Origin: Collinsella sp.
GTDB taxonomy: Bacteria > Actinomycetota > Coriobacteriia > Coriobacteriales > Coriobacteriaceae
DNA: 64,000 bases
Assembly: GCA_052281595.1 (NCBI GenBank)
Contig: DAWBRY010000004.1
Coordinates: forward strand, 67,854 to 131,853
Direction: 5' to 3'
The notes under the pieces: model-generated
Told to the model about the DNA's origin: nothing
The model's input: only the letters and a program-made list of their open reading frames with translations
Databases searched by the model: none
Part shown: positions 1 to 64,000 of the stretch, in pieces
Numbering within the stretch: position 1 is the first letter of the stretch
Layout of the letters: each line of letters begins with the position of its first letter
Made by a program: the position numbers and the translations under genes

Positions 1-11
1 AAGGACACGCC

Positions 12-968
12 ATGCAGCCGCTCGAAATCGACTCCGCCGTATTCTGCGACGGCGCGCACTACACGATCATCTCCCGCGAGAACTCCAGCATCCTAACCTG
101 CCCCGTCACGAGCGGGGCGGGCGGATACACGCTCAACAGGGTCGGGGGAAGCGAAATCGACCGGGAAATCGGCGGCCTGACGGGGCACGCCGCGTGCATC
201 GCCGTCGACGTCCCGACCTGGTGCCGCATCGCCGGCGACCCGCTCGACGCGGTGGCCGACGCGCTCGCCGACCTGCTGGATGAGACGCCGACCCGCTTCG
301 AGCTCGAACAGCTCGCGGCGGCCTCCCCCTCCCTCACGGCCAACACGCCGGGCATCCCCGTGTTCCCAGGAGGCATCGCGCCCGCCGCGAACTCCTACAC
401 GCTCGCCGGGTGCTGCCGCGCCGCGCTCGTGCGCGGGCTGTCGAGCCCGGAGCTGTACGCCACAGCGCTCATGGCCGCCGAGACGGCGATCTCGACGGCC
501 CGGCGGTTCGGCGGAAAGGTCCCGGAAGCGATCGGCACCTCCGAGGGACTGTTCTCCGCCACGATCGGCATCGGCGGGATCGATACAGCCGAGATCGGCG
601 TCAACTGCGTCGACGCGCGCAGTGACGGGGGCGTCCTGATCGAGGGCGCCGCCTATCCCATCGCGGACGGCGGGAAGGAGCGCGCGTTCTTCGGGTTCGT
701 GGACACCGCAGAGGACTCGAGAGACTACATGCGCGAGGTCCCGGACGGCGCCGACGGCTTCAAGCGGCTCGCCGATGCGGCCCTGGCCGCATCATGCGCC
801 ACGCTGTCGCCCAACACGGCCGACCCGTGCCTCGTGGCGCGCCTCGCCGCCGAGTCGCGCGAGCGCTCCCGCTCGCTCACCGACCCGGGCACGCAGGCCC
901 GCGGCGCCAAGAGGGCCGCGGGCTCGAGCGCGCGGGACGGTGCCGCCGGGCGCGGGCCGGCGCTCTAG
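12..968 (+). CDS. hypothetical protein. Its C-terminus (GAKRAAGSSARDGAAGRGPAL) loosely resembles the array tail motif.
   Basis: Intact 318-aa ORF in a high-GC context, followed by a hairpin at 975-995 (cttcccgttcgggaa). No recognisable catalytic motifs. Confidence 0.45.
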   Translation: MQPLEIDSAVFCDGAHYTIISRENSSILTCPVTSGAGGYTLNRVGGSEIDREIGGLTGHAACIAVDVPTWCRIAGDPLDAVADALADLLDETPTRFELEQLAAASPSLTANTPGIPVFPGGIAPAANSYTLAGCCRAALVRGLSSPELYATALMAAETAISTARRFGGKVPEAIGTSEGLFSATIGIGGIDTAEIGVNCVDARSDGGVLIEGAAYPIADGGKERAFFGFVDTAEDSRDYMREVPDGADGFKRLADAALAASCATLSPNTADPCLVARLAAESRERSRSLTDPGTQARGAKRAAGSSARDGAAGRGPAL

Positions 969-974
969 AGCCGG

Positions 975-998
975 CGCTTCCCGTTCGGGAACAAGCGT
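975..998 (+). terminator. Hairpin terminator with the conserved TTCCCGTTCGGGAA loop. The same loop recurs at 6757, 8650, 10873, 13250, 14277 and 18130.
   Basis: Inverted repeat gcgcttcccgttcgggaacaagcg directly after the stop codon. Confidence 0.4.
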
Positions 999-1086
999 TC
1001 ACATGACAGCGGCCCGACCCTATCATCAGGGCAATATCCACTCCGCCGCCGCTTCTCCGCGGCGGCTCCCCTTAAGGAGCTGCGCC

Positions 1087-2031
1087 ATGGAGCACATCGT
1101 CCTCGAATATGACGAGAGCACGCGCACCGCGCTCGTCGTCGCCACGTCCAACAAACGCGAGCCCGTCCTGAGCGGGCACGCCTCGCCCTACATCGTCGCC
1201 GACGGATACGATTTCGAGTCCCGTTCCTGGGGAGCCGGGCACTACTTCACCGATATCGCCGCGGCCAAGATCGACTACGAGCGCTCGTGCCGCCATTCCT
1301 ATCCTCTAGCGGAGGGCAGGCTGCGCGATGACGAGTTCTGCACGATCCGCTGGTGCCGCGAGGATGTCGCCACCGCGCTCTCCGAATACCTCTCCTACCC
1401 CATCCCCGCCACCAAAAAGAATATCGATGACGTGGTCGGTCAGCTCATGGCGCACGGCAGCTTCCAGGACCGCTCCATCGAGGACGGCTGGGAGACCATC
1501 AGCGCCATCATCGACGAGGATGCGCTCGACCTTGGTCTCTCGACAAAACAGGGCGTGGACTTCTACAGGGATGCCTTCGGGCACTGGAACTCCACCGAGG
1601 CCATCGTCTGGCCGAGCAGCGAGGGTGACGCCGCGTTCGTCATGGCGGTACCCGCCGACAGCGAGGACGGCGACCTTGCTGTCTACAAGATCGATGCCTG
1701 CCTCATCGGGGACGACGAGATCACCATCGACGATATCGAGCGACTGGGCGGCAAACGCGAGCTGTGCGTGTACAAGCACGGCTTCGACGGCATCGAGGCC
1801 ATCCGCAACTTCGCCAACCGCGTCGCGGTCGATAGGTTCGATGAGCGTTTCGGGGTCAACAACCTGTACGGCGAGTTGCCCGATCTCGCCCCGACGCTGC
1901 GCAAGGTGACCGAGGGTGCCCGCACGGCCGTGCAGCAGCCCCGCGACCCGCAGGCCATCGCCGCGGCCGCGCTGTCGGCCGCCGAGGGCGGCGCGAAGAC
2001 CGCCGTCGAGCACGTCGGCAACAAGCACTGA
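1087..2031 (+). CDS. Array cargo protein, family A. Has an N-terminal 'HIVLEYDE…PYIVADGYD…W…DI..AKI.YE…EGRL.DDEF…RW.R.D…YPIPATKxNID' domain and the conserved C-terminal tail.
   Basis: RBS AAGGAG 7 nt upstream of ATG 1087. N-terminal domain shared with ORFs 2091, 2717 and 3732. Tail …AAAALSAAEGGAKTAVEHVGNKH. Confidence 0.7.
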   Translation: MEHIVLEYDESTRTALVVATSNKREPVLSGHASPYIVADGYDFESRSWGAGHYFTDIAAAKIDYERSCRHSYPLAEGRLRDDEFCTIRWCREDVATALSEYLSYPIPATKKNIDDVVGQLMAHGSFQDRSIEDGWETISAIIDEDALDLGLSTKQGVDFYRDAFGHWNSTEAIVWPSSEGDAAFVMAVPADSEDGDLAVYKIDACLIGDDEITIDDIERLGGKRELCVYKHGFDGIEAIRNFANRVAVDRFDERFGVNNLYGELPDLAPTLRKVTEGARTAVQQPRDPQAIAAAALSAAEGGAKTAVEHVGNKH

Positions 2032-2090
2032 GTTCACTTTGCCGCGGCGGGCGGTTCCTGCCGCGGCGCTTTTCGTTTGGGAGTTTCAAC

Positions 2091-2675
2091 ATGGATGGAA
2101 CCATCGATTTCATCGTCCTCGAGCACGACGACGTCGCCGGGTGCGCCCTCATCGCCGGTGCCGTCGACGGGGTCGTGCCTGCCATCGACGGGCACAACAC
2201 GCCCTACATCGTCGCCATGGGATACGACCATCCGACCCGCAACTGGGAGGACTGCACGCTGTTCGACGACATCGTGAAGGCGAAACTCGCCTACGAGGGA
2301 TTGCGCGGGCGGGAATACCCGCTTGACGTGGCCATGCGCAGGGACGATTCCGCCACGTTGAATGCCCGCGCGCTCACCGATGCGGAGCTCGCAATCGAAA
2401 TCGAGAAGGCGGGCGCCGCGATGGTCGAGCATGTCGATGCCCATATGGCGCATGTCCACGGCCTCGGCGGCAGCGAGGACGACAGCGCCGCATACTACGC
2501 CGCCCGGAAAAGGCACGCGGACCTGAGGCTCGAGAAGGACCGCAGGCTCCACGCATCGATAGATCTCGGACAGAGGGAAGGTCCACGCGAGCCGCAAGCC
2601 ATGGCCGCAGCAGCCGCCAAGGCCGCGCTGAAACGCGACGGGGTCGAGCTCGGACGAAGCGGCAAGAAACAATAG
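2091..2675 (+). CDS. Array cargo protein, family A. Short form: N-terminal domain plus tail only.
   Basis: MDGTIDFIVLEHDD…PYIVAMGYDHPTRNWEDCTLFDDIVKAKLAYE. The tail is …AAAAAKAALKRDGVELGRSGKKQ. Confidence 0.65.
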   Translation: MDGTIDFIVLEHDDVAGCALIAGAVDGVVPAIDGHNTPYIVAMGYDHPTRNWEDCTLFDDIVKAKLAYEGLRGREYPLDVAMRRDDSATLNARALTDAELAIEIEKAGAAMVEHVDAHMAHVHGLGGSEDDSAAYYAARKRHADLRLEKDRRLHASIDLGQREGPREPQAMAAAAAKAALKRDGVELGRSGKKQ

Positions 2676-2716
2676 GACCGCCACACCGCCCGCGGCAATA
2701 TGATTGGAGTATCGAA

Positions 2717-3682
2717 ATGGAGACCGTCCCGCATGTCGTCCTAGAGTATGGCAAATGGAGCGATTGCGCGCTGGTCGCGCTGACCGACGACGCCCACTCG
2801 GCAGTGCGCGACGGCACCGACATGCCCTATCTCGTTACGAGCGGCTACCACCGCGGATCGCGCACCTGGGCCAGGGCAACACCGTTCGGCGACATCACGC
2901 GCGCCAAGGTCGTCTTCGAGCACCGTGTCGGCCGCGACTACGCCCCCAACGAAGGCAGGCTCCACGACGACGAGGTCATCGCCTGCCGCTGGCGCCGTGG
3001 CGATATCGCCGGGGTCCTGGAGGAGTCGCTTGACTATCCCATCCCCGCGACGAAGGAGAACATCGATACCGCTATCGGGCAGATCGCGCATGTGCAGGAC
3101 CGCCTCATCGAGGATGGATGGAGGGAGATCGTCGATTCCATCCGCGAGGAACGTCTCGACCTCGGTCTCGGCAGCTCCCAGGCGGATAACTTCTACAGGG
3201 GCGTCTACGACGTGACCGCGCACCATAATTCGATGTTCTGGCCGTCGGGCGACGGCAGCGCGGTGCATGTGTCCCATTGCCGCCTGGGAGACGGCCCCTC
3301 GTTCGGGCTCACCGTCCGAACGATCCCGGCCGCGGCCATCGGCAACGAAACCGTCACCTTCGAGAAGATCGACCGATTGGGCGGGAAAATCGAGCTTTGC
3401 GTGGATAGCATCGATCAGGACATCGAGAAGGTCCGCGCCTTCGCCAGCTCATCGCCCGCCGTCCGCGCCTTCGTCGAACCCCTTTGCGCCTATATCCCGG
3501 CACCGAGCGATTCGGTCGGGGAGCAAAAGCGCGACATCTCGCCCTACCTGCGGCAGACCGCGCGGCGCTGCCAGCGCATCTCGCACCCGATCGACCCGCC
3601 AGAGACGGCATCGGCGGCGGCGAGCGCCGCATTCGGCGGCGCGGCGGCCCTGCCGGCACATCGCGGGTATAAGCACCAATAA
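2717..3682 (+). CDS. Array cargo protein, family A.
   Basis: METVPHVVLEYGKW…PYLVTSGYHRGSRTW…YPIPATKENIDTAIGQIAH. The tail is …ASAAASAAFGGAAALPAHRGYKHQ. Confidence 0.7.
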   Translation: METVPHVVLEYGKWSDCALVALTDDAHSAVRDGTDMPYLVTSGYHRGSRTWARATPFGDITRAKVVFEHRVGRDYAPNEGRLHDDEVIACRWRRGDIAGVLEESLDYPIPATKENIDTAIGQIAHVQDRLIEDGWREIVDSIREERLDLGLGSSQADNFYRGVYDVTAHHNSMFWPSGDGSAVHVSHCRLGDGPSFGLTVRTIPAAAIGNETVTFEKIDRLGGKIELCVDSIDQDIEKVRAFASSSPAVRAFVEPLCAYIPAPSDSVGEQKRDISPYLRQTARRCQRISHPIDPPETASAAASAAFGGAAALPAHRGYKHQ

Positions 3683-3731
3683 CCAGCGACGGACACCTGC
3701 TTCCGCCGCCCTATCCGTTAGGAGACCCAAC

Positions 3732-4700
3732 ATGAACGACAAGCTGGACCATTTCGTGCTCGAATACGACGATGCGAGCGGTAACGCGCTGCTCGCGATG
3801 ACCGAGGGCGACGGCAGCCTCATCGCGGACGGCGCGGGCCTTCCGTATGCCTTGGCCCGCGGCTACGACGCGAATGCACGCACCTGGGAGTCGATCGAGC
3901 CCTTCGACGACGTGACGCGCGCCAAACTCCACTACGAGAAGGCCTGCGGACGCGAGTACGTGCCCACCGGCGGCAAGCTCTACGATGACGAGTTCATCAC
4001 GCTCCGGTGGCGGCGTCAGGACATCGCCGACTCGCTCGAGTCCGATTTCGGTCACTTCGGCGTGCCCATCCCCGCGACCGATGAGAATATCGAGCGCGCG
4101 TTGGATCAGCTCGGTAACCACATCGACGATGCGATCTACGAGGCGGGTTGGGACGTTATCCACGACCGCCTCGATGTCCGCTCGTTTGACCTGGGGGTCG
4201 GACACAGCAAACAAGCCAAGGAGTTCTACGAGCAGGTCTTCGAGTGCGACGGCGACTTCTATCCCACCGTCAACGTCTGGCCCGCGGTCGACGGCAGCGG
4301 TGTGCACGTCTCCGTCTGCCCCGTCACTTTCGCAGAGCGCGACCTGGCCGTCTACAAGGTCGACGCCGGCAAGATCGGCGATGGACCCATCACGATCCCC
4401 GACCTCGATGACATCGGTACGCGCGAGGTCCATGTCGACGATTTCACCGAGAAGCCCGAGGAGGTGCGCCTCTTCCTGCGTACGGACGGCGACGTGTACC
4501 TGTTCGGGTCCAGCCTGGGCAAGTCGCTCGCCGTCGAGGATGCGGACGAGGAGGATATCGCCTACGCCCTGCGCGAGGTGCGCACCTACTGCAAGGACGC
4601 TACCGAGAAGCGCGACCCGCAGCTCATCTGCGCCAAGGCCCAAGCCGCCGCGGCCAAATCGGCCACGGCCGAGGGCGATGCCGGCGGCAAGAAGCTCTAG
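3732..4700 (+). CDS. Array cargo protein, family A.
   Basis: MNDKLDHFVLEYDD…PYALARGYDANARTW…VPIPATDENIERALDQLGNH. The tail is …AKAQAAAAKSATAEGDAGGKKL. Confidence 0.7.
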   Translation: MNDKLDHFVLEYDDASGNALLAMTEGDGSLIADGAGLPYALARGYDANARTWESIEPFDDVTRAKLHYEKACGREYVPTGGKLYDDEFITLRWRRQDIADSLESDFGHFGVPIPATDENIERALDQLGNHIDDAIYEAGWDVIHDRLDVRSFDLGVGHSKQAKEFYEQVFECDGDFYPTVNVWPAVDGSGVHVSVCPVTFAERDLAVYKVDAGKIGDGPITIPDLDDIGTREVHVDDFTEKPEEVRLFLRTDGDVYLFGSSLGKSLAVEDADEEDIAYALREVRTYCKDATEKRDPQLICAKAQAAAAKSATAEGDAGGKKL

Positions 4701-4706
4701 CGCGCC

Positions 4707-6323
4707 ATGGCCACCCCGACCGTCCGAACGGTAAACGCGCAAAACCAAAACCATCTGGTCCATGCCGCCTCGAACGAGGCGGGATGGCGACGCTATCTCG
4801 AGACGCTTTCCAGGCACACGGGATGCGCCAACGCCTTCTACAACCTGTCCGCGATGAACTGTGCGGGGCTCGCCGCATCCGATTGGCACGAATCCCGCGA
4901 GATCCTGCCCATCGCCACATGGAAGTCCCTCTTCCCCGGCGCGGACATCAAGCCCGCCGACGGGTGCACGGGCGTCTACTGCGTCAAGTCCAGGCCGCGC
5001 GGCTCGGGCGGCGGGCTGTTCTATGTCGACGAGCTGTTCCCGCCCGCGCTTCTCGTGGGACTGCCTCCCACGATGCTCAGGGGCGCGGCCCGCGTTCTCG
5101 ACCTCTCGGTCGATATCGCGGCGGCGTCATGGAGCGATGCCGAGGCCGGGCTGTACCGTATAGTCAACGTCGCCGATATGGACAGCGACACCGACGCGGC
5201 CCCGGAGGCTGAGCGCGTGCCGGTCGCATGGGTCGACCTCGATCAGAACACCCGCTTCGTCATCGAGGCGCACTTCCGCGCCCAGGGTCCCGGGTGCGCC
5301 AGCCCCGTGCTTCCGCCCGACGACGTGAAGGGCAAGGCCTCCTCGCTCAAGATGTACGTCAACGAGATCGTGAAGACCGCGGCGCCCCTCATCAAGCAGA
5401 TGCGCAACGGCTACCGCGCGGCCTTCGAGAGGCACCGCCGCGACGTCATCCCCGAAAGCGGCCCAGATAGGGATAACGGCCCCGATGCCGCCGTCGGCGG
5501 CGCCGGGGCGAAGGCGGGGGACGTGCAGGAACCCCACCCCGACGAAGGCGGCGGCCGGCCCGCACCGGTGGAAGCCAAGGAAGACCGCGGCGGCCCGGGC
5601 GTCTATGTGGGCAACCTCGCGCGGGAGCCCATCGAGAGGGCCATGAGGGCGATCGGCAGACACTCCAGGGCGGATGGCGATCGGGTGGATATGGAGACCG
5701 CGGCCTCCCCCTCTTCGGAAACCGCCGGGGATGCCGGCGCTATCGGCCGACACTTCGCGCGGAAGGGCGAAACCGTTGACTCCCCCGTGGCCGGCGACCA
5801 GGTCGGGAGCCGTAAGGGGACGGATGTCGAGACGGTTTCCCGCCCGGAGGCCCCTCCCGTGCCGTTGCGGGCCGCAGGGACCGACGATGGAGGCCCCGAC
5901 GTGAAATCAGGTCGGGAAACAGTCGGAGATACAGGCGGGGCCGTACCGGCCAGAGAGGTCGGGCGGCCCGCAGAGTCGCGCACAGAGGCCCGTGAGCGCC
6001 GACGGGAGCGCCTGGGGCGACACGGACGGCCGTCCGAGCGCGGTGCGGACGATGGCGGAGAGGTCGATACCATGCGCCCGCATGGGCGGCGCTACCGCCG
6101 CATGGATGGCGAGGACGCGGACGGCAACGGTCCCGAGCTCCATGCGATGCGCCGGCGGCGCGCCGGCGAGGCCAAGCCCGCGCCCGAGGCGCCGCCCGAG
6201 AAGTACTATCCGCACGGCCGCCCGCCGCGGGAGACCGCGGGGCACGCGAAGAGCGCCGCGGCCCGGACCGCGAAGGACCGCGGAAAGAAGAAGAAACCGC
6301 CGACGGGCAAGGGCTCGTCGTAA
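4707..6323 (+). CDS. Hypothetical protein with a long disordered Arg/Gly/Asp-rich C-terminal half ending in KKKKPPTGKGSS.
   Basis: 538-aa ORF. The N-terminal ~250 aa look globular. The C-terminal half is low-complexity and basic. Confidence 0.45.
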   Translation: MATPTVRTVNAQNQNHLVHAASNEAGWRRYLETLSRHTGCANAFYNLSAMNCAGLAASDWHESREILPIATWKSLFPGADIKPADGCTGVYCVKSRPRGSGGGLFYVDELFPPALLVGLPPTMLRGAARVLDLSVDIAAASWSDAEAGLYRIVNVADMDSDTDAAPEAERVPVAWVDLDQNTRFVIEAHFRAQGPGCASPVLPPDDVKGKASSLKMYVNEIVKTAAPLIKQMRNGYRAAFERHRRDVIPESGPDRDNGPDAAVGGAGAKAGDVQEPHPDEGGGRPAPVEAKEDRGGPGVYVGNLAREPIERAMRAIGRHSRADGDRVDMETAASPSSETAGDAGAIGRHFARKGETVDSPVAGDQVGSRKGTDVETVSRPEAPPVPLRAAGTDDGGPDVKSGRETVGDTGGAVPAREVGRPAESRTEARERRRERLGRHGRPSERGADDGGEVDTMRPHGRRYRRMDGEDADGNGPELHAMRRRRAGEAKPAPEAPPEKYYPHGRPPRETAGHAKSAAARTAKDRGKKKKPPTGKGSS

Positions 6324-6337
6324 GGAGATTGGTCTAT

Positions 6338-6751
6338 ATGGTTGAAAGACTCGAGGCGGCGGCCGAGGCCGGCGCCGAATACTACATGGTGACGGTCTCC
6401 GAGTCCGTCACCTTCAGCTATCCCGCGCTCGCCACGGACGCCGAGGCCGCCCGCGAGAAGGTCGCCGCGCTCATCGAGGCGGGACGCGTCCGCGCTCCGC
6501 TCGACCTGGTCGGGGCGCCGTGCCGCCGCGAGGGAATCGAGGTCGTGGATGCCGTGGAGTCCGAGGACCTGAGCTGTAGGCAGGTCTGCGCCCAGACGCT
6601 CATGCCGGGCGAGGCCGAACGGCTCGTCGACGACGTCGAGGCCGGAAAGCTCTACGAGAAGACGCCTCCGCAGATGGCGCATGCCGCCAAGTCGATCCTC
6701 AAGAAGACCGGCTCGGGCAAGCTGACGCCGACCAAGCGGCAGAGGAAGTAA
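6338..6751 (+). CDS. Small hypothetical protein with a tail variant (…AAKSILKKTGSGKLTPTKRQRK).
   Basis: RBS TAAGGAGA upstream of ATG 6338. Followed by hairpin ggggttcccgttcgggaacc at ~6755. Confidence 0.5.
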   Translation: MVERLEAAAEAGAEYYMVTVSESVTFSYPALATDAEAAREKVAALIEAGRVRAPLDLVGAPCRREGIEVVDAVESEDLSCRQVCAQTLMPGEAERLVDDVEAGKLYEKTPPQMAHAAKSILKKTGSGKLTPTKRQRK

Positions 6752-6859
6752 GGGGTTCCCGTTCGGGAACCTTACGGGCCGCCGGACCGCATCGCGGGAC
6801 GGCGGCCCTACCATTTCGGGTATAAGAGTGCCGGCTTTCACGAATTGGAGCGCATCGAT

Positions 6860-8562
6860 ATGGATGAGCACGAAGAGAATTTCAAGGATATTTTCAGATA
6901 TACCGATGTGGAGTACACGCCCGACGGCTATACGGACGTGTACCGCTGGGACGATTTCCTCGTGATCGCGGGCGACCACGTCTACAGCGCCATGGATACC
7001 ATCGATTCGGTTTCCCCCGGCGGCGAGTACGAGGGTTCGACCCGCAATATGCCTACACCTGCGAGATCGTCGGGTGCGGCGATCTGTTCGACGGCTGCGC
7101 GCTGTTCCGTCCGGTGTCCCACGACGGGGAGGACTATACCCAAATCGCCTTCCTGCGCAGCGACATCGACGATTCCACCGGGGAGTATACCGAACGTTTC
7201 GAGGCCGGGTCGTTCGATATGCCCGCTGCCGATGCCTTGCGTTTCGACCTCGCCGTCGATCTTATGGATTATTTCAGCGGCAGGACGTTCGAGGGCGAGC
7301 CCGGCGTGAGCCGCGGTCTCGAACCGCGCGAGGCCGTCGCCGCCGTGGAGGGAGCCACCGGCTGCGACCTCAATTTCTTCGAAGACTTTTGGCTCGGCTC
7401 TCCCGGCGAGATAGTGGAGAGCGTCCACGTCGGTCCCTATACGAAGCAAAGCCTTCTCGACTTCTCGTATTATGCCAAGGAGCTGTCGCGCAGATACGGG
7501 TTCGCCGATAGCGATATCCTCGAAATCGCCCGCCACCTGCCTGAGGAATGCCCCGACCGCTTCGCGGCGGTAAAGGCCTACCTCGATTGCGAGTACGTGC
7601 CGGACGGCGATGCGCCCGACGAGAAGACCTACCGCTGGGGCGACTTCCTCGAGATTGCCGGCGGGGACGCCCGCTACGCGGCCATGCTCGTCGACAGGAC
7701 CGCGGCGGGCGAGTCCGAAGAGGGCCTTCACCCCGAGACGCTTGTCGACCAGGACATCCGCGACGGCGAGGCCTTCATGCTCGCCGGGCGGCCCATCGCC
7801 CCGGAGGACGCCTACGACCTGCCCGGAACCGTCCACGGACTCTATAAGGAGCTCGCGGACAACGTCGACCGCTCCGGCATGCTCTTCCGCGACTGGCGCG
7901 GCTTTGCCGCCGGCACCGATGCGGACGATGTGCTGCGCGCGATCGAGGCCGCGTTCGGCGAGACCGAGTACAGCCGCGCGGGCACCGTGCTCGGCGCCTA
8001 TGCCGACGACACGTTCATGTCGCCTCTTCATGTTGCGCAGGATGCCCCGCGCGACGTCACGCCGCTCACGCCCTGGGAAGACGAGGACGGGGTGGCGTTC
8101 CTGTCGCGCACCCTTGATGCCGATGCGGGCGCGCCCGTCCCCTGCCTGTGGTACTGCATGCGCGACGGGGAGCAGGGCTTCGAGGTCGGCGGCGTCAAGC
8201 TCGACTGCTCGAAAATCGGCTTCGACGAGGTCTCCGCGGCGGCGGCCTCCAACGGCATCGACAGCGTCCTCGCCTATCTCGGGGAATCCCCCCGCGGCCT
8301 TGAACCGCTGTGCGATATCGCCGTGCGCCGTGTCGATGCCGGGATGCCCGATACGGTCAGACACTTCGGCAGCCAGGACGAGGCCATGGCGATGCTCGGC
8401 GCGATAACGGGATGCAGGGTCCAGGCCTACGGCATCGACACGCTCACCTACCGCGCCTCGCTCGGCAACGCCGCGGCGGCGAAGCTCGCCGCGGGGGCGC
8501 TCGCGATGAACGATCGCCTCAGCGGGCGCGGTGACGCGGTCGAGGCCGGGCGCCGTCTCTAG
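6860..8562 (+). pseudogene. Frameshifted cargo gene. An N-terminal segment (6860-~7035, frame 2) continues in frame 1 to 8562, and there is an internal domain duplication.
   Basis: Frame 2 reads …DIFRYTDVEYTPDGYTDVYRWDDFLVIAGDHVYSAMDTIDSVSPGGEYEG. Frame 1 then reads FDPQYAYTCEIVGCGDLFDG… continuously to 8562. The segment KAYLDCEYVPDGDAPDEKTYRWGDFLEIAGGDARYAAMLVDRT in the downstream part repeats the N-terminal motif. There is a single ±1 shift near 7031-7040. Confidence 0.45.
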
Positions 8563-8772
8563 CGAATTGGCTTGCGTCGGCGTGATATTTGGCCCGGGGC
8601 CCTTTTCGGGTCCGGGGCCTTTTGCGTTCAAGGCCTCGACAGGCCTGTCGATTTCCCGTTCGGGAAAGAGGGTGCGTGGCCATGACTGTTGGCGATTTGG
8701 TCGGGTACTATCGGTCTATAGCGGTGACCGGACCAGTCCCGTGCCTTCGTTTCCAACCGAAAGGACTTCGCC

Positions 8773-9708
8773 ATGGATCTCTTCATGCCCGCGGAACGCG
8801 TCCTCTACGACCGGGCCTACTACCTCTCCGATGAGGCGGAGAGAGACTACGCCTTCGAGGTCGCCGAGGAGCACGGGATCGACGTGGGCGAAGTGCTGTA
8901 CTCCGACGAGCTCATGAAGGAGGTCCGCGATGCGCTCGACAGGGACATCGACCTCTATCTCGACGACGAGATCGCCAACTTCGATTCCATGCTCCGCGAG
9001 CTGAAGCGCGGCGAGAACCCGGAGCACCCGGCTGAGATCTCCGTGGTCGCCATGGGGTCGGTCGGGCGCTGGGACGGTCCCTCCCGCGGCCTCGTCGCGG
9101 CCAACTCGCTGCGCGACCTCATCGACGGGAAGGGCAGCGCGGACGCCCTCGTGGATTGCCGGATCGACCGACTCGTCGACACGAACGGCACGTTCAGCAT
9201 CGAGGCGTCCCACCATGACGGCACCGCCTACCTGGACGTGCGGCTCATCTCCGGGGTATCGTTCGATGGCAAGGGGTTCAGACTCGGAGGCGAGCTCTAT
9301 GCTCCCGGCAAGATGGACCTAGATGATTTCCATATCCTCCTCGGCAACCTCTACGATGCGCCCGGTGTCGGGCCGTGCTCGCTGCCGCATTTCGCGGAGC
9401 GCGCCTACGGCGCGGCGCAGCAGTCGTACCGCTTCGGGGAGACTGTGTTCGATATCTACTGTGAAACCGGCGGCACAGACAGGCCCTATAAGGTCATGGT
9501 CTCGGCGGGAGAGACTGTCGGCAAGGATGCGGGAACCCGTTTCGCCTCCGTCGAAGAGGCGAAAGCGTGGTGCTATCGGTACTCCATGCGCGAGCTCGCC
9601 GACAAGGAGAAGAAGCCCGTCCCGGGCGAGGCCGCCTCGGCCGCGAAGAAGGCCGCCGGGTGTTCCGGCGGGGACGGCGCCGGGGATGCCGGCGCGATCA
9701 AGCTGTAA
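8773..9708 (+). CDS. Array cargo protein with the conserved C-terminal tail.
   Basis: 311-aa ORF. The tail is …ASAAKKAAGCSGGDGAGDAGAIKL. Confidence 0.65.
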   Translation: MDLFMPAERVLYDRAYYLSDEAERDYAFEVAEEHGIDVGEVLYSDELMKEVRDALDRDIDLYLDDEIANFDSMLRELKRGENPEHPAEISVVAMGSVGRWDGPSRGLVAANSLRDLIDGKGSADALVDCRIDRLVDTNGTFSIEASHHDGTAYLDVRLISGVSFDGKGFRLGGELYAPGKMDLDDFHILLGNLYDAPGVGPCSLPHFAERAYGAAQQSYRFGETVFDIYCETGGTDRPYKVMVSAGETVGKDAGTRFASVEEAKAWCYRYSMRELADKEKKPVPGEAASAAKKAAGCSGGDGAGDAGAIKL

Positions 9709-9731
9709 GGCGCGTTTGAAAGGATACGGAC

Positions 9732-10850
9732 ATGGCCGAGAAATACGAGCTCGACAGGTGGGCGGCGGTCGTCTGCAACGGCTTCACCGCCGTCAACGTG
9801 ATGTCTTCCGGCAACGTCGAGGAGTTGGGCTGGGACTATACCGAAATGGAGCTCGACCCCACCGGGACCTGCGGGCTCTTCGACGGCATGCTGCTCGACT
9901 GGGACGACGACACGCCCGCGGAGCGCCGCGACCATGAGGCGTACTTCCCCGACGCGTTCACGGTGGGAGCGCGCATCCTGGCCGACGACTGGGACCACGA
10001 GCTCGGCAACGACGAGGTGCGTTCGCGCTGTTTTGCCATCATCGAGGACGCTGATCAGTTCACCGACCACGACACCGCCCGCGACTGGCTCTGCGAGAGC
10101 ACGATGGCGGACTTTTCCGAGGTCGAGGCGAGGACGTTCTTCCAGAACCTTACGCTCATGGACTCCGAGGAGATCGCGAAGCTGGACGGGCGTCCGATCA
10201 TCCCGTCCGCAGGAGCCGATGAGTGCCGCGCGGCGGTGCTCGCCTTCAACGAGAGGATGGTCCCGCGCCGCCGCGAACTCGGGCTCGGCGACACGGCCGT
10301 GGTCGGCAAGACAAAGAAGTCGGAGGCAACGTCGAAGGTCGTCCCTATGAAAAAAGAGCAGACGGTCCACGGGCTCGGTAGGGTCGATTTCTCCGGCCTC
10401 GGCTACGGTTGGGGGACGAATTATCCCGACTCGCTTTCCGTCGATGCGATCGGCATCAACCCCCCGTCGGGCGAGCGGTACGTCATCCTGAACTTCTCCC
10501 CCATCACGCATGCCCCCGATGTGGACGGCAGGAAGCTCTTCTGCCATGAGACGACCATCGGGTATGACCTCAACGCCGATTCCTGGTCCGGCGCCACCAT
10601 CGGACCGGACTTCTGGGCCCTCGACGGCAAGGAGGCCCGTGAGTTCGCGGAGAAGATCGGGCTCGACCGCCTGGCGGCGCGCGCGTGCGTCAGGCTCGGC
10701 ATCGAAGCGCCGGGGCTCACGGGCCGCGAAGCGCTCCCGATCCCCAAGGGCGTGAATGTCGCACCCCAACCCAGCGCGCAGGCCGAGGCCGCGAAGGCCG
10801 CGGCGACCAAGATGGTGTCCGGCGAGACCGGCGGCGGGAAGCATATCTAG
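9732..10850 (+). CDS. Array cargo protein with the conserved C-terminal tail.
   Basis: 372 aa. RBS GGATACGGAC…ATG. The tail is …AEAAKAAATKMVSGETGGGKHI. Confidence 0.65.
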   Translation: MAEKYELDRWAAVVCNGFTAVNVMSSGNVEELGWDYTEMELDPTGTCGLFDGMLLDWDDDTPAERRDHEAYFPDAFTVGARILADDWDHELGNDEVRSRCFAIIEDADQFTDHDTARDWLCESTMADFSEVEARTFFQNLTLMDSEEIAKLDGRPIIPSAGADECRAAVLAFNERMVPRRRELGLGDTAVVGKTKKSEATSKVVPMKKEQTVHGLGRVDFSGLGYGWGTNYPDSLSVDAIGINPPSGERYVILNFSPITHAPDVDGRKLFCHETTIGYDLNADSWSGATIGPDFWALDGKEAREFAEKIGLDRLAARACVRLGIEAPGLTGREALPIPKGVNVAPQPSAQAEAAKAAATKMVSGETGGGKHI

Positions 10851-10966
10851 GGTTTACTTTACCGGTTGCAGCCCTTCCCATTCGGGAAGGGCTGTTTTCG
10901 TGCCGGGGTGTTGTGGGTAGCATCTTCTCTGATTCTGACCGGCTTTCGTTTTGGAGCTGATGATCT

Positions 10967-11788
10967 GTGGACGATGAGAAGTTCGACCTCAACTCGAGGA
11001 TCTGGGTTTGGTTCAATAGCGTGCTCTCCTATGACAACATCATCGCGCACGATTTCCTCAATGAGATCGACGGCTGCGCCACGTTCGCAGACGTCATCAT
11101 CGGCCTCGCCGATCGGTGCTCCCTTTCCGATTTCCTCGGCGACACGCTCATCGGTTCCAGCTCGCTCCTCTCCAAGATCGCCGACCTGTGCGATGTCGAC
11201 CTGGATACCGCGCTCGGCCTCTGGGAATATGCGAGCGGCGAGGATATCGACCAGTTTGACAAGGAAGGCATCCTGCATATGATTGACGCCGCGAAGAAGG
11301 CCGAAGGGATTGAACCGTATGTATCCCAGGCCGGGCCAAATGGCGGTGTGGACGATGGCGAGGACCTGCGTGCAGGCGGACCGGTTTCCGAGGGCGACCC
11401 GTGGCGCGACGGCATGGTCGCACAGGTCGCTGGGCTCATGGAGCAGGTCGTTGACCTGGACGCCAAGGCAGCCGCCGGCGCCGATACCGTGCTTGCCGAG
11501 TTGTTCGAGCCCCTGGCGAACAATTCCACCGATGCCGCAATCGAACTCTTCGGGGTCTATTCGAGGTCTGACGCAAGCGGACGCTCGGCTATCGCCGAGG
11601 TTTTCCACGCCCTGACCGGCGAGACCTTCGATTCGTTCCTCATGGAGGCCTCGCGGACGTGCGAGGAGACGCTTGAGGCTTATCGGGGCAACAGCTTGCC
11701 CGGCCCTGATGCAATGGCCGCGGCGGCTAAGAAGGCGGCCGGGGCTAAGGTTTCGGCTGGTGTGGATGGCGGCGGGAAGCATATCTAG
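10967..11788 (+). CDS. Array cargo protein (GTG start) with the conserved C-terminal tail.
   Basis: Preceded by the intergenic cassette (hairpin, gggtagcatc, ttggagctg). The tail is …AAAAKKAAGAKVSAGVDGGGKHI. Its 3' ~48 nt are identical to the 3' end of ORF 11819. Confidence 0.6.
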   Translation: MDDEKFDLNSRIWVWFNSVLSYDNIIAHDFLNEIDGCATFADVIIGLADRCSLSDFLGDTLIGSSSLLSKIADLCDVDLDTALGLWEYASGEDIDQFDKEGILHMIDAAKKAEGIEPYVSQAGPNGGVDDGEDLRAGGPVSEGDPWRDGMVAQVAGLMEQVVDLDAKAAAGADTVLAELFEPLANNSTDAAIELFGVYSRSDASGRSAIAEVFHALTGETFDSFLMEASRTCEETLEAYRGNSLPGPDAMAAAAKKAAGAKVSAGVDGGGKHI

Positions 11789-11818
11789 AGCGGTTTGCCT
11801 TATCTGCTTTTAATTTAA

Positions 11819-13222
11819 TTGATTGGATGGTTCATCATGGACAGCCTCGTTGACGACAACTTCTCCGAGATCAGAAAAACCTTCACCGATCCCCTGTATA
11901 ACGCCATGGGTCTCCATGTGGACATGGGGGCTTCTTTTCACGATTACGGCACCCGCGACGATTACGGTATCGGTTGCTGTGCGACGCTTGACGGCGTGAC
12001 GCATTACGCGAAGGCCTGGCCCATCGAGGACCATGATAGCCGGTGGGGTGCCTGCATGGGCTCCTTTACGTTCGATGAGAGCCTTGCGGGAAACGGCGTC
12101 GACTACGTCAGCCCCGACTCACTCGCCAAGATCATGGGCGATTACGGTTACCACGACTCGCGATCTTTCCTGGACTGCAATCTCGACGTTTGGAGCGACG
12201 AGCTTGTCGGTATTCTCGGGTACGAGGCGTTCGGAAGCAGCCAATCCGAAGCCCTCGTGCTGTCCCCACTTGCCGATAAGGAATCCGTGTTGCAACTCTT
12301 CTATACCTTCTCGGAGAAGGCCGACGGCCTGATCAGTGACGAACTGTTCAACACCCTATATTGGGAAATGGAAGCCGAGGAACGCTTTGCCCATGCAAGG
12401 CCCATCGAGGCAGTCGATATCGATTTCGATAGGGCCCGCGACATCGCATCGAGTTGCCTGCATCGTCAAATCGAGCTTAAAGACGATATATCCTTCCGCC
12501 TTGCCCTGGATATCCTTCCCAAACTCAACTGGGATGGACCTTCCATCGCCATCGATGCGCTTAACTATCTCGCAGATACGCAGGAATTCGGTATCGAAGC
12601 CCTGAGAAGCCATGCAACCGAGCTCTTCGGCTCCTGTCAGGCCTCTGTCGCCTTGGACCAGGCGGGCTACATCATCTATTCCTACAGCGAGCCCGATGCC
12701 GTCACCAAGATGGATGATATCTTCTATCCATCAATCTATTCGTTGCCAGACAGCGGTGATTTGATCGGCTCTTGCATCGACGCCCTGTACGACCCTTATA
12801 TTCCCGAGGTCGAGGAGGCTATGAAAGATGTGCGTGAACGCAGGAAGAACCCCATGGCGCGCTATGGCTCTACGCCACTCGACGCGGTCAATGTCACGGT
12901 AACCCCCGCTTTGATTTTCTTCAAGAACGATCCGTCTGTTTCCCAGCGCGTGTATTTCTGCGATAAGTGCTCATCAGACCTCAATATCGGCGAAAAGATC
13001 TTCTCCTGCGGATATACCGCCGATGAGTTGCGCGGGATGATCGGAAAGAAGACCGACGAGAACTTCGTCGTCGTAGCCGTCGATGATCCATTTAAGGTGA
13101 GGGCCACCTATCTGAACCTCACCCAGAAGATACCCAGTCCAGCAGAGATTGCCGCGTCGGCAAAGAAAGCTGCCGGGGCTAAGGTTTCGGCTGGTGTGGA
13201 TGGCGGCGGGAAGCGTATCTAG
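11819..13222 (+). CDS. Array cargo protein, mosaic. It shares the 'VDIDF…SIAIDA.N.L…LEA.RSHATELF..CQ' domain with ORF 13349, and carries the conserved tail.
   Basis: 467-aa ORF. The tail is …AASAKKAAGAKVSAGVDGGGKRI. Confidence 0.6.
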   Translation: MIGWFIMDSLVDDNFSEIRKTFTDPLYNAMGLHVDMGASFHDYGTRDDYGIGCCATLDGVTHYAKAWPIEDHDSRWGACMGSFTFDESLAGNGVDYVSPDSLAKIMGDYGYHDSRSFLDCNLDVWSDELVGILGYEAFGSSQSEALVLSPLADKESVLQLFYTFSEKADGLISDELFNTLYWEMEAEERFAHARPIEAVDIDFDRARDIASSCLHRQIELKDDISFRLALDILPKLNWDGPSIAIDALNYLADTQEFGIEALRSHATELFGSCQASVALDQAGYIIYSYSEPDAVTKMDDIFYPSIYSLPDSGDLIGSCIDALYDPYIPEVEEAMKDVRERRKNPMARYGSTPLDAVNVTVTPALIFFKNDPSVSQRVYFCDKCSSDLNIGEKIFSCGYTADELRGMIGKKTDENFVVVAVDDPFKVRATYLNLTQKIPSPAEIAASAKKAAGAKVSAGVDGGGKRI

Positions 13223-13348
13223 AGCTGTTTGTTCTCAATGTCGATTGATGGCAGCCCTTTCCTTTTGGGAAGGGCCGTTTTCGTTGCCGGGCAGGGCGGG
13301 TAGCATCTTCTGTGTATCTGGCTGACTTGTTTTTGGAGCTGATGGTTT

Positions 13349-14242
13349 ATGGCGGCGAAACAATACGAACTCGGTTCGAATGTCCTCGATTGGTATAGGG
13401 ATTTCTGCCCGGGGAACAGCTTCCAGGTGGTGATTCGTCCCGATATCACGTTCGCAGACGTCGTCGTGGGCATGGCGAACGGTGTCGATTTGAACAACCT
13501 TATCGGTTCCGATAGCGAGATCTTCGGCAACATCGTGGTCGCGAAATTGGCCGAGATCACCGGAGAGAGCTACGAGACCGTTTCAAATGTCTGGCATGAG
13601 GCGCCGATGAATAGCGATTACATCGGCGAGGACGAGCGGCGCCTCATTGAGGCCGCCAAGCTCGTGATCGAACCCAGATCTAGGCGAATTACCACTGTCG
13701 ATATCGATTTCGGCAAGGCCTTCAGCATCGCAAATCACGCTATGCTGAACGAGATCATGCCATCCTTTGACGACCCTGCTCTCTACGGTATCGCTGAGAG
13801 AGTCCTACCAAATCTCGAGTGGCGCACCGATTCTATTGCTATCGATGCCATCAATGAGCTCTGTTGCGATCGCTACGCCGAGCACTATGACCTCGAGGCC
13901 GTTCGGAGCCATGCCACCGAACTGTTCGCAGCCTGCCAGGTCCAGTTGGCGTTCATACAGGCGGACCTCGTTTTTCAAGCGCTCGACTGGACGATTCCGG
14001 CGACGGATAGGGTTCGTTTCGGATCCGTCTATACCTCGGATCCGTATTCACGTCGTTACATCTCGACTTGTTGCCTTGGTGCATTTAGCCACCCTCGTTT
14101 TACCGTCGCCAGAGAGGCCGTTGCCGATATCGAGAAGCGAAGCAATGCCAAGAACAGCCCAACTAACATAGTTGCGGCGGCCAAGAAGGCGGCCGGCGCC
14201 GACGTGTCGGCCGATGGGGCCGGCAGCGGCAAGCATATCTAG
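13349..14242 (+). CDS. Array cargo protein, mosaic. Its N-terminus resembles ORFs 10967 and 14370, and its middle resembles ORF 11819. It carries the conserved tail.
   Basis: RBS GGAGCTG 9 nt upstream. The tail is …AAAKKAAGADVSADGAGSGKHI, with diverged nucleotides but conserved amino acids. Confidence 0.65.
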   Translation: MAAKQYELGSNVLDWYRDFCPGNSFQVVIRPDITFADVVVGMANGVDLNNLIGSDSEIFGNIVVAKLAEITGESYETVSNVWHEAPMNSDYIGEDERRLIEAAKLVIEPRSRRITTVDIDFGKAFSIANHAMLNEIMPSFDDPALYGIAERVLPNLEWRTDSIAIDAINELCCDRYAEHYDLEAVRSHATELFAACQVQLAFIQADLVFQALDWTIPATDRVRFGSVYTSDPYSRRYISTCCLGAFSHPRFTVAREAVADIEKRSNAKNSPTNIVAAAKKAAGADVSADGAGSGKHI

Positions 14243-14369
14243 CGCCTTCTTAGTTTTGCCGCGGTCAGATGGCGGCCCTTCCCGTTCGGGAAGGGCCGTT
14301 CTCGTTAATGGGCGATGCGGGTAGCATCTTCGATGTATCTGGCCGACCCTCTTTATTGGAGCTGGCGAA

Positions 14370-15590
14370 ATGAGCAAGAAGCATTTCAATTTCAAGTCTA
14401 GTATCCGCGATTGGTATATCCGGGCCTTTCCATCCGATGAGCTCGGTTACAGGATCAACCCGCTCGCCACCTTTGCCGGCGCCGTGAAATGCATGGCGGA
14501 CGGAGGCGACATCTATAAGTATCTCGGCGTCGGGGACTCCCTGGTGCGCGAGAACGTATTCTCCAAGATCGCCGCCATCACGGGCGTGGATTACGATGCC
14601 GTATACGGCCTTTGGCTTCATCATGACGAAGACGAGTGCAGCAGACTGGTCTTCCTCGGCGACCATCCGGACTGCGCCGTAGATCGCGACTGGCGGGAGC
14701 AGTTCGATGAGGTGGTCTCCCCTTCCGAGCAAGTGCGCTATGACGAGATGCTTGCAGCCGAAGAGCAGCGCAAGGCCGAGACGTTCGATTCGTTCATGGA
14801 GGTCAACGAGACTCCCATGGACGAGGTGCGAAGCGCCGGGATCGCGATGGTTCTCATGCAGGGCATCGTTTTCGCGGAGATCGCCAAGAAGATCGATGGG
14901 CCAAGCGAGGAGCTGAACGAACGCATCGCGACCTTCAACCACGACCTCAAGCGCCTCTACAACGAACCGCTCCACAAGAAGGTGGAACAAATCGAGAACC
15001 AGGTCGGAAAGCTGGAGGAGAAGGCGGCCATATACGACGAGATGCGCTATACCGCCGAGCATACCGATCCGGCGGATATCCGAATCGCAGAGGGCAGCAC
15101 CAGCATGACCGGCGCATTGATGGCCGCCGCGATGGCGAGCTACGACCTGTCATGCGGTCTTATCGACGATGAGCACATCGGACGATACAGCGACGTCATC
15201 ACCGCCCTCGAGGAGCGCATGGGGGTCGGTGCCGGCGGACTCTCCGTCCAGACCGAGGCGGGCGAGCTCATCGCCAACGCCAAGGAGGACGGCATCAGCG
15301 TCGGCATCAACATCCCCGGCGGCAAATGCGCGGATATCGCCTTCGTCGATGCGGACCCGGGCGCCGACGACCTCTACCCGACACCCGTTCGCGCCTTCAC
15401 CTACAACGGCCGCGACGAGGAGCCCGATCACCGCACCGACGTGCATCTCGACGGGGACATGGTGCTCGATGGACAGATGACTGCCGAGACCCCCGCGCAT
15501 GTACCCGCCGATATCACCGCGGCTGCCAAGGAGGCCGCCGCCAAGAGCGTCAAGCCCGACACCGTCGGAACCGACGGCATCAAGCACTAG
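14370..15590 (+). CDS. Array cargo protein, mosaic. Its C-terminal domain 'AGEL.A…GISV.IN.P.GK…DDYPTPV..FTY.G.D.EP.HRTDVHLDGD' is shared with the N-terminus of ORF 17313. It carries the conserved tail.
   Basis: 406 aa. The tail is …TAAAKEAAAKSVKPDTVGTDGIKH. Confidence 0.65.
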   Translation: MSKKHFNFKSSIRDWYIRAFPSDELGYRINPLATFAGAVKCMADGGDIYKYLGVGDSLVRENVFSKIAAITGVDYDAVYGLWLHHDEDECSRLVFLGDHPDCAVDRDWREQFDEVVSPSEQVRYDEMLAAEEQRKAETFDSFMEVNETPMDEVRSAGIAMVLMQGIVFAEIAKKIDGPSEELNERIATFNHDLKRLYNEPLHKKVEQIENQVGKLEEKAAIYDEMRYTAEHTDPADIRIAEGSTSMTGALMAAAMASYDLSCGLIDDEHIGRYSDVITALEERMGVGAGGLSVQTEAGELIANAKEDGISVGINIPGGKCADIAFVDADPGADDLYPTPVRAFTYNGRDEEPDHRTDVHLDGDMVLDGQMTAETPAHVPADITAAAKEAAAKSVKPDTVGTDGIKH

Positions 15591-15605
15591 GCGGGAGGCA
15601 TAGCC

Positions 15606-16556
15606 ATGGAAGAGACCTATCAGCTCATCGAGGGGTCGCCGACGCTGCGCGACCTGGACGCGGAGAACGGCTTCCTCTGGTGCCCGTTCGGGCACTCGGG
15701 GCGCCAGAACGAGCCGGGTATCCTGATCAGCCGCCTCGATGACGGCAGCTACGACGTGAGGCTCGGGACCGGGTTCGACAGCCCCGAGCGCTTCGCGACC
15801 GGGGACCCCGATTGGTCCTGGATGGACTTGTCCGTGGCCTCCACCGTGGAGCTCACCTTCGCGGACGACATGGCGCTCAACGACTGGATCGCGAGCGAGA
15901 CGACCGCCACCGGCGCCGCATGGGCTCGATGCTTCAACCCCTATTGCGGTCCTGACGAGAAGACATTGAACACCTCTGAAATCATCGATACGCTTAGGCG
16001 CTTCGAGAGCCCTTCGTATATCGTGCGCGGGCCCATCGAGGATATCGAGAGCCTACCGGTCGGGTACTACTGGTGCCCGGATGCACTCGACCCCGACCCG
16101 TCCTATAACGGCTACCTGCTGAACGTGTTCGCCGGCTTTGACGGCCGTGGGCTCCCTGGCAAGTTCTTCGAGCTCTTCGGCGGGGTCACGCTGAACGACG
16201 TGCCCTCCTTCGGGTTCGACGACGGCTGGGACGGCTCGTGCCTCAACCGCCTCGACTGGTTCGAGGACGCTGCGGGCATGGACGCCGACGGGCTCTCCGC
16301 CGGGCTCGTGGCGAACGACGCCGAATCCATCAAGGCCCTCATCGGGAACTGCCCCGCCTGGATCGAGTGCTTCCCCTCGTACAGCGAGAAGGCCGCCAAG
16401 GGCGTCGACGATGCGGTCCAGGCCGTGAAGGCGTATCGATTGGAAGGCAAAAGGGTACACAGGGAGGTAATCCCCGGGTATCTCTATGAGACTGCGAAGG
16501 CCGCCGCGGCCAAGACCGCCGGCGGGGCCGATGGCGGCACCGGGCCCCATATCTAG
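15606..16556 (+). CDS. Array cargo protein with the conserved C-terminal tail.
   Basis: 316 aa. The tail is …AKAAAAKTAGGADGGTGPHI. Confidence 0.6.
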   Translation: MEETYQLIEGSPTLRDLDAENGFLWCPFGHSGRQNEPGILISRLDDGSYDVRLGTGFDSPERFATGDPDWSWMDLSVASTVELTFADDMALNDWIASETTATGAAWARCFNPYCGPDEKTLNTSEIIDTLRRFESPSYIVRGPIEDIESLPVGYYWCPDALDPDPSYNGYLLNVFAGFDGRGLPGKFFELFGGVTLNDVPSFGFDDGWDGSCLNRLDWFEDAAGMDADGLSAGLVANDAESIKALIGNCPAWIECFPSYSEKAAKGVDDAVQAVKAYRLEGKRVHREVIPGYLYETAKAAAAKTAGGADGGTGPHI

Positions 16557-16569
16557 GAAGGCGATCTGC

Positions 16570-17313
16570 ATGGACTACTTCTCCCGTAAACCTGACTTCC
16601 CCACCTTCGAGGATATCTATATCGCCCGCGCGCAGGGAGCCATCGAGCTCGAGCGGCGCGGCGACGAGGTCGCCTGCCGCTTCGGCCCGGACGGCCCCGC
16701 CTTCATGCTCCCCCAGGGCGCAACCCGGGGCGATATCATCCGGGGCTGCCTCGCCTGCGACGGCATCGTCGAGGTGTTGAAGGGCGATCCGGGGATCCGT
16801 GTCGCGTGTGCCGGGTGGCTGGACTCGTACTTCACCGAGGTCGCCGATCGGGCCCCCGTCGGGGAGACCTGCGGCGCCGACTGCCTTTTCGCATGCCATG
16901 TCGATATCGACGGCATCTACGCGGAGCGCACCGGGGACCCAGACGGGCTTCGCGCCTACTGCGACCCGATGGGGGTCGGCTGGAACTACGGCCCGATCTA
17001 CTACTTCCCGCGCGAGTCCATCGAGCAGGTGGTCGGGCAGCTGTGCGAGGACGGGGACGATTTCCCCGTCCTGTTTGACGGGGAGCGCGTGATCGAGGCT
17101 TTCGACGGCACGCCCGTTCACATGTCGGTGCCCGTCGAGGTCGACGGCGAGAAGGTGTGGACCTGCGGCTACGACTTCTGCTGGTGCGAGACCGTCGCGC
17201 CCGATTTCAGCCGCGCGCGGGGGCACTTCCCCGACGCGACCGTGGCCGCCTGGGCTGCCGCGCGGAACGTGAATCAATCTGATGGCGATTTGGGCCTCAA
17301 GGAGCGTATGTGA
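16570..17313 (+). CDS. Array member lacking the tail. It is Cys-rich (CxxC pairs).
   Basis: RBS GGAAGG before ATG 16570. Translationally coupled to the next gene (…ATGTGATG). It ends …DLGLKERM with no tail. Confidence 0.5.
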   Translation: MDYFSRKPDFPTFEDIYIARAQGAIELERRGDEVACRFGPDGPAFMLPQGATRGDIIRGCLACDGIVEVLKGDPGIRVACAGWLDSYFTEVADRAPVGETCGADCLFACHVDIDGIYAERTGDPDGLRAYCDPMGVGWNYGPIYYFPRESIEQVVGQLCEDGDDFPVLFDGERVIEAFDGTPVHMSVPVEVDGEKVWTCGYDFCWCETVAPDFSRARGHFPDATVAAWAAARNVNQSDGDLGLKERM

Positions 17314-18116
17314 TGAACGAGTCCATTTCCGTAATGACCGATGCCGGCGAGCTTGTCGCCACGCCGTTCGCAGGCGGCATCAGCGTCGATATCAACCTGC
17401 CCGACGGCAAGGGCAGCGGCCAGCTTGCGTTCATCGAAGCCGCACCGGAAGGGCTTCGCGATGACTACCCGACGCCTGTCCACGTGTTCACGTATGACGG
17501 GCTAGATTCGGAGCCGGTCCATCGCACGGACGTGCATCTCGACGGGGATGCCATGACGCTCGATCCCGTGAAGGGCGCGGCGGCACGCAATGGCGCCGAT
17601 ACGGGATATAGGCAGCTGGATTCCGATTTTGTCAACGCTTCCAACAGTTGGGATGAGGTATACGGGTTCATCAAACGTTCCGACCCCAATTCCACGGGTA
17701 TGCCCGCGAGTTTCGACTATGCCCTGCTCGCACTCGATTCCAACGGATGGCATTTCGGTGAATCGAATGCGAGCGCCTTTGATATCCCCGCCAAGGACCT
17801 CGATTTCTTCCTGGGTATCTTCTACTGCTCAAGCATTTCGGAATTTGCTGCGTATGCTTCTGAGTGCAACGAGCCCGATTTCCAGGAATGGCTCTGCTCG
17901 ATGTATCTCCGCGACCAGGTGGAAGACCGTCTCCGCCACGAAATATCTTGCAATTGCATACAATCGACCGTTGACGCCTTCAAACTGCTTTCCGATAAGA
18001 TCGGTTTCGAGTTCGAGCCTGAAAACAATCCCGCAAATGTCGCCAAGGCCGCCAGTGCGGCGGCAGTGCGTTCGGTCGGTTTCGGCTTGAGCGAGGCCGA
18101 GGGCATCAAACACTAG
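17313..18116 (+). CDS. Array cargo protein. Its N-terminal domain is shared with the C-terminus of ORF 14370. It carries the conserved tail.
   Basis: RBS AAGGAGCG 8 nt upstream. The tail is …AKAASAAAVRSVGFGLSEAEGIKH. Confidence 0.6.
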   Translation: MNESISVMTDAGELVATPFAGGISVDINLPDGKGSGQLAFIEAAPEGLRDDYPTPVHVFTYDGLDSEPVHRTDVHLDGDAMTLDPVKGAAARNGADTGYRQLDSDFVNASNSWDEVYGFIKRSDPNSTGMPASFDYALLALDSNGWHFGESNASAFDIPAKDLDFFLGIFYCSSISEFAAYASECNEPDFQEWLCSMYLRDQVEDRLRHEISCNCIQSTVDAFKLLSDKIGFEFEPENNPANVAKAASAAAVRSVGFGLSEAEGIKH

Positions 18117-18220
18117 GGTCTGGCATATGACGCCCCTTCCCGTTCGGGAAGGGGCGTTCTCGTGTGGGTCACCGGCGGGTAGCATCGATGGGGACAACCG
18201 TTTCCCTGGAGGTGCCGAAT

Positions 18221-19546
18221 ATGGCCGATATGAATGCAAGCGACAGCGCAATCTCTACCGATGACCTCGAGATCGACAGCTATGACGACGTCGTGAAGCT
18301 GCTCGGCGCCGACGATGCCGCCTCGATGCTCGCCGATGTCGCGGGCAACCGGTTCAACCGGGAGGATATCATGAGGGCCATCCTGAATGGCGAGGATATC
18401 CATCTCGATTACTGGCCCGATTACGAGGAGCTTGAGTGGGCGACTCGCGTCTGCGGCGAACTGCTCGCCGACACCTCGCTCGAATGGGCCGATGGTTTCA
18501 TCGACGCGGAGAAAATCGAGACGCACGAGGGGCTGACTGTCAGCGACCTTTCCCATGCCGTGGAATGCGTGCTGACGGATAAGTTCAACGACGGGCTCTA
18601 CGAGGCGAGCCTTGTGGACCGTACCGAAATCGCCGATACGCTCGCTCAGGAGATCAAATCGCGACTCGACGGCGGTAAGCTCGGCCATGGGCCCTATGTC
18701 GACAGCGAATCGCTGCGCGACGACCTGACCGAGCGGTTCGGGTTCTTCTACGATATCGATTTTAGCGGGCTCACCTTCAAGACCTCGCTCATACTGTCCG
18801 TCAAGAGCCTGTATTTCGAGGGTGACGTCGTCGATTCCGCGCTCGACTGGCAGGCGGATTACCTCCCGTGCGTCTGCCACAGGGGCGGCCAGGGTGAGAA
18901 CGATAGGTGGGAGTATGAGCCCACCGACGACTACAGGCCGTTCACGCGTCCCGCGGACATCCCCGAGAGCATCTTCGACAAGCTGTGCGCCTCGCAGGGC
19001 ACGACCATCGAGAAGGTCGTCAACGACCCCGTTACCAAGTTCGAGCGCAGCTTCCGCGAGGATATCTTCAACTCGCAGCAGAACTCGCTCGTCGGTCTCA
19101 CCGTCCTGGCAACCCTGCCTCTCGATGCGTTCCTGGACGCCAGCCTCTCGATGATCTGCCGCGGCGACCGCGAGAAGGCGGGAACGTTCACGGTCAAGCC
19201 CGGCACATACGAACCAATCATGGGCATCTACGACCCCATCAACGGGTGCGGCGGCACCGCGGGCATCGAACTCGACACGGACTTCGATATCGACCCGCGT
19301 GACATCAAGTACACGATGATGGAACCCAGGGGCGGGAAGTGGGAATCCGACCGCATCGATCTCTATACCCCGCAGGATTGCTTCGGGTTCTCCGAGCCCT
19401 TTGCCGGGCGTATCGAGTATTCCGAGAAGAAGCCCAAGATCGCCGCGAAGGCGAAGCCCGATCCCGCCGACCTCGGACGCCGCGCGAGTGTCGCGGCCGG
19501 TGCTACCATCCGCGACGGTGTCGATGGCGGCGGGATCAAACTGTAA
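18221..19546 (+). CDS. Array cargo protein with the conserved C-terminal tail.
   Basis: RBS GGAGGTG upstream of ATG 18221. Preceded by the intergenic cassette. The tail is …AAGATIRDGVDGGGIKL. Confidence 0.6.
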   Translation: MADMNASDSAISTDDLEIDSYDDVVKLLGADDAASMLADVAGNRFNREDIMRAILNGEDIHLDYWPDYEELEWATRVCGELLADTSLEWADGFIDAEKIETHEGLTVSDLSHAVECVLTDKFNDGLYEASLVDRTEIADTLAQEIKSRLDGGKLGHGPYVDSESLRDDLTERFGFFYDIDFSGLTFKTSLILSVKSLYFEGDVVDSALDWQADYLPCVCHRGGQGENDRWEYEPTDDYRPFTRPADIPESIFDKLCASQGTTIEKVVNDPVTKFERSFREDIFNSQQNSLVGLTVLATLPLDAFLDASLSMICRGDREKAGTFTVKPGTYEPIMGIYDPINGCGGTAGIELDTDFDIDPRDIKYTMMEPRGGKWESDRIDLYTPQDCFGFSEPFAGRIEYSEKKPKIAAKAKPDPADLGRRASVAAGATIRDGVDGGGIKL

Positions 19547-19556
19547 GGGGAACACC

Positions 19557-20258
19557 ATGGCCGACCGAGATGCCAAACGCAAGAGGCCCATCACTTGCCT
19601 GGAAACCGGGGTAACCTTTGAGTCCGCCTATCGGGCGGCCAAGGAGCTCGGCTTCGCCGACTCGCGCAACATCTTCCGCTCCATCCAGCGCGGCACCTGC
19701 ACCCAGGGGCTGCATTTCTACTACGCCGATGCGCCGAAACCGTCGCCGGGGTTCTTCCTGCCTCCCAACAGGCCACCGCGTCCGGTGGTATGCCTCGACA
19801 CCGGCGAGACGTTCGAGTCGGCATTCCAGGCGGGCCGCGCGTTCGGCATCGCCGCCGGGGCCGTGCGCACATCGGCCAGCACGGGCGTCGAACGCAACGG
19901 GCTCCACTTCTATTACGGCGACGAGCCGAAACCGGGCCCGGAGTTCTTCAGGGAACGACATTCGAAGACCAGGCCCATCGTCTGCCTGGAAACCGGCGAG
20001 ACCTTCGACGGCAACCCGGCCGCCGCGCGCCCCCTGCACGTATCGCCCGCGACCATCAGCCAGGCCGTTCGCTACGGAACGCCCGTCGCCGGGCTCCATT
20101 TCTACCATGGAGACGAACCGAAGCCGGCTCCGGAGTTCTTCAAGCCGATCAAGCCCGAACGCGGTAAGAGCCCTATGCAGATGGCTGCCGCGGCTAGGGC
20201 CGCCGCGGGGAACCCGGGTCGCCCGGACGGTGGCCAGCGGCCCCGACGCGCGGTATAA
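19557..20258 (+). CDS. Protein with three tandem ~55-aa repeats of a small DNA-binding-type module, resembling the C-terminal DNA-binding repeats of phage homing endonucleases.
   Basis: Three repeats: PITCLETGVTFESAYRAAKELG…GLHFYYADAPKP, PVVCLDTGETFESAFQAGRAFG…GLHFYYGDEPKP and PIVCLETGETFDGNPAAARPL…GLHFYHGDEPKP. RBS AAGGGGA. The tail is a variant: …AAAARAAAGNPGRPDGGQRPRRAV. Confidence 0.55.
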   Translation: MADRDAKRKRPITCLETGVTFESAYRAAKELGFADSRNIFRSIQRGTCTQGLHFYYADAPKPSPGFFLPPNRPPRPVVCLDTGETFESAFQAGRAFGIAAGAVRTSASTGVERNGLHFYYGDEPKPGPEFFRERHSKTRPIVCLETGETFDGNPAAARPLHVSPATISQAVRYGTPVAGLHFYHGDEPKPAPEFFKPIKPERGKSPMQMAAAARAAAGNPGRPDGGQRPRRAV

Positions 20259-20272
20259 TCGATGCGGTCGGT

Positions 20273-20367
20273 AAGGCGCCCTCGGTTTCCGAGGGCGCCT
20301 TCTTGCGTCTTTTGGGAACGGTTTCAGTTTTCATGCGTAGGGCCCGCCGGTTTCCGGCGGGGCCTGC
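20273..20367 (+). terminator. Two consecutive GC hairpins with TTTCC loops that end the array transcript.
   Basis: ggcgccctcggtttccgagggcgcc and gggcccgccggtttccggcggggcc. Confidence 0.5.
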
Positions 20368-20439
20368 TTTCCCATGGGTTTCTCTGATGGCGGACGCCTT
20401 TTTGGGTTCCAGGGAGACTTTGGGGGGATCTGGTTGATT

Positions 20440-20505
20440 AGCCAGTGTTCCCAGAGTAAGTGGTTTAAACATAGACCATATTGGTATAATTGATGGGAGG
20501 AAGAT
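20440..20505 (+). promoter_or_regulatory. AT-rich sigma70-like promoter with an extended -10 (TGGTATAAT) for the abiE operon.
   Basis: …ttgattagcc…gtggtttaaacatagaccatattggtataattgatgggaggaag. An isolated AT-rich patch in a 65% GC context. RBS GGGAGGAAG before GTG 20518. Confidence 0.5.
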
Positions 20506-20517
20506 TGGAGGATTTCC

Positions 20518-21057
20518 GTGAAAAGCGTCGAGGCGATCAAGATCCTACATAGCTGCGACCTGGAGGGGCGGATTCTTTTCCGCAGCCGCGAGCTGGGAAC
20601 CCTTTTCGGTGAGTCCGGCGATACGCTCCGCTCGACCATCAAGAGGCTCGCCGCAGACGGGATCCTCGAGCGTGTCGCCCATGACGCATACCTCTACCTT
20701 CTGTTCCATCCCAACGGCTGCGATGTGCTCGGCCATATCGCGACGTTCCTGCGCCCCGGCGAGGTCACCTACGAAAGCCTCGAGTCCGCGGCATCGCAGT
20801 GGGGCTTCATCTCGCAAATCCCGCTCGGGCGCATCTCCTGCGTGACCACGGGCGCAGAAGGCCTCGTCGATACCCGATTCGGTGCCATCGAGTTTATCCA
20901 CACGGACGATGACTCGAACGACGTCAAACGGGGAATACTCGACCGTATGCCGAGGAATCGGCTGCCGATCGCGACCGAGGAGCGCTGCCTGCACGACCTC
21001 GTCTCGAGGAAACGCAGCCTGGAGCTTATCGATTGGGATGAAGTGGATGTTGATTGA
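20518..21057 (+). CDS. abiEi: AbiEi-family antitoxin / transcriptional regulator (type IV TA, abortive infection).
   Basis: N-terminal wHTH-like segment LRSTIKRLAADGILERVAHDAYLY. Overlaps and precedes an AbiEii NTase gene. Confidence 0.65.
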   Translation: MKSVEAIKILHSCDLEGRILFRSRELGTLFGESGDTLRSTIKRLAADGILERVAHDAYLYLLFHPNGCDVLGHIATFLRPGEVTYESLESAASQWGFISQIPLGRISCVTTGAEGLVDTRFGAIEFIHTDDDSNDVKRGILDRMPRNRLPIATEERCLHDLVSRKRSLELIDWDEVDVD

Positions 21058-22033
21058 CCTTGAGGAGCTTGCGGGTAATATCGCCAGCAAAGTCAATGGC
21101 GCCCGGCTTACGCCCGTCATCGAAAAGGAAATCGTCCATTACGAAATTATCCGGTCTCTTGGGAGGAACGACCTGCTTCGAGACATCACCTTTCAAGGCG
21201 GAACTTCCCTCCGCCTCTGCTACGGATCGCTTCGATATAGCGAAGACCTCGATTTCGTCGCCGGCGACAAGTTCGATTCGCTTCCCCTGGATGATTTCTC
21301 CAAGACCCTGCGCTCCGATCTGCTCAAGTCCTACGATACCGAGGTGAGCGTCAGGGAGCCCAAGGTCGTCAATGATTTCGATGGCGTCGGGATGCGGAGA
21401 TGGACGGTGTCCGTTAATACCAACATCGCGCGCCCCGATTTGCCGAAACAGCGGATCAAGCTGGAGATCGCGTCCGTTCCGGCGCATACGTCCACGATTC
21501 GCCGGGTCGCGGTCAACTATCCCGAACTTGATGGAATGTATGACAACCTCACGATCCGGTGCCAGACGCTCGAGGAGATTCTGGCCGACAAGCTCATCTC
21601 ATTCTCCGCCACCGATACGCATATCAGGCATCGCGACCTCTGGGATATCCCCTGGATCGTCCGTGCGCAGGAGATCGACTTCTCTGCCGTAGCCGCGCTT
21701 GTAGCGGCGAAGCACGCCGACTACCGCTGCCCCGCCTCCCTTGCCAGCATGATCGCCGTCGGCATGCAACGCGCTCACGTCTGCTATGCCGACGGGTCAT
21801 TTACCGGACAGATGCAGCGTTTCCTATCCCCTGCCGTCTTGAACCGCACGCACGATTTCGATAATCACTGCGATGCCCTCAATACAATCGTTGAGAAGTG
21901 CTTCGGCCGCGTCGTAACCTCCCTCGGTATCTCAAATGATGTCGAGCGTGCCAGACGCAGGCTCGCGACCGAGATATCGTTGGGTTCTATTTCGGCTGCC
22001 GTGCTACCGAAAAGGACCTTGGGGCTTTCTTAA
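21038..22033 (+). CDS. abiEii: Nucleotidyltransferase AbiEii/AbiGii-family toxin.
   Basis: Family hallmark FQGGTSLRLCYGSLRYSEDLDF. Overlaps abiEi by ~20 nt (alternative start at 21047). Confidence 0.75.
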   Translation: MKWMLIDLEELAGNIASKVNGARLTPVIEKEIVHYEIIRSLGRNDLLRDITFQGGTSLRLCYGSLRYSEDLDFVAGDKFDSLPLDDFSKTLRSDLLKSYDTEVSVREPKVVNDFDGVGMRRWTVSVNTNIARPDLPKQRIKLEIASVPAHTSTIRRVAVNYPELDGMYDNLTIRCQTLEEILADKLISFSATDTHIRHRDLWDIPWIVRAQEIDFSAVAALVAAKHADYRCPASLASMIAVGMQRAHVCYADGSFTGQMQRFLSPAVLNRTHDFDNHCDALNTIVEKCFGRVVTSLGISNDVERARRRLATEISLGSISAAVLPKRTLGLS

Positions 22034-22129
22034 GGTAACAAATTAGGGGTATGTAAAATATGCGGTTGGAAGTTGGTAAATAACTGGTTGGTCAATCGTG
22101 ATTCAGGCCATCAATGTCCAATCACGTAT

Positions 22130-22290
22130 TTTACATACCCACTTCTTCTTGGCCATCCTGAAAGCCCCTCCCCGAGAGCGTTGCGCGCAGGAAGACATCC
22201 ACCCTTGTATCTTCGCCACATATGGAGTATCTTCGCCATATCATTTATATTTGGCGAAGATACAAGGAATGTGGCGAAGATACCCCATGG
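22130..22290 (+). promoter_or_regulatory. AT-rich operator/promoter with nested inverted repeats upstream of fic.
   Basis: tgtatcttcgccacatatggagtatcttcgccatatcatttatatttggcgaagatacaaggaatgtggcgaagatacc. This contains the arms TATCTTCGCCA/TGGCGAAGATA and ATCTTCGCCACAT/ATGTGGCGAAGAT. Confidence 0.5.
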
Positions 22291-23330
22291 CTCAATTCGA
22301 CTATTCAAGGAAGCTCAGCACCCTTATGTCGCCCGAAATCATGTCGTCTATCGGCGATATGAGGGAGCACCGCGGAAGACAAGCGCTTTACGAGGCGACG
22401 AGGCCGGACGTGCTGGAAAGCCTCGTCGAGGTCGCGAAAATACAGAGCACGAGCGCGTCAAACAAAATCGAGAATATCGCGACCTCGGACAAAAGGCTTC
22501 GCGACCTGATGGCCGAGAAGGCCGAGCCGAAGAACCGAGACGAGCGCGAGATAGCCGGATACAGGTTCGTGCTCGACACGATCCACGAAAGGCACGATGC
22601 CGTACCCGTGACACCCGGCGTGATCCTGCAGCTCCATCGCGACCTGTACAGGTTCACTGGCGACTCGTTCGCAGGAAGGTGGAAGGATTCCGACAACGTG
22701 ATCGCCGAGAGGTCGGCCAGCGGGGAGATGGTCGCAAGGTTCAGGCCCACGAGCGCCGCCGCGACTCCGGCGGCGGTAGACGCCATCTGCAGGGAATACC
22801 GAGCGCAAATCGAAGCCGGAACGTACGATCCCGTCCTCGTGTCGCTGGTGTTCGTGTTCGATTTCGTGAGCATCCACCCGTTCAACGACGGGAACGGGCG
22901 CATGAGCAGGCTGCTCACCCTGCTCCTCCTATACCGATGCGGATACACGGTCGGAAAATACGTATCGATCGAAAAGGAAATCGAAAGATCGAAGGAAACG
23001 TACTATGAGGCGCTCGGCGCAAGCTCCGCCGGGTGGCAGGACGGCGAGAACGACTACACCCCGTTCGTGACCTACATGCTCGGCGTGATGACGGCCTGCT
23101 ACAAGGAGCTTGACAGGAGATTCGCCATTGCAGCGGGCCCCAAAGGCGGCGAAGGCATGCTGCGCGCATATTTCGAGCAGCTCGTCGGCGCAGCGACGAA
23201 GCGGGACATCATGGATGCGAACCCGTCCATAAGCAAGCGAACGGTCGAGCGCGTCCTCAAGAAGCTCCAAGATGACGGGACCATCGAGAAGACGGGCTCG
23301 GCGAGGTCTACCGCATATCGCAAACGCTAG
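22287..23330 (+). CDS. fic: Fic/DOC-family protein (AMPylase-type).
   Basis: Canonical Fic motif HPFNDGNGRMSRLL. The ATG at 22287 follows the operator. The upstream 189 nt of the ORF are AT-rich repeats, not coding. Confidence 0.8.
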   Translation: MAQFDYSRKLSTLMSPEIMSSIGDMREHRGRQALYEATRPDVLESLVEVAKIQSTSASNKIENIATSDKRLRDLMAEKAEPKNRDEREIAGYRFVLDTIHERHDAVPVTPGVILQLHRDLYRFTGDSFAGRWKDSDNVIAERSASGEMVARFRPTSAAATPAAVDAICREYRAQIEAGTYDPVLVSLVFVFDFVSIHPFNDGNGRMSRLLTLLLLYRCGYTVGKYVSIEKEIERSKETYYEALGASSAGWQDGENDYTPFVTYMLGVMTACYKELDRRFAIAAGPKGGEGMLRAYFEQLVGAATKRDIMDANPSISKRTVERVLKKLQDDGTIEKTGSARSTAYRKR

Positions 23331-23444
23331 GAACGGCGCCGTCAGGCTCGCTGAACGCGTCCTCGAAGGCCATCTCGCGGCGGATCTCGCCGTCCCTCGT
23401 CCTTCGAAAGCCGTCGGCCGATCTTGCTCGACGCGCCCCGCGCA

Positions 23445-23900
23445 TTAAACGTCGAGGTCGCGGAGCTCGTCGACGTACCTGCGGTCCATGAAGTGCGTGC
23501 CGCAGCGGGCGCAGAAGTCCCAGTGCTCGTCGACGAGGCACCCGCAGTAGCCGCACTCGGCGACGAGCCCGCCCGCATGGAGGCAGATGAACGCGATGTC
23601 GGGGGACAGCAGCGCGCTTTCACGATCGGACAGCTTGCCCGACCGCGCGATGCGCTCGGCCTCCTCCAGGTGCACGTAGCTCGCGGCGAGCCTCTTGTCG
23701 CCGTCTTCCAGCGCCTTGCCCTTCAGGTAGCCCATCACGCTCGACACGCTGTACTTCGGCGGTATCGCCAGCAGCATGTGCACATGGTCGGGCATGAGGT
23801 GCCCCTCGATTATCTCGACGCCCTTGTGCTCGCAGAGCCTCCTCAGGATCTCCCCTATGTCGGACCTGATTTGGCCGTAGATGGCCTTTCGCCTATACTT
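23445..23900 (-). pseudogene. IS200/IS605-family TnpA (HUH Y1 transposase) remnant. It is N-terminally truncated and C-terminally divergent.
   Basis: VVFTPKYRRKAIYGQ…IIEGHLMPDHVHMLLAIPPKYSVSSVMGYLKGK matches the IS200 TnpA core. It lacks the N-terminal Y/H strand and the C-terminal catalytic Tyr helix, so the tail is unrelated. There is no ATG start. Confidence 0.45.
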
Positions 23901-23977
23901 CGGCGTAAACACGACTGTACAAGGCAAAGGGCGGCAAGCTGGTGCGTACCGACGCGCCTGAGTAGCGAGAGGACGGC

Positions 23978-26479
23978 ATGGCCATGGATGAGGAGCGCGG
24001 GCTGGCCGTGCGCGAGGCGGGGTCCGACCTCGTCGCGAAGACCGAGAGGCAAGAGCCCTTGCTGTACTACGGCGGGAGCGGCAGCAACGGGGACAAGACC
24101 GCCATCGAGTACATCTCGGATATGCATCTGCTCCATCACGTGAGGTATTACGGCGGCGACATCCGCAAGACCGTCGACGAAGCGGCGAGGAACATCCGAG
24201 CATCCCACGCCGACCCGTTTTACACGAACTGGAAGACGGGCTGGATTGCGCCGAAGTCGATTTTCCTCGGCGACGTCGCGTCCGACAGGGACGTGACCGT
24301 CGAGTTCTACAGACGTTATTGGCTGAAAGTGGCATACCGCCAGTACAAGGAGTACAAGGCGCGGCTGATGGAGTCGCGGCCCAGCCCGGAGTCGGCGCGC
24401 AGGCAAGCGAACATCAAGCGCAGCGTCAAAAGCATCGACAAGTGCATCAGCGCCCAGAAGGACGAGTTCAAGCGGCTGAAGGCCAAAGTTGATAAGCATC
24501 TGAGTTACAGTCGCATCATCGCGCCGAAGGGCGGCATCAATGGTATCAAGGCATATCTCGCGAGCAGCTATTACAAGAAGCGCAATCTTCCGCGCTCCGC
24601 GAGGAAGAAGATTCTGGACGCCGCTGCCGCGAACGAGGAGCTGTGCCGGCTGGAGGGCATCAAGGCCAACCTCAAAGACAAGCTCGCGCTCGAGGAGCCG
24701 ATCGATCTGCGCGACTTCAGGTTCGACCTGCATCGATACAGCCCCTCGTTCGACTATCTCGGCATCGTGATCCTCGGCAACCACGAGTACGTCGGCTTTC
24801 CCGACGTCGACGCCGCCGTCGCGTTCTACAAGGAGAGCCTCGAGCCCCTGGGATATGCCGTCTTGCAGAACGAGTGCATCGAGGATGACAGGTGCGTCAT
24901 CTACGGCGGCACGGGCTTCGCGGCGCACAACGAGCGCTACAACGCGACGAACCTCGTGTGCTGCGACGCGATGACGGTCGACCGCGGGCTCTTCGCGATG
25001 GCCGCGCAGGGCCTCCCCGGCGCTGAGGCCGAGCTCAAGGAGGCTAAGGCCCGCGCGAGGGCGTACGAGGTCGAGCAGACTAGGCTGTTCGTGGAGGGCT
25101 ACGAGGCCGCACGCGAACGCGCCCGAAAGGCGGGCAAATGCTTCATCTGCGCCTCCCACTACCCGGCGGAGGACTGCCTCGGGCGCATCGACAGGGACGC
25201 AGTCTACTTCTCGGGACACACGCACCAAAACAGGTATCTCAGGTCGGAGAACGCGGTCATCTACGCCGACAACCAGGTCGGCTACCATAAGAGGGGCGGC
25301 TTCGACCCGAGGTGGGACATGCGATTCAAGAGGGCTACGACCGGATGCGCGAGGAATCCCTACGCCGACCTCGCCGACGGCTGCTACCCAACGACGGCCG
25401 ACGAGTACCTCAGCTTCTACCGGTTCATCGGCGAGTACGCTGGCACGGGCAAGATGATTCGCCAACGCTGCGAGAAGAACGACATGCACGTCATCAAGTC
25501 CAACGGCTATTACGGGTTCTTCCTCGTGGGCGAGAACGGGACGTCCATCGTCAACGGCGGCAAGACGAAGAGGGTCAGCACGCACCGCGACATCAAGTGG
25601 GCGCACGACAACTTCGACACCGTCGTGTCCAAGTACCTCGCCGCGCTCGCGCCGCTGCGCGAGAGGCAGGAGCAGGTCTCTGGCGAGCTGAAGCGACTCG
25701 GTTTCTCGGGGAACATCCACGGCCTCATCGTGGACGTGAACTTCTCCCATCACATCATGGTGAACCCTGCCGACGGCTCGCTAGTGTTCTATTATTCGCC
25801 TGAGTACGGATGGGTTGGCACGTTCGATTCGTTCCCGAAGCTGCTCGAGCACGTGAAGGATTCCGAGCAGCTGCACATCGACATGAACCCACTGTACGCG
25901 TTGCAGGCGGGAGACACGCCAACAAGGTGCGATGTCGCACTCGAGAGGTACGACGCCGGCGTGCTCGCGCCATCCCCGTCGATGGCGCTGGCCCCGGCGA
26001 GCATCGAGGGCGTTGAGGTCCTCGAGAAATCCGAGGGGCGCGACCTCGACCGGCTGGTGAACGTCGACCTCGAGCACGGGGCCTATAAGCTGTCCCGCGA
26101 CGTAGCGCCCCTGCAGCGGCTGTTCTCGAAGCACGTGCTGCGCAACTTCGATGCGAGATTGGCCGAGCTCGACGACGGCAGCGCCGCGCGCAGGACGAAG
26201 TCGATGGCCGGGCGCGTGTTCAAGGACGAGTTCGGCATGATGTGGCTCATCGTGGGCGACGACCTCGGCGAGTTCGTCGACGCGCTCGACCAGGACGGCA
26301 AGGAGCGGCGCGTCACCGTGCTCGCGCTCAGGAAGCTGGTCGCCACACAGGGCGACGGGCGCTGGTTGACGAAGAGCCTCGATGAGACGGAGTCGGCCTT
26401 CAAGGGCAGGTACCAGCCGAAGGCGTGGCGCGGCGCCTTGCCGTCGCTGCGTCTAAGAGACCTCAGCGCAGGCGAATGA
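23978..26479 (+). CDS. Large (833-aa) calcineurin-like metallophosphoesterase-domain protein with long insertions.
   Basis: MPP motifs in order: ISDMHL (D-x-H), FLGDVASDRD (GD…D), LGNHEY (GNH[DE]) and SGHTHQN (GH-x-H). It sits next to abiE and fic. Confidence 0.6.
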   Translation: MAMDEERGLAVREAGSDLVAKTERQEPLLYYGGSGSNGDKTAIEYISDMHLLHHVRYYGGDIRKTVDEAARNIRASHADPFYTNWKTGWIAPKSIFLGDVASDRDVTVEFYRRYWLKVAYRQYKEYKARLMESRPSPESARRQANIKRSVKSIDKCISAQKDEFKRLKAKVDKHLSYSRIIAPKGGINGIKAYLASSYYKKRNLPRSARKKILDAAAANEELCRLEGIKANLKDKLALEEPIDLRDFRFDLHRYSPSFDYLGIVILGNHEYVGFPDVDAAVAFYKESLEPLGYAVLQNECIEDDRCVIYGGTGFAAHNERYNATNLVCCDAMTVDRGLFAMAAQGLPGAEAELKEAKARARAYEVEQTRLFVEGYEAARERARKAGKCFICASHYPAEDCLGRIDRDAVYFSGHTHQNRYLRSENAVIYADNQVGYHKRGGFDPRWDMRFKRATTGCARNPYADLADGCYPTTADEYLSFYRFIGEYAGTGKMIRQRCEKNDMHVIKSNGYYGFFLVGENGTSIVNGGKTKRVSTHRDIKWAHDNFDTVVSKYLAALAPLRERQEQVSGELKRLGFSGNIHGLIVDVNFSHHIMVNPADGSLVFYYSPEYGWVGTFDSFPKLLEHVKDSEQLHIDMNPLYALQAGDTPTRCDVALERYDAGVLAPSPSMALAPASIEGVEVLEKSEGRDLDRLVNVDLEHGAYKLSRDVAPLQRLFSKHVLRNFDARLAELDDGSAARRTKSMAGRVFKDEFGMMWLIVGDDLGEFVDALDQDGKERRVTVLALRKLVATQGDGRWLTKSLDETESAFKGRYQPKAWRGALPSLRLRDLSAGE

Positions 26480-26501
26480 CCCGAATCTACCGGCGCCCAT
26501 T

Positions 26502-26545
26502 GGGGCCCGCCTTCCCCACCGAGGGAGGACGGGCCCTTTTTTGTG
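26502..26545. terminator. Bidirectional hairpin between the convergent MPP and HNH genes.
   Basis: ggggcccgccttccccaccgagggaggacgggcccttttttg. Confidence 0.45.
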
Positions 26546-26569
26546 CCTGTATCAGCATGATTCAACCTG

Positions 26570-26953
26570 TTATTCCAGGTAGCGGTTTCCCTTGCCGCAG
26601 TTGCAGTCCTCGCATAGGGTCTGGAGGTTGGACATCACCGTCTTGCCGCCGCGCGATACGGGGACGATATGGTCGACGTGGAGCTTCACGCCGTCCTCGC
26701 GGCCGCGCCCGCAGCGGACGCAGTGAAAATCATCGCGACGGAGCACGTCGTAGCGCATCGCGCGAGTCACCTTGGCATGCTCCGCATCGTTGGCCATGCG
26801 GCGGTCCTGATATTCCAAGCGGCGCTTCTCACGTGCCTGCTTTCGTTTCGCCTTCTTGTGATCCCTGATAAGCATCGTGACGATAGCCTCAATGCCCCAA
26901 AGAACAGCAGCGAACATTACGAAAGGCATGAGGGCTTCTACCATTGCGTCCAT
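26570..26953 (-). CDS. HNH endonuclease with an N-terminal transmembrane helix.
   Basis: HVDHIVPVSRGGKTVMSNLQTLCEDCNCGKGN (H-N-H with Zn Cys). The N-terminus MDAMVEALMPFVMFAAVLWGIEAIVTMLI is hydrophobic. Confidence 0.65.
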   Translation of the reverse strand: MDAMVEALMPFVMFAAVLWGIEAIVTMLIRDHKKAKRKQAREKRRLEYQDRRMANDAEHAKVTRAMRYDVLRRDDFHCVRCGRGREDGVKLHVDHIVPVSRGGKTVMSNLQTLCEDCNCGKGNRYLE

Positions 26954-27141
26954 TTGGGTTTCCTCTTTCTGTTAAGTGGTTGATGTAGCAAACTGCCCGA
27001 CTTGTACCCGGATGGGAGGAAATCTATTTGCTGAGCTGGGGGGTCTATCGAATGAAAAGGCACCCGGTGTCCGGGCGCCAGCTTGGGTTCGTTGTTGGGC
27101 CCGCCGGTTTCCGGCGGGGGCTGGGATGTTGGCGAATCGCG

Positions 27142-28074
27142 TCAGCCGTTCTTTGTTTGGCGGTATACGCGGAGCTCCCACTGCTTGCGCTCGACTTTCG
27201 CCACGGCGTCCAGGATGAAACCCGTGGCGAGCGAGAGCGCAGCCATGAACATGAGCGCTACGGCGAGGATCGCGGTCGGGAACCGGGGCACGAGGCCGGT
27301 GGCGAGGTATTCGGTCACGACCGGGATGCCGGCACACAGGCCGCCGATGCAGAACAGCAGGGCGACCAGCGAGAAAAACTTCAACGGACGGTAGTCCTTG
27401 AACAGGGTGCCGATCATGGCGATTACCTTCAGCCCGTCTCTCACTGTGTTCAATTTCGAGACCGAGCCCTCGGGGCGGTTTCGGTATTCCACGGGGACAT
27501 CGGCGATCCGCCAGCGGCGATCGACGGCATGGATCGATAGCTCAGTCTCGATCTGGAAGCCCTCGGACAGGACCGGAAAGGTCTTAACGAACGGCCTGGA
27601 CATGGCACGGTAGCCGGTCATGACGTCCTCGAAGCCGTAGCCGTATATCCATCTGATCATGGCGCGCACGAGGTCGTTGCCGAAGCCGTGAAAGGCGCGG
27701 GCGTTCTGCTGCGCATAGGTACCGTTGGATAGACGGTCCCCGACGACCATATCGGCCTCGCCCGCGAGGATGGGAGCGCAGAGCGATCGCGCCGATTCCG
27801 CCGGGTAGGTGTCGTCGCCGTCGACCATGAGGTAGCAGTCGGCATCGATGTCGCGGAACATCTGCCGACAGACATTGCCCTTGCCCTGGCGAGGCTCATA
27901 CTTGACGATAGCGCCTCGCGTGCGGGCGATCTCGGCGGTGCCGTCGGTCGAGTTGTTGTCGTAGACGTAGACGGTCGCCTCGGGAAGCTCGCTGCGGAAG
28001 TCATCGATGACCTTGCCGATAGTCAAGGCCTCGTTATAGCAGGGAATGATGACCGCAATACCGTCTCGAACCAC
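27142..28074 (-). CDS. Family-2 glycosyltransferase (GtrB/DPM1-like polyprenyl-phosphate sugar transferase) with two C-terminal TM helices.
   Basis: VIIPCYNE…YDNNSTDGT…VDGDDTY (the DxD region) plus a C-terminal hydrophobic pair. This is the typical GtrB layout. Confidence 0.75.
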   Translation of the reverse strand: MVRDGIAVIIPCYNEALTIGKVIDDFRSELPEATVYVYDNNSTDGTAEIARTRGAIVKYEPRQGKGNVCRQMFRDIDADCYLMVDGDDTYPAESARSLCAPILAGEADMVVGDRLSNGTYAQQNARAFHGFGNDLVRAMIRWIYGYGFEDVMTGYRAMSRPFVKTFPVLSEGFQIETELSIHAVDRRWRIADVPVEYRNRPEGSVSKLNTVRDGLKVIAMIGTLFKDYRPLKFFSLVALLFCIGGLCAGIPVVTEYLATGLVPRFPTAILAVALMFMAALSLATGFILDAVAKVERKQWELRVYRQTKNG

Positions 28075-28086
28075 TGTCTGCGCTCC

Positions 28087-28317
28087 CTATTTGATATCCA
28101 GATAGACACACGGCGTGTTGCAGGACGTGTTCGCGGGCCCCGCAACGGCGATAAAACCGTGACCGGCATCCATAACCTCAGCATTTGCAATATCGGGAGG
28201 CAGGCGGAACAGGTCCTCATAGTCGATAAATGCTGCGCATGTCCTATACCCGCCGCTGCGGATAATCACAAGCTCGTTTACCTCGGTCTTCGTTCGGCAA
28301 TACTCAATAACGGTCAT
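28087..28317 (-). CDS. Small hypothetical protein co-transcribed upstream of the GT2 gene.
   Basis: 76-aa ORF, 12 nt upstream of the GT2 start. Preceded by a duplicated promoter module. Confidence 0.35.
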   Translation of the reverse strand: MTVIEYCRTKTEVNELVIIRSGGYRTCAAFIDYEDLFRLPPDIANAEVMDAGHGFIAVAGPANTSCNTPCVYLDIK

Positions 28318-28615
28318 AAGAGTGCTCCTTCTCGGCTCTGCTTTCCAGTATCGTGAGACTTTTACCCTTGGTGAAAAAATCTATTCGCTGAACGGGGCAT
28401 ATATTGAAAAAGGCACCCGTTGTCCGGGTGCCTTCACATGGGCGTTGCGAGCCCCGCCGGTGTCCGGCGGGGCTTTGGTTTTCACTGAGTGGGCTACAGG
28501 TCGTCTTCCAGGATGGGATAGTGGGCGGTGAGGCTGCGGAACTTGCGGTAGTAATCGCTCAGGCGGTCGGTCACGCGGTGGCGCTTGTCGTCGCGGGTAT
28601 CCTTTCGCTTACTTT

Positions 28616-29629
28616 CTAGAAGAGGTCGGCGAACATCGAATCGTCCTCCCCGTAGTCGTCATCGTCGTCAGGATCATCATCGCTGCCGATTTCATTGGGG
28701 TCCTCGTCGGGATCTTCGGCCGGGTCCGAACCGTCATCAGCCACAGTATCGCTACCGGCGGACTCGATTTCCAAGCCGCCGGGTTCGGGGCCGGCATCGG
28801 TCTCCGTGCTGTCTCCCGCAGTATCCGTGGAGGGCTCGGGTGAATCCTTATCGGGGCCGTCTTCCATCGAGACTTGATTTTCGTCGCCGTCTCCGGCGTC
28901 GATTGTCGGCGCGTCACCGTCTGCCGCGTCATGGGACGGCTGCGGTTCACTTTCGGTCGCCTCGACGTCGGTGGGCGAATCGTCGGAGACGGTGCCACCG
29001 CCGCTCACCATGCCCTCGGCGGTCTTCATGGCGACGAGCTGCCCGCCGAAGGTCATGAGCTCCATGTGCGCGTACTGCTCGGGATCGACCACGACCGTGG
29101 GCTCGGGACGGAGCTCCATGAGGTTCCGGTCGCCGCGCGTCCAGGCTCCGCGGGTCCATGTGATGCCCGAGTCGAGGTCGCTCCAATCAATCAGGTCGTC
29201 GGCCATGAGCATGCCGTCGCCGAACGAGAGAACGGTCGGCACGATCGTCTCGTAGCTGCCGGACTCATAGTAGATGCAGAGGCCCTGGCCGTGGTCTCCC
29301 ATGAAGTTGCCGCTGTCGTCGAACAGCACCTCGAACACCGACGCAGCCAAACGCGAGCCGTCCTCGGTCCTCACGAGAATCGGCTTGCCGTCCGCATAGA
29401 CACCTTCGACGGCTTCCAGCTCGTCCGGCTCGATGATCGTCACGGCGCGCTTGAGGAGCTGCATGTCGTCGCTCGTGGTGATGAACACGCTGCGCTCAAG
29501 TAGCACGCCCTGGTTAAGGTAATCGGAAATGTCGAGGAAGTCGTCCTCGAGCATGATGCCGCTGTGCAGGTCCATTCGCGTCGTCTCGATCACGCGGACC
29601 CTGTCGTGCATCTTCACGATGATGTTCAC
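28616..29629 (-). CDS. Hypothetical protein with an extremely acidic disordered C-terminal third, ending …DDDDDYGEDDSMFADLF.
   Basis: 337-aa ORF immediately downstream of the relaxase (3-nt gap). The last ~110 aa are about 45% Asp/Glu. Confidence 0.55.
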   Translation of the reverse strand: MNIIVKMHDRVRVIETTRMDLHSGIMLEDDFLDISDYLNQGVLLERSVFITTSDDMQLLKRAVTIIEPDELEAVEGVYADGKPILVRTEDGSRLAASVFEVLFDDSGNFMGDHGQGLCIYYESGSYETIVPTVLSFGDGMLMADDLIDWSDLDSGITWTRGAWTRGDRNLMELRPEPTVVVDPEQYAHMELMTFGGQLVAMKTAEGMVSGGGTVSDDSPTDVEATESEPQPSHDAADGDAPTIDAGDGDENQVSMEDGPDKDSPEPSTDTAGDSTETDAGPEPGGLEIESAGSDTVADDGSDPAEDPDEDPNEIGSDDDPDDDDDYGEDDSMFADLF

Positions 29630-29632
29630 CGT

Positions 29633-31693
29633 CTATCTCCTCCTCGTATGGTTTGTCGGTGTGTAGCCGTCGTCCCCGCTATCGTCGCGGGACGGTGCGT
29701 ATGCCCGCGCGTCCCTCGCGTTGCCCTTGTCCCTCTTCTCGAGCTCGAGCTCCTTGGCCTTCGGGTGCGAGTTCAGCAGCGCGTTGACGTCAGCGATTGT
29801 CGGTTCGCCGCCGAGGCTGTCGACGTCGGCCTGCGCGACGACGCCGGACTCCACGAGGTCTTCAAGGTATTTCATCTGCCTCTCGGTCGCCGGTCGCTGT
29901 AGATACGGCTCCCATCCGGGTTTCGCCTTCGTGACGTCCCCGTCTGGCACTGCAACAGTCACGGGGGCGTCCTGCGCCCATTCGCTTCCGGCCATGCCGT
30001 ACGCCGAGCGGGCGGCGCGCAAGTCCTCCTCGCGCTGCTCGCTTACGATCTTCGCCTTGGCGCGCTCGTGGTCGCGCTCGATCTGCTTGATCCTGTCCGG
30101 CGTCAGCGCGCCGGCAGCGATCGCCTGCGAATAGGCCTCCCTGTAGCGGACGTATTCGCGCGTCAGCTCGGCGCTCTGGTCGGCGGTGATGACCTTAGCG
30201 CCGCGCACGTTGCGCCCGGCGCCCTTCTGCCTCTCGCCGCGCCCGCGGACATCGGTGGGGCCGATCGGCATCTGCGAGGAAGCCAGGACATCGACCGCGG
30301 CGGAAAGGCGGCGCGAGCGGTTGCGGATGTCGCCCGCAGTGGAAGCGAGGTTAGCGGCGTCGGCCTTGACGCCCTCGCGGCGCGCGAGGAGGTCGGTATA
30401 GGTCGTATCGGTGAGCCCGATGCCGCGCTCGGCCATCCACTTGCGGATCGCCTCCATCTCGCGGAGCTCCACGGCGTTGTCCTCGCGCCATGCCGCCAGG
30501 ACGCCCGGGTCGGTCGGGCGGGCGGTCAGCTGCGCGGCGCAGGCCGTGTAGACCTCGACTTGGCGGATCGCCTCGGCGGTCTGCTCGGCCTCCAGCTTGA
30601 GCGCGTCAGCCCTCGCGTCGAGCGCGTCGACCTCGGCGGCAAGGCGCTTCGCGTCCGCCGCCATGTCCGCGTAGCATCGGTAGCCGCGCTCACGGATGAT
30701 GTTCACCGCGTCGGCGGCGGCAGCGAGGCGCGCGGCGGAGCGCTCGATCCTCTTCGACCGCTCGAGGTTGTTTGACGCCACCGCCTCGAACGTCATGGGC
30801 GGCAGGACGACGTCGGGGACTAGGTCCTCGGCGCACATCCTGACGTTCGGGCGCCGTCCTTCCAGTCGCACGGCAAGGCGCTCGCGCAACCCTTCGACCG
30901 TATAGGAGTCGTCCAGCTTGTATCCCTTTACGGGACGCCCTTTGCCCTCGGGCGGGTAGAACGTCAGCACGCCGCGGCGGTTGATGTTGATTCGGTATCC
31001 CTTTTCCGTCAGGCGCCTCTCGAGCGCGGGCCATGTCCGGCAGCCCTGAAGGGCAGCCTCGATATCGTCGTGCATCGCGTCGGTCCAGAGTCTCCTGCCG
31101 CTGTACCGGGCGCGGCGCTGGGCGTCCGTCTGATGCCTGCGCGGCGGTCGCGCCTCCTGCAATACGACCTCGCGCCGACGGTCGGGGCGCGGCGTTCTCG
31201 CGTACCAGGAACCGTCCTCGTCCCTCGAGAACTTGAAATTGTCGAAGGCGGCGTAGCCGTAGTCGCGGCAGATGCGCTGGAGCTCCATCGCGTCGGCCTG
31301 CACGTCATCGTCGTCGAGGTGGATCTTCCTGCCGTCGACGGGGTTGACGGAGTTGACGACGACGTGGGCATGCGGGATGCCGTTGTCGACGTGCGTCTCG
31401 ATCACCCACTGGTAGCCGCCGTAGCGCTCCCTCACCCAATCGTATGCCAATGTGTCGACCGCCTTGGCATCCAATCCGTCCTCGGGGTCGGGTGAGATCA
31501 CGAAATGGTAGTACTTGCGGCCCGTGTCCTTCTCGAACATCTGGCGCGTCGCGTCCATCTGCTCGTCCCAATCGGCGCTATCGAGATCGATCGAGCTCGA
31601 GCGGAACGTCATGGCACGGCCGTTGCGCGCAAGGTAGTCCTTGATCTGCCTACAGCCGCCGAACTTCCGGGCGAGCGTCTTGAGCATCGCCAT
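29633..31693 (-). CDS. MOB-family relaxase (MobA/VirD2-like nickase N-domain) with a long C-terminal extension.
   Basis: KYYHFVISPDPED… and GIPHAHVVVNSVNPVDGRKIH (relaxase histidine triad region). 686 aa. Start overlaps the mobC stop. Confidence 0.8.
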   Translation of the reverse strand: MAMLKTLARKFGGCRQIKDYLARNGRAMTFRSSSIDLDSADWDEQMDATRQMFEKDTGRKYYHFVISPDPEDGLDAKAVDTLAYDWVRERYGGYQWVIETHVDNGIPHAHVVVNSVNPVDGRKIHLDDDDVQADAMELQRICRDYGYAAFDNFKFSRDEDGSWYARTPRPDRRREVVLQEARPPRRHQTDAQRRARYSGRRLWTDAMHDDIEAALQGCRTWPALERRLTEKGYRININRRGVLTFYPPEGKGRPVKGYKLDDSYTVEGLRERLAVRLEGRRPNVRMCAEDLVPDVVLPPMTFEAVASNNLERSKRIERSAARLAAAADAVNIIRERGYRCYADMAADAKRLAAEVDALDARADALKLEAEQTAEAIRQVEVYTACAAQLTARPTDPGVLAAWREDNAVELREMEAIRKWMAERGIGLTDTTYTDLLARREGVKADAANLASTAGDIRNRSRRLSAAVDVLASSQMPIGPTDVRGRGERQKGAGRNVRGAKVITADQSAELTREYVRYREAYSQAIAAGALTPDRIKQIERDHERAKAKIVSEQREEDLRAARSAYGMAGSEWAQDAPVTVAVPDGDVTKAKPGWEPYLQRPATERQMKYLEDLVESGVVAQADVDSLGGEPTIADVNALLNSHPKAKELELEKRDKGNARDARAYAPSRDDSGDDGYTPTNHTRRR

Positions 31694-31694
31694 G

Positions 31695-32276
31695 CTAGCG
31701 CTCGACCTCCGATTGCTTCCTGAGCTGCACCATGAGGCCGCGCGTCTCCGCGAGCGCCTTGCAGTACGGGTCCTTCAGCGTCGCGACGAAGTTCTCGATC
31801 TGCTCAACGAGTTCGCGGCGGCGCTCGTGGCTCACGTCCGGCATGTCCTGTAAGAGCAGCAGCGTGTTCGCCGCGGCGGCGAGCTGGTTCAGGTTCACGC
31901 CCTGCTTGTTGAGTTCGTAGAAATACTTCTGGAAGAAATCGGGGTCGCCGATGTAGTACATGGGCGTGTGGAGTATTCGGTCGACCATGAAGCGCGACTG
32001 CGTCATGCCGGCTTTCCGCGCGCCCGTGCGTATAAAGGTGTCCTCGTAGGGCGTCACGTTGAAATGCTTCTGCACCGTGCGGTGCTCGGTATCGAGCAGC
32101 CCCTCCAGTGCCTCCTTCACGTCCACGCGCTCGCCGCCGGGCAGCTTCGCCAGCGTGAATTCATGCTTGCCGTAGACCGCCGTCTCGCGGATGAAGTTTG
32201 TCACGGTCGTGCCCGCAAGACGTGCCTTCGCCTTGAGCGCGCCGATCTCCTCCTCGGTCAACCTGATGCTGACCAT
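31695..32276 (-). CDS. mobC: MobC-like ribbon-helix-helix relaxosome accessory protein.
   Basis: MVSIRLTEEEIGALKAKARLAGTTVTNFIRETAV. The RHH fold sits immediately upstream of the relaxase. The longer ORF to 32453 is a GC-rich extension. Confidence 0.6.
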   Translation of the reverse strand: MVSIRLTEEEIGALKAKARLAGTTVTNFIRETAVYGKHEFTLAKLPGGERVDVKEALEGLLDTEHRTVQKHFNVTPYEDTFIRTGARKAGMTQSRFMVDRILHTPMYYIGDPDFFQKYFYELNKQGVNLNQLAAAANTLLLLQDMPDVSHERRRELVEQIENFVATLKDPYCKALAETRGLMVQLRKQSEVER

Positions 32277-32436
32277 CCTCGTCTGTGAGGTGGCTTCCTT
32301 TGCCACGCTTCCTCCAATTCCTCGCGCACCCGTGCGCGACCCCGGTCCAAGGGCGGAGCCCTGGCAAGCGCCGAAGGCGGGCGGGTTTCCGTCGGCGGGC
32401 CGTGCCCGGTGGCGGAAATCTGACCGACTCCGGCGG

Positions 32437-32475
32437 CATAGTTGTACATACATCTACGATGGAGGTACAACTATG
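32437..32475. other. Candidate oriT: 11-bp perfect inverted repeat in an AT-rich patch upstream of mobC.
   Basis: CATAGTTGTAC-atacatctacgatggag-GTACAACTATG, about 160 nt 5' of mobC in a locally low-GC region. Confidence 0.4.
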
Positions 32476-32688
32476 CGTCTCTTGCGAAGTTTTCAGTATC
32501 CTACCCCTATTTGCCTGGGTTTAAACCGCTTTACACCGGTCGTTATGTGCCGAAATGTTGCCGGCGTTTATGCCGTCGGTTGTCGCGTTTGAGTTGGAAG
32601 TGATGCCGTTCAGCAGTTGCATGCCCGATCGGACTTGGATACCGTCACGTCTGTATAGGTTGCTTTCTGCGATGAGAAGGAGGGTCAT

Positions 32689-32856
32689 ATGGATGCCGAC
32701 GATTGCGCCCGTATCGTCGAGGGGGTGGCCGCCGTGCTCGACCTGCTCGCGGCCGGAGGCGATGCCGTGGACGACCCGGCGCCGATCTACGAGCTGCTTG
32801 CGGAGCGATGCCGCCATGTCCGGGTGGCGCTCGAGGTCATGACGGGCTGCGAGTAG
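32689..32856 (+). CDS. Small (55-aa) hypothetical protein with a strong RBS. Not in the ORF track because it is shorter than 60 aa.
   Basis: gagaaggagggtcat-ATG…MDADDCARIVEGVAAVLDLLAAGGDAVDDPAPIYELLAERCRHVRVALEVMTGCE*. Confidence 0.4.
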   Translation: MDADDCARIVEGVAAVLDLLAAGGDAVDDPAPIYELLAERCRHVRVALEVMTGCE

Positions 32857-33085
32857 CGGGTGCGTGTGTTTTGGGTTCGCGGCGCGGCGACGAGTGCCGT
32901 GGGGCTGACCAATCCGGGCATCGGGTCGCGGCGGGCAACCGTTTGGCCGTGTCCGGCGCGAGCGTTTCCGCTCGCCTCACACCGTGCCGCCGCGGCGGTT
33001 CCGATATATGCGGGCGTGACATGAAAATGGCCGCCACCGTGTTCCGGTGGCGGCCATCCTGGCGCGTCTTCGCGTGTTGTCGGCT

Positions 33086-33451
33086 TTACGCCTTCTTGTC
33101 CGCAAGGCGTTCGTAGTCGTCGCTCGAGAGCACGACGGCATACACGGCGCCGTCCTTCATCAGGTACGCCATGCCGTTGCGCTCGATGCGGCTCTCGATC
33201 TCGGCCTGTGGGTCGCTGACGCTGCCGAGGTCGACGCTGGACTCCATCAGGCGTCGGATATCGTCCATCGTCAAGTTCTGCATCTGCTCGGTGAACGCTT
33301 GGCGCTTCTGGCGGGCGCGGCGCTTCTCGCGCTTCTCGGCCTCGGCCGTCTTCTTGGCGGCATCGGCTGCGCTGTCCGCAGACGATGCCTTCGGCGACTC
33401 GGTCTCGGTCGGCTCGGTGTCGCGCAGGGTGTCGCTGTCGGTGTCGAACAT
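33086..33451 (-). CDS. Hypothetical protein. Disordered acidic/basic N-terminus plus a small C-terminal domain (…DGAVYAVVLSSDDYERLADKKA).
   Basis: RBS GGGGAGGAG before ATG 33451. The long ORF 33086..34558 is a GC artefact upstream of this start. Confidence 0.5.
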   Translation of the reverse strand: MFDTDSDTLRDTEPTETESPKASSADSAADAAKKTAEAEKREKRRARQKRQAFTEQMQNLTMDDIRRLMESSVDLGSVSDPQAEIESRIERNGMAYLMKDGAVYAVVLSSDDYERLADKKA

Positions 33452-33633
33452 GTTCTCCTCCCCTCTTATCACGTTTCCGGCATTACCTTTCGATGCTACC
33501 CAAAAACGACCGGGCTCATACGCCGCCCGCCGTCTCCGGCGGTACGCAAACTTGCGAGGCGTTTGTGCCGCCGGTCTCGCCATGTGAGCGGAAAAGGATC
33601 CCCGCCATCGGTTTCCGATGGCGGGGATCTCGG

Positions 33634-35454
33634 CTACTTGAAGCCGCGGCGTTGCGAGCCGGCGGTCTTCATGTGGCATCCGGCATGCCCTATGACTATC
33701 AGCTCGTTTTCCCGATCGATGTAGAAGTGAAGGCGGAAGGTATTCTTCTGGCTCCTCCCCTTGATGTGGGCGGAGATGTCGACGGTTCGGCCGCCGTAGT
33801 TCCTCTCGCGCATCTTCATCAGATCGGCGCGCGCCCTGGTGGCGCTGCTCTCGCTGAAGGTGAGCTCGTAACCCGTACGGCGCTGGAACTCGTCTGCGAC
33901 CCGGCCCTCGCAATCGTCGTCCTCGAACAGGAGTCCGTAGAGCGCCGTCGCTGCCCCGCGGACGATATCCCACTCCTCGGCGAGGTTGCCGTCGTATGAT
34001 TTGGCCGAGTCCATCGCCTCGGGAAGGACGACGATGCGGTCGGGCCAGATGGAGCGCGCGAGCTTCAGGAGGTCCGCCAGGTCGCGCGGGATCGCCTGGA
34101 GGCATTCGGCCACCCTCGCGGCCCCGTCGTCGTGCGACGGCGCCGCGCACTGCGCCGCCTTGCGCTCGAGCGCGCGCTTCTCGCCTTCGAGGCGCTGGAC
34201 GGTCCTCGTGAGCTCGTCCACCTTTGCCGTGGCGTCGGAATAGCTCCGCTCCTGGTCCGTCGCGATCTCCTCCCATGCCTCGGCGTCGGATCGCAGGCGC
34301 GCGATCTCCGCGCGCAGGCCGTCGATGTCGGCTACCGGCTCGGCGAGCGCCTTCGTCCGCGCACGCAGGCGCTCGATTCGCTCGCCCTGTCGCTCGCTCT
34401 CCGCGCGGCTGCGCAGCCACAGCACGTCGCCAATCCCGGCGACGTCGCCCGGTCGGCTGTCGATGCCGCGACCGAGGCCCTGCATGAGGACGTTGATGAA
34501 ACCGTCGCGGCCGCCGGCGGCATAGCGCTCGACCCTGTGGCGCGTGAAGAGCGTGCACGCGGACAGCGAGTCCTCGGTCGACAGGTCAATTCCCGGGCGG
34601 TACACCATCACGGCGCTGCGCCCGATCCTGTAGCGCCCGGCCGGTGTCCGGTCGGGCAGCAGGTCGCGGAACGCCTGCACCAATGCGCCGTCGCGCATGT
34701 CGATGACGTATACCGTAGCCATGCCGACGAGCTTCGATGCGAGCTCGGTGGCGTCCCACACAGGTGTCTTACCGTCGTCGTCGGTCGTCATAAGGACGAT
34801 CGGCAGGCAGCGCGCGCGATCGGTCAGGCTCGGCATGAAATCGCGCTTTAGCGTGTCCGCGTCAAGGTATATCTCCTCGACGCTCACGCGCGACGCGCCG
34901 ATCCTCACGTCTAGCTTTCCGCTCGCGAGGATATCGCGCACGACGCGCGGCACGGACGGCAGCGGGTTGCGCTGGTATCCGAAAAAGCCGTTCACGGCGT
35001 AATGCGATACCTGCACGTTGAGGATGCACCCGCCGTCTCCGGCGGGTGCGAGGCCGATCCTCGTGTGCCAGCGGCGGCGCGAGAACTCGCCGTCGAGCTC
35101 ATCGGCCTCGACCGCCCATGCCGCGCCTTGCGCGCCGGATAGGCCGAGAAAGCGGACGGCCTTGGCGGCGTCGGGCTCGTCGGCGGCCGTCCAGCCCGCG
35201 GGCACCGCGATGTCCGCGGCGCCCTCCGGTACGTCCAGGCCCTTGGCGTGCAGCCAGCCCATGACGATCTCCTTCACGGCCTCGGCCGCGTCCGCGCCGT
35301 CGGCCGCTGCGACCTCGAAGCGCGCGCGGTAGTGCGGTGTCTCTCCCGATATGGTCCTCAGTACGGGAGCCAGGGCGGGAGACGCGGGGCGCTGGACTGG
35401 GACGGCGGCAGGTTCGGGCAGCTGTGCGGCCTGCACTCCCCGGCCCCTCAGCAC
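33634..35454 (-). CDS. Large hypothetical protein (~600 aa) with a central coiled coil. Its C-terminus has a RelE/ParE-like signature.
   Basis: The C-terminus …KNTFRLHFYIDRENELIVIGHAGCHMKT fits the RelE/ParE pattern (yRl.Y.id.e…i.Il.igHR). The exact start is uncertain. Confidence 0.45.
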   Translation of the reverse strand: MLRGRGVQAAQLPEPAAVPVQRPASPALAPVLRTISGETPHYRARFEVAAADGADAAEAVKEIVMGWLHAKGLDVPEGAADIAVPAGWTAADEPDAAKAVRFLGLSGAQGAAWAVEADELDGEFSRRRWHTRIGLAPAGDGGCILNVQVSHYAVNGFFGYQRNPLPSVPRVVRDILASGKLDVRIGASRVSVEEIYLDADTLKRDFMPSLTDRARCLPIVLMTTDDDGKTPVWDATELASKLVGMATVYVIDMRDGALVQAFRDLLPDRTPAGRYRIGRSAVMVYRPGIDLSTEDSLSACTLFTRHRVERYAAGGRDGFINVLMQGLGRGIDSRPGDVAGIGDVLWLRSRAESERQGERIERLRARTKALAEPVADIDGLRAEIARLRSDAEAWEEIATDQERSYSDATAKVDELTRTVQRLEGEKRALERKAAQCAAPSHDDGAARVAECLQAIPRDLADLLKLARSIWPDRIVVLPEAMDSAKSYDGNLAEEWDIVRGAATALYGLLFEDDDCEGRVADEFQRRTGYELTFSESSATRARADLMKMRERNYGGRTVDISAHIKGRSQKNTFRLHFYIDRENELIVIGHAGCHMKTAGSQRRGFK

Positions 35455-35457
35455 CCT

Positions 35458-36087
35458 TCAAATGGCCTCCTTGAACGGGGCCTCCATAACGTCGTAGACG
35501 GTATCGGGCGACGTCACCTTCGCGACCTGCTCCAGGGCGCGCATCATGTCGTTCGCGTCGCCCTCGTTGCGGAATACCATCACCGGGACCGTCCCCAGAT
35601 CGCCCGTGCACATGAGCGTGTAGCACTTGGCCGGCTCCGTCTCCGGAGCCTTTGTCCCCGCGGCCGCCGTCTTCTGCCCGTCCGTTTTCGATACCTTCTG
35701 CATTTCTGTCTCTTCCTTCCCCGTATCCTGTGACTGTCGCGCGGCATCGGCCTCCGATGCCGCCTTTCGCGCCTGGCGCCTCTTCGCCTTCCTGTCGCGG
35801 CGTTCCATCGCACGGCGCTCCTCGCGGTTTAACGGGCGCCTCGCAGTCCCCATACCGTCATCGATGCTGCCCTCGCAGGCTTCCCTGGCCCCATCCTCAG
35901 CGAGGTCGAGGCCTTCCGCCTCCACCCACGAATCGAACTTCGCGACCGCCTCGCCTTGCGTACAGCGGTACGTTCTGATCATGAACTTGGCGTTGGGCAT
36001 ACGGACATGCCCCTCATAGCAGCTGTCCTCCAGCTTCCACAGCCCGGCGCGGTAGCGGTCGCCCTTTATCAGCTTACGAGTCGACAT
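35458..36087 (-). CDS. Hypothetical protein.
   Basis: 209-aa ORF with a basic middle and a globular C-terminus. Confidence 0.45.
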   Translation of the reverse strand: MSTRKLIKGDRYRAGLWKLEDSCYEGHVRMPNAKFMIRTYRCTQGEAVAKFDSWVEAEGLDLAEDGAREACEGSIDDGMGTARRPLNREERRAMERRDRKAKRRQARKAASEADAARQSQDTGKEETEMQKVSKTDGQKTAAAGTKAPETEPAKCYTLMCTGDLGTVPVMVFRNEGDANDMMRALEQVAKVTSPDTVYDVMEAPFKEAI

Positions 36088-36640
36088 GGATCGCCCCTTT
36101 CATCACCGGAGCGCCATGTCCTGCGGCGACCATGGGGGCGCCGCAGGACGGGCAACGCGTGCACACCGATACGGTCACGCGTGCGCCGCATCGCCCGCAG
36201 GTGTAGGAATACAGGGCGCGGTCTCCGCGCTCCGTGCGCTCCGGGGACGCCATCAGCGAGACCGGGGCAATCAGGTCGGCCAGGCGCATCGCCGCGATTT
36301 GGTAGGAAGATCGATCCGACCACCCCTTGATATCCAGGGCAGCGAGGATGCGGGCGGTGAAGCTGTCGGCATCCAGCGTGTCGGTGGCGCGCGCCTGGCG
36401 GCGGAGGCCGGCGAGACAGCCTAGCTCGCCGCACGTCATCCCGTCGGCGTCCGGCATCGCCTCGCGGGCCGCCGCGAGCCTCACAACCGCGTGCAAGCAG
36501 CCCAGATAGCCCAGACGCCCGGCGACGTCCACGGCATCGCACACCTCCTCGGCGAAACCCGCACAGTCCATGTGGTGGACGCGGGCCGCGACGGCCTGGA
36601 GTCGCAGGGCGGTGCGGACGCGCCCGGCATCGGCATCCAT
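36074..36640 (-). CDS. Hypothetical protein with a C-terminal zinc ribbon.
   Basis: …YTCGRCGARVTVSVCTRCPSCGAPMV (CxxC…CxxC). Confidence 0.45.
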   Translation of the reverse strand: MDADAGRVRTALRLQAVAARVHHMDCAGFAEEVCDAVDVAGRLGYLGCLHAVVRLAAAREAMPDADGMTCGELGCLAGLRRQARATDTLDADSFTARILAALDIKGWSDRSSYQIAAMRLADLIAPVSLMASPERTERGDRALYSYTCGRCGARVTVSVCTRCPSCGAPMVAAGHGAPVMKGAIHVDS

Positions 36641-36756
36641 CTAGGCCTCCTTCTTGCCGAGATCCGCGATATAGGGCGCGACGCGGTAGCCCTGGGCGCT
36701 GTACTCGAATGCTGTCATTTCCGTTTTCCCTTCTATTCGATGGTGTTCCGACCGGC

Positions 36757-37056
36757 CTAGCGGTCCTTGCGCAGATGCTCCTCGAGCAGCGAGCGCATGA
36801 GGTCGCTCGCACTGCGGTAGCCCTCGCGGCGGTGCTCCACCAGGTACTCCTTGAGCTGCCAGTAGAGGTCGTCGGGGACGATCACGCTCAGGCGGTGCGT
36901 CGGACCCTCAGAGGCCGCCGCCTTTTTCTCAGCTGCCGGCTCGGGGTCGGGGTTCACGACCTTCTCGACGATCGTCTCCTGGCGCTCGACCATCTCCTTG
37001 GAGGTGTCCGTGAAAAAGCTGTTGATGGCGGAGTCCGCCTTCTTAGTCCTCGCCAT
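36757..37056 (-). CDS. ParG/CopG-like ribbon-helix-helix partition adaptor.
   Basis: 99 aa. The C-terminus THRLSVIVPDDLYWQLKEYLVEHRREGYRSASDLMRSLLEEHL is an RHH. Its start overlaps the parA stop (TAATG). Confidence 0.55.
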   Translation of the reverse strand: MARTKKADSAINSFFTDTSKEMVERQETIVEKVVNPDPEPAAEKKAAASEGPTHRLSVIVPDDLYWQLKEYLVEHRREGYRSASDLMRSLLEEHLRKDR

Positions 37057-37604
37057 TACAGCATCGCCTCCACCTTGTCCAGAATCCCCTCGATCGCGTC
37101 CGCCGCGCGGCCGCCCGGCTGCACCTCGGACACCGGTCGGTTGAACGACGCGCCGCGCTTGAACGCCTCGGCGGTCGGCACGCAGCCCAGGATGGGCAGG
37201 TCGTCGGCGGTGAGGAAGTCGGTAAAGCTGCGGTCGATGATTCGCTTGTCGGAATAGCGGTTCACGATCAGGCCGATCTCGAGCTCGGGGTTGACGCCTG
37301 TGATGAGCTGGATCGTGCGCTTCATCGCGCGAAGGCCGCGCTGGCTGGGCTCGACGGGGACGATCGCGATGTCGGCGACCTCCACGCAGCCGCCGAGCTT
37401 GTCGTTCAGATAGCCCGGGGTGTCGACGACGGTGACGGCCTTCTCGCCCTCGACGGTCTTCTGCTCGTGACTCGCGCCGCCCTGCGGGTCGAGGTTGATG
37501 AAGCCGACCTCGCGCCCGCGGCGCTCGAGGCCCCAGGCGATCTCGTCGGCGAACGTCGTCTTGCCGACGCCGCCCTTTTGGTTGACCAAAACGATTGTCT
37601 TCAT
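37056..37604 (-). CDS. parA: ParA-type partition ATPase (small Walker-type).
   Basis: Deviant Walker A LVNQKGGVGKTT. 182 aa. Confidence 0.8.
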   Translation of the reverse strand: MKTIVLVNQKGGVGKTTFADEIAWGLERRGREVGFINLDPQGGASHEQKTVEGEKAVTVVDTPGYLNDKLGGCVEVADIAIVPVEPSQRGLRAMKRTIQLITGVNPELEIGLIVNRYSDKRIIDRSFTDFLTADDLPILGCVPTAEAFKRGASFNRPVSEVQPGGRAADAIEGILDKVEAML

Positions 37605-37734
37605 GTGTTTCCCTTCTACGGGTGCCGCCCGATTTCCGGGCGGCCCTCTCGGATATCTGCCGCCTGCCGGCGGCGGGCACGGGGCCGGCGAGTCGCTACC
37701 GGTCCCGCATCCGCCGACGGCAGGGCGCTAGGGC

Positions 37735-37825
37735 CCTGCCGCTGCCATATATGTACCCAGTTATGCGGATGCGTAAACGCACATCTGCATACCTGTGCGG
37801 ATGCGCGTTTACTTATTCTTGCCCG
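37735..37825. repeat. ATGCG/TGTGCG-rich promoter-proximal repeat, copy 1, 5' of parA.
   Basis: tatgtacccagttatgcggatgcgtaaacgcacatctgcatacctgtgcggatgcgcgtttac. Core IR TGCGT-AA-ACGCA. Confidence 0.6.
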
Positions 37826-37834
37826 CCGGCGCCG

Positions 37835-38107
37835 CTATGCGCCGTATTCCGACGCCCTCGCGGCGCGATACGCGCGGCGCGTTTCGACCTTGCGGCAGCA
37901 CTCCTTCCGTGCCGCCACCGTCCTCTCCGCCACGTCGTAGGCGTACGCGATGAGCGCGCCCGCCACCGGGAACACGGCGCAGTTGATGTAGACATAGCTG
38001 TATGCGAGCATGAACCACATCCCGACGAGCCCCGCGACCAGCGCGGCGGCGGCGGCGACCTTCTCCCTTCCGCTCGGCTCCATTACTTCCCTCTTGCAAC
38101 CGGCCAT
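37835..38107 (-). CDS. Small membrane protein.
   Basis: RBS GGAAGGAGG before ATG 38107. Hydrophobic AAAALVAGLVGMWFMLAYSYVYINCAVFPVAGALIAYAY. The upstream part of ORF 37835..38341 is repeat sequence. Confidence 0.4.
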   Translation of the reverse strand: MAGCKREVMEPSGREKVAAAAALVAGLVGMWFMLAYSYVYINCAVFPVAGALIAYAYDVAERTVAARKECCRKVETRRAYRAARASEYGA

Positions 38108-38159
38108 GACGGCCTCCTTCCGATATTCGGCGATCCCGCGCCGACGCGGTCGCGGCCTC

Positions 38160-38370
38160 CCTTGCCGCTGGTATGTATGTACCCAGCTGCGCACATGCGT
38201 AAACGCACAAGCACGTAAATGCGCACGTATGCGTCTGCGTAATTCGATAATTTGCCCAGCGGGCCGCCCGGACACCGGTCGGCAGGCCCCTGGCCTGCGA
38301 TTTCCATGGCCGGATGACCGGCGGGACCCCATCCGTCCCATAGGCAGCCGGGTGTGGGAAACGTGTGGAG
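38160..38370. repeat. Composite repeat, copy 2: the ATGCG-rich repeat (38160-38262) plus a conserved ~70-nt block (38293-38365), then a terminator hairpin.
   Basis: The 70-nt block (ttccatggccggatgaccggcgggaccccatccgtcccataggcagccgggtgtgggaaacgtgtgg) is ~92% identical to 39010-39075. It is followed by ccccgccgtctccggtggggc. Confidence 0.6.
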
Positions 38371-38443
38371 ACGGGCTACGGCATGAAAAAGCCCCGCCGT
38401 CTCCGGTGGGGCGATCACTTGAGTATGGGGTTGTACGGGTCGG

Positions 38444-38869
38444 CTAGAACGGGATGTCCTCGTCCGCAACCTCGACGGCGGGAGCCTCGGGGACCGCATA
38501 CTGCTGTCCACCATCAACCGCGGCAGCAGGAGACGCGGCAGGGCGGGAGTTCATGAACTCGATCTCGTCGACGATGACCTCGAGCTTGCTGCGCTTCTGG
38601 CCGTCGCGCTCCCAGGAGCTATAGCGCAGCTTGCCCTCGATCGCGACCTTGCTCCCCTTGGAGATATAGCGGCCGACAGCCTCGGCGCGGGTGCCGAACA
38701 TGGTACAGTCGATGTAATTGGGATAGTCCTCCCACTCGCCGGTCTGCGGGTTCTTTCGGCGATCGTTGACGGCGATGCCGAACGAGAGCACCTGGGTGCC
38801 GGCCGCGGTGACGCGGAGCTCGGGATCGCGGGTGAGGTTTCCGGTGATGTTGACTCGGTTGATGCTCAT
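38444..38869 (-). CDS. ssb: Single-stranded DNA-binding protein.
   Basis: MSINRVNITGNLTRDPELR…OB fold, Gly/Pro/Ala linker and C-terminal acidic tip …DEDIPF. Confidence 0.9.
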   Translation of the reverse strand: MSINRVNITGNLTRDPELRVTAAGTQVLSFGIAVNDRRKNPQTGEWEDYPNYIDCTMFGTRAEAVGRYISKGSKVAIEGKLRYSSWERDGQKRSKLEVIVDEIEFMNSRPAASPAAAVDGGQQYAVPEAPAVEVADEDIPF

Positions 38870-38911
38870 TGGCTTCTATCCTTTCGGTTCCGACGGGGGC
38901 CGATCCCCCGC

Positions 38912-39080
38912 CTTCGTCGCCATGTATGTACCCAGATGCTCAGATGCGTAAGCGCATAGATGTGCGTTTGTGCGGCTATGTATTGGGCTGGCACCGGAGT
39001 CCGGCGTTTTCCATGGCCGGATGACCGGAGGGACCCCATACGTCCCGTAGGCAGCCGGTTGTGGGAAACGCGTAGCGATT
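38912..39080. repeat. Composite repeat, copy 3 (ATGCG-rich repeat plus the conserved ~70-nt block), 5' of ssb.
   Basis: catgtatgtacccagatgctcagatgcgtaagcgcatagatgtgcg… then ttccatggccggatgaccggagggaccccatacgtcccgtaggcagccggttgtgggaaacgcgtagcg. Confidence 0.6.
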
Positions 39081-39121
39081 CCTCCGGTTCGGTTCTCGCC
39101 CAGTTTGAATCACGGGGCGGT

Positions 39122-39553
39122 TCAGAAGGCGTGCGTTCGGCGCCGGTTAGGGTCCGGGGCCGGCTCTACACGTGGGACGCATATGGCGCCGCTGAAGGAT
39201 GCCACGTCGTAGGCGTCGCGCAGTGCGGCGACCAGGCATTCGCGTGTAACGTAGAAGTCCGGCTCCCATTTCTCGCCGTCGCCGCCCGTCACCCGATACC
39301 ATCCCTCTCCCTGCCAGACCTTCTCGACCGCCTGATCGATCACAGAGATTTCGGCGTAGGGCAGGTGGATCTCGCCGGCATCCCCGTAGGCACCGCGAAG
39401 GTCGTCGGCAAGGTCCGCTTCGGTTCCATACCATGTGGCCGGATACGATCCCATCCCATCGGTGAAGCAGATTCGGTACCAGCCCTCGCCCTGCCAGCAT
39501 TCCTCCAGATCGGCAGCGACGGCGCGCCCGATCTCGTCATCGTCCGTATACAT
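39122..39553 (-). CDS. Hypothetical protein with an internal duplication (…CWQGEGWYRICF… / …VWQGEGWYRVTG…).
   Basis: RBS AAGGAG 5 nt before ATG 39553. 143 aa. Confidence 0.5.
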   Translation of the reverse strand: MYTDDDEIGRAVAADLEECWQGEGWYRICFTDGMGSYPATWYGTEADLADDLRGAYGDAGEIHLPYAEISVIDQAVEKVWQGEGWYRVTGGDGEKWEPDFYVTRECLVAALRDAYDVASFSGAICVPRVEPAPDPNRRRTHAF

Positions 39554-39764
39554 GGCTGCTCCTTGCCCAAGTCGTTCATTCGGTATTACCAGTTGATACC
39601 CCGTTCGGGCGCATCGGAAACAGCCGATTCCGATGCGGACGGGAAGATACGGACAGGCGGCCTTCCGCCCCGATCTCAATTTAGCGGGCATGAGCGGGGG
39701 CGATTCGGGGTAAACGGCTCTCTAGGGAAGCCGTGGGAGCGGGATGGAACGGAAACGGAAGGAT

Positions 39765-40475
39765 ATGGACATGGCTACGGATCACGACACGGTGTCGCCC
39801 ATCGAGCACGATGAGACGGCGAACCTGAGGCTCGCGCTGATGGAACGATGGAGGGAGTCCTGCGGGCGCGTGGCCGAGAGGTTCGGACGCCGCAGCGACA
39901 TCCCCTTCTACTCGAGCGCGCTGTCGGCACTCGCCGGCGAGTGCGCCGACGACATGGGCAAGTCCGGCAGGGTTGCCGAGGCGGCCGTCGCCATGCTCGC
40001 CGACGCGCTCATGGAAAAGGACCCGCGGGGATATGCGGACAGCGCCGAAGCTGCCGCCAGGGAGCTCGAACGCCTCGTCTCGTCGATCGCATACGCGGAC
40101 GCACTCGGACGCCTGCGCGCGGCAAACTCGACGTTCGAGACGCGCATCCTTGGGGAGATCGACGGAACCGACCCGGATGCACTGCCGGCGGTGCCGGATG
40201 GCCTCGTCGGACCGTCGGATACGGCCACCTGCACGATCGATATCCTCGGCGGGTCGCAGGAGGACAACCGCGAGGTGCTGGACACATGCGGCGCCATGAT
40301 GATGAACGAGGATCCCGATATCGGAGACTTCTGCTTCATCACGTTCATGCTGCGCGACGGCTCGCCCAAGACGGGTATCTTCTGCAAGATATGCGACTCC
40401 CGCCGCGTGCAGGACGCTTGGGAGCGGGCCTATTCCGACTACACGAACGGCAACCGCATCGGGTCGGCCGAATAG
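39765..40475 (+). CDS. Hypothetical protein.
   Basis: RBS GGAAGGAT before ATG 39765 (ORF opens at 39744). 236 aa with an acidic, Cys-containing C-terminus. Confidence 0.45.
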   Translation: MDMATDHDTVSPIEHDETANLRLALMERWRESCGRVAERFGRRSDIPFYSSALSALAGECADDMGKSGRVAEAAVAMLADALMEKDPRGYADSAEAAARELERLVSSIAYADALGRLRAANSTFETRILGEIDGTDPDALPAVPDGLVGPSDTATCTIDILGGSQEDNREVLDTCGAMMMNEDPDIGDFCFITFMLRDGSPKTGIFCKICDSRRVQDAWERAYSDYTNGNRIGSAE

Positions 40476-40635
40476 GCATGGCCATAGGCCGCCTGCTGCG
40501 CGGTGAGACCGCAGCGCGGGCGGTACCGCCCCGGATGCCCTCCCCGTTGGGATCGCAGGGCGGTATCCAGGGTGGGAGACGGCGGGGGTATCGCGCACGT
40601 GGCGCGCGATACCGAGCGGGAGGGAGGTCCGGCAC

Positions 40636-40905
40636 GTGGGCGGATGCAGCAGGTTCGACGCCAAGGTCGTCCCCATAGCGGTCGAGACCGACCGAAAGTG
40701 CGGGCTCAACACCCCGAGGGCAATCGTGTGCGACGGGCGGCGCTTCGAGATCGCCAGGGTCGGCGCGACGCTGCCCTGCCCCAGCATGTTCGGCAAGGCG
40801 GACGCCACCGTGACCGGCGTCCTAGTGGACGTCGGCGGTCGATGTGTCGCGCGCGGGCTGATCTGCGACGACGGTCTGTGGTTCTCCGTGAAGCCGGACG
40901 GGTAG
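40636..40905 (+). CDS. Small hypothetical protein (GTG start).
   Basis: RBS GGGAGGGAGG 8 nt upstream of GTG 40636. 89 aa. Confidence 0.35.
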   Translation: MGGCSRFDAKVVPIAVETDRKCGLNTPRAIVCDGRRFEIARVGATLPCPSMFGKADATVTGVLVDVGGRCVARGLICDDGLWFSVKPDG

Positions 40906-40986
40906 AGGTCCGTCCAGGTTCGTCTCCGTAGACGGCCGCGCCACAGATAACATTGTCGGCAAGGATTGAGAAAGAGAGATGCCGCA

Positions 40987-41739
40987 ATGCGGAAAGACAC
41001 CTACAGGATTGGCGACGGGACGTTCGCGTTCTCCCCCGCCGTGTTCGATTCGTTGCTAGGACACGGCGCCAAAGGCGCCGCCAGGATGCGGGAGCTCGCG
41101 GGCGCGATGCACGTCTCGATCTCATCGATTAAGGACTGGCGGCGCGGGACGCACGCTCCGAGCGGCTTCGAGAAGGTCGAGGATATCGCCTGCTGGGCGC
41201 ACATCGACGTCGCCGACCTCCTCATAGAATCAGGAGATAGGACCATGGACGAAAAACTCACCGAAAACCAGCTGGATGTGCTCTGCGTGCTATGGAACCA
41301 GGCCTACGACTTCCTCGACCTGTGCGAGGAGACCGATCATTTCGTCTGGCCGACTACAGACCTGCGCTGCGTGCCGGACTCGATTCTGCACGACATCAAG
41401 GTGAACCCGGAAGACGATAAGTCCCGTCCTTCCTGGGAGATCGGCACCGAGGACCTGTTCCTCCAGACGCTCGACGTGTACCTCCGCGCGTGCCGACGCG
41501 CGGCCCCATATGTCGGGGAGAGCGATATCTTCGTCAGGCTCCTGGGCCTCTGCGACATCATGACCGAGACCGCCTTCGGCGAGAACGACGGCAAATGGCT
41601 GCCAGACCCGGATATGATTTTCGACCCGCATGAGGATGGATACGTCAGCCCGATGGAGGCCGCGGAGCTCAAGTGCAGGAAGCTGCTCGATGAGATCAGG
41701 AATGACCTGTTGGCGCTACGCCCGACGGCGGGTAAATAA
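40987..41739 (+). CDS. XRE-type HTH transcriptional regulator with a C-terminal domain of unknown function.
   Basis: The N-terminus …MRELAGAMHVSISSIKDWRRGTHAPSGFEKVEDIACWAHIDVADLL is an HTH_XRE-like pattern. Confidence 0.5.
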   Translation: MRKDTYRIGDGTFAFSPAVFDSLLGHGAKGAARMRELAGAMHVSISSIKDWRRGTHAPSGFEKVEDIACWAHIDVADLLIESGDRTMDEKLTENQLDVLCVLWNQAYDFLDLCEETDHFVWPTTDLRCVPDSILHDIKVNPEDDKSRPSWEIGTEDLFLQTLDVYLRACRRAAPYVGESDIFVRLLGLCDIMTETAFGENDGKWLPDPDMIFDPHEDGYVSPMEAAELKCRKLLDEIRNDLLALRPTAGK

Positions 41740-42010
41740 GGCTAGTTCCGCCAGATAGCACGACGGCCCCGCCCTCGGAGGGACTGCGCAGCGATGATCG
41801 ATTCCGAGTTCGCATATAAGCGTTCGACATGGCGATGATTGATTGATTCCATATCCAGATTTCAAGACAGGGGCCGTTTTCGGCCCCGTCCTTTTCCCGA
41901 ACCCGGTCCGGCGATTTTTCCGCGGCGTGCGTTTACGTTTCCCCTCAGGGGGTACAAGAGAGGTAGAGCAGGCGGTATGGGGCCGCCCGGTGCGCATATG
42001 GGAGGACTAT

Positions 42011-42637
42011 ATGGAAACGATCTTCGTGACGGAATCGCGCGAGATGCTGTTCACGGGAACCGAGGATATCGACGTGCGGCCGCTCCATTCGTCGGAGCTG
42101 CATTACGAGGGAGACAGCCGGGAGGAGGCACTGCGTGCGGCGCATAAGGTCTCGGCGGCCTCCAGGGTCGGGGTCTGCCAGCGCGGTTTCGCCCGGTTCG
42201 TCGCCACAGTGAGCGAAATCACGCGCGACGGCGAGGGGTTCACGGAACACATGGATACGGTCCACACCGTCGACCCGCTCGACCGCATGCCCGAGCTGCG
42301 CACGCTCGCGCGCGAGGCGGCCGCGAACCGTGCGGACGGGAAGATCATCCGCCATATCGCCGGCCACACGGAGGCGATCGACGCTGCGAAGCGTGCCGGG
42401 GACTACTACAGCCTGTACCGCGTGGAGGGATCGGCCTTCGGGGACTTCTCTTGCTACCGGGTCGGACATGCGCCCTACAACGGGACGCTCTACCTTCCCG
42501 CGGGGTTCCACGATTACGGCATTGCCACCGTCGACGAGCTTTTCGTCGCACTCGTGGTCGGACGCTGCGAATTCCTGTGCGAATACCAGGACGAGATCGA
42601 TGAGGTCTATCACGGGCTCTTCGAGAAGAGAATCTAG
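42011..42637 (+). CDS. Hypothetical protein.
   Basis: RBS GGGAGGA before ATG 42011. The 5' extension of the ORF is untranslated and terminator-containing. Confidence 0.5.
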   Translation: METIFVTESREMLFTGTEDIDVRPLHSSELHYEGDSREEALRAAHKVSAASRVGVCQRGFARFVATVSEITRDGEGFTEHMDTVHTVDPLDRMPELRTLAREAAANRADGKIIRHIAGHTEAIDAAKRAGDYYSLYRVEGSAFGDFSCYRVGHAPYNGTLYLPAGFHDYGIATVDELFVALVVGRCEFLCEYQDEIDEVYHGLFEKRI

Positions 42638-43081
42638 ATGAAAGGAACGGATATGCAGACCATCCACACCAAGGCGGGCTTCAAGGTGCTGCGCGAGAGC
42701 CTGGGGCTCTACCAGTCCGACGTCGCGGAGGCAGCGGGCGTCGACGTGAAGACCGTCAAGAACTGGGAAAGCCCGCGCCTGCCGCGAGCCCGCGCCACTG
42801 CCGTGGCATGGAAGTACCTCGAGAATCTGGCGGAAATCCAAGAGCGCGAGGTCGGGTGCCTGGTGGAGAAGATTGTCGATGAGACGGACGGCAACCCCTA
42901 CCCGCTCCCCTACTTCCGCGAGCAGGACTTAGCCGCGGAGGATGCGCGCGCGGCGCGGATCTCGAACGCCATGACCAGAAAGGTGGCCTTTGAGCTCACC
43001 AGGTTGGCCATCCCCTACGAGTTCCGCTTCGAGGAGGAGGCCGCGGACGATGAGCGGCTGAGCGAGATCTGGGATATGTAG
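42638..43081 (+). CDS. XRE-type HTH regulator.
   Basis: LRESLGLYQSDVAEAAGVDVKTVKNWES. Start abuts the previous stop. Confidence 0.55.
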   Translation: MKGTDMQTIHTKAGFKVLRESLGLYQSDVAEAAGVDVKTVKNWESPRLPRARATAVAWKYLENLAEIQEREVGCLVEKIVDETDGNPYPLPYFREQDLAAEDARAARISNAMTRKVAFELTRLAIPYEFRFEEEAADDERLSEIWDM

Positions 43082-43158
43082 GCAGTCGTTATTGGGCCGG
43101 TACCGTGGAGGTGCCGGCTCATATTAGAAAAGAGCTCCGGTTGCCCGAAGCCCCTGTC

Positions 43159-43641
43159 TCAATGATGTCGATGAGTACGTCTGGCAGGCACAGGCAACTC
43201 TCTGTCGCCACTTTGCCGCTCGGCCCGGTGAAAAGCATGGAAGACGGGGTTTCCACCGTTTGCGTCGAACGCGCGGCCATCGGCGAGCGCGACGGAAAGC
43301 TCCTCGAGCCCGTCGATGAGATGATCGGCGTTCGCAACGCCGCATATGTCGTAGGATGCGAGGTCGTTCCATATCTCGAAGCGCCTATACCACGACATCG
43401 ACGCGATTTGACCATCGACGAGACTTGCAGCCTCCGATGCGACCTGCTCGCCGAAATCTTCGGTGACGCAGGCAAGAAACGCGCTTCGCGTATCCGATAC
43501 GAAATCCTCGGCCGTGTAGGCCGACGTCACGGTAAAGCTGGACTCCACGGTGGCGGTCTCGCTATCCTTCGTCTCGGTAAGGATGCCAAAATCAAGCGCC
43601 GGGGCGGTTACGCAACGAAGGCCATGACGGCGACCGCCCAT
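43159..43641 (-). CDS. Hypothetical protein. Strand is uncertain; the overlapping +strand ORF 43105..43716 is the alternative.
   Basis: The minus-frame translation is acidic and globular-looking (…SWYRRFEIWNDLASYDICGVANADHLIDGLEEL…). Confidence 0.3.
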   Translation of the reverse strand: MGGRRHGLRCVTAPALDFGILTETKDSETATVESSFTVTSAYTAEDFVSDTRSAFLACVTEDFGEQVASEAASLVDGQIASMSWYRRFEIWNDLASYDICGVANADHLIDGLEELSVALADGRAFDANGGNPVFHAFHRAERQSGDRELPVPARRTHRHH

Positions 43642-43851
43642 GACTTCCTGCCGTCAGATACTCTCAGCCAGGCGCAGGTATCCGCGAAGCTCTCGCCTCG
43701 CGAAGTTCAGGCTTGAACGAAAATCACCGTTTACAAAAGGCCCGCCAATCTCACGCTCGCCGACAAATACCGTCGCCATATAGCTTTGCATACCCATATC
43801 GAGTCCCTTCTGAATATCTGCTTGTCCCTATTGATTGGATGCCAGGGCAAA

Positions 43852-44283
43852 TCACGCGGTCGGGGTGCCTAGGTCGGTTTCGGCCAGGACGTCGCGGATA
43901 TCCGCCACATCCCTCACTGCCATGACGATGCACCTGATCGATACCGCCGCCGCGACCACGGATGTCAGGAGGACTGCCGCGCCGACGTCGTGGGCCCAGA
44001 TGACAATCCCCACAGCCATAGTGATGGCGAGGCCAACGATCCAGCAGATGAGCGCGTTGCGCGACTCGTCGAGATACGATCGCGCATAGACCTCCAAAAT
44101 CTCGCGGTCGATGCCCATCTTGCCGAACCTGTCGATGTATCTGGACATCCTCGACGACATGCCGTGCTCGGTCCATGCAACCATTTTCAGAAAACCCATG
44201 GTCGCAATCGCCGCGTTGAATGCCATGGCCATGCAAGGAACCAGGTCGATATTTTCACTGATGAACGGCGCCATGCGGACCAT
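43852..44283 (-). CDS. Small membrane protein with two TM helices.
   Basis: RBS GGGAGGGG before ATG 44283. Hydrophobic ICWIVGLAITMAVGIVIW and AAVLLTSVVAAAVSIRCIVMAV. Confidence 0.5.
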   Translation of the reverse strand: MVRMAPFISENIDLVPCMAMAFNAAIATMGFLKMVAWTEHGMSSRMSRYIDRFGKMGIDREILEVYARSYLDESRNALICWIVGLAITMAVGIVIWAHDVGAAVLLTSVVAAAVSIRCIVMAVRDVADIRDVLAETDLGTPTA

Positions 44284-44294
44284 CCCCTCCCGTT

Positions 44295-44385
44295 TCGTCT
44301 CTACTCGATGTGAGTCTACCCATATGCGCATGTACGTAAACGCATAGACGCGCATGTACATATATGTGTGGACGTGCGAGCGGGG
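44295..44385. repeat. ATGCG-rich promoter-proximal repeat, copy 4.
   Basis: catatgcgcatgtacgtaaacgcatagacgcgcatgtacatatatgtgtggacgtgcg. Confidence 0.55.
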
Positions 44386-44389
44386 CGGC

Positions 44390-44923
44390 CTATTGCAGGC
44401 CCGGGTTCACGATGCAGTAGCATCGCTCCGACCTCGGCTCCTTCTCGCCGGGCGCCATCACCTTGACCGTGACCGGAACCGTCTCAGAATCGGGGGCGAA
44501 CGCCGTGAACGACTTCAATTTCCCGCCCGGCTCGATCTGCTTCTGCGCCCGCTGGTCCTGCACCTTGTAGGACCTGTCGAGCTTGATCCCGTCCTGGTAT
44601 GCGTTGATGTCGGTATAGGGTGCGACAGCGTCCGAGTCCGTGACGTTCTCGAAGGTATAGGCAACCCGGATGTAGCGGAACGGCTTGCCGTCCGGCCCCG
44701 TGCCTTCCTCGATCGTCACGCGGTCGATCGAGATGCCGTCCACGGACGCCTGGGCGGACTGCTGCGGCGCGAACGGCGACGAGGTGCCGGCATCGCCCGA
44801 CTTCCCGGCGCCGCCGTCGGAGGAGCCGGCGTCCGGCGCCCCGTTCCTCACGCAGCCCGCGAGTCCGGCCTGCGCCGCCATGACCGCGAGGCCCACGAAC
44901 GCTCGCCTCGTCATCGCCGTCAT
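44390..44923 (-). CDS. Lipoprotein with a Tat/Sec signal and lipobox.
   Basis: MTAMTRRAFVGLAVMAAQAGLAGC (RR motif, LAGC lipobox), then a Gly/Ser linker and a β-rich domain. Confidence 0.55.
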   Translation of the reverse strand: MTAMTRRAFVGLAVMAAQAGLAGCVRNGAPDAGSSDGGAGKSGDAGTSSPFAPQQSAQASVDGISIDRVTIEEGTGPDGKPFRYIRVAYTFENVTDSDAVAPYTDINAYQDGIKLDRSYKVQDQRAQKQIEPGGKLKSFTAFAPDSETVPVTVKVMAPGEKEPRSERCYCIVNPGLQ

Positions 44924-44943
44924 CGTATAGACATTCTTCCCCG

Positions 44944-45768
44944 TCACCTGTGAATCTCCTTTATGCTCTTCAAAATGGGGGCGGTGCAGACGCGGTGCCG
45001 AGTCTCACGTATCGCAGCGCGCCTGGCCTCGTCCTGCATGAGCTTCGGTCTCCCCTCGCGAAAGGCCGCGGCCCTTCTCGCCGCCGCTGCGAATTTCCGC
45101 TCGGCCTCGTCGAAGTCGATATCGCGCCACGCGCGATCCCCGCCCGTGCCGGATATGAAAACCGACGGCACCACATGGCTGCTGTCCGCATAGTCCGCCG
45201 GGACGGACATCTCCGCATAGCCCGACGGCTCGCTGCCGTCCGGCAGCCGGTACACGACGAGCTCCTGCTTCCTGCGTTTGCTCACGCGGCGCTCGCACAG
45301 CTCGAGATGGAACGCCTCGTACGCCATGGCGCTATATGGGGAGCAGGAGAAGCGGTACTCGAATAGGCATTCCGCTTCCCTCCGATGCCGTTCCGCCTCC
45401 TGCACCCGGGCCGCAGCCTGCGCCCGGATCCGGTCGCGCTCGGCCGCCTCCTCGGGCCCGAGCTCGCGGAACGCCCCGACCACGGCGGCCTCGTCCAGGG
45501 CGAAGAACTCCGTCTCGCGGGCGTAGGCGCCGGTGTGGTGCCAGGACGAGTAGGCGATGAACCGGTCGAAGAGCGCGGCCCTGGTCTCGGACTCGACCGC
45601 GGGGTCGTAGAGCAGGTCCATCTCATCGCAGTAGCCCCTCAAGGCGCCGAGGATCGCCGCCTTGGTCCATTTCGAGCGGGGCATCTCCCCCGCCTCGTAG
45701 GCCGCCCGCGCGTTCGCGCTCATGGAGGCGCCGATGTATCCCTTTTGCCCGTAAGCCACCCTAGACAT
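44944..45768 (-). CDS. Hypothetical protein.
   Basis: 274-aa ORF, partly helical and Arg/Glu-rich. Confidence 0.45.
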   Translation of the reverse strand: MSRVAYGQKGYIGASMSANARAAYEAGEMPRSKWTKAAILGALRGYCDEMDLLYDPAVESETRAALFDRFIAYSSWHHTGAYARETEFFALDEAAVVGAFRELGPEEAAERDRIRAQAAARVQEAERHRREAECLFEYRFSCSPYSAMAYEAFHLELCERRVSKRRKQELVVYRLPDGSEPSGYAEMSVPADYADSSHVVPSVFISGTGGDRAWRDIDFDEAERKFAAAARRAAAFREGRPKLMQDEARRAAIRETRHRVCTAPILKSIKEIHR

Positions 45769-45954
45769 GTCAAACCCTTCGCGCGGATGCGTTCCGTCCC
45801 AGCTTTTTCTACCCCGTGCGCGGGAAGTCTTTCACTCGATTCGAGCCGGTGCAGGGGCATTTTTATCCGTCGAGTTTCGGTAGGGGCGTGTAAAGCGCGG
45901 CGGGGGCGGGTATCAAAGCTGCTGTGTATGCCAATTCCAATAAAGAGGTGGTCC

Positions 45955-47157
45955 ATGTCCGACCCGATCGCCGCGGCCGAAGCCGCCGGCAAAGCCCGCG
46001 ATATCGCCAACCGCTTCGAGACCGCCGTATTCCTCATCGCATACGGCATCGCCGAGAAGGACGGCCTCTACGAGGCCGACCCGCATAGGTATCCCTACAG
46101 CCAGGCATTCAGACACGGCATGAATATCCTCGCCGCGCTGTGCGCTGAGTGTTCCGACGATGCGGAAGAGCTGCTGCCGACGTTCAATGAGTCCGATTTC
46201 ATCAGGAACAGCGCAGCGTCAGACGTGCGCGAGTGGACGGCCCGGTGGCGCGACGAGTGCAGGGAAGCCGTCGAAGGGTGCCGGTCCATCGAGATCGGGC
46301 CCCTGGCGTCAGTAGACGGCGACTACTTCGCCGCGACGTCGGAATGCTACGAGGTGCTGCGCTTTGCGGAAAACGACCTCTTGGGCGGCCATCAGGAACG
46401 CAGGGTGTATGAATTCCTCCGAGCCGGCACCCAGGAGCAATACGTGTACGGACGCAGGATGCTCATCCGCCACCCGCTGCTCACCTGGAACGAATACGTC
46501 AGGATCAAGACGGGGCTCGCCCTGGGCGACCCCGACCCCCTCGACCAGGGCGAAGCCGACACCATCGACCCGGTGTGGTTGCAGGAATTCGTCTCCATGG
46601 CCTACGAACCCGTCCCGGGCGCCGCAAAAGTATGCCCGAATTGCGGCTGGACGATGACCATGCGAGGCAAGCAGCCCCACTGCTCATCGGCGACGTGCGC
46701 CAAGGCCGTCACAGGCGATTTCGACAAGCTGGACAGCGTCGCGCACGACGCCTTCCGCCTATCCCGCGGCGTCATGCACTACATCTCTTCCCCCGGAAAG
46801 CTCGAGCTGGCGATCGCCGAGGCCGCAGCGGGCCTCGGTCTGAAATACGAAATGTGGCCCCTCAAGGACACCTGCGACATCCTGATCCATCTGCCGGACG
46901 GCCGGCAGCTTGCCGTCGACGCCAAGGCATACGGCCGCGCCGAGCGGCTTGCCCGCGAGATAGAGGACGACACCGGCATCGCCCAGATGTGCGCGGACGA
47001 GGTGGCCTATGTCGTGCCGGACCAAGTCGAACGGGACCATCCCGGATATCGCGCGCTATGCAATGCCGTCCTGCGCGGCAAGACCGGCTATTCATGCGAA
47101 ACGCTGCGCAACTTCTCGAAACGACTCGATGCCGCCGCGAAGGGAGGCACGCGATGA
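45955..47157 (+). CDS. PD-(D/E)xK restriction-endonuclease-fold protein with an internal Zn ribbon. First gene of the candidate defence operon.
   Basis: RBS AAAGAGGTGG before ATG 45955. CPNCGWTMTMRGKQPHCSSATC (Zn ribbon). C-terminal …DILIHLPDGRQLAVDAKAY fits PD…D-x-K. Confidence 0.55.
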   Translation: MSDPIAAAEAAGKARDIANRFETAVFLIAYGIAEKDGLYEADPHRYPYSQAFRHGMNILAALCAECSDDAEELLPTFNESDFIRNSAASDVREWTARWRDECREAVEGCRSIEIGPLASVDGDYFAATSECYEVLRFAENDLLGGHQERRVYEFLRAGTQEQYVYGRRMLIRHPLLTWNEYVRIKTGLALGDPDPLDQGEADTIDPVWLQEFVSMAYEPVPGAAKVCPNCGWTMTMRGKQPHCSSATCAKAVTGDFDKLDSVAHDAFRLSRGVMHYISSPGKLELAIAEAAAGLGLKYEMWPLKDTCDILIHLPDGRQLAVDAKAYGRAERLAREIEDDTGIAQMCADEVAYVVPDQVERDHPGYRALCNAVLRGKTGYSCETLRNFSKRLDAAAKGGTR

Positions 47158-50100
47158 GCGAGCCGAATGATACAGCCCAGGAAGGCTTCGACCAGCTGAA
47201 GCGCAATCTCGAGGTGCGCTATCCCGAGGACAGCGACCTATCCCTCGACGAGTTCCTGAACGTGGAGTCGCTGCTCGCGCTCGCGGTACGCGTATGCGGT
47301 CCCGGCGCCGATCCCCGAAAGGCCGACAGGCTCCTATCGAACTACCAGCTCATCAGGCCCGAGACCATCGGCGCGGACGGCCACCTCATGCAGATGGCGC
47401 GCCGACACCTGTTCTCGCTGGCTTCATCTACGGCCTGGCGGCGACTGCTGGGCCTCTACGAGCGCGCGGAATATGAGCGGTACCGGTTCTTCGATATCGC
47501 CAACGGCGGAATGGCCCTGCGCGAGCACCCCTTTACCGGGATCGACCGCATGCCGATCTATATAGACCGCCTCCTCGGCGATGTCAAACCCTCCCATAAA
47601 AACGTGGTCGCGAGACCCAAAGGACGGTATTCCTACACATGCAAGCCCGAGGCGACCGGCGATACCACGGTAACCGGATCGATCCGTTGGGTGACCATAC
47701 CCGATGCCGTGCCGCCCCAAACGGGCAAGATTGACGATATCCCCCGCAAGAGCAGGCGCCCGCCCATCGATATCACCCTCGACGAGCTCATCTCGACCGC
47801 GGACGAAGTCGGGGAGAAGACCGGGAAGACCCACTACGCCGCCGTGCTCAGAAGGGTCAAGGACCAGGGGCTCCTCAAGCGGGCCCGCGGCGGCAGCACA
47901 TCCGTCGCTGACGGCCTGCGCCTCGATGAGGTCGTGAGCCTCGTCGGCCTCGTCGGCGCCGGCAAGTCCGTCCTCGCCAACATGCTCATCGTCTGCCTCG
48001 CGAAGCGCGGCCTGCGCGCGGCATCCCTGCTCAACTCGGTATCGGACGTGATGGAAAGCGTCGTCCTGCTTCGCGAGGCGGGAATCAGCGCCTCGCCCCT
48101 GGTGTCGCGCGGCAGGCGCATCGAACGGCTCGACGAGTTCTTCGACCACGATGACTCCATGCTCCTCGACCATTCCGCATCCAAATACCTGGAGACCGCC
48201 TGCATCATGGACGGGCTCTCCTCTTCCGATCCCGAGGCCTGCGGATACGGCAGCACGCCATGCCGCGGCCTCCGGTCCAAGAAGGGCGGCGCGAACTCAT
48301 GCCCGTACTGGAACGTGTGCCCATCGCAGGCCATGGCCCGCGAGTCCCTGACATCCGACGTCGTGGTCACGACTCCCACCGGCTTCGCCACCATGATCGT
48401 CGGAAGGGAGCGCAAGGCATTCTTCGAGGAGGCTCTTCAGCAGTTCGACGTCGTCCTGTTCGATGAGGCGGACCGCGTGCAGGCGCAGCTCGACGGCTGC
48501 TTCGCCCCGAGCATGAGCTTCCAGGAGCTCATCCGCAACGCCGCCGACCCGACAGCCGTAGCCATGAAGCGGCGCCCGGACGACAAGATGAGGGACTTCA
48601 ACGAGGAGCTTTTCTATGACCTGCGCCAGAAATCCGAGCCCGTCGCGAAGGCGCTGCTCAAATCCGTCAGGGACGACCGCGTGGCGAAATGGCGCATCGT
48701 CAAGGACGAGGCGTTCACGTCGCTCTCGCTTCTGAACGACCTCCTGGAGCAGGGCCTTCCCAAACAGGTTTACGAGGATGCCGACAAACTCATCAACCCC
48801 TATAGATTCGAGATTGCCAAGAAGAGCCTCGATGGCGGCGACGCGGCCCTCAACAAGCCCTCGCAGGCGGTCGCGACCTCCTGCGAGGGCATCGACGACG
48901 ACACCCACAGCTACTCGTTGAACGAATACCTCGCTGCATGCGGATGCTCGGAGCTTCCCGACGAGCTGCGGACCAGGTTCTCCTTCGCCCTCAAGGTCAT
49001 CCGGTTCGACTCGTACCTGCGCGAACTCGCCTCCGCGCAGGACCTCCTCAGCTTCAAGGACGATTCCGTCGACGAGCTGTACAACTTCCTCAAGTTCAGC
49101 TACACGCGCCAGCAGCACTATCTCCCCAACTCGCTGATCGGCAACATCTTCGGGATGAAGCTCGACGGCAACGACCTCAGGCTTTTCCGGCAGTTCGCCT
49201 TCGGGCGGGCCTTCATGTGCTCGCTGCCCTGGCTCGATACCGACCCCGCCGGGGCGGCGCTGGGGCCGCACGTGCTCCTGCTCTCCGGTTCGAGCTGGGA
49301 GCCCGGCTGCCTGCAATACCACGTGAACAGGCCGGTCGACTACCTCCTCGAGGCGGAGCCGTGGAAGGCGGCCAAGCTCTCCACCTCGACCGTGAGGGAC
49401 CTCGGCATCGAGCAGAACGTGTCCGGCAGCGCCGCCGAGATGCGTTCCGGCAACCTCGGCATCGTCCTATCGCAGACCATGGCCACGCTGAGGGACGAAC
49501 TCGACGCGGATGGCGCGGGAAAGGCCCTGGTCATCGTGAACAGCTACCGGGAGGCCGAGGACGCACGCGACCGCATCGAGCAAGAGCTCCGACGCAAGGG
49601 CCAGGCAATCAAGGTCGCGGCCCTGGTGCGCAACAACCACGACCACAGGGAGCACTTCGTGCCCCGGAGCGAAGTCTACAAGTTCTGCGACCATCCGGCC
49701 AAAGTGCTCGTGGCGCCGGCCATGGCCATCGAGCGCGGCTTCAATATCGTCGACCGCGGCGGCCATGCCGTGTTCACGAGCCTCATCTTCTCGGTGCGGC
49801 CGATGGGCACACCGCACGACCTCGGCGGGCGATACCGCAAGCTCAACGGCCTCATCGAAAGGGAGGTCGGCGACTACCCGGCCAATCCCGGGGAGTTCGC
49901 GACCGAGGTCAGGGCCTCCGCCTGGCGCACATGGAAGACCATGGAGCGGGACGAGAACCTTCCCATGGGCGCATGGAGGACCATGGGCAGGCAATTCCTC
50001 GTAGACGACGCGATCTCCACGCTCATGGTCACGATCATCCAGATATTCGGACGCCTGGCGAGGCTTGCCGATAAGGAGAGGCCCGCGCCGCATGTCTATT

Positions 50101-50276
50101 TCGCCGATGCGGCCTTCCGCGGCGGCGACGGGAAGCTCTCGTTCAGGACCCTGGAAGAGCTCGGCGCCTACATGGAACGCCTCATGCACGATAGCGACCA
50201 GCCGGAGGTCGCCAAAGCCCTCTACGGGCCGTTCTACGAGTCGTTCAGGAAAGGAATCGGAAATGTCGGACTCTAA
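47154..50276 (+). CDS. DinG/XPD-family Fe-S SF2 DNA helicase.
   Basis: Walker A GLVGAGKSV. Four-Cys Fe-S insert EACGYGSTPCRG…NSCPYWNVCPSQ. DEAD/H box VLFDEADRV. ATGA overlap with the upstream gene. Confidence 0.7.
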   Translation: MSEPNDTAQEGFDQLKRNLEVRYPEDSDLSLDEFLNVESLLALAVRVCGPGADPRKADRLLSNYQLIRPETIGADGHLMQMARRHLFSLASSTAWRRLLGLYERAEYERYRFFDIANGGMALREHPFTGIDRMPIYIDRLLGDVKPSHKNVVARPKGRYSYTCKPEATGDTTVTGSIRWVTIPDAVPPQTGKIDDIPRKSRRPPIDITLDELISTADEVGEKTGKTHYAAVLRRVKDQGLLKRARGGSTSVADGLRLDEVVSLVGLVGAGKSVLANMLIVCLAKRGLRAASLLNSVSDVMESVVLLREAGISASPLVSRGRRIERLDEFFDHDDSMLLDHSASKYLETACIMDGLSSSDPEACGYGSTPCRGLRSKKGGANSCPYWNVCPSQAMARESLTSDVVVTTPTGFATMIVGRERKAFFEEALQQFDVVLFDEADRVQAQLDGCFAPSMSFQELIRNAADPTAVAMKRRPDDKMRDFNEELFYDLRQKSEPVAKALLKSVRDDRVAKWRIVKDEAFTSLSLLNDLLEQGLPKQVYEDADKLINPYRFEIAKKSLDGGDAALNKPSQAVATSCEGIDDDTHSYSLNEYLAACGCSELPDELRTRFSFALKVIRFDSYLRELASAQDLLSFKDDSVDELYNFLKFSYTRQQHYLPNSLIGNIFGMKLDGNDLRLFRQFAFGRAFMCSLPWLDTDPAGAALGPHVLLLSGSSWEPGCLQYHVNRPVDYLLEAEPWKAAKLSTSTVRDLGIEQNVSGSAAEMRSGNLGIVLSQTMATLRDELDADGAGKALVIVNSYREAEDARDRIEQELRRKGQAIKVAALVRNNHDHREHFVPRSEVYKFCDHPAKVLVAPAMAIERGFNIVDRGGHAVFTSLIFSVRPMGTPHDLGGRYRKLNGLIEREVGDYPANPGEFATEVRASAWRTWKTMERDENLPMGAWRTMGRQFLVDDAISTLMVTIIQIFGRLARLADKERPAPHVYFADAAFRGGDGKLSFRTLEELGAYMERLMHDSDQPEVAKALYGPFYESFRKGIGNVGL

Positions 50277-52788
50277 GCTGCACCTCATGTCATTCGCACC
50301 CGTCCCCGACACCAAGACGACCGTGCACGTCGTCGGCTTGCCCGACAGCCTGCGCGACGCCCTCTTCACGCTCATGCCCCCGAGGAAAGAGGGCGGCTAC
50401 CTCAACACCAAAGTCCTCAAGGACGACCTGCGCTGCTGGCTCGACCGGGCCGTCGAGCTGAATCCCGTACGCCCCAACGTGCATACCGACAGCTGGCTTA
50501 TCGCCCTCGCCCCCATTGATCTCGCGAAGCTATGCAACGTCATCGCGGTCTGGATCTCCTCCCGCAAGGACATCGATACCCAATCCCCCGCCTACCGCAA
50601 GGTGATGGGGATGCTGCACCCCGAGACGTTCGAAGAGGCCGTGCGTGGCGAAGAGATCCGCCTGTTCAGCGGCGACGGCCGTCCCACGGGCAGGCTCACC
50701 TTCCCCGCATTCTCCGCGCAAGTCGCCGACGCCATCGCCGACATCCCCCTCGAACTCGCCAACGGCATGGTCGAGAACTTCAGCAGAGTCTCACGCGGAA
50801 ACGGAAACGTCTACGAGCTGATTTCCGATATCCACTGGCACAAGGAGGACCCGTGGGCGTTCGCCCTCAGATTCCACGTCGAGTCGCTGCCGGTCGGCCG
50901 CAAGGCAAGGCTCAACATGGATGTCGCCGTCCGCCGCTTCATCGGCAAGCCATGGCAGGACGACCCGTTCCTCAAACACGATGTCAACGCCTACGTCCGC
51001 ACGGAAGGCGGCACGCTCCGCGTCGTCCCCTACGGCTACGACAAACAGAAGCGCGACTTGGCCTGGGACCCCGCGGCCCTGGCGAACTACGAGTTCGCCA
51101 GCGGGACCGGATTGCCCGCAGTCCGCGAGTATCTTGAGGACATGGGCAGGTACGCCCGCGACGGCTCGCAGCCGCAGATCCTATCCCCCTACGCGATGAC
51201 CGCCTCCTGGGCATCGAAGCCTTCGGTCGCAAGCGGGGCATCCGTCATCGACAAGGCCATGTTCTTCGAGGCCGTCGCGGCTCGGCTCAAAGATATCGCG
51301 GAGCCCGTCGGTGCGCTCGACTCGCTTCAACTGACCCATCTCAAGGCGTCCATAGAGGAACCCAGGCAGGCGGATTGGGACAAGGACCCCGTCAGCGCAC
51401 GGGCGAGACAGGAGACCTGGGGCCGGGCCAACCGCGCCAGACTCGCCCGCTGCACCGGCAGGGACAGGGCCGTATTCCAGCTGATCGGCAACCAGGACGA
51501 TGCCCGACTCCTCGATATGGCAAGGGCCGAGATCTCCCGCTTTCTCGGTGGGGAGGGGGCCGTCGACGGCTTCGAGGTCGAGATCGATAACATCCCGGCG
51601 AACGACCTCCTGAACCGCATGGAGAATACCGGCGACAGCCAGGCGAAGATCCGCTGGCGCAAAGTCGCCGCCGCGCTTCCCGAGGCGACCGACCCGACCG
51701 CGTGCATAGTGGTCCTGCCGGGCGCCGAGAGCTACAAGCCCAAGGGCAAAGACGACGGCGGAGACCCCAAGCGCGCCCTGCGCATCGCGTTCGCGAAAAC
51801 CGGGCGCCTGACCCAATTCATCGAACCCGAGGACTCGAAGGACAGTCCCGAGATCCGCGCGCGCGTCGCCGTCCGCGACCTCATGCGCCAGCTCGGTTTC
51901 GTACCCGAACCGGCACGCAATTCGCGCGGCATCGATACCTCGATCCCGGCGATAGGGTTGAAGGTCTACAACTCCGGCAACGGCAAAGCGCGGGCGAGCT
52001 TCCCCTATTGCGTCCGACAGGACATGAGAAGCGGTGCCGTCACCGTGCACTGCCCCCTCCTACCTGACGGAAGCCTACCGTACTGGCGCGCCCTCATCGA
52101 GTTCGCCCGGCTGAGCGGTTCCGAGGGCTTTCCGGACTCCTGCAAGCGGGCGAACGGAATGGCCCTGAAGAGGATGCTCCACGGCATAGTCCGCGCCACC
52201 GGCGACAGGCCGGAACTCCTCCTCGTCAACTCCTACGGCCGCATCCGCCAGAGAGACTGGTGGCCCGGCATCAGCGACTCCGGCCTCGAGTCGGGACCTT
52301 TGAGCTACGGACCGAACGGTTATGAGGAGCCGCTTGGCCTCGCGGGCAGCAAGCTGCGCATCCTGCGTATACGCTCCGGTCTCAACGGCGAGGTCCCCGA
52401 CTGGTTCACGGACGAGGTGGCCGCGGGCGGCGCAGACGACGGCACCGTGCCGAACAGGCGCGACAAGCAGGGACTCTTCAAGATGGACGGCTACTTCCTC
52501 GCGTTGGCCCCGCGACCGGGCGACGCCCAGTACAAATGGTCCGCACGCGGATCGAAGTACGATTCGCCCACCGCGGCGTTCTGCGAGAAGACGATCAACG
52601 AGTACTGCCTTCTGTCGCCCGGTGGTGAGGCCGAGGCGCTTGCCAGCGTCAAATACGCCGAGGCCCTGCGCGGCTGCATGGTGCAGCTCTACAAGAACGA
52701 TATGAGAGTGAACCTTCCCGCCCCGCTCCATCTCGCCGAGCAGGTCGAGGAGTATATCTGGGACTGGGAGCTCACCGGCAGACGGTAG
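50263..52788 (+). CDS. Large (842-aa) uncharacterised protein, third gene of the operon. Candidate pPIWI-RE-like effector (hypothesis).
   Basis: Overlaps the helicase stop. No motif I can assign confidently from sequence alone. Confidence 0.5.
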   Translation: MSDSKLHLMSFAPVPDTKTTVHVVGLPDSLRDALFTLMPPRKEGGYLNTKVLKDDLRCWLDRAVELNPVRPNVHTDSWLIALAPIDLAKLCNVIAVWISSRKDIDTQSPAYRKVMGMLHPETFEEAVRGEEIRLFSGDGRPTGRLTFPAFSAQVADAIADIPLELANGMVENFSRVSRGNGNVYELISDIHWHKEDPWAFALRFHVESLPVGRKARLNMDVAVRRFIGKPWQDDPFLKHDVNAYVRTEGGTLRVVPYGYDKQKRDLAWDPAALANYEFASGTGLPAVREYLEDMGRYARDGSQPQILSPYAMTASWASKPSVASGASVIDKAMFFEAVAARLKDIAEPVGALDSLQLTHLKASIEEPRQADWDKDPVSARARQETWGRANRARLARCTGRDRAVFQLIGNQDDARLLDMARAEISRFLGGEGAVDGFEVEIDNIPANDLLNRMENTGDSQAKIRWRKVAAALPEATDPTACIVVLPGAESYKPKGKDDGGDPKRALRIAFAKTGRLTQFIEPEDSKDSPEIRARVAVRDLMRQLGFVPEPARNSRGIDTSIPAIGLKVYNSGNGKARASFPYCVRQDMRSGAVTVHCPLLPDGSLPYWRALIEFARLSGSEGFPDSCKRANGMALKRMLHGIVRATGDRPELLLVNSYGRIRQRDWWPGISDSGLESGPLSYGPNGYEEPLGLAGSKLRILRIRSGLNGEVPDWFTDEVAAGGADDGTVPNRRDKQGLFKMDGYFLALAPRPGDAQYKWSARGSKYDSPTAAFCEKTINEYCLLSPGGEAEALASVKYAEALRGCMVQLYKNDMRVNLPAPLHLAEQVEEYIWDWELTGRR

Positions 52789-52851
52789 CGATCCGCCCGC
52801 GAAAATGAAATGGGGAGGCCGGGAGATTCGGCCTTCCTATTTCCGTTGTCG

Positions 52852-54696
52852 CTACCGCTTATTCGCCTTGCGTGTATTTCGGGTGCGACCGGCGGACTCT
52901 TTCGCCGAGCCCTTCCGCTTCCCAGGACGAGAGTCGGACGGGCTCGGCTGACGACGAGCGGAGCCCAAGTCGAAGCCGGAGTTTTTCGCAATCCTCGCCT
53001 CAATCTCGGAGCGCCGGATGCCGAGCTCCGATGTGCGGACACGATAACCGCCCTCCTTGCGGACGACATAGAGCTCATGTGGGCCGCAGTCCCAATCGAG
53101 TACGTACCCGGCAAGGAGCATCTTGGCATCCAGATGGTCCTTGGACATCGCGCCGGAGAGCGCAGCCTTGAGGGCGAAGGTGGCCCGAGTCACGATATCC
53201 GCCCGGATCTTCTCCTCGAGGGTTCGAGCCGGCCTTTCGGTCCCCGGTTCAGGGGTACCTCCCTTGCTGTTCTCCAGGGCGCCTTCCAGGGCGGGAGGCG
53301 TGGGGGCGTCGGGGTCCCTGCCGTCCATGAGGTCTCGGATGTAGGCGCGAACCTGCGACTCGAAGCGGCGCGGGCACTCGATCTGGACCGGCTCCTCCAT
53401 CCTGCGCTCGAGGGAATCGTAGAACTCCACGACCTCGCGGCTGGCGATCAGGCGGTTCGGCTCGATCTTGGGGAACACGGTGAGGCCGGCGGCGGAGCGC
53501 ACGCGGGACAGGCCGACGTACAGCTGGCCCTCGGCGAAGACCTTCGTGTGGACGCAGCAGGCGTCGAACGTCAGGCCCTGCGACTTGTGGATGGTGATGG
53601 CGTAGGCGAGCTTGAGCGGGATCTGGGTATAGGTTCCCACGACGGCGGTCATGACCCTGTTGACGGGCCTGCCCTCATCGTCCATCTCGACGACGGCCTC
53701 GGACTTGTTGATCTCCCATCTGTGCCGCTCGATGCGGACCTTCTCGTCCGCCCCGTCGAACTTGACCGTCACGGCGTCCGCGGACGCGTCGGTGACGGTG
53801 CCCTGCGTGCCGTTGACGTAACCCTCCTGAGGGCTGTTCACGAGCGACATCACGCGGGCGCCGCGGCACAGGACGATCCTCTCCGGCGCCATCTTGTCGC
53901 CGTTTGACGCCGTGCCGGTCGCGGCGGCCGCGAACTCGACCTTCGGTGCGTCGAGCGCGTCGACGTTCTCGCGGTTGATCGAATCGGCGATGCGGTTGTT
54001 GGCGCACAGCACCAGCGTGTCCTTCGGCAAGTAGGCGCGGGAGCTCTTCGAGTGCGCGTTGAAGTAATCGAGGCACGACGCGTCGCCGACGCGGGCGCGG
54101 TTCAGGTTGTCGATGAAATCGGGGTCGGATTGGCGCACGACCGTCTTGAGGACGTGAGGCTCGAAATCGAAGCCGGTCCAGTACCTCGACTTGAAGCACC
54201 AGCCCTGGAGGTTTCCGGGATAGAACTTCATCAGCAGCGCGGAGTCGCGTTCGGTCACGACCGGCGGCAGCTGGAAGAAATCGCCGACGAGGACCACCTG
54301 CTTCGCGCCGTTGCGCGTCATGGACTGGGAGATCATCCCCATCACGTGGTCGAACAGGTCGATGCGGCACATCGAGATCTCGTCGATGATGATTACCTTC
54401 GCGGCGTCGAGCACCTTGCGGGACCCCTTGGGGCCATCGGGGGCGCAGACCCCCGGCGCGATTTTCAGCGTGCGGTGGATCGTCGAGCCGTCCGTGAGGT
54501 TCAGCGCGGCGATGCCGGTGGGCGCCAGGGCGAGGAAATCGACGTTGCGCGCCTTCAGATCCGATATGAAGGCGTTGAGCACGTAGCTCTTGCCCGTGCC
54601 GGCGTTGCCCGAGAGGGACACGTTCCTCCCGTCCCTCAGCGCGCTCAGCGCCTCGGCCTGTTCCGGTGTAAAGCGGTCACCGTCTGCCATTTCCAT
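52852..54696 (-). CDS. PIF1/RecD-family SF1 DNA helicase with a basic disordered C-terminal tail.
   Basis: SGNAGTGKSYVLNA (Walker A), IIIDEISMC (Walker B) and VLVGDFFQLPPV (motif III). 614 aa. Confidence 0.8.
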   Translation of the reverse strand: MEMADGDRFTPEQAEALSALRDGRNVSLSGNAGTGKSYVLNAFISDLKARNVDFLALAPTGIAALNLTDGSTIHRTLKIAPGVCAPDGPKGSRKVLDAAKVIIIDEISMCRIDLFDHVMGMISQSMTRNGAKQVVLVGDFFQLPPVVTERDSALLMKFYPGNLQGWCFKSRYWTGFDFEPHVLKTVVRQSDPDFIDNLNRARVGDASCLDYFNAHSKSSRAYLPKDTLVLCANNRIADSINRENVDALDAPKVEFAAAATGTASNGDKMAPERIVLCRGARVMSLVNSPQEGYVNGTQGTVTDASADAVTVKFDGADEKVRIERHRWEINKSEAVVEMDDEGRPVNRVMTAVVGTYTQIPLKLAYAITIHKSQGLTFDACCVHTKVFAEGQLYVGLSRVRSAAGLTVFPKIEPNRLIASREVVEFYDSLERRMEEPVQIECPRRFESQVRAYIRDLMDGRDPDAPTPPALEGALENSKGGTPEPGTERPARTLEEKIRADIVTRATFALKAALSGAMSKDHLDAKMLLAGYVLDWDCGPHELYVVRKEGGYRVRTSELGIRRSEIEARIAKNSGFDLGSARRQPSPSDSRPGKRKGSAKESAGRTRNTRKANKR

Positions 54697-54994
54697 ATCC
54701 CGTCATCCGTTCGACCAGTAACAGGGAATTGATACCCGCGCAAGCGAAAAAATATACGCTGAACGGGGGTTTTGCAGAAACTATAGGAAGTTTTTGAAGG
54801 CGGGGCGGATATGCTTCCGCGCATTTCCCCGCGCGCCCGTATACCCCGATGCGCAGACGGGTACGATAGCCTCAGAATGATGTGGGTCCCGCGCAGCCGA
54901 ACGGCTTGTCTTTCCCATGCGGGCATCGCGGATTTCTTTCATGGGTGGGACTTCGGTCCGAGAACAGGCCGCGATCTCGTAAGGGGTCGCGGCC

Positions 54995-55135
54995 TGTTCA
55001 TCTGTGCGTCTATGTCTTTATGCGTGCGCGCATATGTGCAATGGTGCTGGTGTGTATATATGCGTGTGCGCGTATGTGCCTCGGCGTATGTATGCCGATG
55101 TGCGGATACGCATCCGGACAGATGTGCCGGTGATC
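54995..55135. repeat. ATGCG/TGTGCG-rich repeat, copy 5, 5' of the helicase.
   Basis: tgtgcgtctatgtctttatgcgtgcgcgcatatgtgcaatggtgctggtgtgtatatatgcgtgtgcgcgtatgtgcc…. Confidence 0.55.
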
Positions 55136-55635
55136 TATACGGGAAAACCGGCGCCGGTCTCGCATGAGCTCTTCCGCCTCAGCATCGCCCATATCAGCTC
55201 GATTGCCGGGGCGACGCGCACCTGCCGGAATTCGGAAGTGTCGTAGCGCTTCCGCAGGGCGCCGCGGGCGTCGGGCGAGTACACGGCCGCCCCCTTGGGC
55301 AGCATACCTTTGGAAGCCAGCGAGTCGGCGAGCTCGAGCGGGCACACCAGCCAGTTCTCATCGCCCTCGAACGTCCTGCCGTGGCCGCTCGTGAAATCGT
55401 CCATACACGACTTGACCTCGACGAACGTGAAGGTGCCGGACTCGAGCTCGGCGGCGGTCGCGTGGTTCGACGATCGGTCACGCGGACGATGCGGCCTGTA
55501 GGCCACGAAATCGACCCGGCGGGCGTCATCGACCCAGACCTCGCTCGCGACCAGGGCGTTCTCGCGGCACAGCCTCGCCCATACCTTCTCGGAAAGCTCG
55601 GCGGTCACCTCGCCGCGGTTTCGTTTCCCCTCCAT
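55135..55635 (-). CDS. PD-(D/E)xK nuclease-fold protein (VRR-NUC/MmcB-like).
   Basis: RBS AAGGGGAG before ATG 55635. …RRVDFVAYRP…TFTFVEVKSCMDDF (D…EVK). Confidence 0.5.
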   Translation of the reverse strand: MEGKRNRGEVTAELSEKVWARLCRENALVASEVWVDDARRVDFVAYRPHRPRDRSSNHATAAELESGTFTFVEVKSCMDDFTSGHGRTFEGDENWLVCPLELADSLASKGMLPKGAAVYSPDARGALRKRYDTSEFRQVRVAPAIELIWAMLRRKSSCETGAGFPV

Positions 55636-55784
55636 GGGGCACACTCCCCTTCGATGTAAAAAGCCGCCCGACGGTCTGCGCGACGTGCGGGCGGCCCGCC
55701 CCGGTACTACTCCTCGGAACCCTCCGGCTTGCGGGGCCGGAGGGGCACCGGCTTGATGGTCGACAGGTCCATATGCCTGCGAGC

Positions 55785-56162
55785 CTAGAAGAATATAAGC
55801 CAGATCGTACCCAAGAGCAGGGAGACATATCCCACAGCGGTCACGAGGAAGTCTATGAAGGCGAGGGCCGCGGCAGTATCGACCCGGATGCCACAGGGGG
55901 CCAAGTTCGATGCGAACCCATGCAGGGGATACATGGCACAGATGAGGCATATCGATTCGAGACCTGCCGCCAACAGGGGATTCACCCCCGCCAGCTCCCT
56001 CGGATAGAACAAGCCCATCAGGACGGAATCCGCCACCAGCGCCGCCCAAATCAGGAACACGCCGACCTTAAATGCCTTGGTGTCCTCGACCAATGCCAGG
56101 GGCATCATGCAGCCGAAGAAATCGAGCAGCAAGGCCGAGGCGATCAGCGGGACGACCATCAC
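55785..56162 (-). CDS. Polytopic small membrane protein downstream of flotillin.
   Basis: 125 aa, ≥3 hydrophobic helices. Start overlaps the flotillin stop. Confidence 0.5.
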   Translation of the reverse strand: MMVVPLIASALLLDFFGCMMPLALVEDTKAFKVGVFLIWAALVADSVLMGLFYPRELAGVNPLLAAGLESICLICAMYPLHGFASNLAPCGIRVDTAAALAFIDFLVTAVGYVSLLLGTIWLIFF

Positions 56163-57565
56163 TCCACCGAGTTCTCGGCGGAGTCGGCATCGATATCGGG
56201 GTTCGAGATCAGACCGTTCAGCAGGGACGGCAGGTCGATTCCCGTGCTGTCCTTCAGGCCGGATGCGACCTGATCGACAATCGATGTGGTCTCCTTTACG
56301 AGTTTTTGCGCGTTGCCCGATCCGTACATCTTGATGGAATCGACGGCAGTGAGGGGCTTCGCAACCTGCTCGGCTACCTTGGGCATGATGTCGATGTAGC
56401 GGTTGGCGAGCAGGTAGGGGTTATCCATGCCGTTGTACGCCTCGGCCTGGGCCTTGATTCCCGCCGCGACGCCCTCGCCGTGGGCCTTCTCGGCCACACC
56501 CTCGGACTCGCCCTTCAGGCGCGTGGCCTCGGCCTCGGCCTTCGCGCGGGCCTGGATGCCCTCGGCGTCCTTCTGGGCGGAATACAGCTCGGCGTCGGAT
56601 TGGTTCTGACGCTCGATGCGGGCGGCCTCGGCCTGCTTCGTGCGCTTGTAGAGGTCGGCTTCGGCCGCCTGCTCTGCGGCGTAGCGGTCGGCCTCGGCCT
56701 GCTTCTTCACGGTCGCGTTCAGCTCGCGCTCCCTCACGTCCGCCTGGCGCTCGGCGAGCTCGACCTTCTTGGTCTCCGCGGCGATCTCGGCCTCCTGCTG
56801 GGCGATGTAGAGCTCGCGCTGCTTCTCGGCCGTCACGGTGGCCTTCACCATATCGGCCTCGGCCTTCGCCTTGTCGGCCTGCTTCTTGAGGTCGGCCTGC
56901 TTCAAGTCGAGCTGGTTCTGGCGGATGGCGACCTCCTCGGCCGCCTTGATCTGCGCCAGCTCGGCTTCCTTTTTAATCTCGGCCGCTTGATCGGCGCCCA
57001 TGGAGCGGATGATGCCCTGGGAGTCGGAGAAGTCCTGCACATTGAAGGTGCGCAGCTCGAGGCCGAGATTGGCGAGGTCATCCTTGGAGCCGCCGAAGAC
57101 CTTCGCGTTGAAGCTCTCACGGTCGCGCATGAGCTCCTTGAGGTCCATCTGGCCGATGACCTCGCGCATCTTGCCCAGCATGACCTCGGTGACCTGGCGG
57201 GTCATCTCCTCTTTGTCCAAATTCAGGTAGTTCTTGGACGCGGTCTCGATCAGCTCGGGGGTCTGGCCGATCTGGAAGTTCGCCACGGCGCAGGCGTGGA
57301 TGAGGATTGCGTCCTGCGTCGGGATATCGTTCTCGGTGGTCAGCTGCACCTGCACGGCACCGAGCGAGAGGGTGTCCACGCGCTGGAGGAGCGGGATCAC
57401 GAAGGTTCCCTTGCCGGAGACGGAGCGCATCTTGCCGGCGCCGGAGACGATCATGAGCTTATCCGGCGGGCATTTGCGCCAGCAGCTCTCGAACACCAGC
57501 ACGACGGCCATGATGCCGACGGCTGCGGGGAGCAGGTTGAAGATCAAAGATTCGAAAAGCATCAT
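56159..57565 (-). CDS. Flotillin / SPFH (band-7) domain protein.
   Basis: N-terminal TM, SPFH core (…VQVQLTTENDIPTQDAILIHACAVANFQI…) and a long EA-rich coiled coil (AEAEATRLKGESEG…). Confidence 0.8.
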   Translation of the reverse strand: MMLFESLIFNLLPAAVGIMAVVLVFESCWRKCPPDKLMIVSGAGKMRSVSGKGTFVIPLLQRVDTLSLGAVQVQLTTENDIPTQDAILIHACAVANFQIGQTPELIETASKNYLNLDKEEMTRQVTEVMLGKMREVIGQMDLKELMRDRESFNAKVFGGSKDDLANLGLELRTFNVQDFSDSQGIIRSMGADQAAEIKKEAELAQIKAAEEVAIRQNQLDLKQADLKKQADKAKAEADMVKATVTAEKQRELYIAQQEAEIAAETKKVELAERQADVRERELNATVKKQAEADRYAAEQAAEADLYKRTKQAEAARIERQNQSDAELYSAQKDAEGIQARAKAEAEATRLKGESEGVAEKAHGEGVAAGIKAQAEAYNGMDNPYLLANRYIDIMPKVAEQVAKPLTAVDSIKMYGSGNAQKLVKETTSIVDQVASGLKDSTGIDLPSLLNGLISNPDIDADSAENSVE

Positions 57566-57682
57566 AGGGTTTCCTTCCCTTCAAGGGCGGCTCGGGCAGA
57601 GCCGCCCGGTTATAGATAACTCCGTCGGGGGCGGACCGGGCTCACGATCGGCACGACACCGGTTCAGTCCAACCGTCGGGAC

Positions 57683-58075
57683 TCAAAGGCGGCGGCGATC
57701 ATGTAGCTCCAGCAATTCGTATAAGAGGAGAGGCAAGGCCATCGCGAAGAGAGACGGCAGTAAGATGTAGTAAAACGCTGATCTTATAATGATGTCGTCG
57801 GCCGTCATCAGGGCCTCGAATGCTTTCAAGGCCTCGTCTGGTTCCGCATCGGAAACCAATTCGCCCTGACTGCTTTTCATATCGGCTTGTTCGGTCGCGT
57901 CGCCGACAGGCGCACTTCCGTTCAGGTCGACGTCGACGACGACATGATCACCGTCGTCGGAGATCACGGCGGCGGTCGCGTTCTCGGCGTAAGCCGCGGG
58001 CGCGATGCAGCCGAACGATGCTGCGGCTATGGCCATGGCGACGAGCGGCCCTGCCGCCCTTGCGGGTATCCTCAT
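57683..58075 (-). CDS. Secreted/anchored small protein (signal peptide plus C-terminal TM).
   Basis: MRIPARAAGPLVAMAIAAASFGCIAPAAYA…C-terminal YYILLPSLFAMALPLLLY. Confidence 0.45.
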   Translation of the reverse strand: MRIPARAAGPLVAMAIAAASFGCIAPAAYAENATAAVISDDGDHVVVDVDLNGSAPVGDATEQADMKSSQGELVSDAEPDEALKAFEALMTADDIIIRSAFYYILLPSLFAMALPLLLYELLELHDRRRL

Positions 58076-58199
58076 TTCCGTTCTCCATTCCTTTTCGGGG
58101 CGCGCCCTCCCTCGGCGCTGTCCGTTTCCCCTCAGGTGGTTATTCCCCGTATCCGGCGGCTTAAACGCCGGATACGGAAAACGGCCGGAAACAAGGCGC

Positions 58200-58335
58200 C
58201 CACCGAGGCTGGAGCCCGATGGGCGCGTGTGCGGCTATGTGCATGTGCGTAGATATGCCGACGTGCATGTGTTCCATTGTGCGAGTGTGCGTATGCGCAA
58301 CTGCGTATGTGTGCGTGTATGCGTATGTGCGATTG
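58200..58335. repeat. ATGCG/TGTGCG-rich repeat, copy 6.
   Basis: gtgcggctatgtgcatgtgcgtagatatgccgacgtgcatgtg…gtgtgcgtatgcgcaactgcgtatgtgtgcgtgtatgcgtatgtgcgattgcgg. Confidence 0.55.
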
Positions 58336-58341
58336 CGGAAC

Positions 58342-58560
58342 CTACAGGAGCGTATCGAAACCGGGCCTGCCCAGATCCTGGCGAATGCTGCCGGTCGTGA
58401 GCTCGACGTGCGGGCGGCCGTCGGCGCCGAAGACGAGGTTCGTGGCGCCTGCCCCGGGGACCACCGTATCCACCTGCCCCGTCGTGAGATCGTACCGCAT
58501 GTTGCCGACCTGCTGCTCGATATGCGCCGTGCCGTCGGGTTTCAGAACGTTCCTGATCAT
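58342..58560 (-). CDS. Small hypothetical protein flanked by repeat copies 6 and 7.
   Basis: RBS AAAGGTGG before ATG 58560. 72 aa. Confidence 0.35.
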   Translation of the reverse strand: MIRNVLKPDGTAHIEQQVGNMRYDLTTGQVDTVVPGAGATNLVFGADGRPHVELTTGSIRQDLGRPGFDTLL

Positions 58561-58564
58561 GGCG

Positions 58565-58645
58565 TGCCACCTTTACGCATATATGCGGATGCGGATGCAT
58601 GGGTATGTGCGGATGCGCGGTTGAGCGTTTGCGTGTGTATGCCAA
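58565..58645. repeat. ATGCG-rich repeat, copy 7.
   Basis: tacgcatatatgcggatgcggatgcatgggtatgtgcggatgcgcggttgagcgtttgcgtgtgtatgcc. Confidence 0.5.
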
Positions 58646-58679
58646 AGCGCCTGCGGGCGCATCCGCACCCCCCATGGTA

Positions 58680-59732
58680 TCAGTGTCGGGGCGCGGAGTC
58701 CTTCGAGACCTCGCGGGCAGCGTCGGCGACCTTGCCGGGCGACGGCTTCTCGGCCGCCGAGGACGCGGCGGCCTTCCGGGCGACGGCGGCGATGGAGGCC
58801 GGGGTCCTCTCCGGCCTCACCCAGCCGTAGGCCTCGGCCATCTCCTCCATGTCGACGATATCCCGATTGAGATATACCGGCGAGATCTCGCCGGTATAGG
58901 CCTGCTCCAAGTCCTCGACGATCGCGTTCTCCGCGAGGAAGTTGTCGCTCGCCAGGCGCCAGTCGCCGTCGGTCTGCTGGAAGAGGACCGGGTCGGCCCC
59001 CTCGTCGGTGTAGTAGACGAGCGTCGACGCTCCTTGCGCCTCGCCGGCCTCGACGGCATACGAGAACGTCTTCGCCTTCAGGTCGGCGATGCGGAAGGCG
59101 GCGTCGCCGACGCCCCAGCCCTCGGCGAGATCGGCGTCGACGGCATATGCATCAGCCTGCGACACGCTATCCAAGCCGCCCATGATGCAGTAGCCGTCCA
59201 CCATGCGGAATACGCCAAGGGTGCGCGTATCGGGACCGTTGCCCCGAGCCCGAACGGAATCCAGGGAGTCCTTCAGGCCGACCGCAGCCGGATAGGTCGA
59301 GCACAGGTAGACCAGGCCGTCCGCCGGGACGTCGCCGTGGACGCCGCGGTCGAAGACGCAATAGCCCTTTCGCCTCGCGCTGTCCAGTGCGGATTCCAGG
59401 GCGCCCAGGGCGGGGGCGGCCTCCTCGACCATGAGCACATCGGCAAGCGCCGAGACGAGTTCCCCGCGATAGGTGTTCTGCGGAACCTTGCCTCCGAGCG
59501 CCTTGCAATCGCTCAGGAACCGCTCCCTTCCGCGACCGTCGTCAAAGCTATCGAAAAGGTCCACGGGGATCGTCTCGATAGCCTCCTTCCACCCGTTCAA
59601 CGTGAAGCCAACGGTTCGGCCCAGTTCGTTCAAAAAGCCGACCTCGACGGTCTCGTGAACCAAATGGCCGACCGAAACGATACCGCGGTCGAAGGCCTCG
59701 TTCAGCATGATCTCGAGCTCTCGCCTGTCCAT
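58680..59732 (-). CDS. Hypothetical protein carrying an array-like tail (…AAVARKAAASSAAEKPSPGKVADAAREVSKDSAPRH) outside the array.
   Basis: 350-aa ORF with an Ala/Lys-rich C-terminal tail resembling the array tails. Confidence 0.5.
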   Translation of the reverse strand: MDRRELEIMLNEAFDRGIVSVGHLVHETVEVGFLNELGRTVGFTLNGWKEAIETIPVDLFDSFDDGRGRERFLSDCKALGGKVPQNTYRGELVSALADVLMVEEAAPALGALESALDSARRKGYCVFDRGVHGDVPADGLVYLCSTYPAAVGLKDSLDSVRARGNGPDTRTLGVFRMVDGYCIMGGLDSVSQADAYAVDADLAEGWGVGDAAFRIADLKAKTFSYAVEAGEAQGASTLVYYTDEGADPVLFQQTDGDWRLASDNFLAENAIVEDLEQAYTGEISPVYLNRDIVDMEEMAEAYGWVRPERTPASIAAVARKAAASSAAEKPSPGKVADAAREVSKDSAPRH

Positions 59733-59802
59733 CTTGAAACTCCATTCCGTTGCCGGGGCGCTTCAGGCCCGTGTGCGTACTCCCACAAGATGCTAACGCG
59801 GC

Positions 59803-60147
59803 CTAATGACGGGGCTGTTTGCGCGAGCCCGCGCTTTCCGAACGGGAAGCGCCGTCGGGCCGCACCGTCCGCAGGCGCCGCGCAAGCGCCCGGATCTCGA
59901 AGCACGCGTCGAAGCGGTGTGGCATCCCCTCGCCCGCCCAGAGCATCCCGGCGCGCCCGGTCGCGATCCGGTCGACGCGGGTGAAGTCCAGCCCCAGCAT
60001 ATCGCAGATGCCCCTCACCTCGTCATGGACCGGCGAGCAGGCGCACCGCATGGCGCCATCGCCCGAGACCTCGCCGTCGAGCCCGAGGCCGTACAGCTCG
60101 TCGCCGTAGAGCGCGGCGATGTGCTCCTCGGCCTCACCGGCGGACAT
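59803..60147 (-). CDS. Hypothetical protein.
   Basis: RBS GGAGAAG before ATG 60147. The upstream ORF extension is repeat sequence. Confidence 0.35.
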   Translation of the reverse strand: MSAGEAEEHIAALYGDELYGLGLDGEVSGDGAMRCACSPVHDEVRGICDMLGLDFTRVDRIATGRAGMLWAGEGMPHRFDACFEIRALARRLRTVRPDGASRSESAGSRKQPRH

Positions 60148-60184
60148 GTCCTCGATCTTCTCCACGGGAAACCCCAATCCCTCA

Positions 60185-60300
60185 GGGAGGGCGCGCGGCC
60201 GTGCGCCCTCGTATGTGCGTATCTGTGCGGGTATGCGCATGCGCAAACGCGCAGATGTGCGGACGCGTATGTGCATACCCATGCGGACATCAGCGAGGAA
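60185..60300. repeat. ATGCG-rich repeat, copy 8.
   Basis: gtatgtgcgtatctgtgcgggtatgcgcatgcgcaaacgcgcagatgtgcggacgcgtatgtgcatacccatgcgg. Confidence 0.55.
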
Positions 60301-60490
60301 GCCCGCGGACGAGCGATGCGAAGTCCGCATCGACGCGCGACCGGTCCAGCTCCCAGAGGTCGGCGATGAAGTCGAGCAGGACCCTCACCGTCCCGGTGCG
60401 CTCGGGTCGCGGGAGGCGCGGCACCAGCAGGACGACGGAGTAGAGGGCCTGCTCATAGCTGCGCCCCTCCTGGGGGGCACGGCGGCTCAT
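60290..60490 (-). CDS. Small (66-aa) ORF translationally coupled to the DnaC-like gene (ATGA overlap).
   Basis: MSRRAPQEGRSYEQALYSVVLLVPRLPRPERTGTVRVLLDFIADLWELDRSRVDADFASLVRGLPR. Confidence 0.3.
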   Translation of the reverse strand: MSRRAPQEGRSYEQALYSVVLLVPRLPRPERTGTVRVLLDFIADLWELDRSRVDADFASLVRGLPR

Positions 60491-61518
60491 CGCCCGGCTC
60501 CCTCGGCATCGCAGGGCGCCATGCGGCGGTCCGGTCCGTCCATCTTGACGCGCTCGGTCATCTCGGCCAGGCGCGAGACGATAGCCAGGGCGTCCTCCTT
60601 GCGGCCGTACTCCGACAGCACCGCGGCGAGGCCCGCCTGGGTGTACTGGCTTGTCACGATCGTGGCGCGCTCGGCCTCGTAGCGGCCGTTGACGATCTGG
60701 AACAGCTTCGCGAGCACCCACTGGGTCGAGGAGTCCTTGCCCAGGTCGTCGATGATCAGGACCGGGACGTTCACGTACCTGCGGATGACGTCGGCCTCGC
60801 TGTCGCCGCCCTTGTCGAAGGTCGAGCGGAGCTCGGTCATGAGGTCCGCCGAGACGACGAACCTGACGCCGTGCTTGGGCCTGCCCTTCGGGACCGGGCG
60901 GTACGCCCAGTTGCCGAAACGGGGGTCGAGGCGCGAGCCGGCGTAGTCGTAGGCGATGCAGCATGCCCGCTCGGTCTTGCCCACCCCGCGCGGCCCGTAG
61001 ATGTACAGCCCGCCGCCGCGCGCGAGGCGCGCGTCGTAGGCATGCTCCGGGGCGGCCTCGCCCTCGGCGATGCGGCGGGCGAAGCGCGGCGGGATGCCGG
61101 TCTTGCGCACGACCGCCTCATGGAACGCGCGGTCGGTCGCGGCGAGGGTGGCCACGTCCGCGACCTCGAGCGGCGGCAGGGCGCCGAGGGCGGGAAGTGT
61201 GGCGGGCGCGGCGGCCGGGGCCTCGGGCACGGGTGCCGGAACCGGAATGGGTGCCGTGGGCGCGGGCGCGGCGGCGCGGGGCTCCGGTTCGAGGTAGTGC
61301 GGCCCCTTCTCGTGCCATGCGTCGGCCTCCGCCTTCCAGTCGAGCACCGGCGTGCCGTCCGCCCGACGCCAGACACGGGCGTCGTGGTAGGCGTAGAAGA
61401 AGTTTCCGTAGAAGGCGTTGGCGGCGCCGCGGTCGTCGTAGCCCTTCCCGTGGACGTAGGCCTCGACTTCCTCGAGCGTGGGCTTGGGCGGCCTCGCCTG
61501 CGCTTGCGTCTCGTTCAT
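60487..61518 (-). CDS. DnaC/IstB-like AAA+ helicase-loader ATPase with an N-terminal 'phage conserved' domain.
   Basis: Walker A IYGPRGVGKTERA. Walker B VLIIDDLGKD. The N-terminal segment VEAYVHGKGYD…FYAYHDARVWRRADGTPVLDWKAEADAWHEK is homologous to the C-terminus of the upstream initiator. Confidence 0.7.
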   Translation of the reverse strand: MNETQAQARPPKPTLEEVEAYVHGKGYDDRGAANAFYGNFFYAYHDARVWRRADGTPVLDWKAEADAWHEKGPHYLEPEPRAAAPAPTAPIPVPAPVPEAPAAAPATLPALGALPPLEVADVATLAATDRAFHEAVVRKTGIPPRFARRIAEGEAAPEHAYDARLARGGGLYIYGPRGVGKTERACCIAYDYAGSRLDPRFGNWAYRPVPKGRPKHGVRFVVSADLMTELRSTFDKGGDSEADVIRRYVNVPVLIIDDLGKDSSTQWVLAKLFQIVNGRYEAERATIVTSQYTQAGLAAVLSEYGRKEDALAIVSRLAEMTERVKMDGPDRRMAPCDAEGAGR

Positions 61519-61540
61519 CTCGGTTCTCCCTCCGTCTGAG

Positions 61541-62953
61541 CTAATCGTCGTTGAACTCGCTGAAATCGCTGTCGGCGGCCACGCGCTCGGCGACGCTCAT
61601 GGCCCTCTTCGCGCCAGACGGGCCGGACTTACGGGCGGAGCGCGGCGCTGGCTTGCGGCGCCAGGTGTTCACGACGTTCTTCCATCGGACGATCGGCACG
61701 CCGCCCGCGCGGACCCAGCCGGTGGCCTCGTAATAGTCGAAGAACTCGTCGGGGTCGAGGACGCGGTAGGCGGGATTGTCCGGGTCGGGGGCGTCATAGC
61801 CCTTCTCGTGCACGTACTTGCGGACCTGCTCGCGGGTCGGCGCCTTCGACGGCGCGGCCTTCTCCTCCGCCGCGGCCACGGCGCCGGAATCGACGAGATC
61901 GGCCCTCAAGTCGTAGAACCTCAGGCCGTTTCCGGCGGCGAGGAACTTGGGCAGCGACATGATGTAGCGGCCGTCGGTGTGCGATGCCGCGTACTCGCGG
62001 CGGTAGGTGTCGTAGGCGCGGCCGATGCGCGGGAGCGTCCAGCCGTCCGCCAGCGCGCGGGCATAAGCCTCGGCGACGTCGGCGAAGACTTCGGCCTTGC
62101 CGATGGACATGCGCATGAGGGCAAGCACCTCGGCGTTGGAGACCGGGACCTCCGTCTCGAGCCCAAGGCCCTCCTCCGATGCGACCTTCACGACCGTGAC
62201 CGAGTCGCCCGCGCAGCCCGACATCACCGAGTTTTCGACAGATGGCAGCGCGTCCGCGCGCCCTCTCCCACTAACATCAATAACAACATCCTTGTTAGTG
62301 TCGCAAAAATTGGTACACGGTGAAAACGTTTCCCCAGTTGGGCCCGTGTACCAATTTTTGGTACACGGTGAATCTAGTTGCAAACTAACGTTAGTTTGGT
62401 CGCCCGTGTACCAATTTTTGGTACACGGAGAATCCTGCGGGTTGTTGATAACCTCGTTTTCGACCCCCTCCCCCGGCAAGTTTTCAACAGCGCCCGCCCC
62501 AGTCGATTTCGAGTTATCGACAGGCACGAAACGGCGCTCCTCGGGGATCTCGGCATTGACCACGTAGCGGTTCGAGAGATAGCGCCCTTGGCCCTGCGCG
62601 CGACCCTGGTGCACGCTGATGTAGCCGCACTCGACCAGGGTTCGGCGGTGGCGGTAGTAGGTGTTGCGCGACATCGCGAGGTGGGTGCAGATCGTGTCCA
62701 CGGACGGGAACAGCGAATGGGTGCCCGCGCCGGCATGGGCGCAGAAGTAGGCGTAGACGCCCTTGGCCGACGACGACAGGCGGGTGTCCTCGGTCGCCTT
62801 GGCCGAGACGATGCCGAAGCCGCGCTCCATGAGGTCGCCGCCGAAGACGACGACCGCGCCGTCGCGGTCCAGGATCTCGAACGTCTCGTCGAGCTCGTCG
62901 CGGGTGCGGCCGGCGGGCTGCGCCGCCATGCCGCGCTCCTTTGCGCTACTCAC
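61541..62953 (-). CDS. Phage-type replication initiator / replisome organizer (N-terminal HTH) with the origin iterons embedded in its linker.
   Basis: N-terminal …GVYAYFCAHAGAGTHSLFPSVDTICTHLAMSRNTYYRHRRTLVECGYISVHQ (wHTH). The linker encodes SPCTKNWYTG ×3 from the palindromic DNA repeats. The C-terminal domain is shared with the loader's N-terminus. Confidence 0.6.
   Translation of the reverse strand: MSSAKERGMAAQPAGRTRDELDETFEILDRDGAVVVFGGDLMERGFGIVSAKATEDTRLSSSAKGVYAYFCAHAGAGTHSLFPSVDTICTHLAMSRNTYYRHRRTLVECGYISVHQGRAQGQGRYLSNRYVVNAEIPEERRFVPVDNSKSTGAGAVENLPGEGVENEVINNPQDSPCTKNWYTGDQTNVSLQLDSPCTKNWYTGPTGETFSPCTNFCDTNKDVVIDVSGRGRADALPSVENSVMSGCAGDSVTVVKVASEEGLGLETEVPVSNAEVLALMRMSIGKAEVFADVAEAYARALADGWTLPRIGRAYDTYRREYAASHTDGRYIMSLPKFLAAGNGLRFYDLRADLVDSGAVAAAEEKAAPSKAPTREQVRKYVHEKGYDAPDPDNPAYRVLDPDEFFDYYEATGWVRAGGVPIVRWKNVVNTWRRKPAPRSARKSGPSGAKRAMSVAERVAADSDFSEFNDD
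62295..62430. repeat. Iteron cluster / candidate oriV. Three copies of the palindrome CCGTGTACCAATTTTTGGTACACGG (one is a half-site) plus the palindrome CAAACTAACGTTAGTTTG, in a ~45% GC island.
   Basis: Copies at 62299-62321, 62342-62367 and 62402-62427. Second palindrome at 62379-62396. All lie inside the initiator gene. Confidence 0.6.
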
Positions 62954-63335
62954 GGCGCTGCACCCCCTCCCGCACGACCTCGGCGGGGATCGGGACCATG
63001 CAGAGCTCCCCGTCCCGGTCCTCGCCGTAGGGCGTCACGATGTCGACGATGTAGCCGCCGCGCTCGAGCGCGGCCAGCGCCTCGTCGTAGTCGCGGCGCG
63101 GCAGGCCGGCCTCGGCCGCCGCGATGTCGCGCGCCGGGCACTCGATCGCCACCGACATGGGATCGCGCGCCACGATGCAGCAGAAGACCGACTTCTGCTC
63201 GAGCGTGAGGTCGCCGTCGTCGAAGATCGGGCGGATACGCCGCGCCCAGAACCTATCGCCGACCGTCATCCTCGCCGTGCCGGCCTGCCTCCCGGCTGAC
63301 TCTTTCCTTCCCATATGCCATCCCTCCATGGTCAT
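62946..63335 (-). CDS. Hypothetical protein, first gene of the replication operon.
   Basis: 129-aa ORF immediately 3' of repeat copy 9. Confidence 0.4.
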   Translation of the reverse strand: MTMEGWHMGRKESAGRQAGTARMTVGDRFWARRIRPIFDDGDLTLEQKSVFCCIVARDPMSVAIECPARDIAAAEAGLPRRDYDEALAALERGGYIVDIVTPYGEDRDGELCMVPIPAEVVREGVQRRE

Positions 63336-63349
63336 CCATCGCGGGCCCG

Positions 63350-63485
63350 CGCCCGCATCCTGTGTCTGTATCTACCCAAATGTGCAGATGCGTAATCGCA
63401 CAAATGCGCAAAAACGAAAATGTGCGGTTGCGTATATGCGCATATGCGTACATGCGTATGTATGCTGATGTGTGGGATGAAAAAG
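63350..63485. repeat. ATGCG-rich repeat, copy 9, 5' of the replication operon.
   Basis: tgtatctacccaaatgtgcagatgcgtaatcgcacaaatgcgcaaaaacgaaaatgtgcggttgcgtatatgcgcatatgcgtacatgcgtatgtatgc. Confidence 0.55.
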
Positions 63486-63513
63486 GCACAGGCCGTTTGG
63501 ACCCGTGCCTGAA

Positions 63514-63876
63514 TCAACGCGCGTCGACCTTGAGGAAAGTCGATACCTTGATCTCGCTCTGCCCGCCGGCCTCGGCCCTCCTCGGACGGCCGTCGAGAAA
63601 CGATGCCGCCCTCGCCTCGGCCAGCTCCCCCTCGAGCACCACGGCGACGCCGGGGGCGAGGGAGGCCGCCACGGCCATCGCCACCGGGCCGAACGCGACG
63701 CAGTGGAACCTATGCTCCACGCGGCGCGAGCCCGCCGCCTTCTCCTGGGACAGGCAGAAGCGCGCGTGCGCGGGCCCCCTGTCCGGCTCCGTGAACTCCA
63801 CGGGCCCGAACACGAGCCCCGACACCACGATCCTGTTGACCGTTTCCAAACCCCGGCTCCTTCCTTCCCAAGCCAT
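63514..63876 (-). CDS. OB-fold SSB-like protein, tentative.
   Basis: …VNRIVVSGLVFGPVEFTEPDRGPAHARFCLSQ…RRVEHRFHCVAFGPVAMAVAASLAPGVAVVLEGEL…IKVSTF resembles SSB/PriB β-strand spacing. There is no acidic tail. Confidence 0.35.
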   Translation of the reverse strand: MAWEGRSRGLETVNRIVVSGLVFGPVEFTEPDRGPAHARFCLSQEKAAGSRRVEHRFHCVAFGPVAMAVAASLAPGVAVVLEGELAEARAASFLDGRPRRAEAGGQSEIKVSTFLKVDAR

Positions 63877-64000
63877 CCGTCTCGGAGGTTAAGCCGCCGA
63901 CTGCGGCGGCCTGGGGCTCTTTATGCCCACTGAGGGGGAGTTTCAAGGTAGCGCGCAGAGATGTGGTGTAAGAGGCGGGGCATGCCCCGCCTCTTCCCTT

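What the first reader, a model, noticed from the sequence alone, without database searches (positions are those of the whole stretch)
45955..52788. Three-gene candidate defence operon (nuclease, DinG/XPD Fe-S helicase, 842-aa protein) with pPIWI-RE-like architecture
Three co-oriented, overlapping genes sit between regulatory and lipoprotein genes and a convergent SF1 helicase:
- A PD-(D/E)xK nuclease with Zn ribbon (…LPDGRQLAVDAKAY…).
- A 1040-aa SF2 helicase with Walker A GLVGAGKS, DEAD box FDEADR, and a four-cysteine Fe-S insert (CGYGSTPCRG…CPYWNVCP) characteristic of DinG/XPD/Rad3.
- A large protein without motifs I can assign.

The combination of a restriction-fold nuclease, a DinG-type helicase and a large effector is the gene neighbourhood described for prokaryotic PIWI-RE modules. 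It also loosely resembles other helicase-nuclease defence systems. If gene 3 is not a PIWI-fold protein, this could be an undescribed system.
Basis: partly seen in the sequence, partly recalled or inferred. Interest (0 to 1): 0.75.

Follow-up and report, generated by a model that had tools for sequence, protein, structure and literature searches.

The report
Known pPIWI-RE operon on mobile element
These three genes are a complete copy of the already described bacterial pPIWI-RE module (restriction-type nuclease, DinG helicase, Argonaute-like protein whose own cutting site is dead), carried on a mobile element shared by human-gut Coriobacteriia; as a discovery it is ordinary, although I found no test of how the three-gene system works.

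Summary
Genes at 45955-47157 (400 aa), 47154-50276 (1040 aa) and 50263-52788 (841 aa) overlap by 4 and 14 nt.

- **Family match.** They hit every Pfam domain of the pPIWI-RE three-gene island: REase, Z, X, MID and RNaseH_pPIWI_RE, E 1e-18 to 4e-65. They also hit PADLOC's PprRE, PprDinG and PprPIWI models (to 9e-143).
- **Folds.** The gene 3 model matches only Argonaute/PIWI structures in its top 50 Foldseek hits. The gene 2 model matches XPD, DinG, CasDinG and DdmD.
- **Active sites.** Gene 3 keeps the family's MID-pocket residues and its R and E signature. It has K567 and Y658 where active relatives have the two catalytic Asp, so it is probably a non-cleaving sensor. The nuclease (PD...DAK, Zn ribbon) and the helicase (Walker A, DEAD, Fe-S cysteines) look intact.
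- **Conservation and context.** The triad keeps its order in distant relatives, next to type I R-M or AbiE. Here it sits on a relaxase-bearing element that is 92-99% identical across Collinsella, Gordonibacter and Eggerthella.

The likely mechanism is inferred, not shown: guide-dependent recognition recruits the helicase and nuclease to destroy foreign DNA, as in DdmDE.

Verdict: new member of a known kind, low to moderate interest.

The parts
45769..45954 (.). Divergent intergenic region upstream of g1; presumed promoter region of the operon.
   Evidence: It is 186 nt between the - strand gene ending at 45768 and the g1 start, with RBS AAAGAGG 6 nt upstream of the ATG. The simple scan found no sigma-70 consensus, so the promoter is inferred, not shown.
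45955..47157 (+). Gene 1: pPIWI-RE-associated restriction-fold nuclease, 400 aa.
   Evidence: Pfam pPIWI_RE_REase at 9.7e-28 and PADLOC PprRE at 7e-25. The same 400-aa product is called on public contigs.
46306..46485 (+). g1 helical 'Y' domain (aa about 118-177); weak match.
   Evidence: Pfam pPIWI_RE_Y scores 17.8 bits, below the 26.7-bit cut-off (E 0.0046); PADLOC gives 6e-4. The domain is detected outright in the orthologue of locus L017.
46633..46698 (+). g1 zinc ribbon, CPNC-x12-C-x5-C (aa 227-248).
   Evidence: Located. All four Cys are conserved in orthologues at 55-67% identity.
46795..47148 (+). g1 REase domain (aa 281-398), with E284/E289, D315 and D322-A-K324, a PD-(D/E)xK pattern.
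   Evidence: Pfam match to aa 281-398. The stretches LE-A-A and DGR--AVDAKAYG-AERLA-EI-DD are conserved in the orthologues, and the P of the PD is not.
47154..50276 (+). Gene 2: DinG/XPD-type SF2 helicase, 1040 aa.
   Evidence: PADLOC PprDinG at 9.6e-94 and typeIV_DinG at 4e-9. The AF2 model (pLDDT 74, pTM 0.71) has top PDB hits XPD, F. magna DinG, CasDinG and DdmD, E 2e-10 to 1e-7.
47232..47714 (+). g2 N-terminal helical 'Z' domain (aa 27-187).
   Evidence: Pfam pPIWI_RE_Z at 3.9e-35.
47946..47969 (+). g2 Walker A, GLVGAGKS (aa 265-272).
   Evidence: Located. V264, G265, V267, G268, G270 and K271 are invariant in 20 homologues down to 34% identity; S272 is nearly invariant.
48192..48326 (+). 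g2 cysteine-rich (Fe-S type) insert between motifs I and II: C350, C362, C370, C383, C389.
   Evidence: C350, C370, C383 and C389 are invariant in 20 homologues. C362 is the majority residue and is conserved in both translated orthologues. Metal binding itself is inferred.
48459..48476 (+). g2 motif II, FDEADR (aa 436-441).
   Evidence: D437, E438, D440 and R441 are invariant.
50263..52788 (+). Gene 3: pPIWI-RE (Argonaute-like) protein, 841 aa; predicted catalytically inactive.
50290..51459 (+). g3 N-terminal 'X' region (aa 10-399), the counterpart of the N/PAZ half of long Argonautes.
   Evidence: Pfam pPIWI_RE_X at 4.2e-65. Foldseek alignments to long Agos span about 900 columns.
51649..51912 (+). 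g3 MID domain (aa 463-550), with family-conserved D501-P-K503, R507, R515, Q518-F519, D539, R542-Q543.
   Evidence: Pfam MID_pPIWI_RE at 2.1e-18. These residues are 89-100% conserved in 112 relatives. Their role in binding the 5' end of a guide is inferred from Burroughs et al. (PMC3702460).
51952..52764 (+). g3 PIWI/RNase H domain (aa 564-834). It keeps the signature R702/R704 and E780, plus H823. K567 and Y658 occupy the two catalytic Asp positions.
   Evidence: Pfam RNaseH_pPIWI_RE at 1.1e-43. E780 is present in 112/112, R702 in 107/112 and R704 in 106/112 relatives. The few relatives with GMDV or AIDV in strand 1 and (A/S)DG after strand 4 place Asp in the K567 and Y658 columns.
52813..52837 (.). 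GC-rich hairpin in the 63-nt gap between g3 and the convergent PIF1 gene; a likely bidirectional terminator.
   Evidence: GGAGGCCGGGAGATTCGGCCTTCC followed by TATTTCC. This is a consensus match only.

Best explanation
**What it is.** This is a complete pPIWI-RE three-gene module, the 'RNA-dependent restriction system' predicted by Burroughs, Iyer and Aravind in 2013. PADLOC calls it 'argonaute type III'. Here it is carried as cargo on an integrated, relaxase-bearing mobile element of gut Coriobacteriia.

**Most likely mechanism (inferred, not shown).**
1. The Argonaute-like protein has an intact MID pocket but lacks both catalytic Asp. It therefore acts as a non-cleaving sensor that holds a short nucleic-acid guide by its 5' end and pairs it with foreign nucleic acid. 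The target is probably an RNA-DNA hybrid or an R-/D-loop on an actively transcribed or replicating invader.
2. Target binding recruits or licenses the DinG/XPD-type Fe-S helicase, which loads on the displaced strand and translocates 5'-3'.
3. The separate Zn-ribbon PD-(D/E)xK nuclease then cuts the DNA, so that the invading plasmid, ICE or phage is eliminated.

Functionally this is the same parts list as DdmDE (inactive pAgo plus a DinG-like helicase fused to a PD-(D/E)xK nuclease), split over three genes. On a mobile element the likely benefit is exclusion of rival elements as well as host protection.

Membership of the family is about 0.97 certain. The mechanism and the defence role are about 0.55.
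For: **Membership.**
- All five family-specific Pfam domains score above their gathering cut-offs; pPIWI_RE_Y does not.
- PADLOC hits PprRE, PprDinG and PprPIWI.
- The strict order REase, DinG, PIWI with overlapping termini is what PMC3702460 describes.
- The same triad occurs in Sphaerochaetaceae and Bacteroidales MAGs and in two further metagenome contigs.

**Folds.** g3 matches Argonautes. g2 matches XPD, DinG, CasDinG and DdmD.

**Sensor rather than cutter.**
- K567 and Y658 sit in the columns where the only 3 of 112 relatives with a full set have D and D. Those three also have E or D at the fourth position.
- All 12 members of this clade lack both Asp.
- The MID residues are conserved.

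**Effectors intact.**
- The nuclease and helicase motifs are conserved in orthologues at 34-76% identity.
- dN/dS is mostly 0.2-0.4.
- All three genes are intact in 6 of 8 genome copies.

**Defence context of relatives.** The triad lies within about 6 kb of type I R-M genes (HsdR, HsdS) and transposase fragments in L015, and directly next to AbiEi/AbiEii in L017.

**Heteroduplex preference.** PsPIWI-RE used RNA guides on DNA and DNA guides on RNA (PMC10991935).

**DdmDE precedent.** DdmE lacks DEDX and recruits DdmD, a DinG/XPD-like helicase with a PD-(D/E)xK nuclease (10.1101/2024.05.10.593530).
Against: - I found no functional test of any three-gene pPIWI-RE system in the searchable literature. 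The defence role rests on gene content, neighbourhoods and analogy.
- In this window the immediate neighbours are not defence genes. They are a lipoprotein, unknown proteins, a PIF1 helicase, and replication or partition genes.
- The only in vivo phenotype reported for a PIWI-RE protein is ciprofloxacin sensitivity and a cell-division effect, which points to replication (PMC10991935).
- The assignment of the catalytic columns rests on alignment within the family and a medium-quality model (pLDDT 70, lowest in the PIWI half). It does not rest on a direct structural superposition.
- The guide type, its source and the order of events are unknown.
Confidence: 0.6

Rival explanations
1. The parts are the same, but the role is housekeeping for the element or host rather than immunity. 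The PIWI-RE protein recognises R-loops or replication intermediates. Together with the DinG helicase and the nuclease it resolves them, for example by R-loop removal, decatenation or termination. This would help the mobile element or chromosome to replicate or transfer.
For: - The operon sits among replication and maintenance genes of the element: a convergent PIF1 helicase, a DnaC/IstB-like ATPase, an HTH_36 Rep-like protein, two SSBs, ParA, a relaxase and NikA.
- Deletion of piwi-re in P. stutzeri increased ciprofloxacin sensitivity and affected cell division (PMC10991935; PMC11555693).
- DinG proper acts on R-loops (PMC3702460).
Against: - The neighbours are not conserved. In L015 and L017 the same triad lies beside type I R-M or AbiE and ordinary metabolic genes, with no PIF1 or Rep genes. 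It therefore behaves as an autonomous, horizontally moving cassette, as defence systems do.
- A dedicated restriction-fold endonuclease as the first gene is hard to reconcile with a repair helper.
- Burroughs et al. describe the family's distribution as widespread but patchy.
Confidence: 0.15
2. It is an abortive-infection type system. Target recognition by the inactive PIWI-RE unleashes the nuclease, helped by the helicase, on all cellular DNA, which kills or arrests the host. This is how short pAgo (SPARDA) and long-B pAgo-nuclease systems work.
For: - Catalytically dead pAgos with associated nucleases usually act this way (PMC11333966; PMC13618286; PMC10810196 abstract).
- Several disrupted copies are on record, which would fit a costly or toxic system. 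They include two independent DinG frameshifts in 8 genomes, and in-frame deletion and truncation variants of g3.
Against: - A processive DinG/XPD helicase partner matches the DdmDE and Cas3 style of targeted degradation rather than collateral activation.
- Intact copies dominate. The full-length g3 cluster has 4671 member sequences, against 1-3 for each in-frame deletion variant and at most 242 for any shorter cluster.
- The frameshifts may be sequencing errors: one is a C5 to C6 homopolymer change, the other is in a MAG.
Confidence: 0.15
3. The operon is an inactive, decaying remnant carried passively by the element.
For: - The PIWI catalytic residues are lost.
- Some database variants carry deletions or frameshifts.
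Against: - All three ORFs are intact here and in 6 of 8 genomes.
- dN/dS is mostly 0.2-0.4.
- The nuclease, helicase and MID motifs are conserved across 34-76% identical orthologues.
- The operon is more conserved (98.8-99.8% nt) than its PIF1 neighbour (95.5-97.7%).
- Loss of DEDX is common in functional pAgos, for example DdmE.
Confidence: 0.03

Closest known systems
pPIWI-RE three-gene island (Burroughs, Iyer & Aravind 2013, Biol Direct 8:13; PADLOC 'argonaute type III')
   Same: - The domain set is the same: Y-ZnR-REase, Z-DinG with a Cys-rich insert, and X-MID-PIWI with the conserved R and E.
- The gene order is the same, and the termini overlap.
- No methylase is linked.
- The catalytic residues of the RNase H domain are lost, as in most family members.
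   Different: Nothing essential differs.
- The Y domain scores below the Pfam cut-off.
- The REase has no N-terminal HTH fusion.
- This copy sits on a relaxase-bearing integrated element that circulates at 92-99% nucleotide identity among Collinsella, Gordonibacter and Eggerthella. I did not find this host range or carrier discussed in the papers I read.
PsPIWI-RE of Pseudomonas stutzeri (Huang et al. 2022, PMC10991935), the only biochemically studied member I found
   Same: It belongs to the same family, defined by conserved R and E, with the same MID-PIWI architecture and an unusual N-terminal half.
   Different: - PsPIWI-RE has the catalytic D525 and D610 and cleaves targets: RNA-guided on DNA and DNA-guided on RNA.
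- The protein here has K and Y at the corresponding columns and is predicted not to cleave.
- PsPIWI-RE was too distant to appear among the 150 best relatives.
DdmDE plasmid-elimination system of Vibrio cholerae (DdmE pAgo plus DdmD helicase-nuclease)
   Same: - The functional parts list is the same: an Argonaute-like protein without DEDX, a DinG/XPD-like SF2 helicase, and a PD-(D/E)xK nuclease.
- The g2 model matches DdmD structures at E 3.5e-8 to 5e-5.
   Different: - It is not the same family. DdmD is one polypeptide with a C-terminal nuclease, and its INS domain has no Fe-S cluster.
- Here the nuclease is a separate first gene with a Zn ribbon, and the helicase keeps four invariant Cys.
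- DdmE belongs to a 'long-C' pAgo clade. g3 hits only pPIWI-RE models, and DdmE was not among its top structural hits.
Type IV CRISPR-Cas with CasDinG; classical long pAgos
   Same: - The helicase fold resembles CasDinG (PADLOC typeIV_DinG at 4e-9).
- The overall Argonaute fold resembles long pAgos.
   Different: - There are no Cas genes, no CRISPR array and no other tandem array nearby.
- There is no Pfam Piwi or PAZ hit.
- Sequence profiles of the family find no solved Argonaute.

Membership tests
pPIWI-RE three-gene system | A PIWI protein with the family-specific X, MID and RNase H (PIWI) domains | tested here: met
   PF13111 at 4.2e-65, PF18157 at 2.1e-18 and PF13032 at 1.1e-43, all above their gathering scores. 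PADLOC PprPIWI at 8.6e-143.
pPIWI-RE three-gene system | The conserved Arg and Glu ('RE') in the PIWI beta-sheet extension | tested here: met
   R702 (107/112), R704 (106/112) and E780 (112/112) in an alignment of 112 relatives. R to E spacing is 76-78 residues here, against 79 in PsPIWI-RE (R639, E718). Which of the two Arg is the signature residue was not resolved.
pPIWI-RE three-gene system | MID-domain conservation consistent with anchoring the 5' end of a guide | tested here: met
   D501, P502, K503, R507, R515, Q518, F519, D539, R542 and Q543 are 89-100% conserved, and all are present here. Actual guide binding was not testable.
pPIWI-RE three-gene system | The first gene encodes a restriction-endonuclease-fold protein with a Zn ribbon | tested here: met
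   PF18154 at 9.7e-28. CPNC...C...C and the D...DAK motif are conserved in orthologues.
pPIWI-RE three-gene system | A helical Y domain with a conserved Arg, N-terminal to the Zn ribbon | tested here: inconclusive
   PF18156 scores 17.8 bits, below the 26.7-bit cut-off. The orthologue in L017 hits it.
pPIWI-RE three-gene system | The second gene encodes a DinG-clade SF2 helicase with a Cys-rich Fe-S region after strand 2, a large helical insert and an N-terminal Z domain | tested here: met
   - PF18155 at 3.9e-35 and PprDinG at 9.6e-94.
- Four invariant Cys lie between Walker A (aa 265-272) and DEAD (aa 437-440).
- A helical region spans aa 456-655 in the model.
- Top fold hits are XPD and DinG.
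pPIWI-RE three-gene system | Strict order REase, DinG, PIWI with overlapping or abutting termini | tested here: met
   Overlaps of 4 nt and 14 nt. The order is the same in L010, L011, L013, L015 and L017.
pPIWI-RE three-gene system | No linked DNA methylase | tested here: met
   No methyltransferase domain is recorded in the called genes within 10 kb on either side, and none appeared in my Pfam scans of window ORFs.
pPIWI-RE three-gene system | An RNase H catalytic set (DEDX). This is optional: it is retained only in a subset of the family. | tested here: not met
   K567 and Y658 occupy the two Asp columns. Only 3 of 112 relatives have D and D there. This places the protein in the inactive majority and does not exclude membership.
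pPIWI-RE three-gene system | Restriction of invading DNA (the predicted function) | not testable with these tools
   I found no experimental test of the triad in the literature searches.
DdmDE | DdmD: a single polypeptide with an N-terminal DinG/XPD-like helicase lacking an Fe-S cluster and a C-terminal PD-(D/E)xK nuclease | tested here: not met
   - The helicase fold is similar (DdmD at E 3.5e-8).
- The nuclease is a separate upstream gene, and the helicase keeps invariant Cys.
- DdmD features are taken from 10.1101/2024.05.10.593530.
DdmDE | DdmE: a long-C clade pAgo without DEDX | tested here: inconclusive
   g3 also lacks the catalytic Asp residues. It matches pPIWI-RE models only, and DdmE chains are absent from the listed top structural hits. 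I made no direct DdmE comparison.
Type IV CRISPR-Cas (CasDinG) | Cas effector genes and a CRISPR array next to the DinG helicase | tested here: not met
   No array or repeat family is present. No Cas domains are recorded among the neighbouring genes.

The most novel reading that the evidence does not exclude
pPIWI-RE triads with a dead PIWI may be a three-gene counterpart of DdmDE: guide-directed, helicase-driven eliminators of rival DNA. This copy would then be a weapon of one very widespread integrative mobile element of human-gut Coriobacteriia against competing plasmids or ICEs, rather than a host anti-phage system. No paper in the searchable library holds both 'DdmE' and 'PIWI-RE', so the link may not yet have been drawn explicitly.
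Probability: 0.35. Interest if true: 0.55.

Novelty: new member of a known kind. Interest (0 to 1): 0.27.

Why it matters
As a finding it mainly confirms an annotation that Pfam or PADLOC would give automatically. Its residual value has two parts.

First, the pPIWI-RE triad was predicted in 2013. In the literature I could search, it has still not been tested as a system. The only biochemistry is on one catalytically active, distantly related member.

Second, this copy is an attractive test case:
- It is intact and under purifying selection.
- Its PIWI active site is predicted to be dead, while its nuclease and Fe-S helicase look intact. This makes the division of labour (sensor, motor, cutter) directly testable.
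- It sits on an element that moves among common gut genera, so natural targets such as rival plasmids, ICEs or phages could be sought in metagenomes.

The parts-list match to DdmDE gives a concrete mechanistic hypothesis to test.

Tried and rejected
**Searches of solved structures.** Sequence and profile searches with g1, g2, the 12-sequence g3 alignment and the 107-sequence g3 alignment found nothing meaningful. By sequence, no structure of this family is in the PDB copy. I also could not obtain a residue-level alignment to a classical Argonaute this way.

**Mapping onto PsPIWI-RE.** I looked for PsPIWI-RE among the 198 retrieved proteins by its published residue numbers and spacings. None matched. 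The catalytic columns were therefore assigned from within-family motifs instead.

**Second word-index search.** Repeating the homologue search with the alignment returned the same 53 proteins.

**Plasmid and viral collections.**
- Megablast of 40-60 kb against plasmids found no match.
- tblastn of g3 against PLSDB plasmids found no match.
- The IMG/VR viral contig scan found no relative. Nothing therefore marks the carrier as a catalogued plasmid or phage.

**Rejected: CRISPR or guide-array association.** There are no arrays, Rfam hits or tRNAs.

**Rejected: PIF1 helicase as a fourth component.** It is absent from the other triad contexts.

**Rejected: the 1440-aa 'REase-DinG fusion' proteins as Rosetta-stone evidence.** They arise from a 1-nt frameshift in g1 that reads into the open upstream part of the g2 frame.

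**Carrier element.** PHROGs and Pfam gave nothing for most large ORFs of the element.

Full report
**1. Observation**

The region holds three co-oriented + strand genes with good ribosome-binding sites and overlapping ends.
- g1 is 45955-47157 (400 aa).
- g2 is 47154-50276 (1040 aa). Its start overlaps the g1 stop in ATGA.
- g3 is 50263-52788 (841 aa), with a 14-nt overlap with g2.

Public contigs that encode exactly the same g3 protein carry gene calls of 400, 1040 and 841 aa in the same arrangement.

The flanks are as described. Upstream lie an XRE-type HTH gene and a DUF5067 lipoprotein with a LAGC lipobox. Downstream lies a convergent PIF1-family SF1 helicase. A 63-nt gap between g3 and the helicase contains a GC-rich hairpin.

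**2. What the genes are**

Pfam gives a complete set of the family-specific domains of the pPIWI-RE three-gene island.
- g1 hits pPIWI_RE_REase (9.7e-28) and, below threshold, pPIWI_RE_Y.
- g2 hits pPIWI_RE_Z (3.9e-35).
- g3 hits pPIWI_RE_X (4.2e-65), MID_pPIWI_RE (2.1e-18) and RNaseH_pPIWI_RE (1.1e-43).

PADLOC's models agree: PprRE 7e-25, PprDinG 9.6e-94 and PprPIWI 8.6e-143. NCBIfam has no model for any of the three genes.

The family was defined by Burroughs, Iyer and Aravind (PMC3702460). Their description includes:
- a REase with a Zn ribbon and a helical domain as the first gene;
- a DinG-clade helicase with a Cys-rich region and a helical insert as the second;
- pPIWI-RE as the third;
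- strictly conserved gene order, overlapping termini and no methylase.

The locus matches this point for point. PADLOC's 'argonaute type III' corresponds to PIWI-RE systems (PMC11333966).

**3.

An AlphaFold2 model of g3, built from 12 homologues, has pLDDT 70 and is weakest in the C-terminal half. It was searched against the PDB.
- All 50 best Foldseek matches are Argonaute or PIWI proteins, at E 9e-11 to 4e-7, with alignments of about 900 columns.

A model of g2, built from 20 homologues, has pLDDT 74 and pTM 0.71.
- Its best matches are archaeal XPD, Finegoldia DinG, CRISPR-associated DinG and TFIIH XPD.
- From rank 15 it also matches DdmD, the helicase-nuclease of DdmDE (E 3.5e-8).

By sequence, no solved structure of any of the three proteins exists in the PDB copy.

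**4. Active sites**

A scan of 1.84 billion cluster representatives found 575 relatives of g3 at E up to 1e-3. I aligned 111 near full-length relatives with g3.

Family-wide conserved positions are all present here:
- in the MID domain: D501, P502, K503, R507, R515, Q518, F519, D539, R542 and Q543;
- in the PIWI domain: R662, R702, R704, E710, E780 (112/112), H823, E830 and Y831.

R702 or R704 together with E780 are the eponymous R and E. Their spacing of 76-78 residues compares with 79 in PsPIWI-RE.

The two catalytic Asp residues are missing.
- A few relatives show the classical strand-1 motif (GMDV, AIDV), and 27 of 112 show (A/S)DG after strand 4.
- In those columns g3 has K567 and Y658.
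- In the model, K567 lies in strand 563-573 and Y658 lies just after strand 651-656. These are the places Burroughs et al. give for the first two catalytic residues.
- Only 3 of 112 relatives have Asp at both columns. Those three also have E or D at the column of E826, the position I take, from the PAPxYYAH motif of eukaryotic Argonautes as I recall it, to be the fourth catalytic residue.
- All 12 members of the g3 clade lack both Asp.

g3 is therefore predicted to bind but not cut, as in most of the family.

By contrast, the nuclease and helicase look functional.
- The g1 Zn-ribbon cysteines and its E...D...DAK motif are conserved in orthologues at 55-67% identity.
- In g2, Walker A, DEAD and Cys350, Cys370, Cys383 and Cys389 are invariant in 20 homologues down to 34% identity. 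Cys362 is the majority residue and is conserved in both translated orthologues.
- The Cys cluster lies between motifs I and II.

**5. Conservation and context**

The triad is syntenic in several distant settings:
- a Sphaerochaetaceae MAG (g1 68%, g2 73%, g3 64% identity);
- a Bacteroidales MAG (55%, 56%, 49%);
- two metagenome contigs, where it lies within about 6 kb of type I R-M genes and transposase fragments (L015) or directly next to AbiEi/AbiEii (L017).

The neighbours differ each time, so the three genes move as a self-contained cassette. The PIF1 helicase is not part of it.

In this window the cassette lies in a mobile element. The element's genes include:
- a MobA/VirD2 relaxase (29633-31774, - strand) and a NikA-like accessory protein;
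- ParA and two SSBs;
- a DnaC/IstB-like ATPase and an HTH_36 Rep-like protein;
- PIF1, AbiEii and a Fic protein.

The locus with about 10 kb on each side is 92-99.5% identical at the nucleotide level in genomes or MAGs of Collinsella, Gordonibacter, Eggerthella and an uncultured Coriobacteriaceae bacterium. Two divergent patches fall to about 85%. In Gordonibacter sp. 28C it lies in the middle of a 372-kb contig, so it is integrated. The 90% cluster of g3 holds 4671 member sequences.

Among five of these genome copies:
- dN/dS is mostly 0.2-0.4 for all three genes, on few substitutions;
- the operon (98.8-99.8% nt) is better conserved than the adjacent PIF1 gene (95.5-97.7%).

All three genes are intact in six of the eight genome copies. 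Two have a frameshift in g2, one of them in a C5 run, which may be an error.

**6. Mechanism**

*What is shown.*
- Family membership and the folds.
- Which catalytic motifs are present or absent.
- Synteny, mobility and purifying selection.

*What is inferred.*
- g3, with a guide anchored in the MID pocket, recognises complementary foreign nucleic acid.
- Burroughs et al. proposed RNA-DNA hybrids or R-loops as the target. This fits the finding that PsPIWI-RE works only on RNA/DNA heteroduplex combinations.
- Recognition then recruits the DinG helicase and the REase, which cut the DNA.

*The experimentally supported precedent is DdmDE.* DdmE lacks DEDX, binds DNA guides, and hands the target over to DdmD. 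DdmD is a DinG/XPD-like 5'-3' helicase fused to a PD-(D/E)xK nuclease, and both of its activities are required (10.1101/2024.05.10.593530; PMC13618286).

The pPIWI-RE triad has the same three activities on three polypeptides. It also differs: the helicase keeps its Fe-S cysteines, and the nuclease carries a Zn ribbon. I therefore call it functionally analogous to DdmDE, not a member of that family.

*Rivals.*
- A replication or R-loop housekeeping role. This is supported by the local gene context and by the ciprofloxacin phenotype of the P. stutzeri mutant. It is weakened by the non-conserved neighbourhood.
- An abortive-infection mode.
- A decaying remnant, which is contradicted by the conservation data.

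**7. Novelty and verdict**

The kind of system has been known since 2013 and is in Pfam and PADLOC, so this is a new member, not a new variant. In the searchable literature I found no functional study of the three-gene system. The only biochemistry is on one catalytically active member. No paper in the searchable library mentions both DdmE and PIWI-RE.

Interest is low to moderate (0.27). The remaining value lies in using this intact, widespread, dead-PIWI copy to test the mechanism.

Noticed in passing
window 640-19546 (+ strand): There is a run of about 16 consecutive ORFs (only 4701-6323, among those I translated, has no such tail), nearly all acidic (pI 4.2-5.6).
- None of the 14 scanned against Pfam, and none of the 3 scanned against PHROGs, gave a hit. 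One of them, tested by tblastn, found nothing in PLSDB plasmids.
- They fall into several small paralogue groups.
- Nearly all of them end in a similar C-terminal tail of about 25 residues. Examples are ...P-x-x-(I/M)-AAAAKKAAGAKVSAGVDGGGKHI*, ...AAKAAATKMVSGETGGGKHI* and ...AAAKSATAEGDAGGKKL*.
- The tail is conserved at the protein level rather than the DNA level. It is absent from the relaxase and from the other genes of the element.

It looks like a shared C-terminal targeting or translocation signal on a battery of cargo proteins. They could be transferred anti-defence or effector proteins of the element. This is unexplained.
   Followed up: partly
window 1-64000; loci L001-L008: The whole window looks like one large mobile element (more than 64 kb), mostly made of proteins with no known family. 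It carries a relaxase, NikA, ParA, two SSBs, a DnaC-like ATPase, an HTH_36 Rep-like protein and PIF1. About 10 kb on each side of the operon is 92-99.5% identical across different families of gut Coriobacteriia (Collinsella, Gordonibacter/Eggerthella), apart from two patches at about 85%, which implies recent horizontal spread. No integrase, T4SS gene or att site was identified within the window.
   Followed up: partly
window 20494-23330 (+): A putative AbiEi-like regulator (20494-21057; only a weak GntR-type HTH hit) is followed by an AbiEii nucleotidyltransferase toxin (20846-22033; PADLOC 9e-95) and a Fic/DOC protein with a C-terminal HTH-like domain (22080-23330). This is a second defence or addiction locus on the same element.
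   Followed up: partly
g3, window 51277-51558 (aa 339-432); proteins P0003-P0015, P0026: Near-identical database variants of g3 carry at least eight different in-frame internal deletions within aa 160-522. One is a 745-aa form, seen in NCBI, ENA and Logan assemblies, that lacks aa 339-432. Its break points share the microhomology GGCCGTCG. Each of these variants is rare (1-3 member sequences), against 4671 for the full-length cluster.
   Followed up: partly
g2, window 47740 and 48691 (loci L003 and L008): Two of eight genome copies have a frameshift in the DinG gene. G. pamelaeae CCUG 55131 has C5 changed to C6. A Collinsella MAG has a small complex change. These may be real inactivation or sequencing errors. 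The 1440-aa 'REase-DinG fusion' proteins in the database (P0199-P0203) are likewise 1-nt frameshifts in g1 that read into the open upstream part of the g2 frame. They are not true domain fusions.
   Followed up: yes
window 38173-38371 and 38922-39078: Two copies of a non-coding module of about 160-200 nt flank the ssb gene (38444-38875, - strand). Each holds a 35-nt repeat and a 78-nt repeat, 88-89% identical between copies. Each copy lies upstream of a - strand gene. Folding as single-stranded DNA showed no significant structure (z 0.44 and -0.85). It is probably a repeated promoter or operator; this is unresolved.
   Followed up: partly
window 12001-14000: There is a local GC dip to 0.55, against about 0.62-0.69 elsewhere. 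It lies inside the array of tail-bearing ORFs, where two neighbouring genes (10964-11788 and 11819-13222) have nearly identical 3' ends.
   Followed up: no
window 52852-54696 (-): A convergent PIF1/RecD-like SF1 helicase (614 aa) has a long basic C-terminal extension. It is less conserved among copies of the element (95.5-97.7% nt) than the pPIWI-RE operon. It is absent from other pPIWI-RE neighbourhoods, so it is not part of the system.
   Followed up: yes

What the first reader, a model, noticed from the sequence alone, without database searches (positions are those of the whole stretch)
62295..62430. Replication origin embedded inside the initiator gene: palindromic iterons in an AT-rich island
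Three copies of the perfect 24-bp palindrome CCGTGTACCAATTTTTGGTACACGG (one is a half-site), spaced ~48 and 60 bp apart, lie in a ~45% GC stretch. A second palindrome, CAAACTAACGTTAGTTTG, lies between them.

All sit inside ORF 61541..62953 (HTH replisome-organizer type), where they encode the repeated peptide SPCTKNWYTG in the inter-domain linker. An ori carried within the initiator's own linker, followed by a DnaC-like loader, is the lambda-O/phage-type arrangement. Here it is placed on a MOB/Par-bearing element, which suggests a phage-plasmid-like backbone.
Basis: partly seen in the sequence, partly recalled or inferred. Interest (0 to 1): 0.6.

Follow-up and report, generated by a model that had tools for sequence, protein, structure and literature searches.

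The report
Replication origin inside its initiator gene
A cluster of palindromic protein-binding repeats in an AT-rich patch inside a replication-initiator gene of a mobile element from gut Coriobacteriia is most likely that element's replication origin, an arrangement long known from phage lambda and SPP1, so it is a sound but ordinary find.

Summary
Window 62296-62428 carries three 25-bp sites (CCGTGTACCAA-NNN-TTGGTACACGG). Two have perfect 11-bp arms and one has a degenerate arm. An 18-bp perfect palindrome, an AT-rich inverted repeat and five flanking GTYGAWAAC 9-mers lie in the same 44-45% GC island within ~70% GC DNA. All sit in frame in the minus-strand gene 61541-62953, after its HTH_36 DNA-binding domain. 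A DnaC-like loader gene follows.

The sites are selected as DNA, not as peptide:
- The same CCGTGTACCAA...ACACGG sites recur in frame in initiators about 30% identical, from genomes of 30-47% GC, using codons that are rare there.
- In two close relatives the central AAA is flipped to TTT. This changes the peptide but keeps the palindrome.
- Third-codon positions are more conserved here than in the rest of the gene.
- The recognition helix co-varies with the repeat type.

Intragenic repeats after the DNA-binding domain are a family-wide trait. I read this as a lambda-O/SPP1-G38P-type origin embedded in the initiator gene. The carrier looks like a conjugative or mobilisable element (relaxase in the window, integrase and coupling protein in a relative), not a phage-plasmid. 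Par genes were not found. Replication itself is untested. It is a new member of a known kind.

The parts
61541..62953 (-). Initiator (replisome-organiser-type) gene, 470 aa. The HTH_36 domain is aa 57-112 (window 62618-62785). The repeats lie in the following segment, aa ~145-235.
   Evidence: Pfam HTH_36 E 1e-16; PHROG replication initiation, DnaD-like and O-like families.
62404..62428 (.). Site 1: a 25-bp dyad CCGTGTACCAA-NNN-TTGGTACACGG with perfect 11-bp arms. It encodes PCTKNWYTG.
   Evidence: As single-stranded DNA the hairpin folds at -11.2 kcal/mol, z -5.1.
62344..62368 (.). Site 2: identical to site 1. Its central triplet is flipped (AAA to TTT on the coding strand) in relatives L007 and L019.
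62296..62320 (.). Site 3: one perfect arm (62310-62320) and one degenerate arm (7/11). The coding strand reads CCGTGTACCAATTTTTGCGACACTA and encodes PCTNFCDT.
   Evidence: (I3, I4). It is the only site left in the 434-aa variants.
62381..62398 (.). Perfect 18-bp palindrome CAAACTAACGTTAGTTTG between sites 1 and 2. It is specific to this lineage and is lost together with site 1 in the two-site variants.
62269..62300 (.). AT-rich inverted repeat CACTAAC-18 nt-GTTAGTG (loop about 28% GC), next to site 3. It is the candidate DNA-unwinding element. It encodes the N/I/K-rich peptide that also follows the sites in distant relatives.
   Evidence: The unwinding role is inferred, not shown.
62231..62239 (-). 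GTYGAWAAC 9-mer (GTCGAAAAC), the copy on the downstream side (in gene terms) of the site cluster.
   Evidence: 5 matches in 64 kb, all within 62231-62521; expected 0.96; 0 of 100 shuffles reached 5.
62444..62521 (.). Four more GTYGAWAAC 9-mers: 62444-62452 on the + strand, and 62456-62464, 62480-62488 and 62513-62521 on the - strand. The first two form an imperfect dyad. What binds them is unknown.
   Evidence: (D5, D16). They are less strictly conserved among relatives than the 25-bp sites.
60487..61518 (-). DnaC/IstB-like AAA+ helicase-loader gene, immediately downstream of the initiator gene.
   Evidence: Its aa 5-71 resemble aa 363-434 of the initiator.
62946..63335 (-). 129-aa ORF of unknown function. 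Its stop overlaps the initiator's start codon by 8 nt, and the pairing is conserved in relatives.
63514..63876 (-). SSB-like OB-fold gene at the head of the module.
   Evidence: (Pfam SSB E 1.7e-6, above cutoff).

Best explanation
Window 62231-62521 is the vegetative (theta-type) replication origin of a mobile element of gut Coriobacteriia, embedded in the coding sequence of the element's own initiator.

Proposed mechanism, with all steps inferred:
1. The initiator's N-terminal HTH_36 winged-helix domain binds, probably as dimers, to the three 25-bp dyad sites CCGTGTACCAA-N3-TTGGTACACGG.
2. The resulting nucleoprotein complex destabilises the adjacent AT-rich stretch (62269-62300).
3. The initiator's C-terminal part, together with the DnaC-like loader encoded next door, delivers the host replicative helicase. 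The module's SSB-like protein covers the opened strands.

What is shown here is the site architecture, its uniqueness in the window, selection acting at the DNA level, co-variation of the recognition helix with site type, and the family-wide habit of carrying repeats in this position.

What is not shown is binding, unwinding, helicase loading or replication itself.
For: 1. Architecture and chance. Five exact half-sites lie in 120 bp and none elsewhere in 64 kb, against 0.33 expected. A unique 18-bp palindrome and five GTYGAWAAC 9-mers are confined to the same 300 bp. GC is 0.44 there against about 0.70 in the flanks.

2. Gene context. The order is SSB-like gene, 129-aa ORF, HTH_36 initiator, DnaC-like loader.

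3. Selection on the DNA rather than the peptide.
- Initiators 28-32% identical carry CCGTGTACCAA-N8-(A/T)(C/T)ACGG three or four times in frame. They come from L004 (GC 0.47), L014 (Christensenella MAG, GC 0.46) and L023 (Clostridioides mangenotii, GC 0.30).
- In L023, Pro CCG, Thr ACC and Thr ACG are only 12%, 7% and 5% of their codon families, yet all three perfect sites use them. In the window, TGT is 10% of Cys codons but is used in 3 of 3 left arms.
- Among 8 full-length close relatives, variable third-codon positions number 2 of 59 inside the region against 69 of 412 outside it (Fisher p 0.0055).
- In L007 and L019 the centre of site 2 is AAA to TTT. The peptide changes from KN to NF while the dyad is kept.

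4. Recognition helix. PCT-type linkers go with [KR]N[TS] in the helix, 7 of 10 against 8 of 144 (p 1.9e-6, not corrected for phylogeny).

5. Family trait.
- 57 of 147 representative relatives have a peptide 4-mer repeated at least 3 times just after the DNA-binding domain(s).
- Clostridium phage vB_CpeS-1181, Carnobacterium plasmid pL21581-3 and Staphylococcus phage IMEP5 each have at least three direct DNA repeats at the same place in the gene.

6. Precedent. SPP1 oriL (iterons plus an AT-rich unwinding element) is embedded in gene 38, which encodes the replisome organiser (PMC5737612). Lambda ori inside gene O is established knowledge.

7. Copy number. Three-site forms dominate the protein clusters: 3723 member sequences, against 11 with two sites and 30 with one.
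Against: - There is no experimental or coverage evidence that this element replicates autonomously.
- Variants with two sites, or only one, exist in several independent samples. Either multiple sites are not strictly required or those copies are defective.
- Site spacing (48 and 60 bp here; 33-54 bp in relatives) shows no constant helical phasing.
- A second AT-rich repeat region lies in the intergenic gap just upstream of the operon (63351-63510) and could be the true unwinding site.
- The structure model was too poor (mean pLDDT 32) to confirm that the repeat-coding segment is a disordered inter-domain linker.
- GC skew is uninformative.
- The co-variation statistic ignores phylogenetic relatedness.
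Confidence: 0.68

Rival explanations
1. The dyads are genuine binding sites for the initiator, but they serve mainly as an operator or roadblock for autoregulation, or for copy control (handcuffing). Initiation and unwinding occur elsewhere, for example in the AT-rich intergenic repeat region 63351-63510 upstream of the operon.
For: The sites lie inside the initiator's own transcription unit, so bound protein would meet RNA polymerase. A second low-GC island with 8-nt periodic repeats sits directly upstream. One-site variants persist in nature.
Against: The intergenic repeat motif recurs in at least three to five intergenic gaps of the element (58.3, 60.2 and 63.4 kb, also about 51.8 and 52.4 kb). 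That looks like a promoter or regulatory motif rather than a unique origin. The intragenic cluster has its own adjacent AT-rich stretch, and that stretch is conserved as an N/I/K-rich peptide even in distant relatives. In the characterised analogue SPP1, the intragenic repeats are the origin.
Confidence: 0.15
2. The sites are bound by a different protein: the 129-aa product, the relaxase (as an oriT-like site), a partition protein or a host factor. They are not origin iterons.
For: Palindromes of this size are also typical of operators, centromere-like sites and the inverted repeats of oriT. The element has a relaxase and a NikA-like gene. Nothing here shows which protein binds.
Against: The relaxase genes are about 30 kb away (29633-32453). 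The motif travels with the HTH_36 initiator gene in lineages whose neighbouring genes differ. The recognition helix of the initiator co-varies with the motif. No Par protein was detected.
Confidence: 0.1
3. The repeat is a peptide motif under protein-level selection (a Cys-containing P-C-T-x-x-x-D/Y-T linker repeat, for example for metal binding or protein interaction), and the DNA symmetry is incidental.
For: The peptide P-C-T-[KN]-x-x-[DY]-T recurs in many lineages, and several proteins have about four Cys in the linker.
Against: The same codons are used whether genomic GC is 30% or 66%, including codons rare in the host genome. Thr is ACC in the left arm but ACG in the right arm, as the dyad requires. 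The AAA-to-TTT flip changes KN to NF yet preserves the dyad. Variants with one site lose most of the Cys.
Confidence: 0.04
4. The repeats are a selfish insertion (MITE-like or palindromic element) or an assembly artefact with no function.
For: The copy number of the units varies between otherwise about 90-95% identical genes.
Against: The units are always in frame and found only in this gene. Deletions are exact repeat-to-repeat unit losses (60 and 108 bp), and one site always remains. The motif is present in initiators about 30% identical from another phylum. It is seen in more than 40 independent assemblies.
Confidence: 0.03

Closest known systems
Bacillus phage SPP1 oriL within gene 38 (replisome organiser G38P, with loader G39P, helicase G40P and SSB G36P)
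   Same: The origin consists of repeats bound by the initiator (the AB boxes) plus an adjacent AT-rich unwinding element, embedded in the initiator's own gene. The initiator has no AAA+ domain, works with a separate loader, and the module encodes its own SSB (PMC5737612).
   Different: G38P belongs to a different Pfam family (pfam09524 according to that paper) from HTH_36. The SPP1 module also encodes its own helicase. The repeats are unrelated in sequence. The carrier is a virulent phage, not an integrated conjugative-type element.
Phage lambda ori inside gene O (O initiator plus P loader)
   Same: Several sites with dyad symmetry, each bound by an initiator dimer, lie in the part of the gene between the N-terminal DNA-binding domain and the C-terminal domain that recruits the loader, and are flanked by an AT-rich region (established knowledge, not retested here). 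Weak PHROG hits to 'replication initiation O-like' families were found (E 5e-5 and 5.5e-4).
   Different: Lambda has four 19-bp sites and lambda P is not an AAA+ DnaC-type loader. Sequence similarity to O is only marginal. The host here is Gram-positive and high-GC.
Replisome-organiser plus DnaC modules of integrative mobilisable elements and related elements of Firmicutes (such as Tn6104 and streptococcal IMEs)
   Same: A phage-type theta-replication module (replisome organiser and DnaC) is carried by an integrated element with conjugation or mobilisation functions. The module is proposed to maintain the excised form (review PMC5704250).
   Different: According to that review, replication of those elements has not been studied, and no origin is mentioned in the passages I read. 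The present element is from Coriobacteriia (Actinomycetota), and its putative origin can be pinpointed.
HTH_36 initiators of Firmicutes phages and plasmids (Staphylococcus phage IMEP5 / phi11-like, Clostridium phage vB_CpeS-1181, Enterococcus EF62phi, Carnobacterium pL21581-3)
   Same: They share a homologous N-terminal domain (27-40% identity). In the three records examined (IMEP5, vB_CpeS-1181, pL21581-3), three or more direct repeats lie inside the gene just after that domain.
   Different: Their repeats are tandem 15-24-bp direct repeats of unrelated sequence, not spaced 25-bp dyads. Their partner genes differ (DnaB-type helicase, ParM or ParA next door).

Membership tests
Origin embedded in the initiator gene (lambda O / SPP1 G38P type) | Several repeated sites clustered inside the initiator's coding sequence, downstream of its DNA-binding domain | tested here: met
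   Three 25-bp dyads at 62296-62428, in frame, at aa 176-218, after HTH_36 (aa 57-112).
Origin embedded in the initiator gene (lambda O / SPP1 G38P type) | An AT-rich unwinding element adjacent to the repeats | tested here: met
   100-nt windows at 0.44-0.45 GC in about 0.70 GC DNA. The 18-nt loop of the inverted repeat 62269-62300 is about 28% GC. Actual unwinding was not tested.
Origin embedded in the initiator gene (lambda O / SPP1 G38P type) | The initiator binds the repeats specifically | not testable with these tools
   Only indirect support: the recognition helix [KR]N[TS] co-varies with PCT-type repeats, and there is DNA-level conservation.
Origin embedded in the initiator gene (lambda O / SPP1 G38P type) | The fragment supports initiator-dependent replication | not testable with these tools
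Origin embedded in the initiator gene (lambda O / SPP1 G38P type) | A helicase-loader gene immediately downstream of the initiator gene | tested here: met
   60487-61518: IstB_IS21 E 1.8e-11, phrog_50 'DnaC-like helicase loader' E 6.4e-38. NCBIfam hits are all below their curated cutoffs.
Pfam HTH_36 (PF13730) initiator / DnaD-like replisome-organiser proteins | Match to the family profile above its curated threshold | tested here: met
   60.9 bits against a cutoff of 25, E 1e-16, full profile 1-55. 1631 relatives at E<=1e-3.
Lambda O protein family proper | Significant sequence or structural similarity to lambda O | tested here: inconclusive
   Only weak PHROG 'O-like' hits (E 5e-5 and 5.5e-4). 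No PDB relative by sequence. The structure model is unusable (pLDDT 32).
Phage-plasmid | Phage structural or packaging genes together with plasmid maintenance (Par) genes on one replicon | tested here: not met
   No capsid, tail or terminase families and no ParA/ParB families among about 60 ORFs scanned with Pfam and 9 with PHROGs. Many ORFs have no hit at all, so the absence is not absolute.
Integrative conjugative / mobilisable element | Relaxase, coupling protein and integrase on one integrated element | tested here: inconclusive
   A relaxase (29633-31693) and a NikA-like gene (31695-32453) are in the window. An integrase, an HTH_17 protein and a TraG/TrwB coupling protein flank the same module in L005, which is 90-97% identical over 12 kb. 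However, homology to L005 and to every other relative stops at window 63946, so the window's own integrase was not seen and the element's ends were not mapped.

The most novel reading that the evidence does not exclude
One 25-bp dyad iteron (CCGTGTACCAA-N8-ACACGG type) and its matching recognition helix have been kept together across HTH_36 initiators that are only about 30% identical. These initiators occur in two phyla (Actinomycetota Coriobacteriia and Bacillota Clostridia) and in genomes of 30-66% GC. That would define an unusually conserved initiator-iteron pair, a portable 'origin-in-gene' cassette that drives theta replication of excised conjugative elements in gut anaerobes, for which few replicons are available as genetic tools.
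Probability: 0.4. Interest if true: 0.45.

Novelty: new member of a known kind. Interest (0 to 1): 0.3.

Why it matters
If it is functional, the roughly 3.5-kb module (SSB-like gene, 129-aa ORF, initiator with its internal origin, DnaC-like loader) would be a defined theta replicon for Eggerthellaceae and Coriobacteriaceae, gut bacteria with few genetic tools. It would also be a documented case of an integrated conjugative-type element keeping a phage-type origin for maintenance after excision.

The cross-phylum conservation of the dyad, read through rare codons, is a neat illustration of a DNA signal overriding codon bias. It also gives a simple sequence rule (repeats right after the HTH_36 domain) for locating origins in a family with at least 1631 relatives at E<=1e-3 among 50%-identity representatives.

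It does not change any concept. Origins inside initiator genes have been known since lambda.

Tried and rejected
- GC skew at 100-nt and 2-kb scales. There is no interpretable inflection, the window ends 1.6 kb beyond the site, and skew follows gene orientation. Dropped as uninformative.
- AlphaFold model of the initiator from the shallow 14-sequence alignment. Mean pLDDT was 32, so it was unusable. No fold search was run, and the 'disordered linker' claim stays unconfirmed.
- PDB sequence search: no relative found.
- NCBIfam search: no model for the initiator.
- Literature search for the motif: only unrelated primers and eukaryotic or viral sequences. No paper in the held library describes this iteron.
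- Public scans for two half-sites 25-55 nt apart. Many hits were unrelated tandem arrays that merely contain CCGTGTACCAA: 50-bp arrays in about 50 gut-metagenome contigs and an 'Alistipes' MAG, 25-bp arrays in a Lachnospiraceae MAG next to a phosphoribosyltransferase-like ORF (my reading of its translation, no family search run) or a glycosidase, and 18-bp arrays in Kitasatospora and Oscillospiraceae. At first these looked like classical intergenic iterons. I rejected them as evidence because no initiator gene is adjacent.
- Reading the GTYGAWAAC 9-mers as DnaA boxes. TGTCGATAA matches TGTGGATAA at 8 of 9 positions, but the other copies have 2-3 mismatches and the Coriobacteriia DnaA box is unknown to me. 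Left open.
- blastn against phage and plasmid collections: no close DNA relative. Only protein-level relatives of the N-terminal domain were found.
Full report
**What is there**

The + strand of window 62294-62434 holds three direct copies of a 33-nt unit. They start at 62294, 62342 and 62402, so the spacing is 48 and 60 bp. Copies two and three contain the 25-bp sequence CCGTGTACCAATTTTTGGTACACGG. This is a dyad with perfectly complementary 11-bp arms and a 3-nt centre.

The first copy (62296-62320) has one perfect arm and one arm matching at 7 of 11 positions. On the coding strand it reads CCGTGTACCAATTTTTGCGACAC. It is therefore a full-length imperfect site rather than a half-site.

The 11-mer CCGTGTACCAA occurs five times in the window, all between 62310 and 62428. 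It occurs nowhere else in 64 kb at up to one mismatch. The expected number is 0.33, and none of 100 shuffles reached five.

Other features lie in the same island:
- The perfect 18-bp palindrome CAAACTAACGTTAGTTTG (62381-62398) sits between sites and is unique in the window.
- An inverted repeat CACTAAC-18 nt-GTTAGTG (62269-62300) with a loop of about 28% GC abuts the imperfect site.
- Five copies of a second motif, GTYGAWAAC, lie at 62231, 62444, 62456, 62480 and 62513 and nowhere else in the window. The expected number is 0.96, and none of 100 shuffles reached five.
- GC falls to 0.44-0.45 here, against about 0.70 on either side.

**Gene context**

Everything lies in the minus-strand ORF 61541-62953 (470 aa).
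- Residues 57-112 match Pfam HTH_36 (E 1e-16, 60.9 bits against a cutoff of 25). The N-terminal third hits PHROG families annotated as replication initiation protein, DnaD-like helicase loader and, weakly, O-like initiator.
- The sites encode SPCTKNWYTG twice and SPCTNFCDTN once, at residues about 175-218.
- Immediately downstream is a DnaC/IstB-like AAA+ protein at 60487-61518 (phrog_50 E 6e-38).
- Upstream are a 129-aa ORF, whose stop overlaps the initiator's start, and an SSB-like gene.
- The last ~70 residues before the initiator's C-terminal tail resemble the first ~70 residues of the loader (39% identity, E 5e-11).

**Carrier element**

The window also has a MobA/VirD2-type relaxase (29633-31693) with a NikA-like gene, a second SSB, AbiEii, Fic and HNH genes, and a pPIWI_RE island.

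A contig that is 90-97% identical and colinear with window 52657-63946 has a tyrosine integrase, an HTH_17 protein and a TraG/TrwB coupling protein just beyond the SSB-like gene.

Near-identical initiator genes (94-98% at the DNA level) occur in Eggerthella, Gordonibacter and Collinsella assemblies. That fits a horizontally mobile element.

I found no Par proteins and no phage structural genes in about 60 ORFs scanned, though many have no family hit at all. The best label is an integrative conjugative or mobilisable element, not a phage-plasmid. One caveat: every relative loses homology to the window exactly at 63946. The window's own integrase was therefore not seen.

**Are the repeats a DNA signal or a peptide?**

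Four lines of evidence say DNA.

1. Distant relatives carry the same nucleotides. These initiators are only 28-32% identical. They come from a 47% GC metagenome contig (L004), a Christensenella MAG (L014, 46% GC) and Clostridioides mangenotii (L023, 30% GC; the same sequence is in an IMG/VR contig, L008). Each has three or four in-frame sites of the form CCGTGTACCAA-N8-(A/T)(C/T)ACGG in the same position of the gene.
   - In L023, CCG is 12% of Pro codons, ACC is 7% and ACG is 5% of Thr codons. All three perfect sites still use CCG...ACC...ACG. Thr is ACC in the left arm and ACG in the right arm, as the dyad demands.
   - In the window, TGT is 10% of Cys codons yet is used in all three left arms.
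2. Third-codon positions are conserved. Among eight full-length close relatives they vary at 2 of 59 positions inside the repeat region, against 69 of 412 in the rest of the gene (Fisher p 0.0055).
3. The centre of site 2 can flip. Three of the eight variable positions inside the region are a single event: in L007 and L019 the centre of site 2 changes from AAA to TTT. This turns the peptide KN into NF but leaves the dyad intact. It is what a hairpin-templated inversion would produce (the mechanism is my inference).
4. The initiator's recognition helix tracks the repeat type. I pooled 147 of the 50%-identity representatives with seven initiators from loci examined here; 154 of these gave a domain match. 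Ten have two or more PCT motifs in the linker. Seven of these ten have [KR]N[TS] in the recognition helix, against 8 of the other 144 (Fisher p 1.9e-6, uncorrected for phylogeny).

**A family habit**

57 of 147 representative relatives have some peptide 4-mer repeated three or more times at residues about 220-320, just after the DNA-binding domain or domains. The repeat sequences are very diverse.

Three annotated replicons with homologous initiators each have three or more direct DNA repeats at that place in the gene:
- Clostridium phage vB_CpeS-1181, next to ParM;
- Carnobacterium plasmid pL21581-3, next to ParA;
- Staphylococcus phage IMEP5, with a replicative helicase and SSB.

**Copy-number variants**

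Protein clusters with three sites hold 3723 member sequences, clusters with two sites hold 11, and clusters with one site hold 30.

The two-site allele lacks exactly 60 bp (site 1 plus the 18-bp palindrome). The one-site allele lacks exactly 108 bp. Both deletions run from repeat to repeat, and one site is always kept.

This is the behaviour of tandem iterons, not of an inserted MITE. It also shows that three sites are not indispensable for the gene to persist.

**Interpretation**

The architecture comprises several dyad sites for the initiator, an adjacent AT-rich stretch, the initiator gene wrapped around them, a loader next door and an SSB in the module. This matches the origin-in-initiator design of lambda (ori in gene O, established knowledge) and of SPP1. 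In SPP1, oriL with its AB-box iterons and unwinding element is embedded in gene 38, and a 356-bp fragment suffices for replication in vitro (PMC5737612).

Replisome-organiser plus DnaC modules on integrated mobilisable elements of Firmicutes have already been catalogued, and they were proposed to maintain the excised form (PMC5704250).

I therefore conclude, at about 0.68 confidence, that 62231-62521 is the theta-type origin of this element. Binding, unwinding, helicase loading and replication are all inferred.

The main rival (about 0.15) is that the sites are autoregulatory or copy-control sites and that initiation occurs in the AT-rich intergenic region 63351-63510. Against this, the repeat motif of that region recurs in several other intergenic gaps of the element, which suggests a promoter or regulatory role.

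**Novelty and score**

The specific iteron is not described in any paper of the held library. Its conservation across two phyla, against codon bias, is a nice detail. The kind of feature is textbook, however.

My verdict is a new member of a known kind, with interest 0.3.

Noticed in passing
window 61652-61867 (initiator aa 363-434) and 61306-61506 (loader aa 5-71): The initiator's C-terminal ~70-aa module is 39% identical (E 5e-11) to the N-terminal ~70 aa of the adjacent DnaC-like loader. This is a shared domain with no Pfam model, and it may be the part through which both contact the same partner.
   Followed up: partly
window 58288-58331, 60216-60246, 63388-63459 (also ~51779, ~52355): Several intergenic gaps of the element carry 8-nt periodic repeats of the TGCGTATA / TGTGCGTA / ATGCGCA type in low-GC patches. 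They could be an element-wide operator or promoter motif, and this region is the main alternative location for the origin.
   Followed up: partly
window 46575-54696: A pPIWI_RE defence island (Z-domain protein at 46575-50276; X/MID/RNaseH pPIWI protein at 50065-52788) lies next to a PIF1/Dda-like helicase (52852-54696). The island is conserved next to the replication module in relatives (L005, L006, L007).
   Followed up: no
window 63946-64000: All of the roughly 40 related loci lose homology to the window exactly at 63946. The remaining 55 nt contain a GC-rich hairpin (AAGAGGCGGGGCATGCCCCGCCTCTT) and match a Collinsella aerofaciens record at 100% in three places. This may be a module or element boundary, or a dispersed repeat.
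   Followed up: partly
L009, L013, and about 50 of L033-L111 (for example L098 1617-2078); L010 6684-6745, L017 600-785: CCGTGTACCAA is also part of unrelated tandem arrays: a 50-bp unit repeated up to 12 times in many human-gut metagenome contigs (about 50% GC, one binned as Alistipes), and a 25-bp unit (GGTACCGTGTACCAAAACGGCAAAA) at two loci of one Lachnospiraceae MAG. Neither is next to an initiator gene.
   Followed up: partly
proteins P0016-P0162: Many relatives of the initiator have two tandem HTH_36 domains, with the best match at residues ~120-230, as does P0013/L004. The Coriobacteriia protein has one.
   Followed up: no
window 20882-23330, 26570-26953, 56159-57565: Cargo-like genes: an AbiEii toxin, a Fic/DOC protein, an HNH endonuclease, and an SPFH/flotillin-like protein inside the conserved block that follows the replication module.
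   Followed up: no
L007 10001-11800 (GCA_009741535.1 contig VOFE01000754.1): In this NCBI assembly the same module is broken into fragments. The initiator is fused to the upstream ORF and truncated after site 3 by a one-base insertion in the T run of that site, and the loader, flotillin and helicase genes are split. This is either a decaying copy or a low-quality assembly.
   Followed up: no
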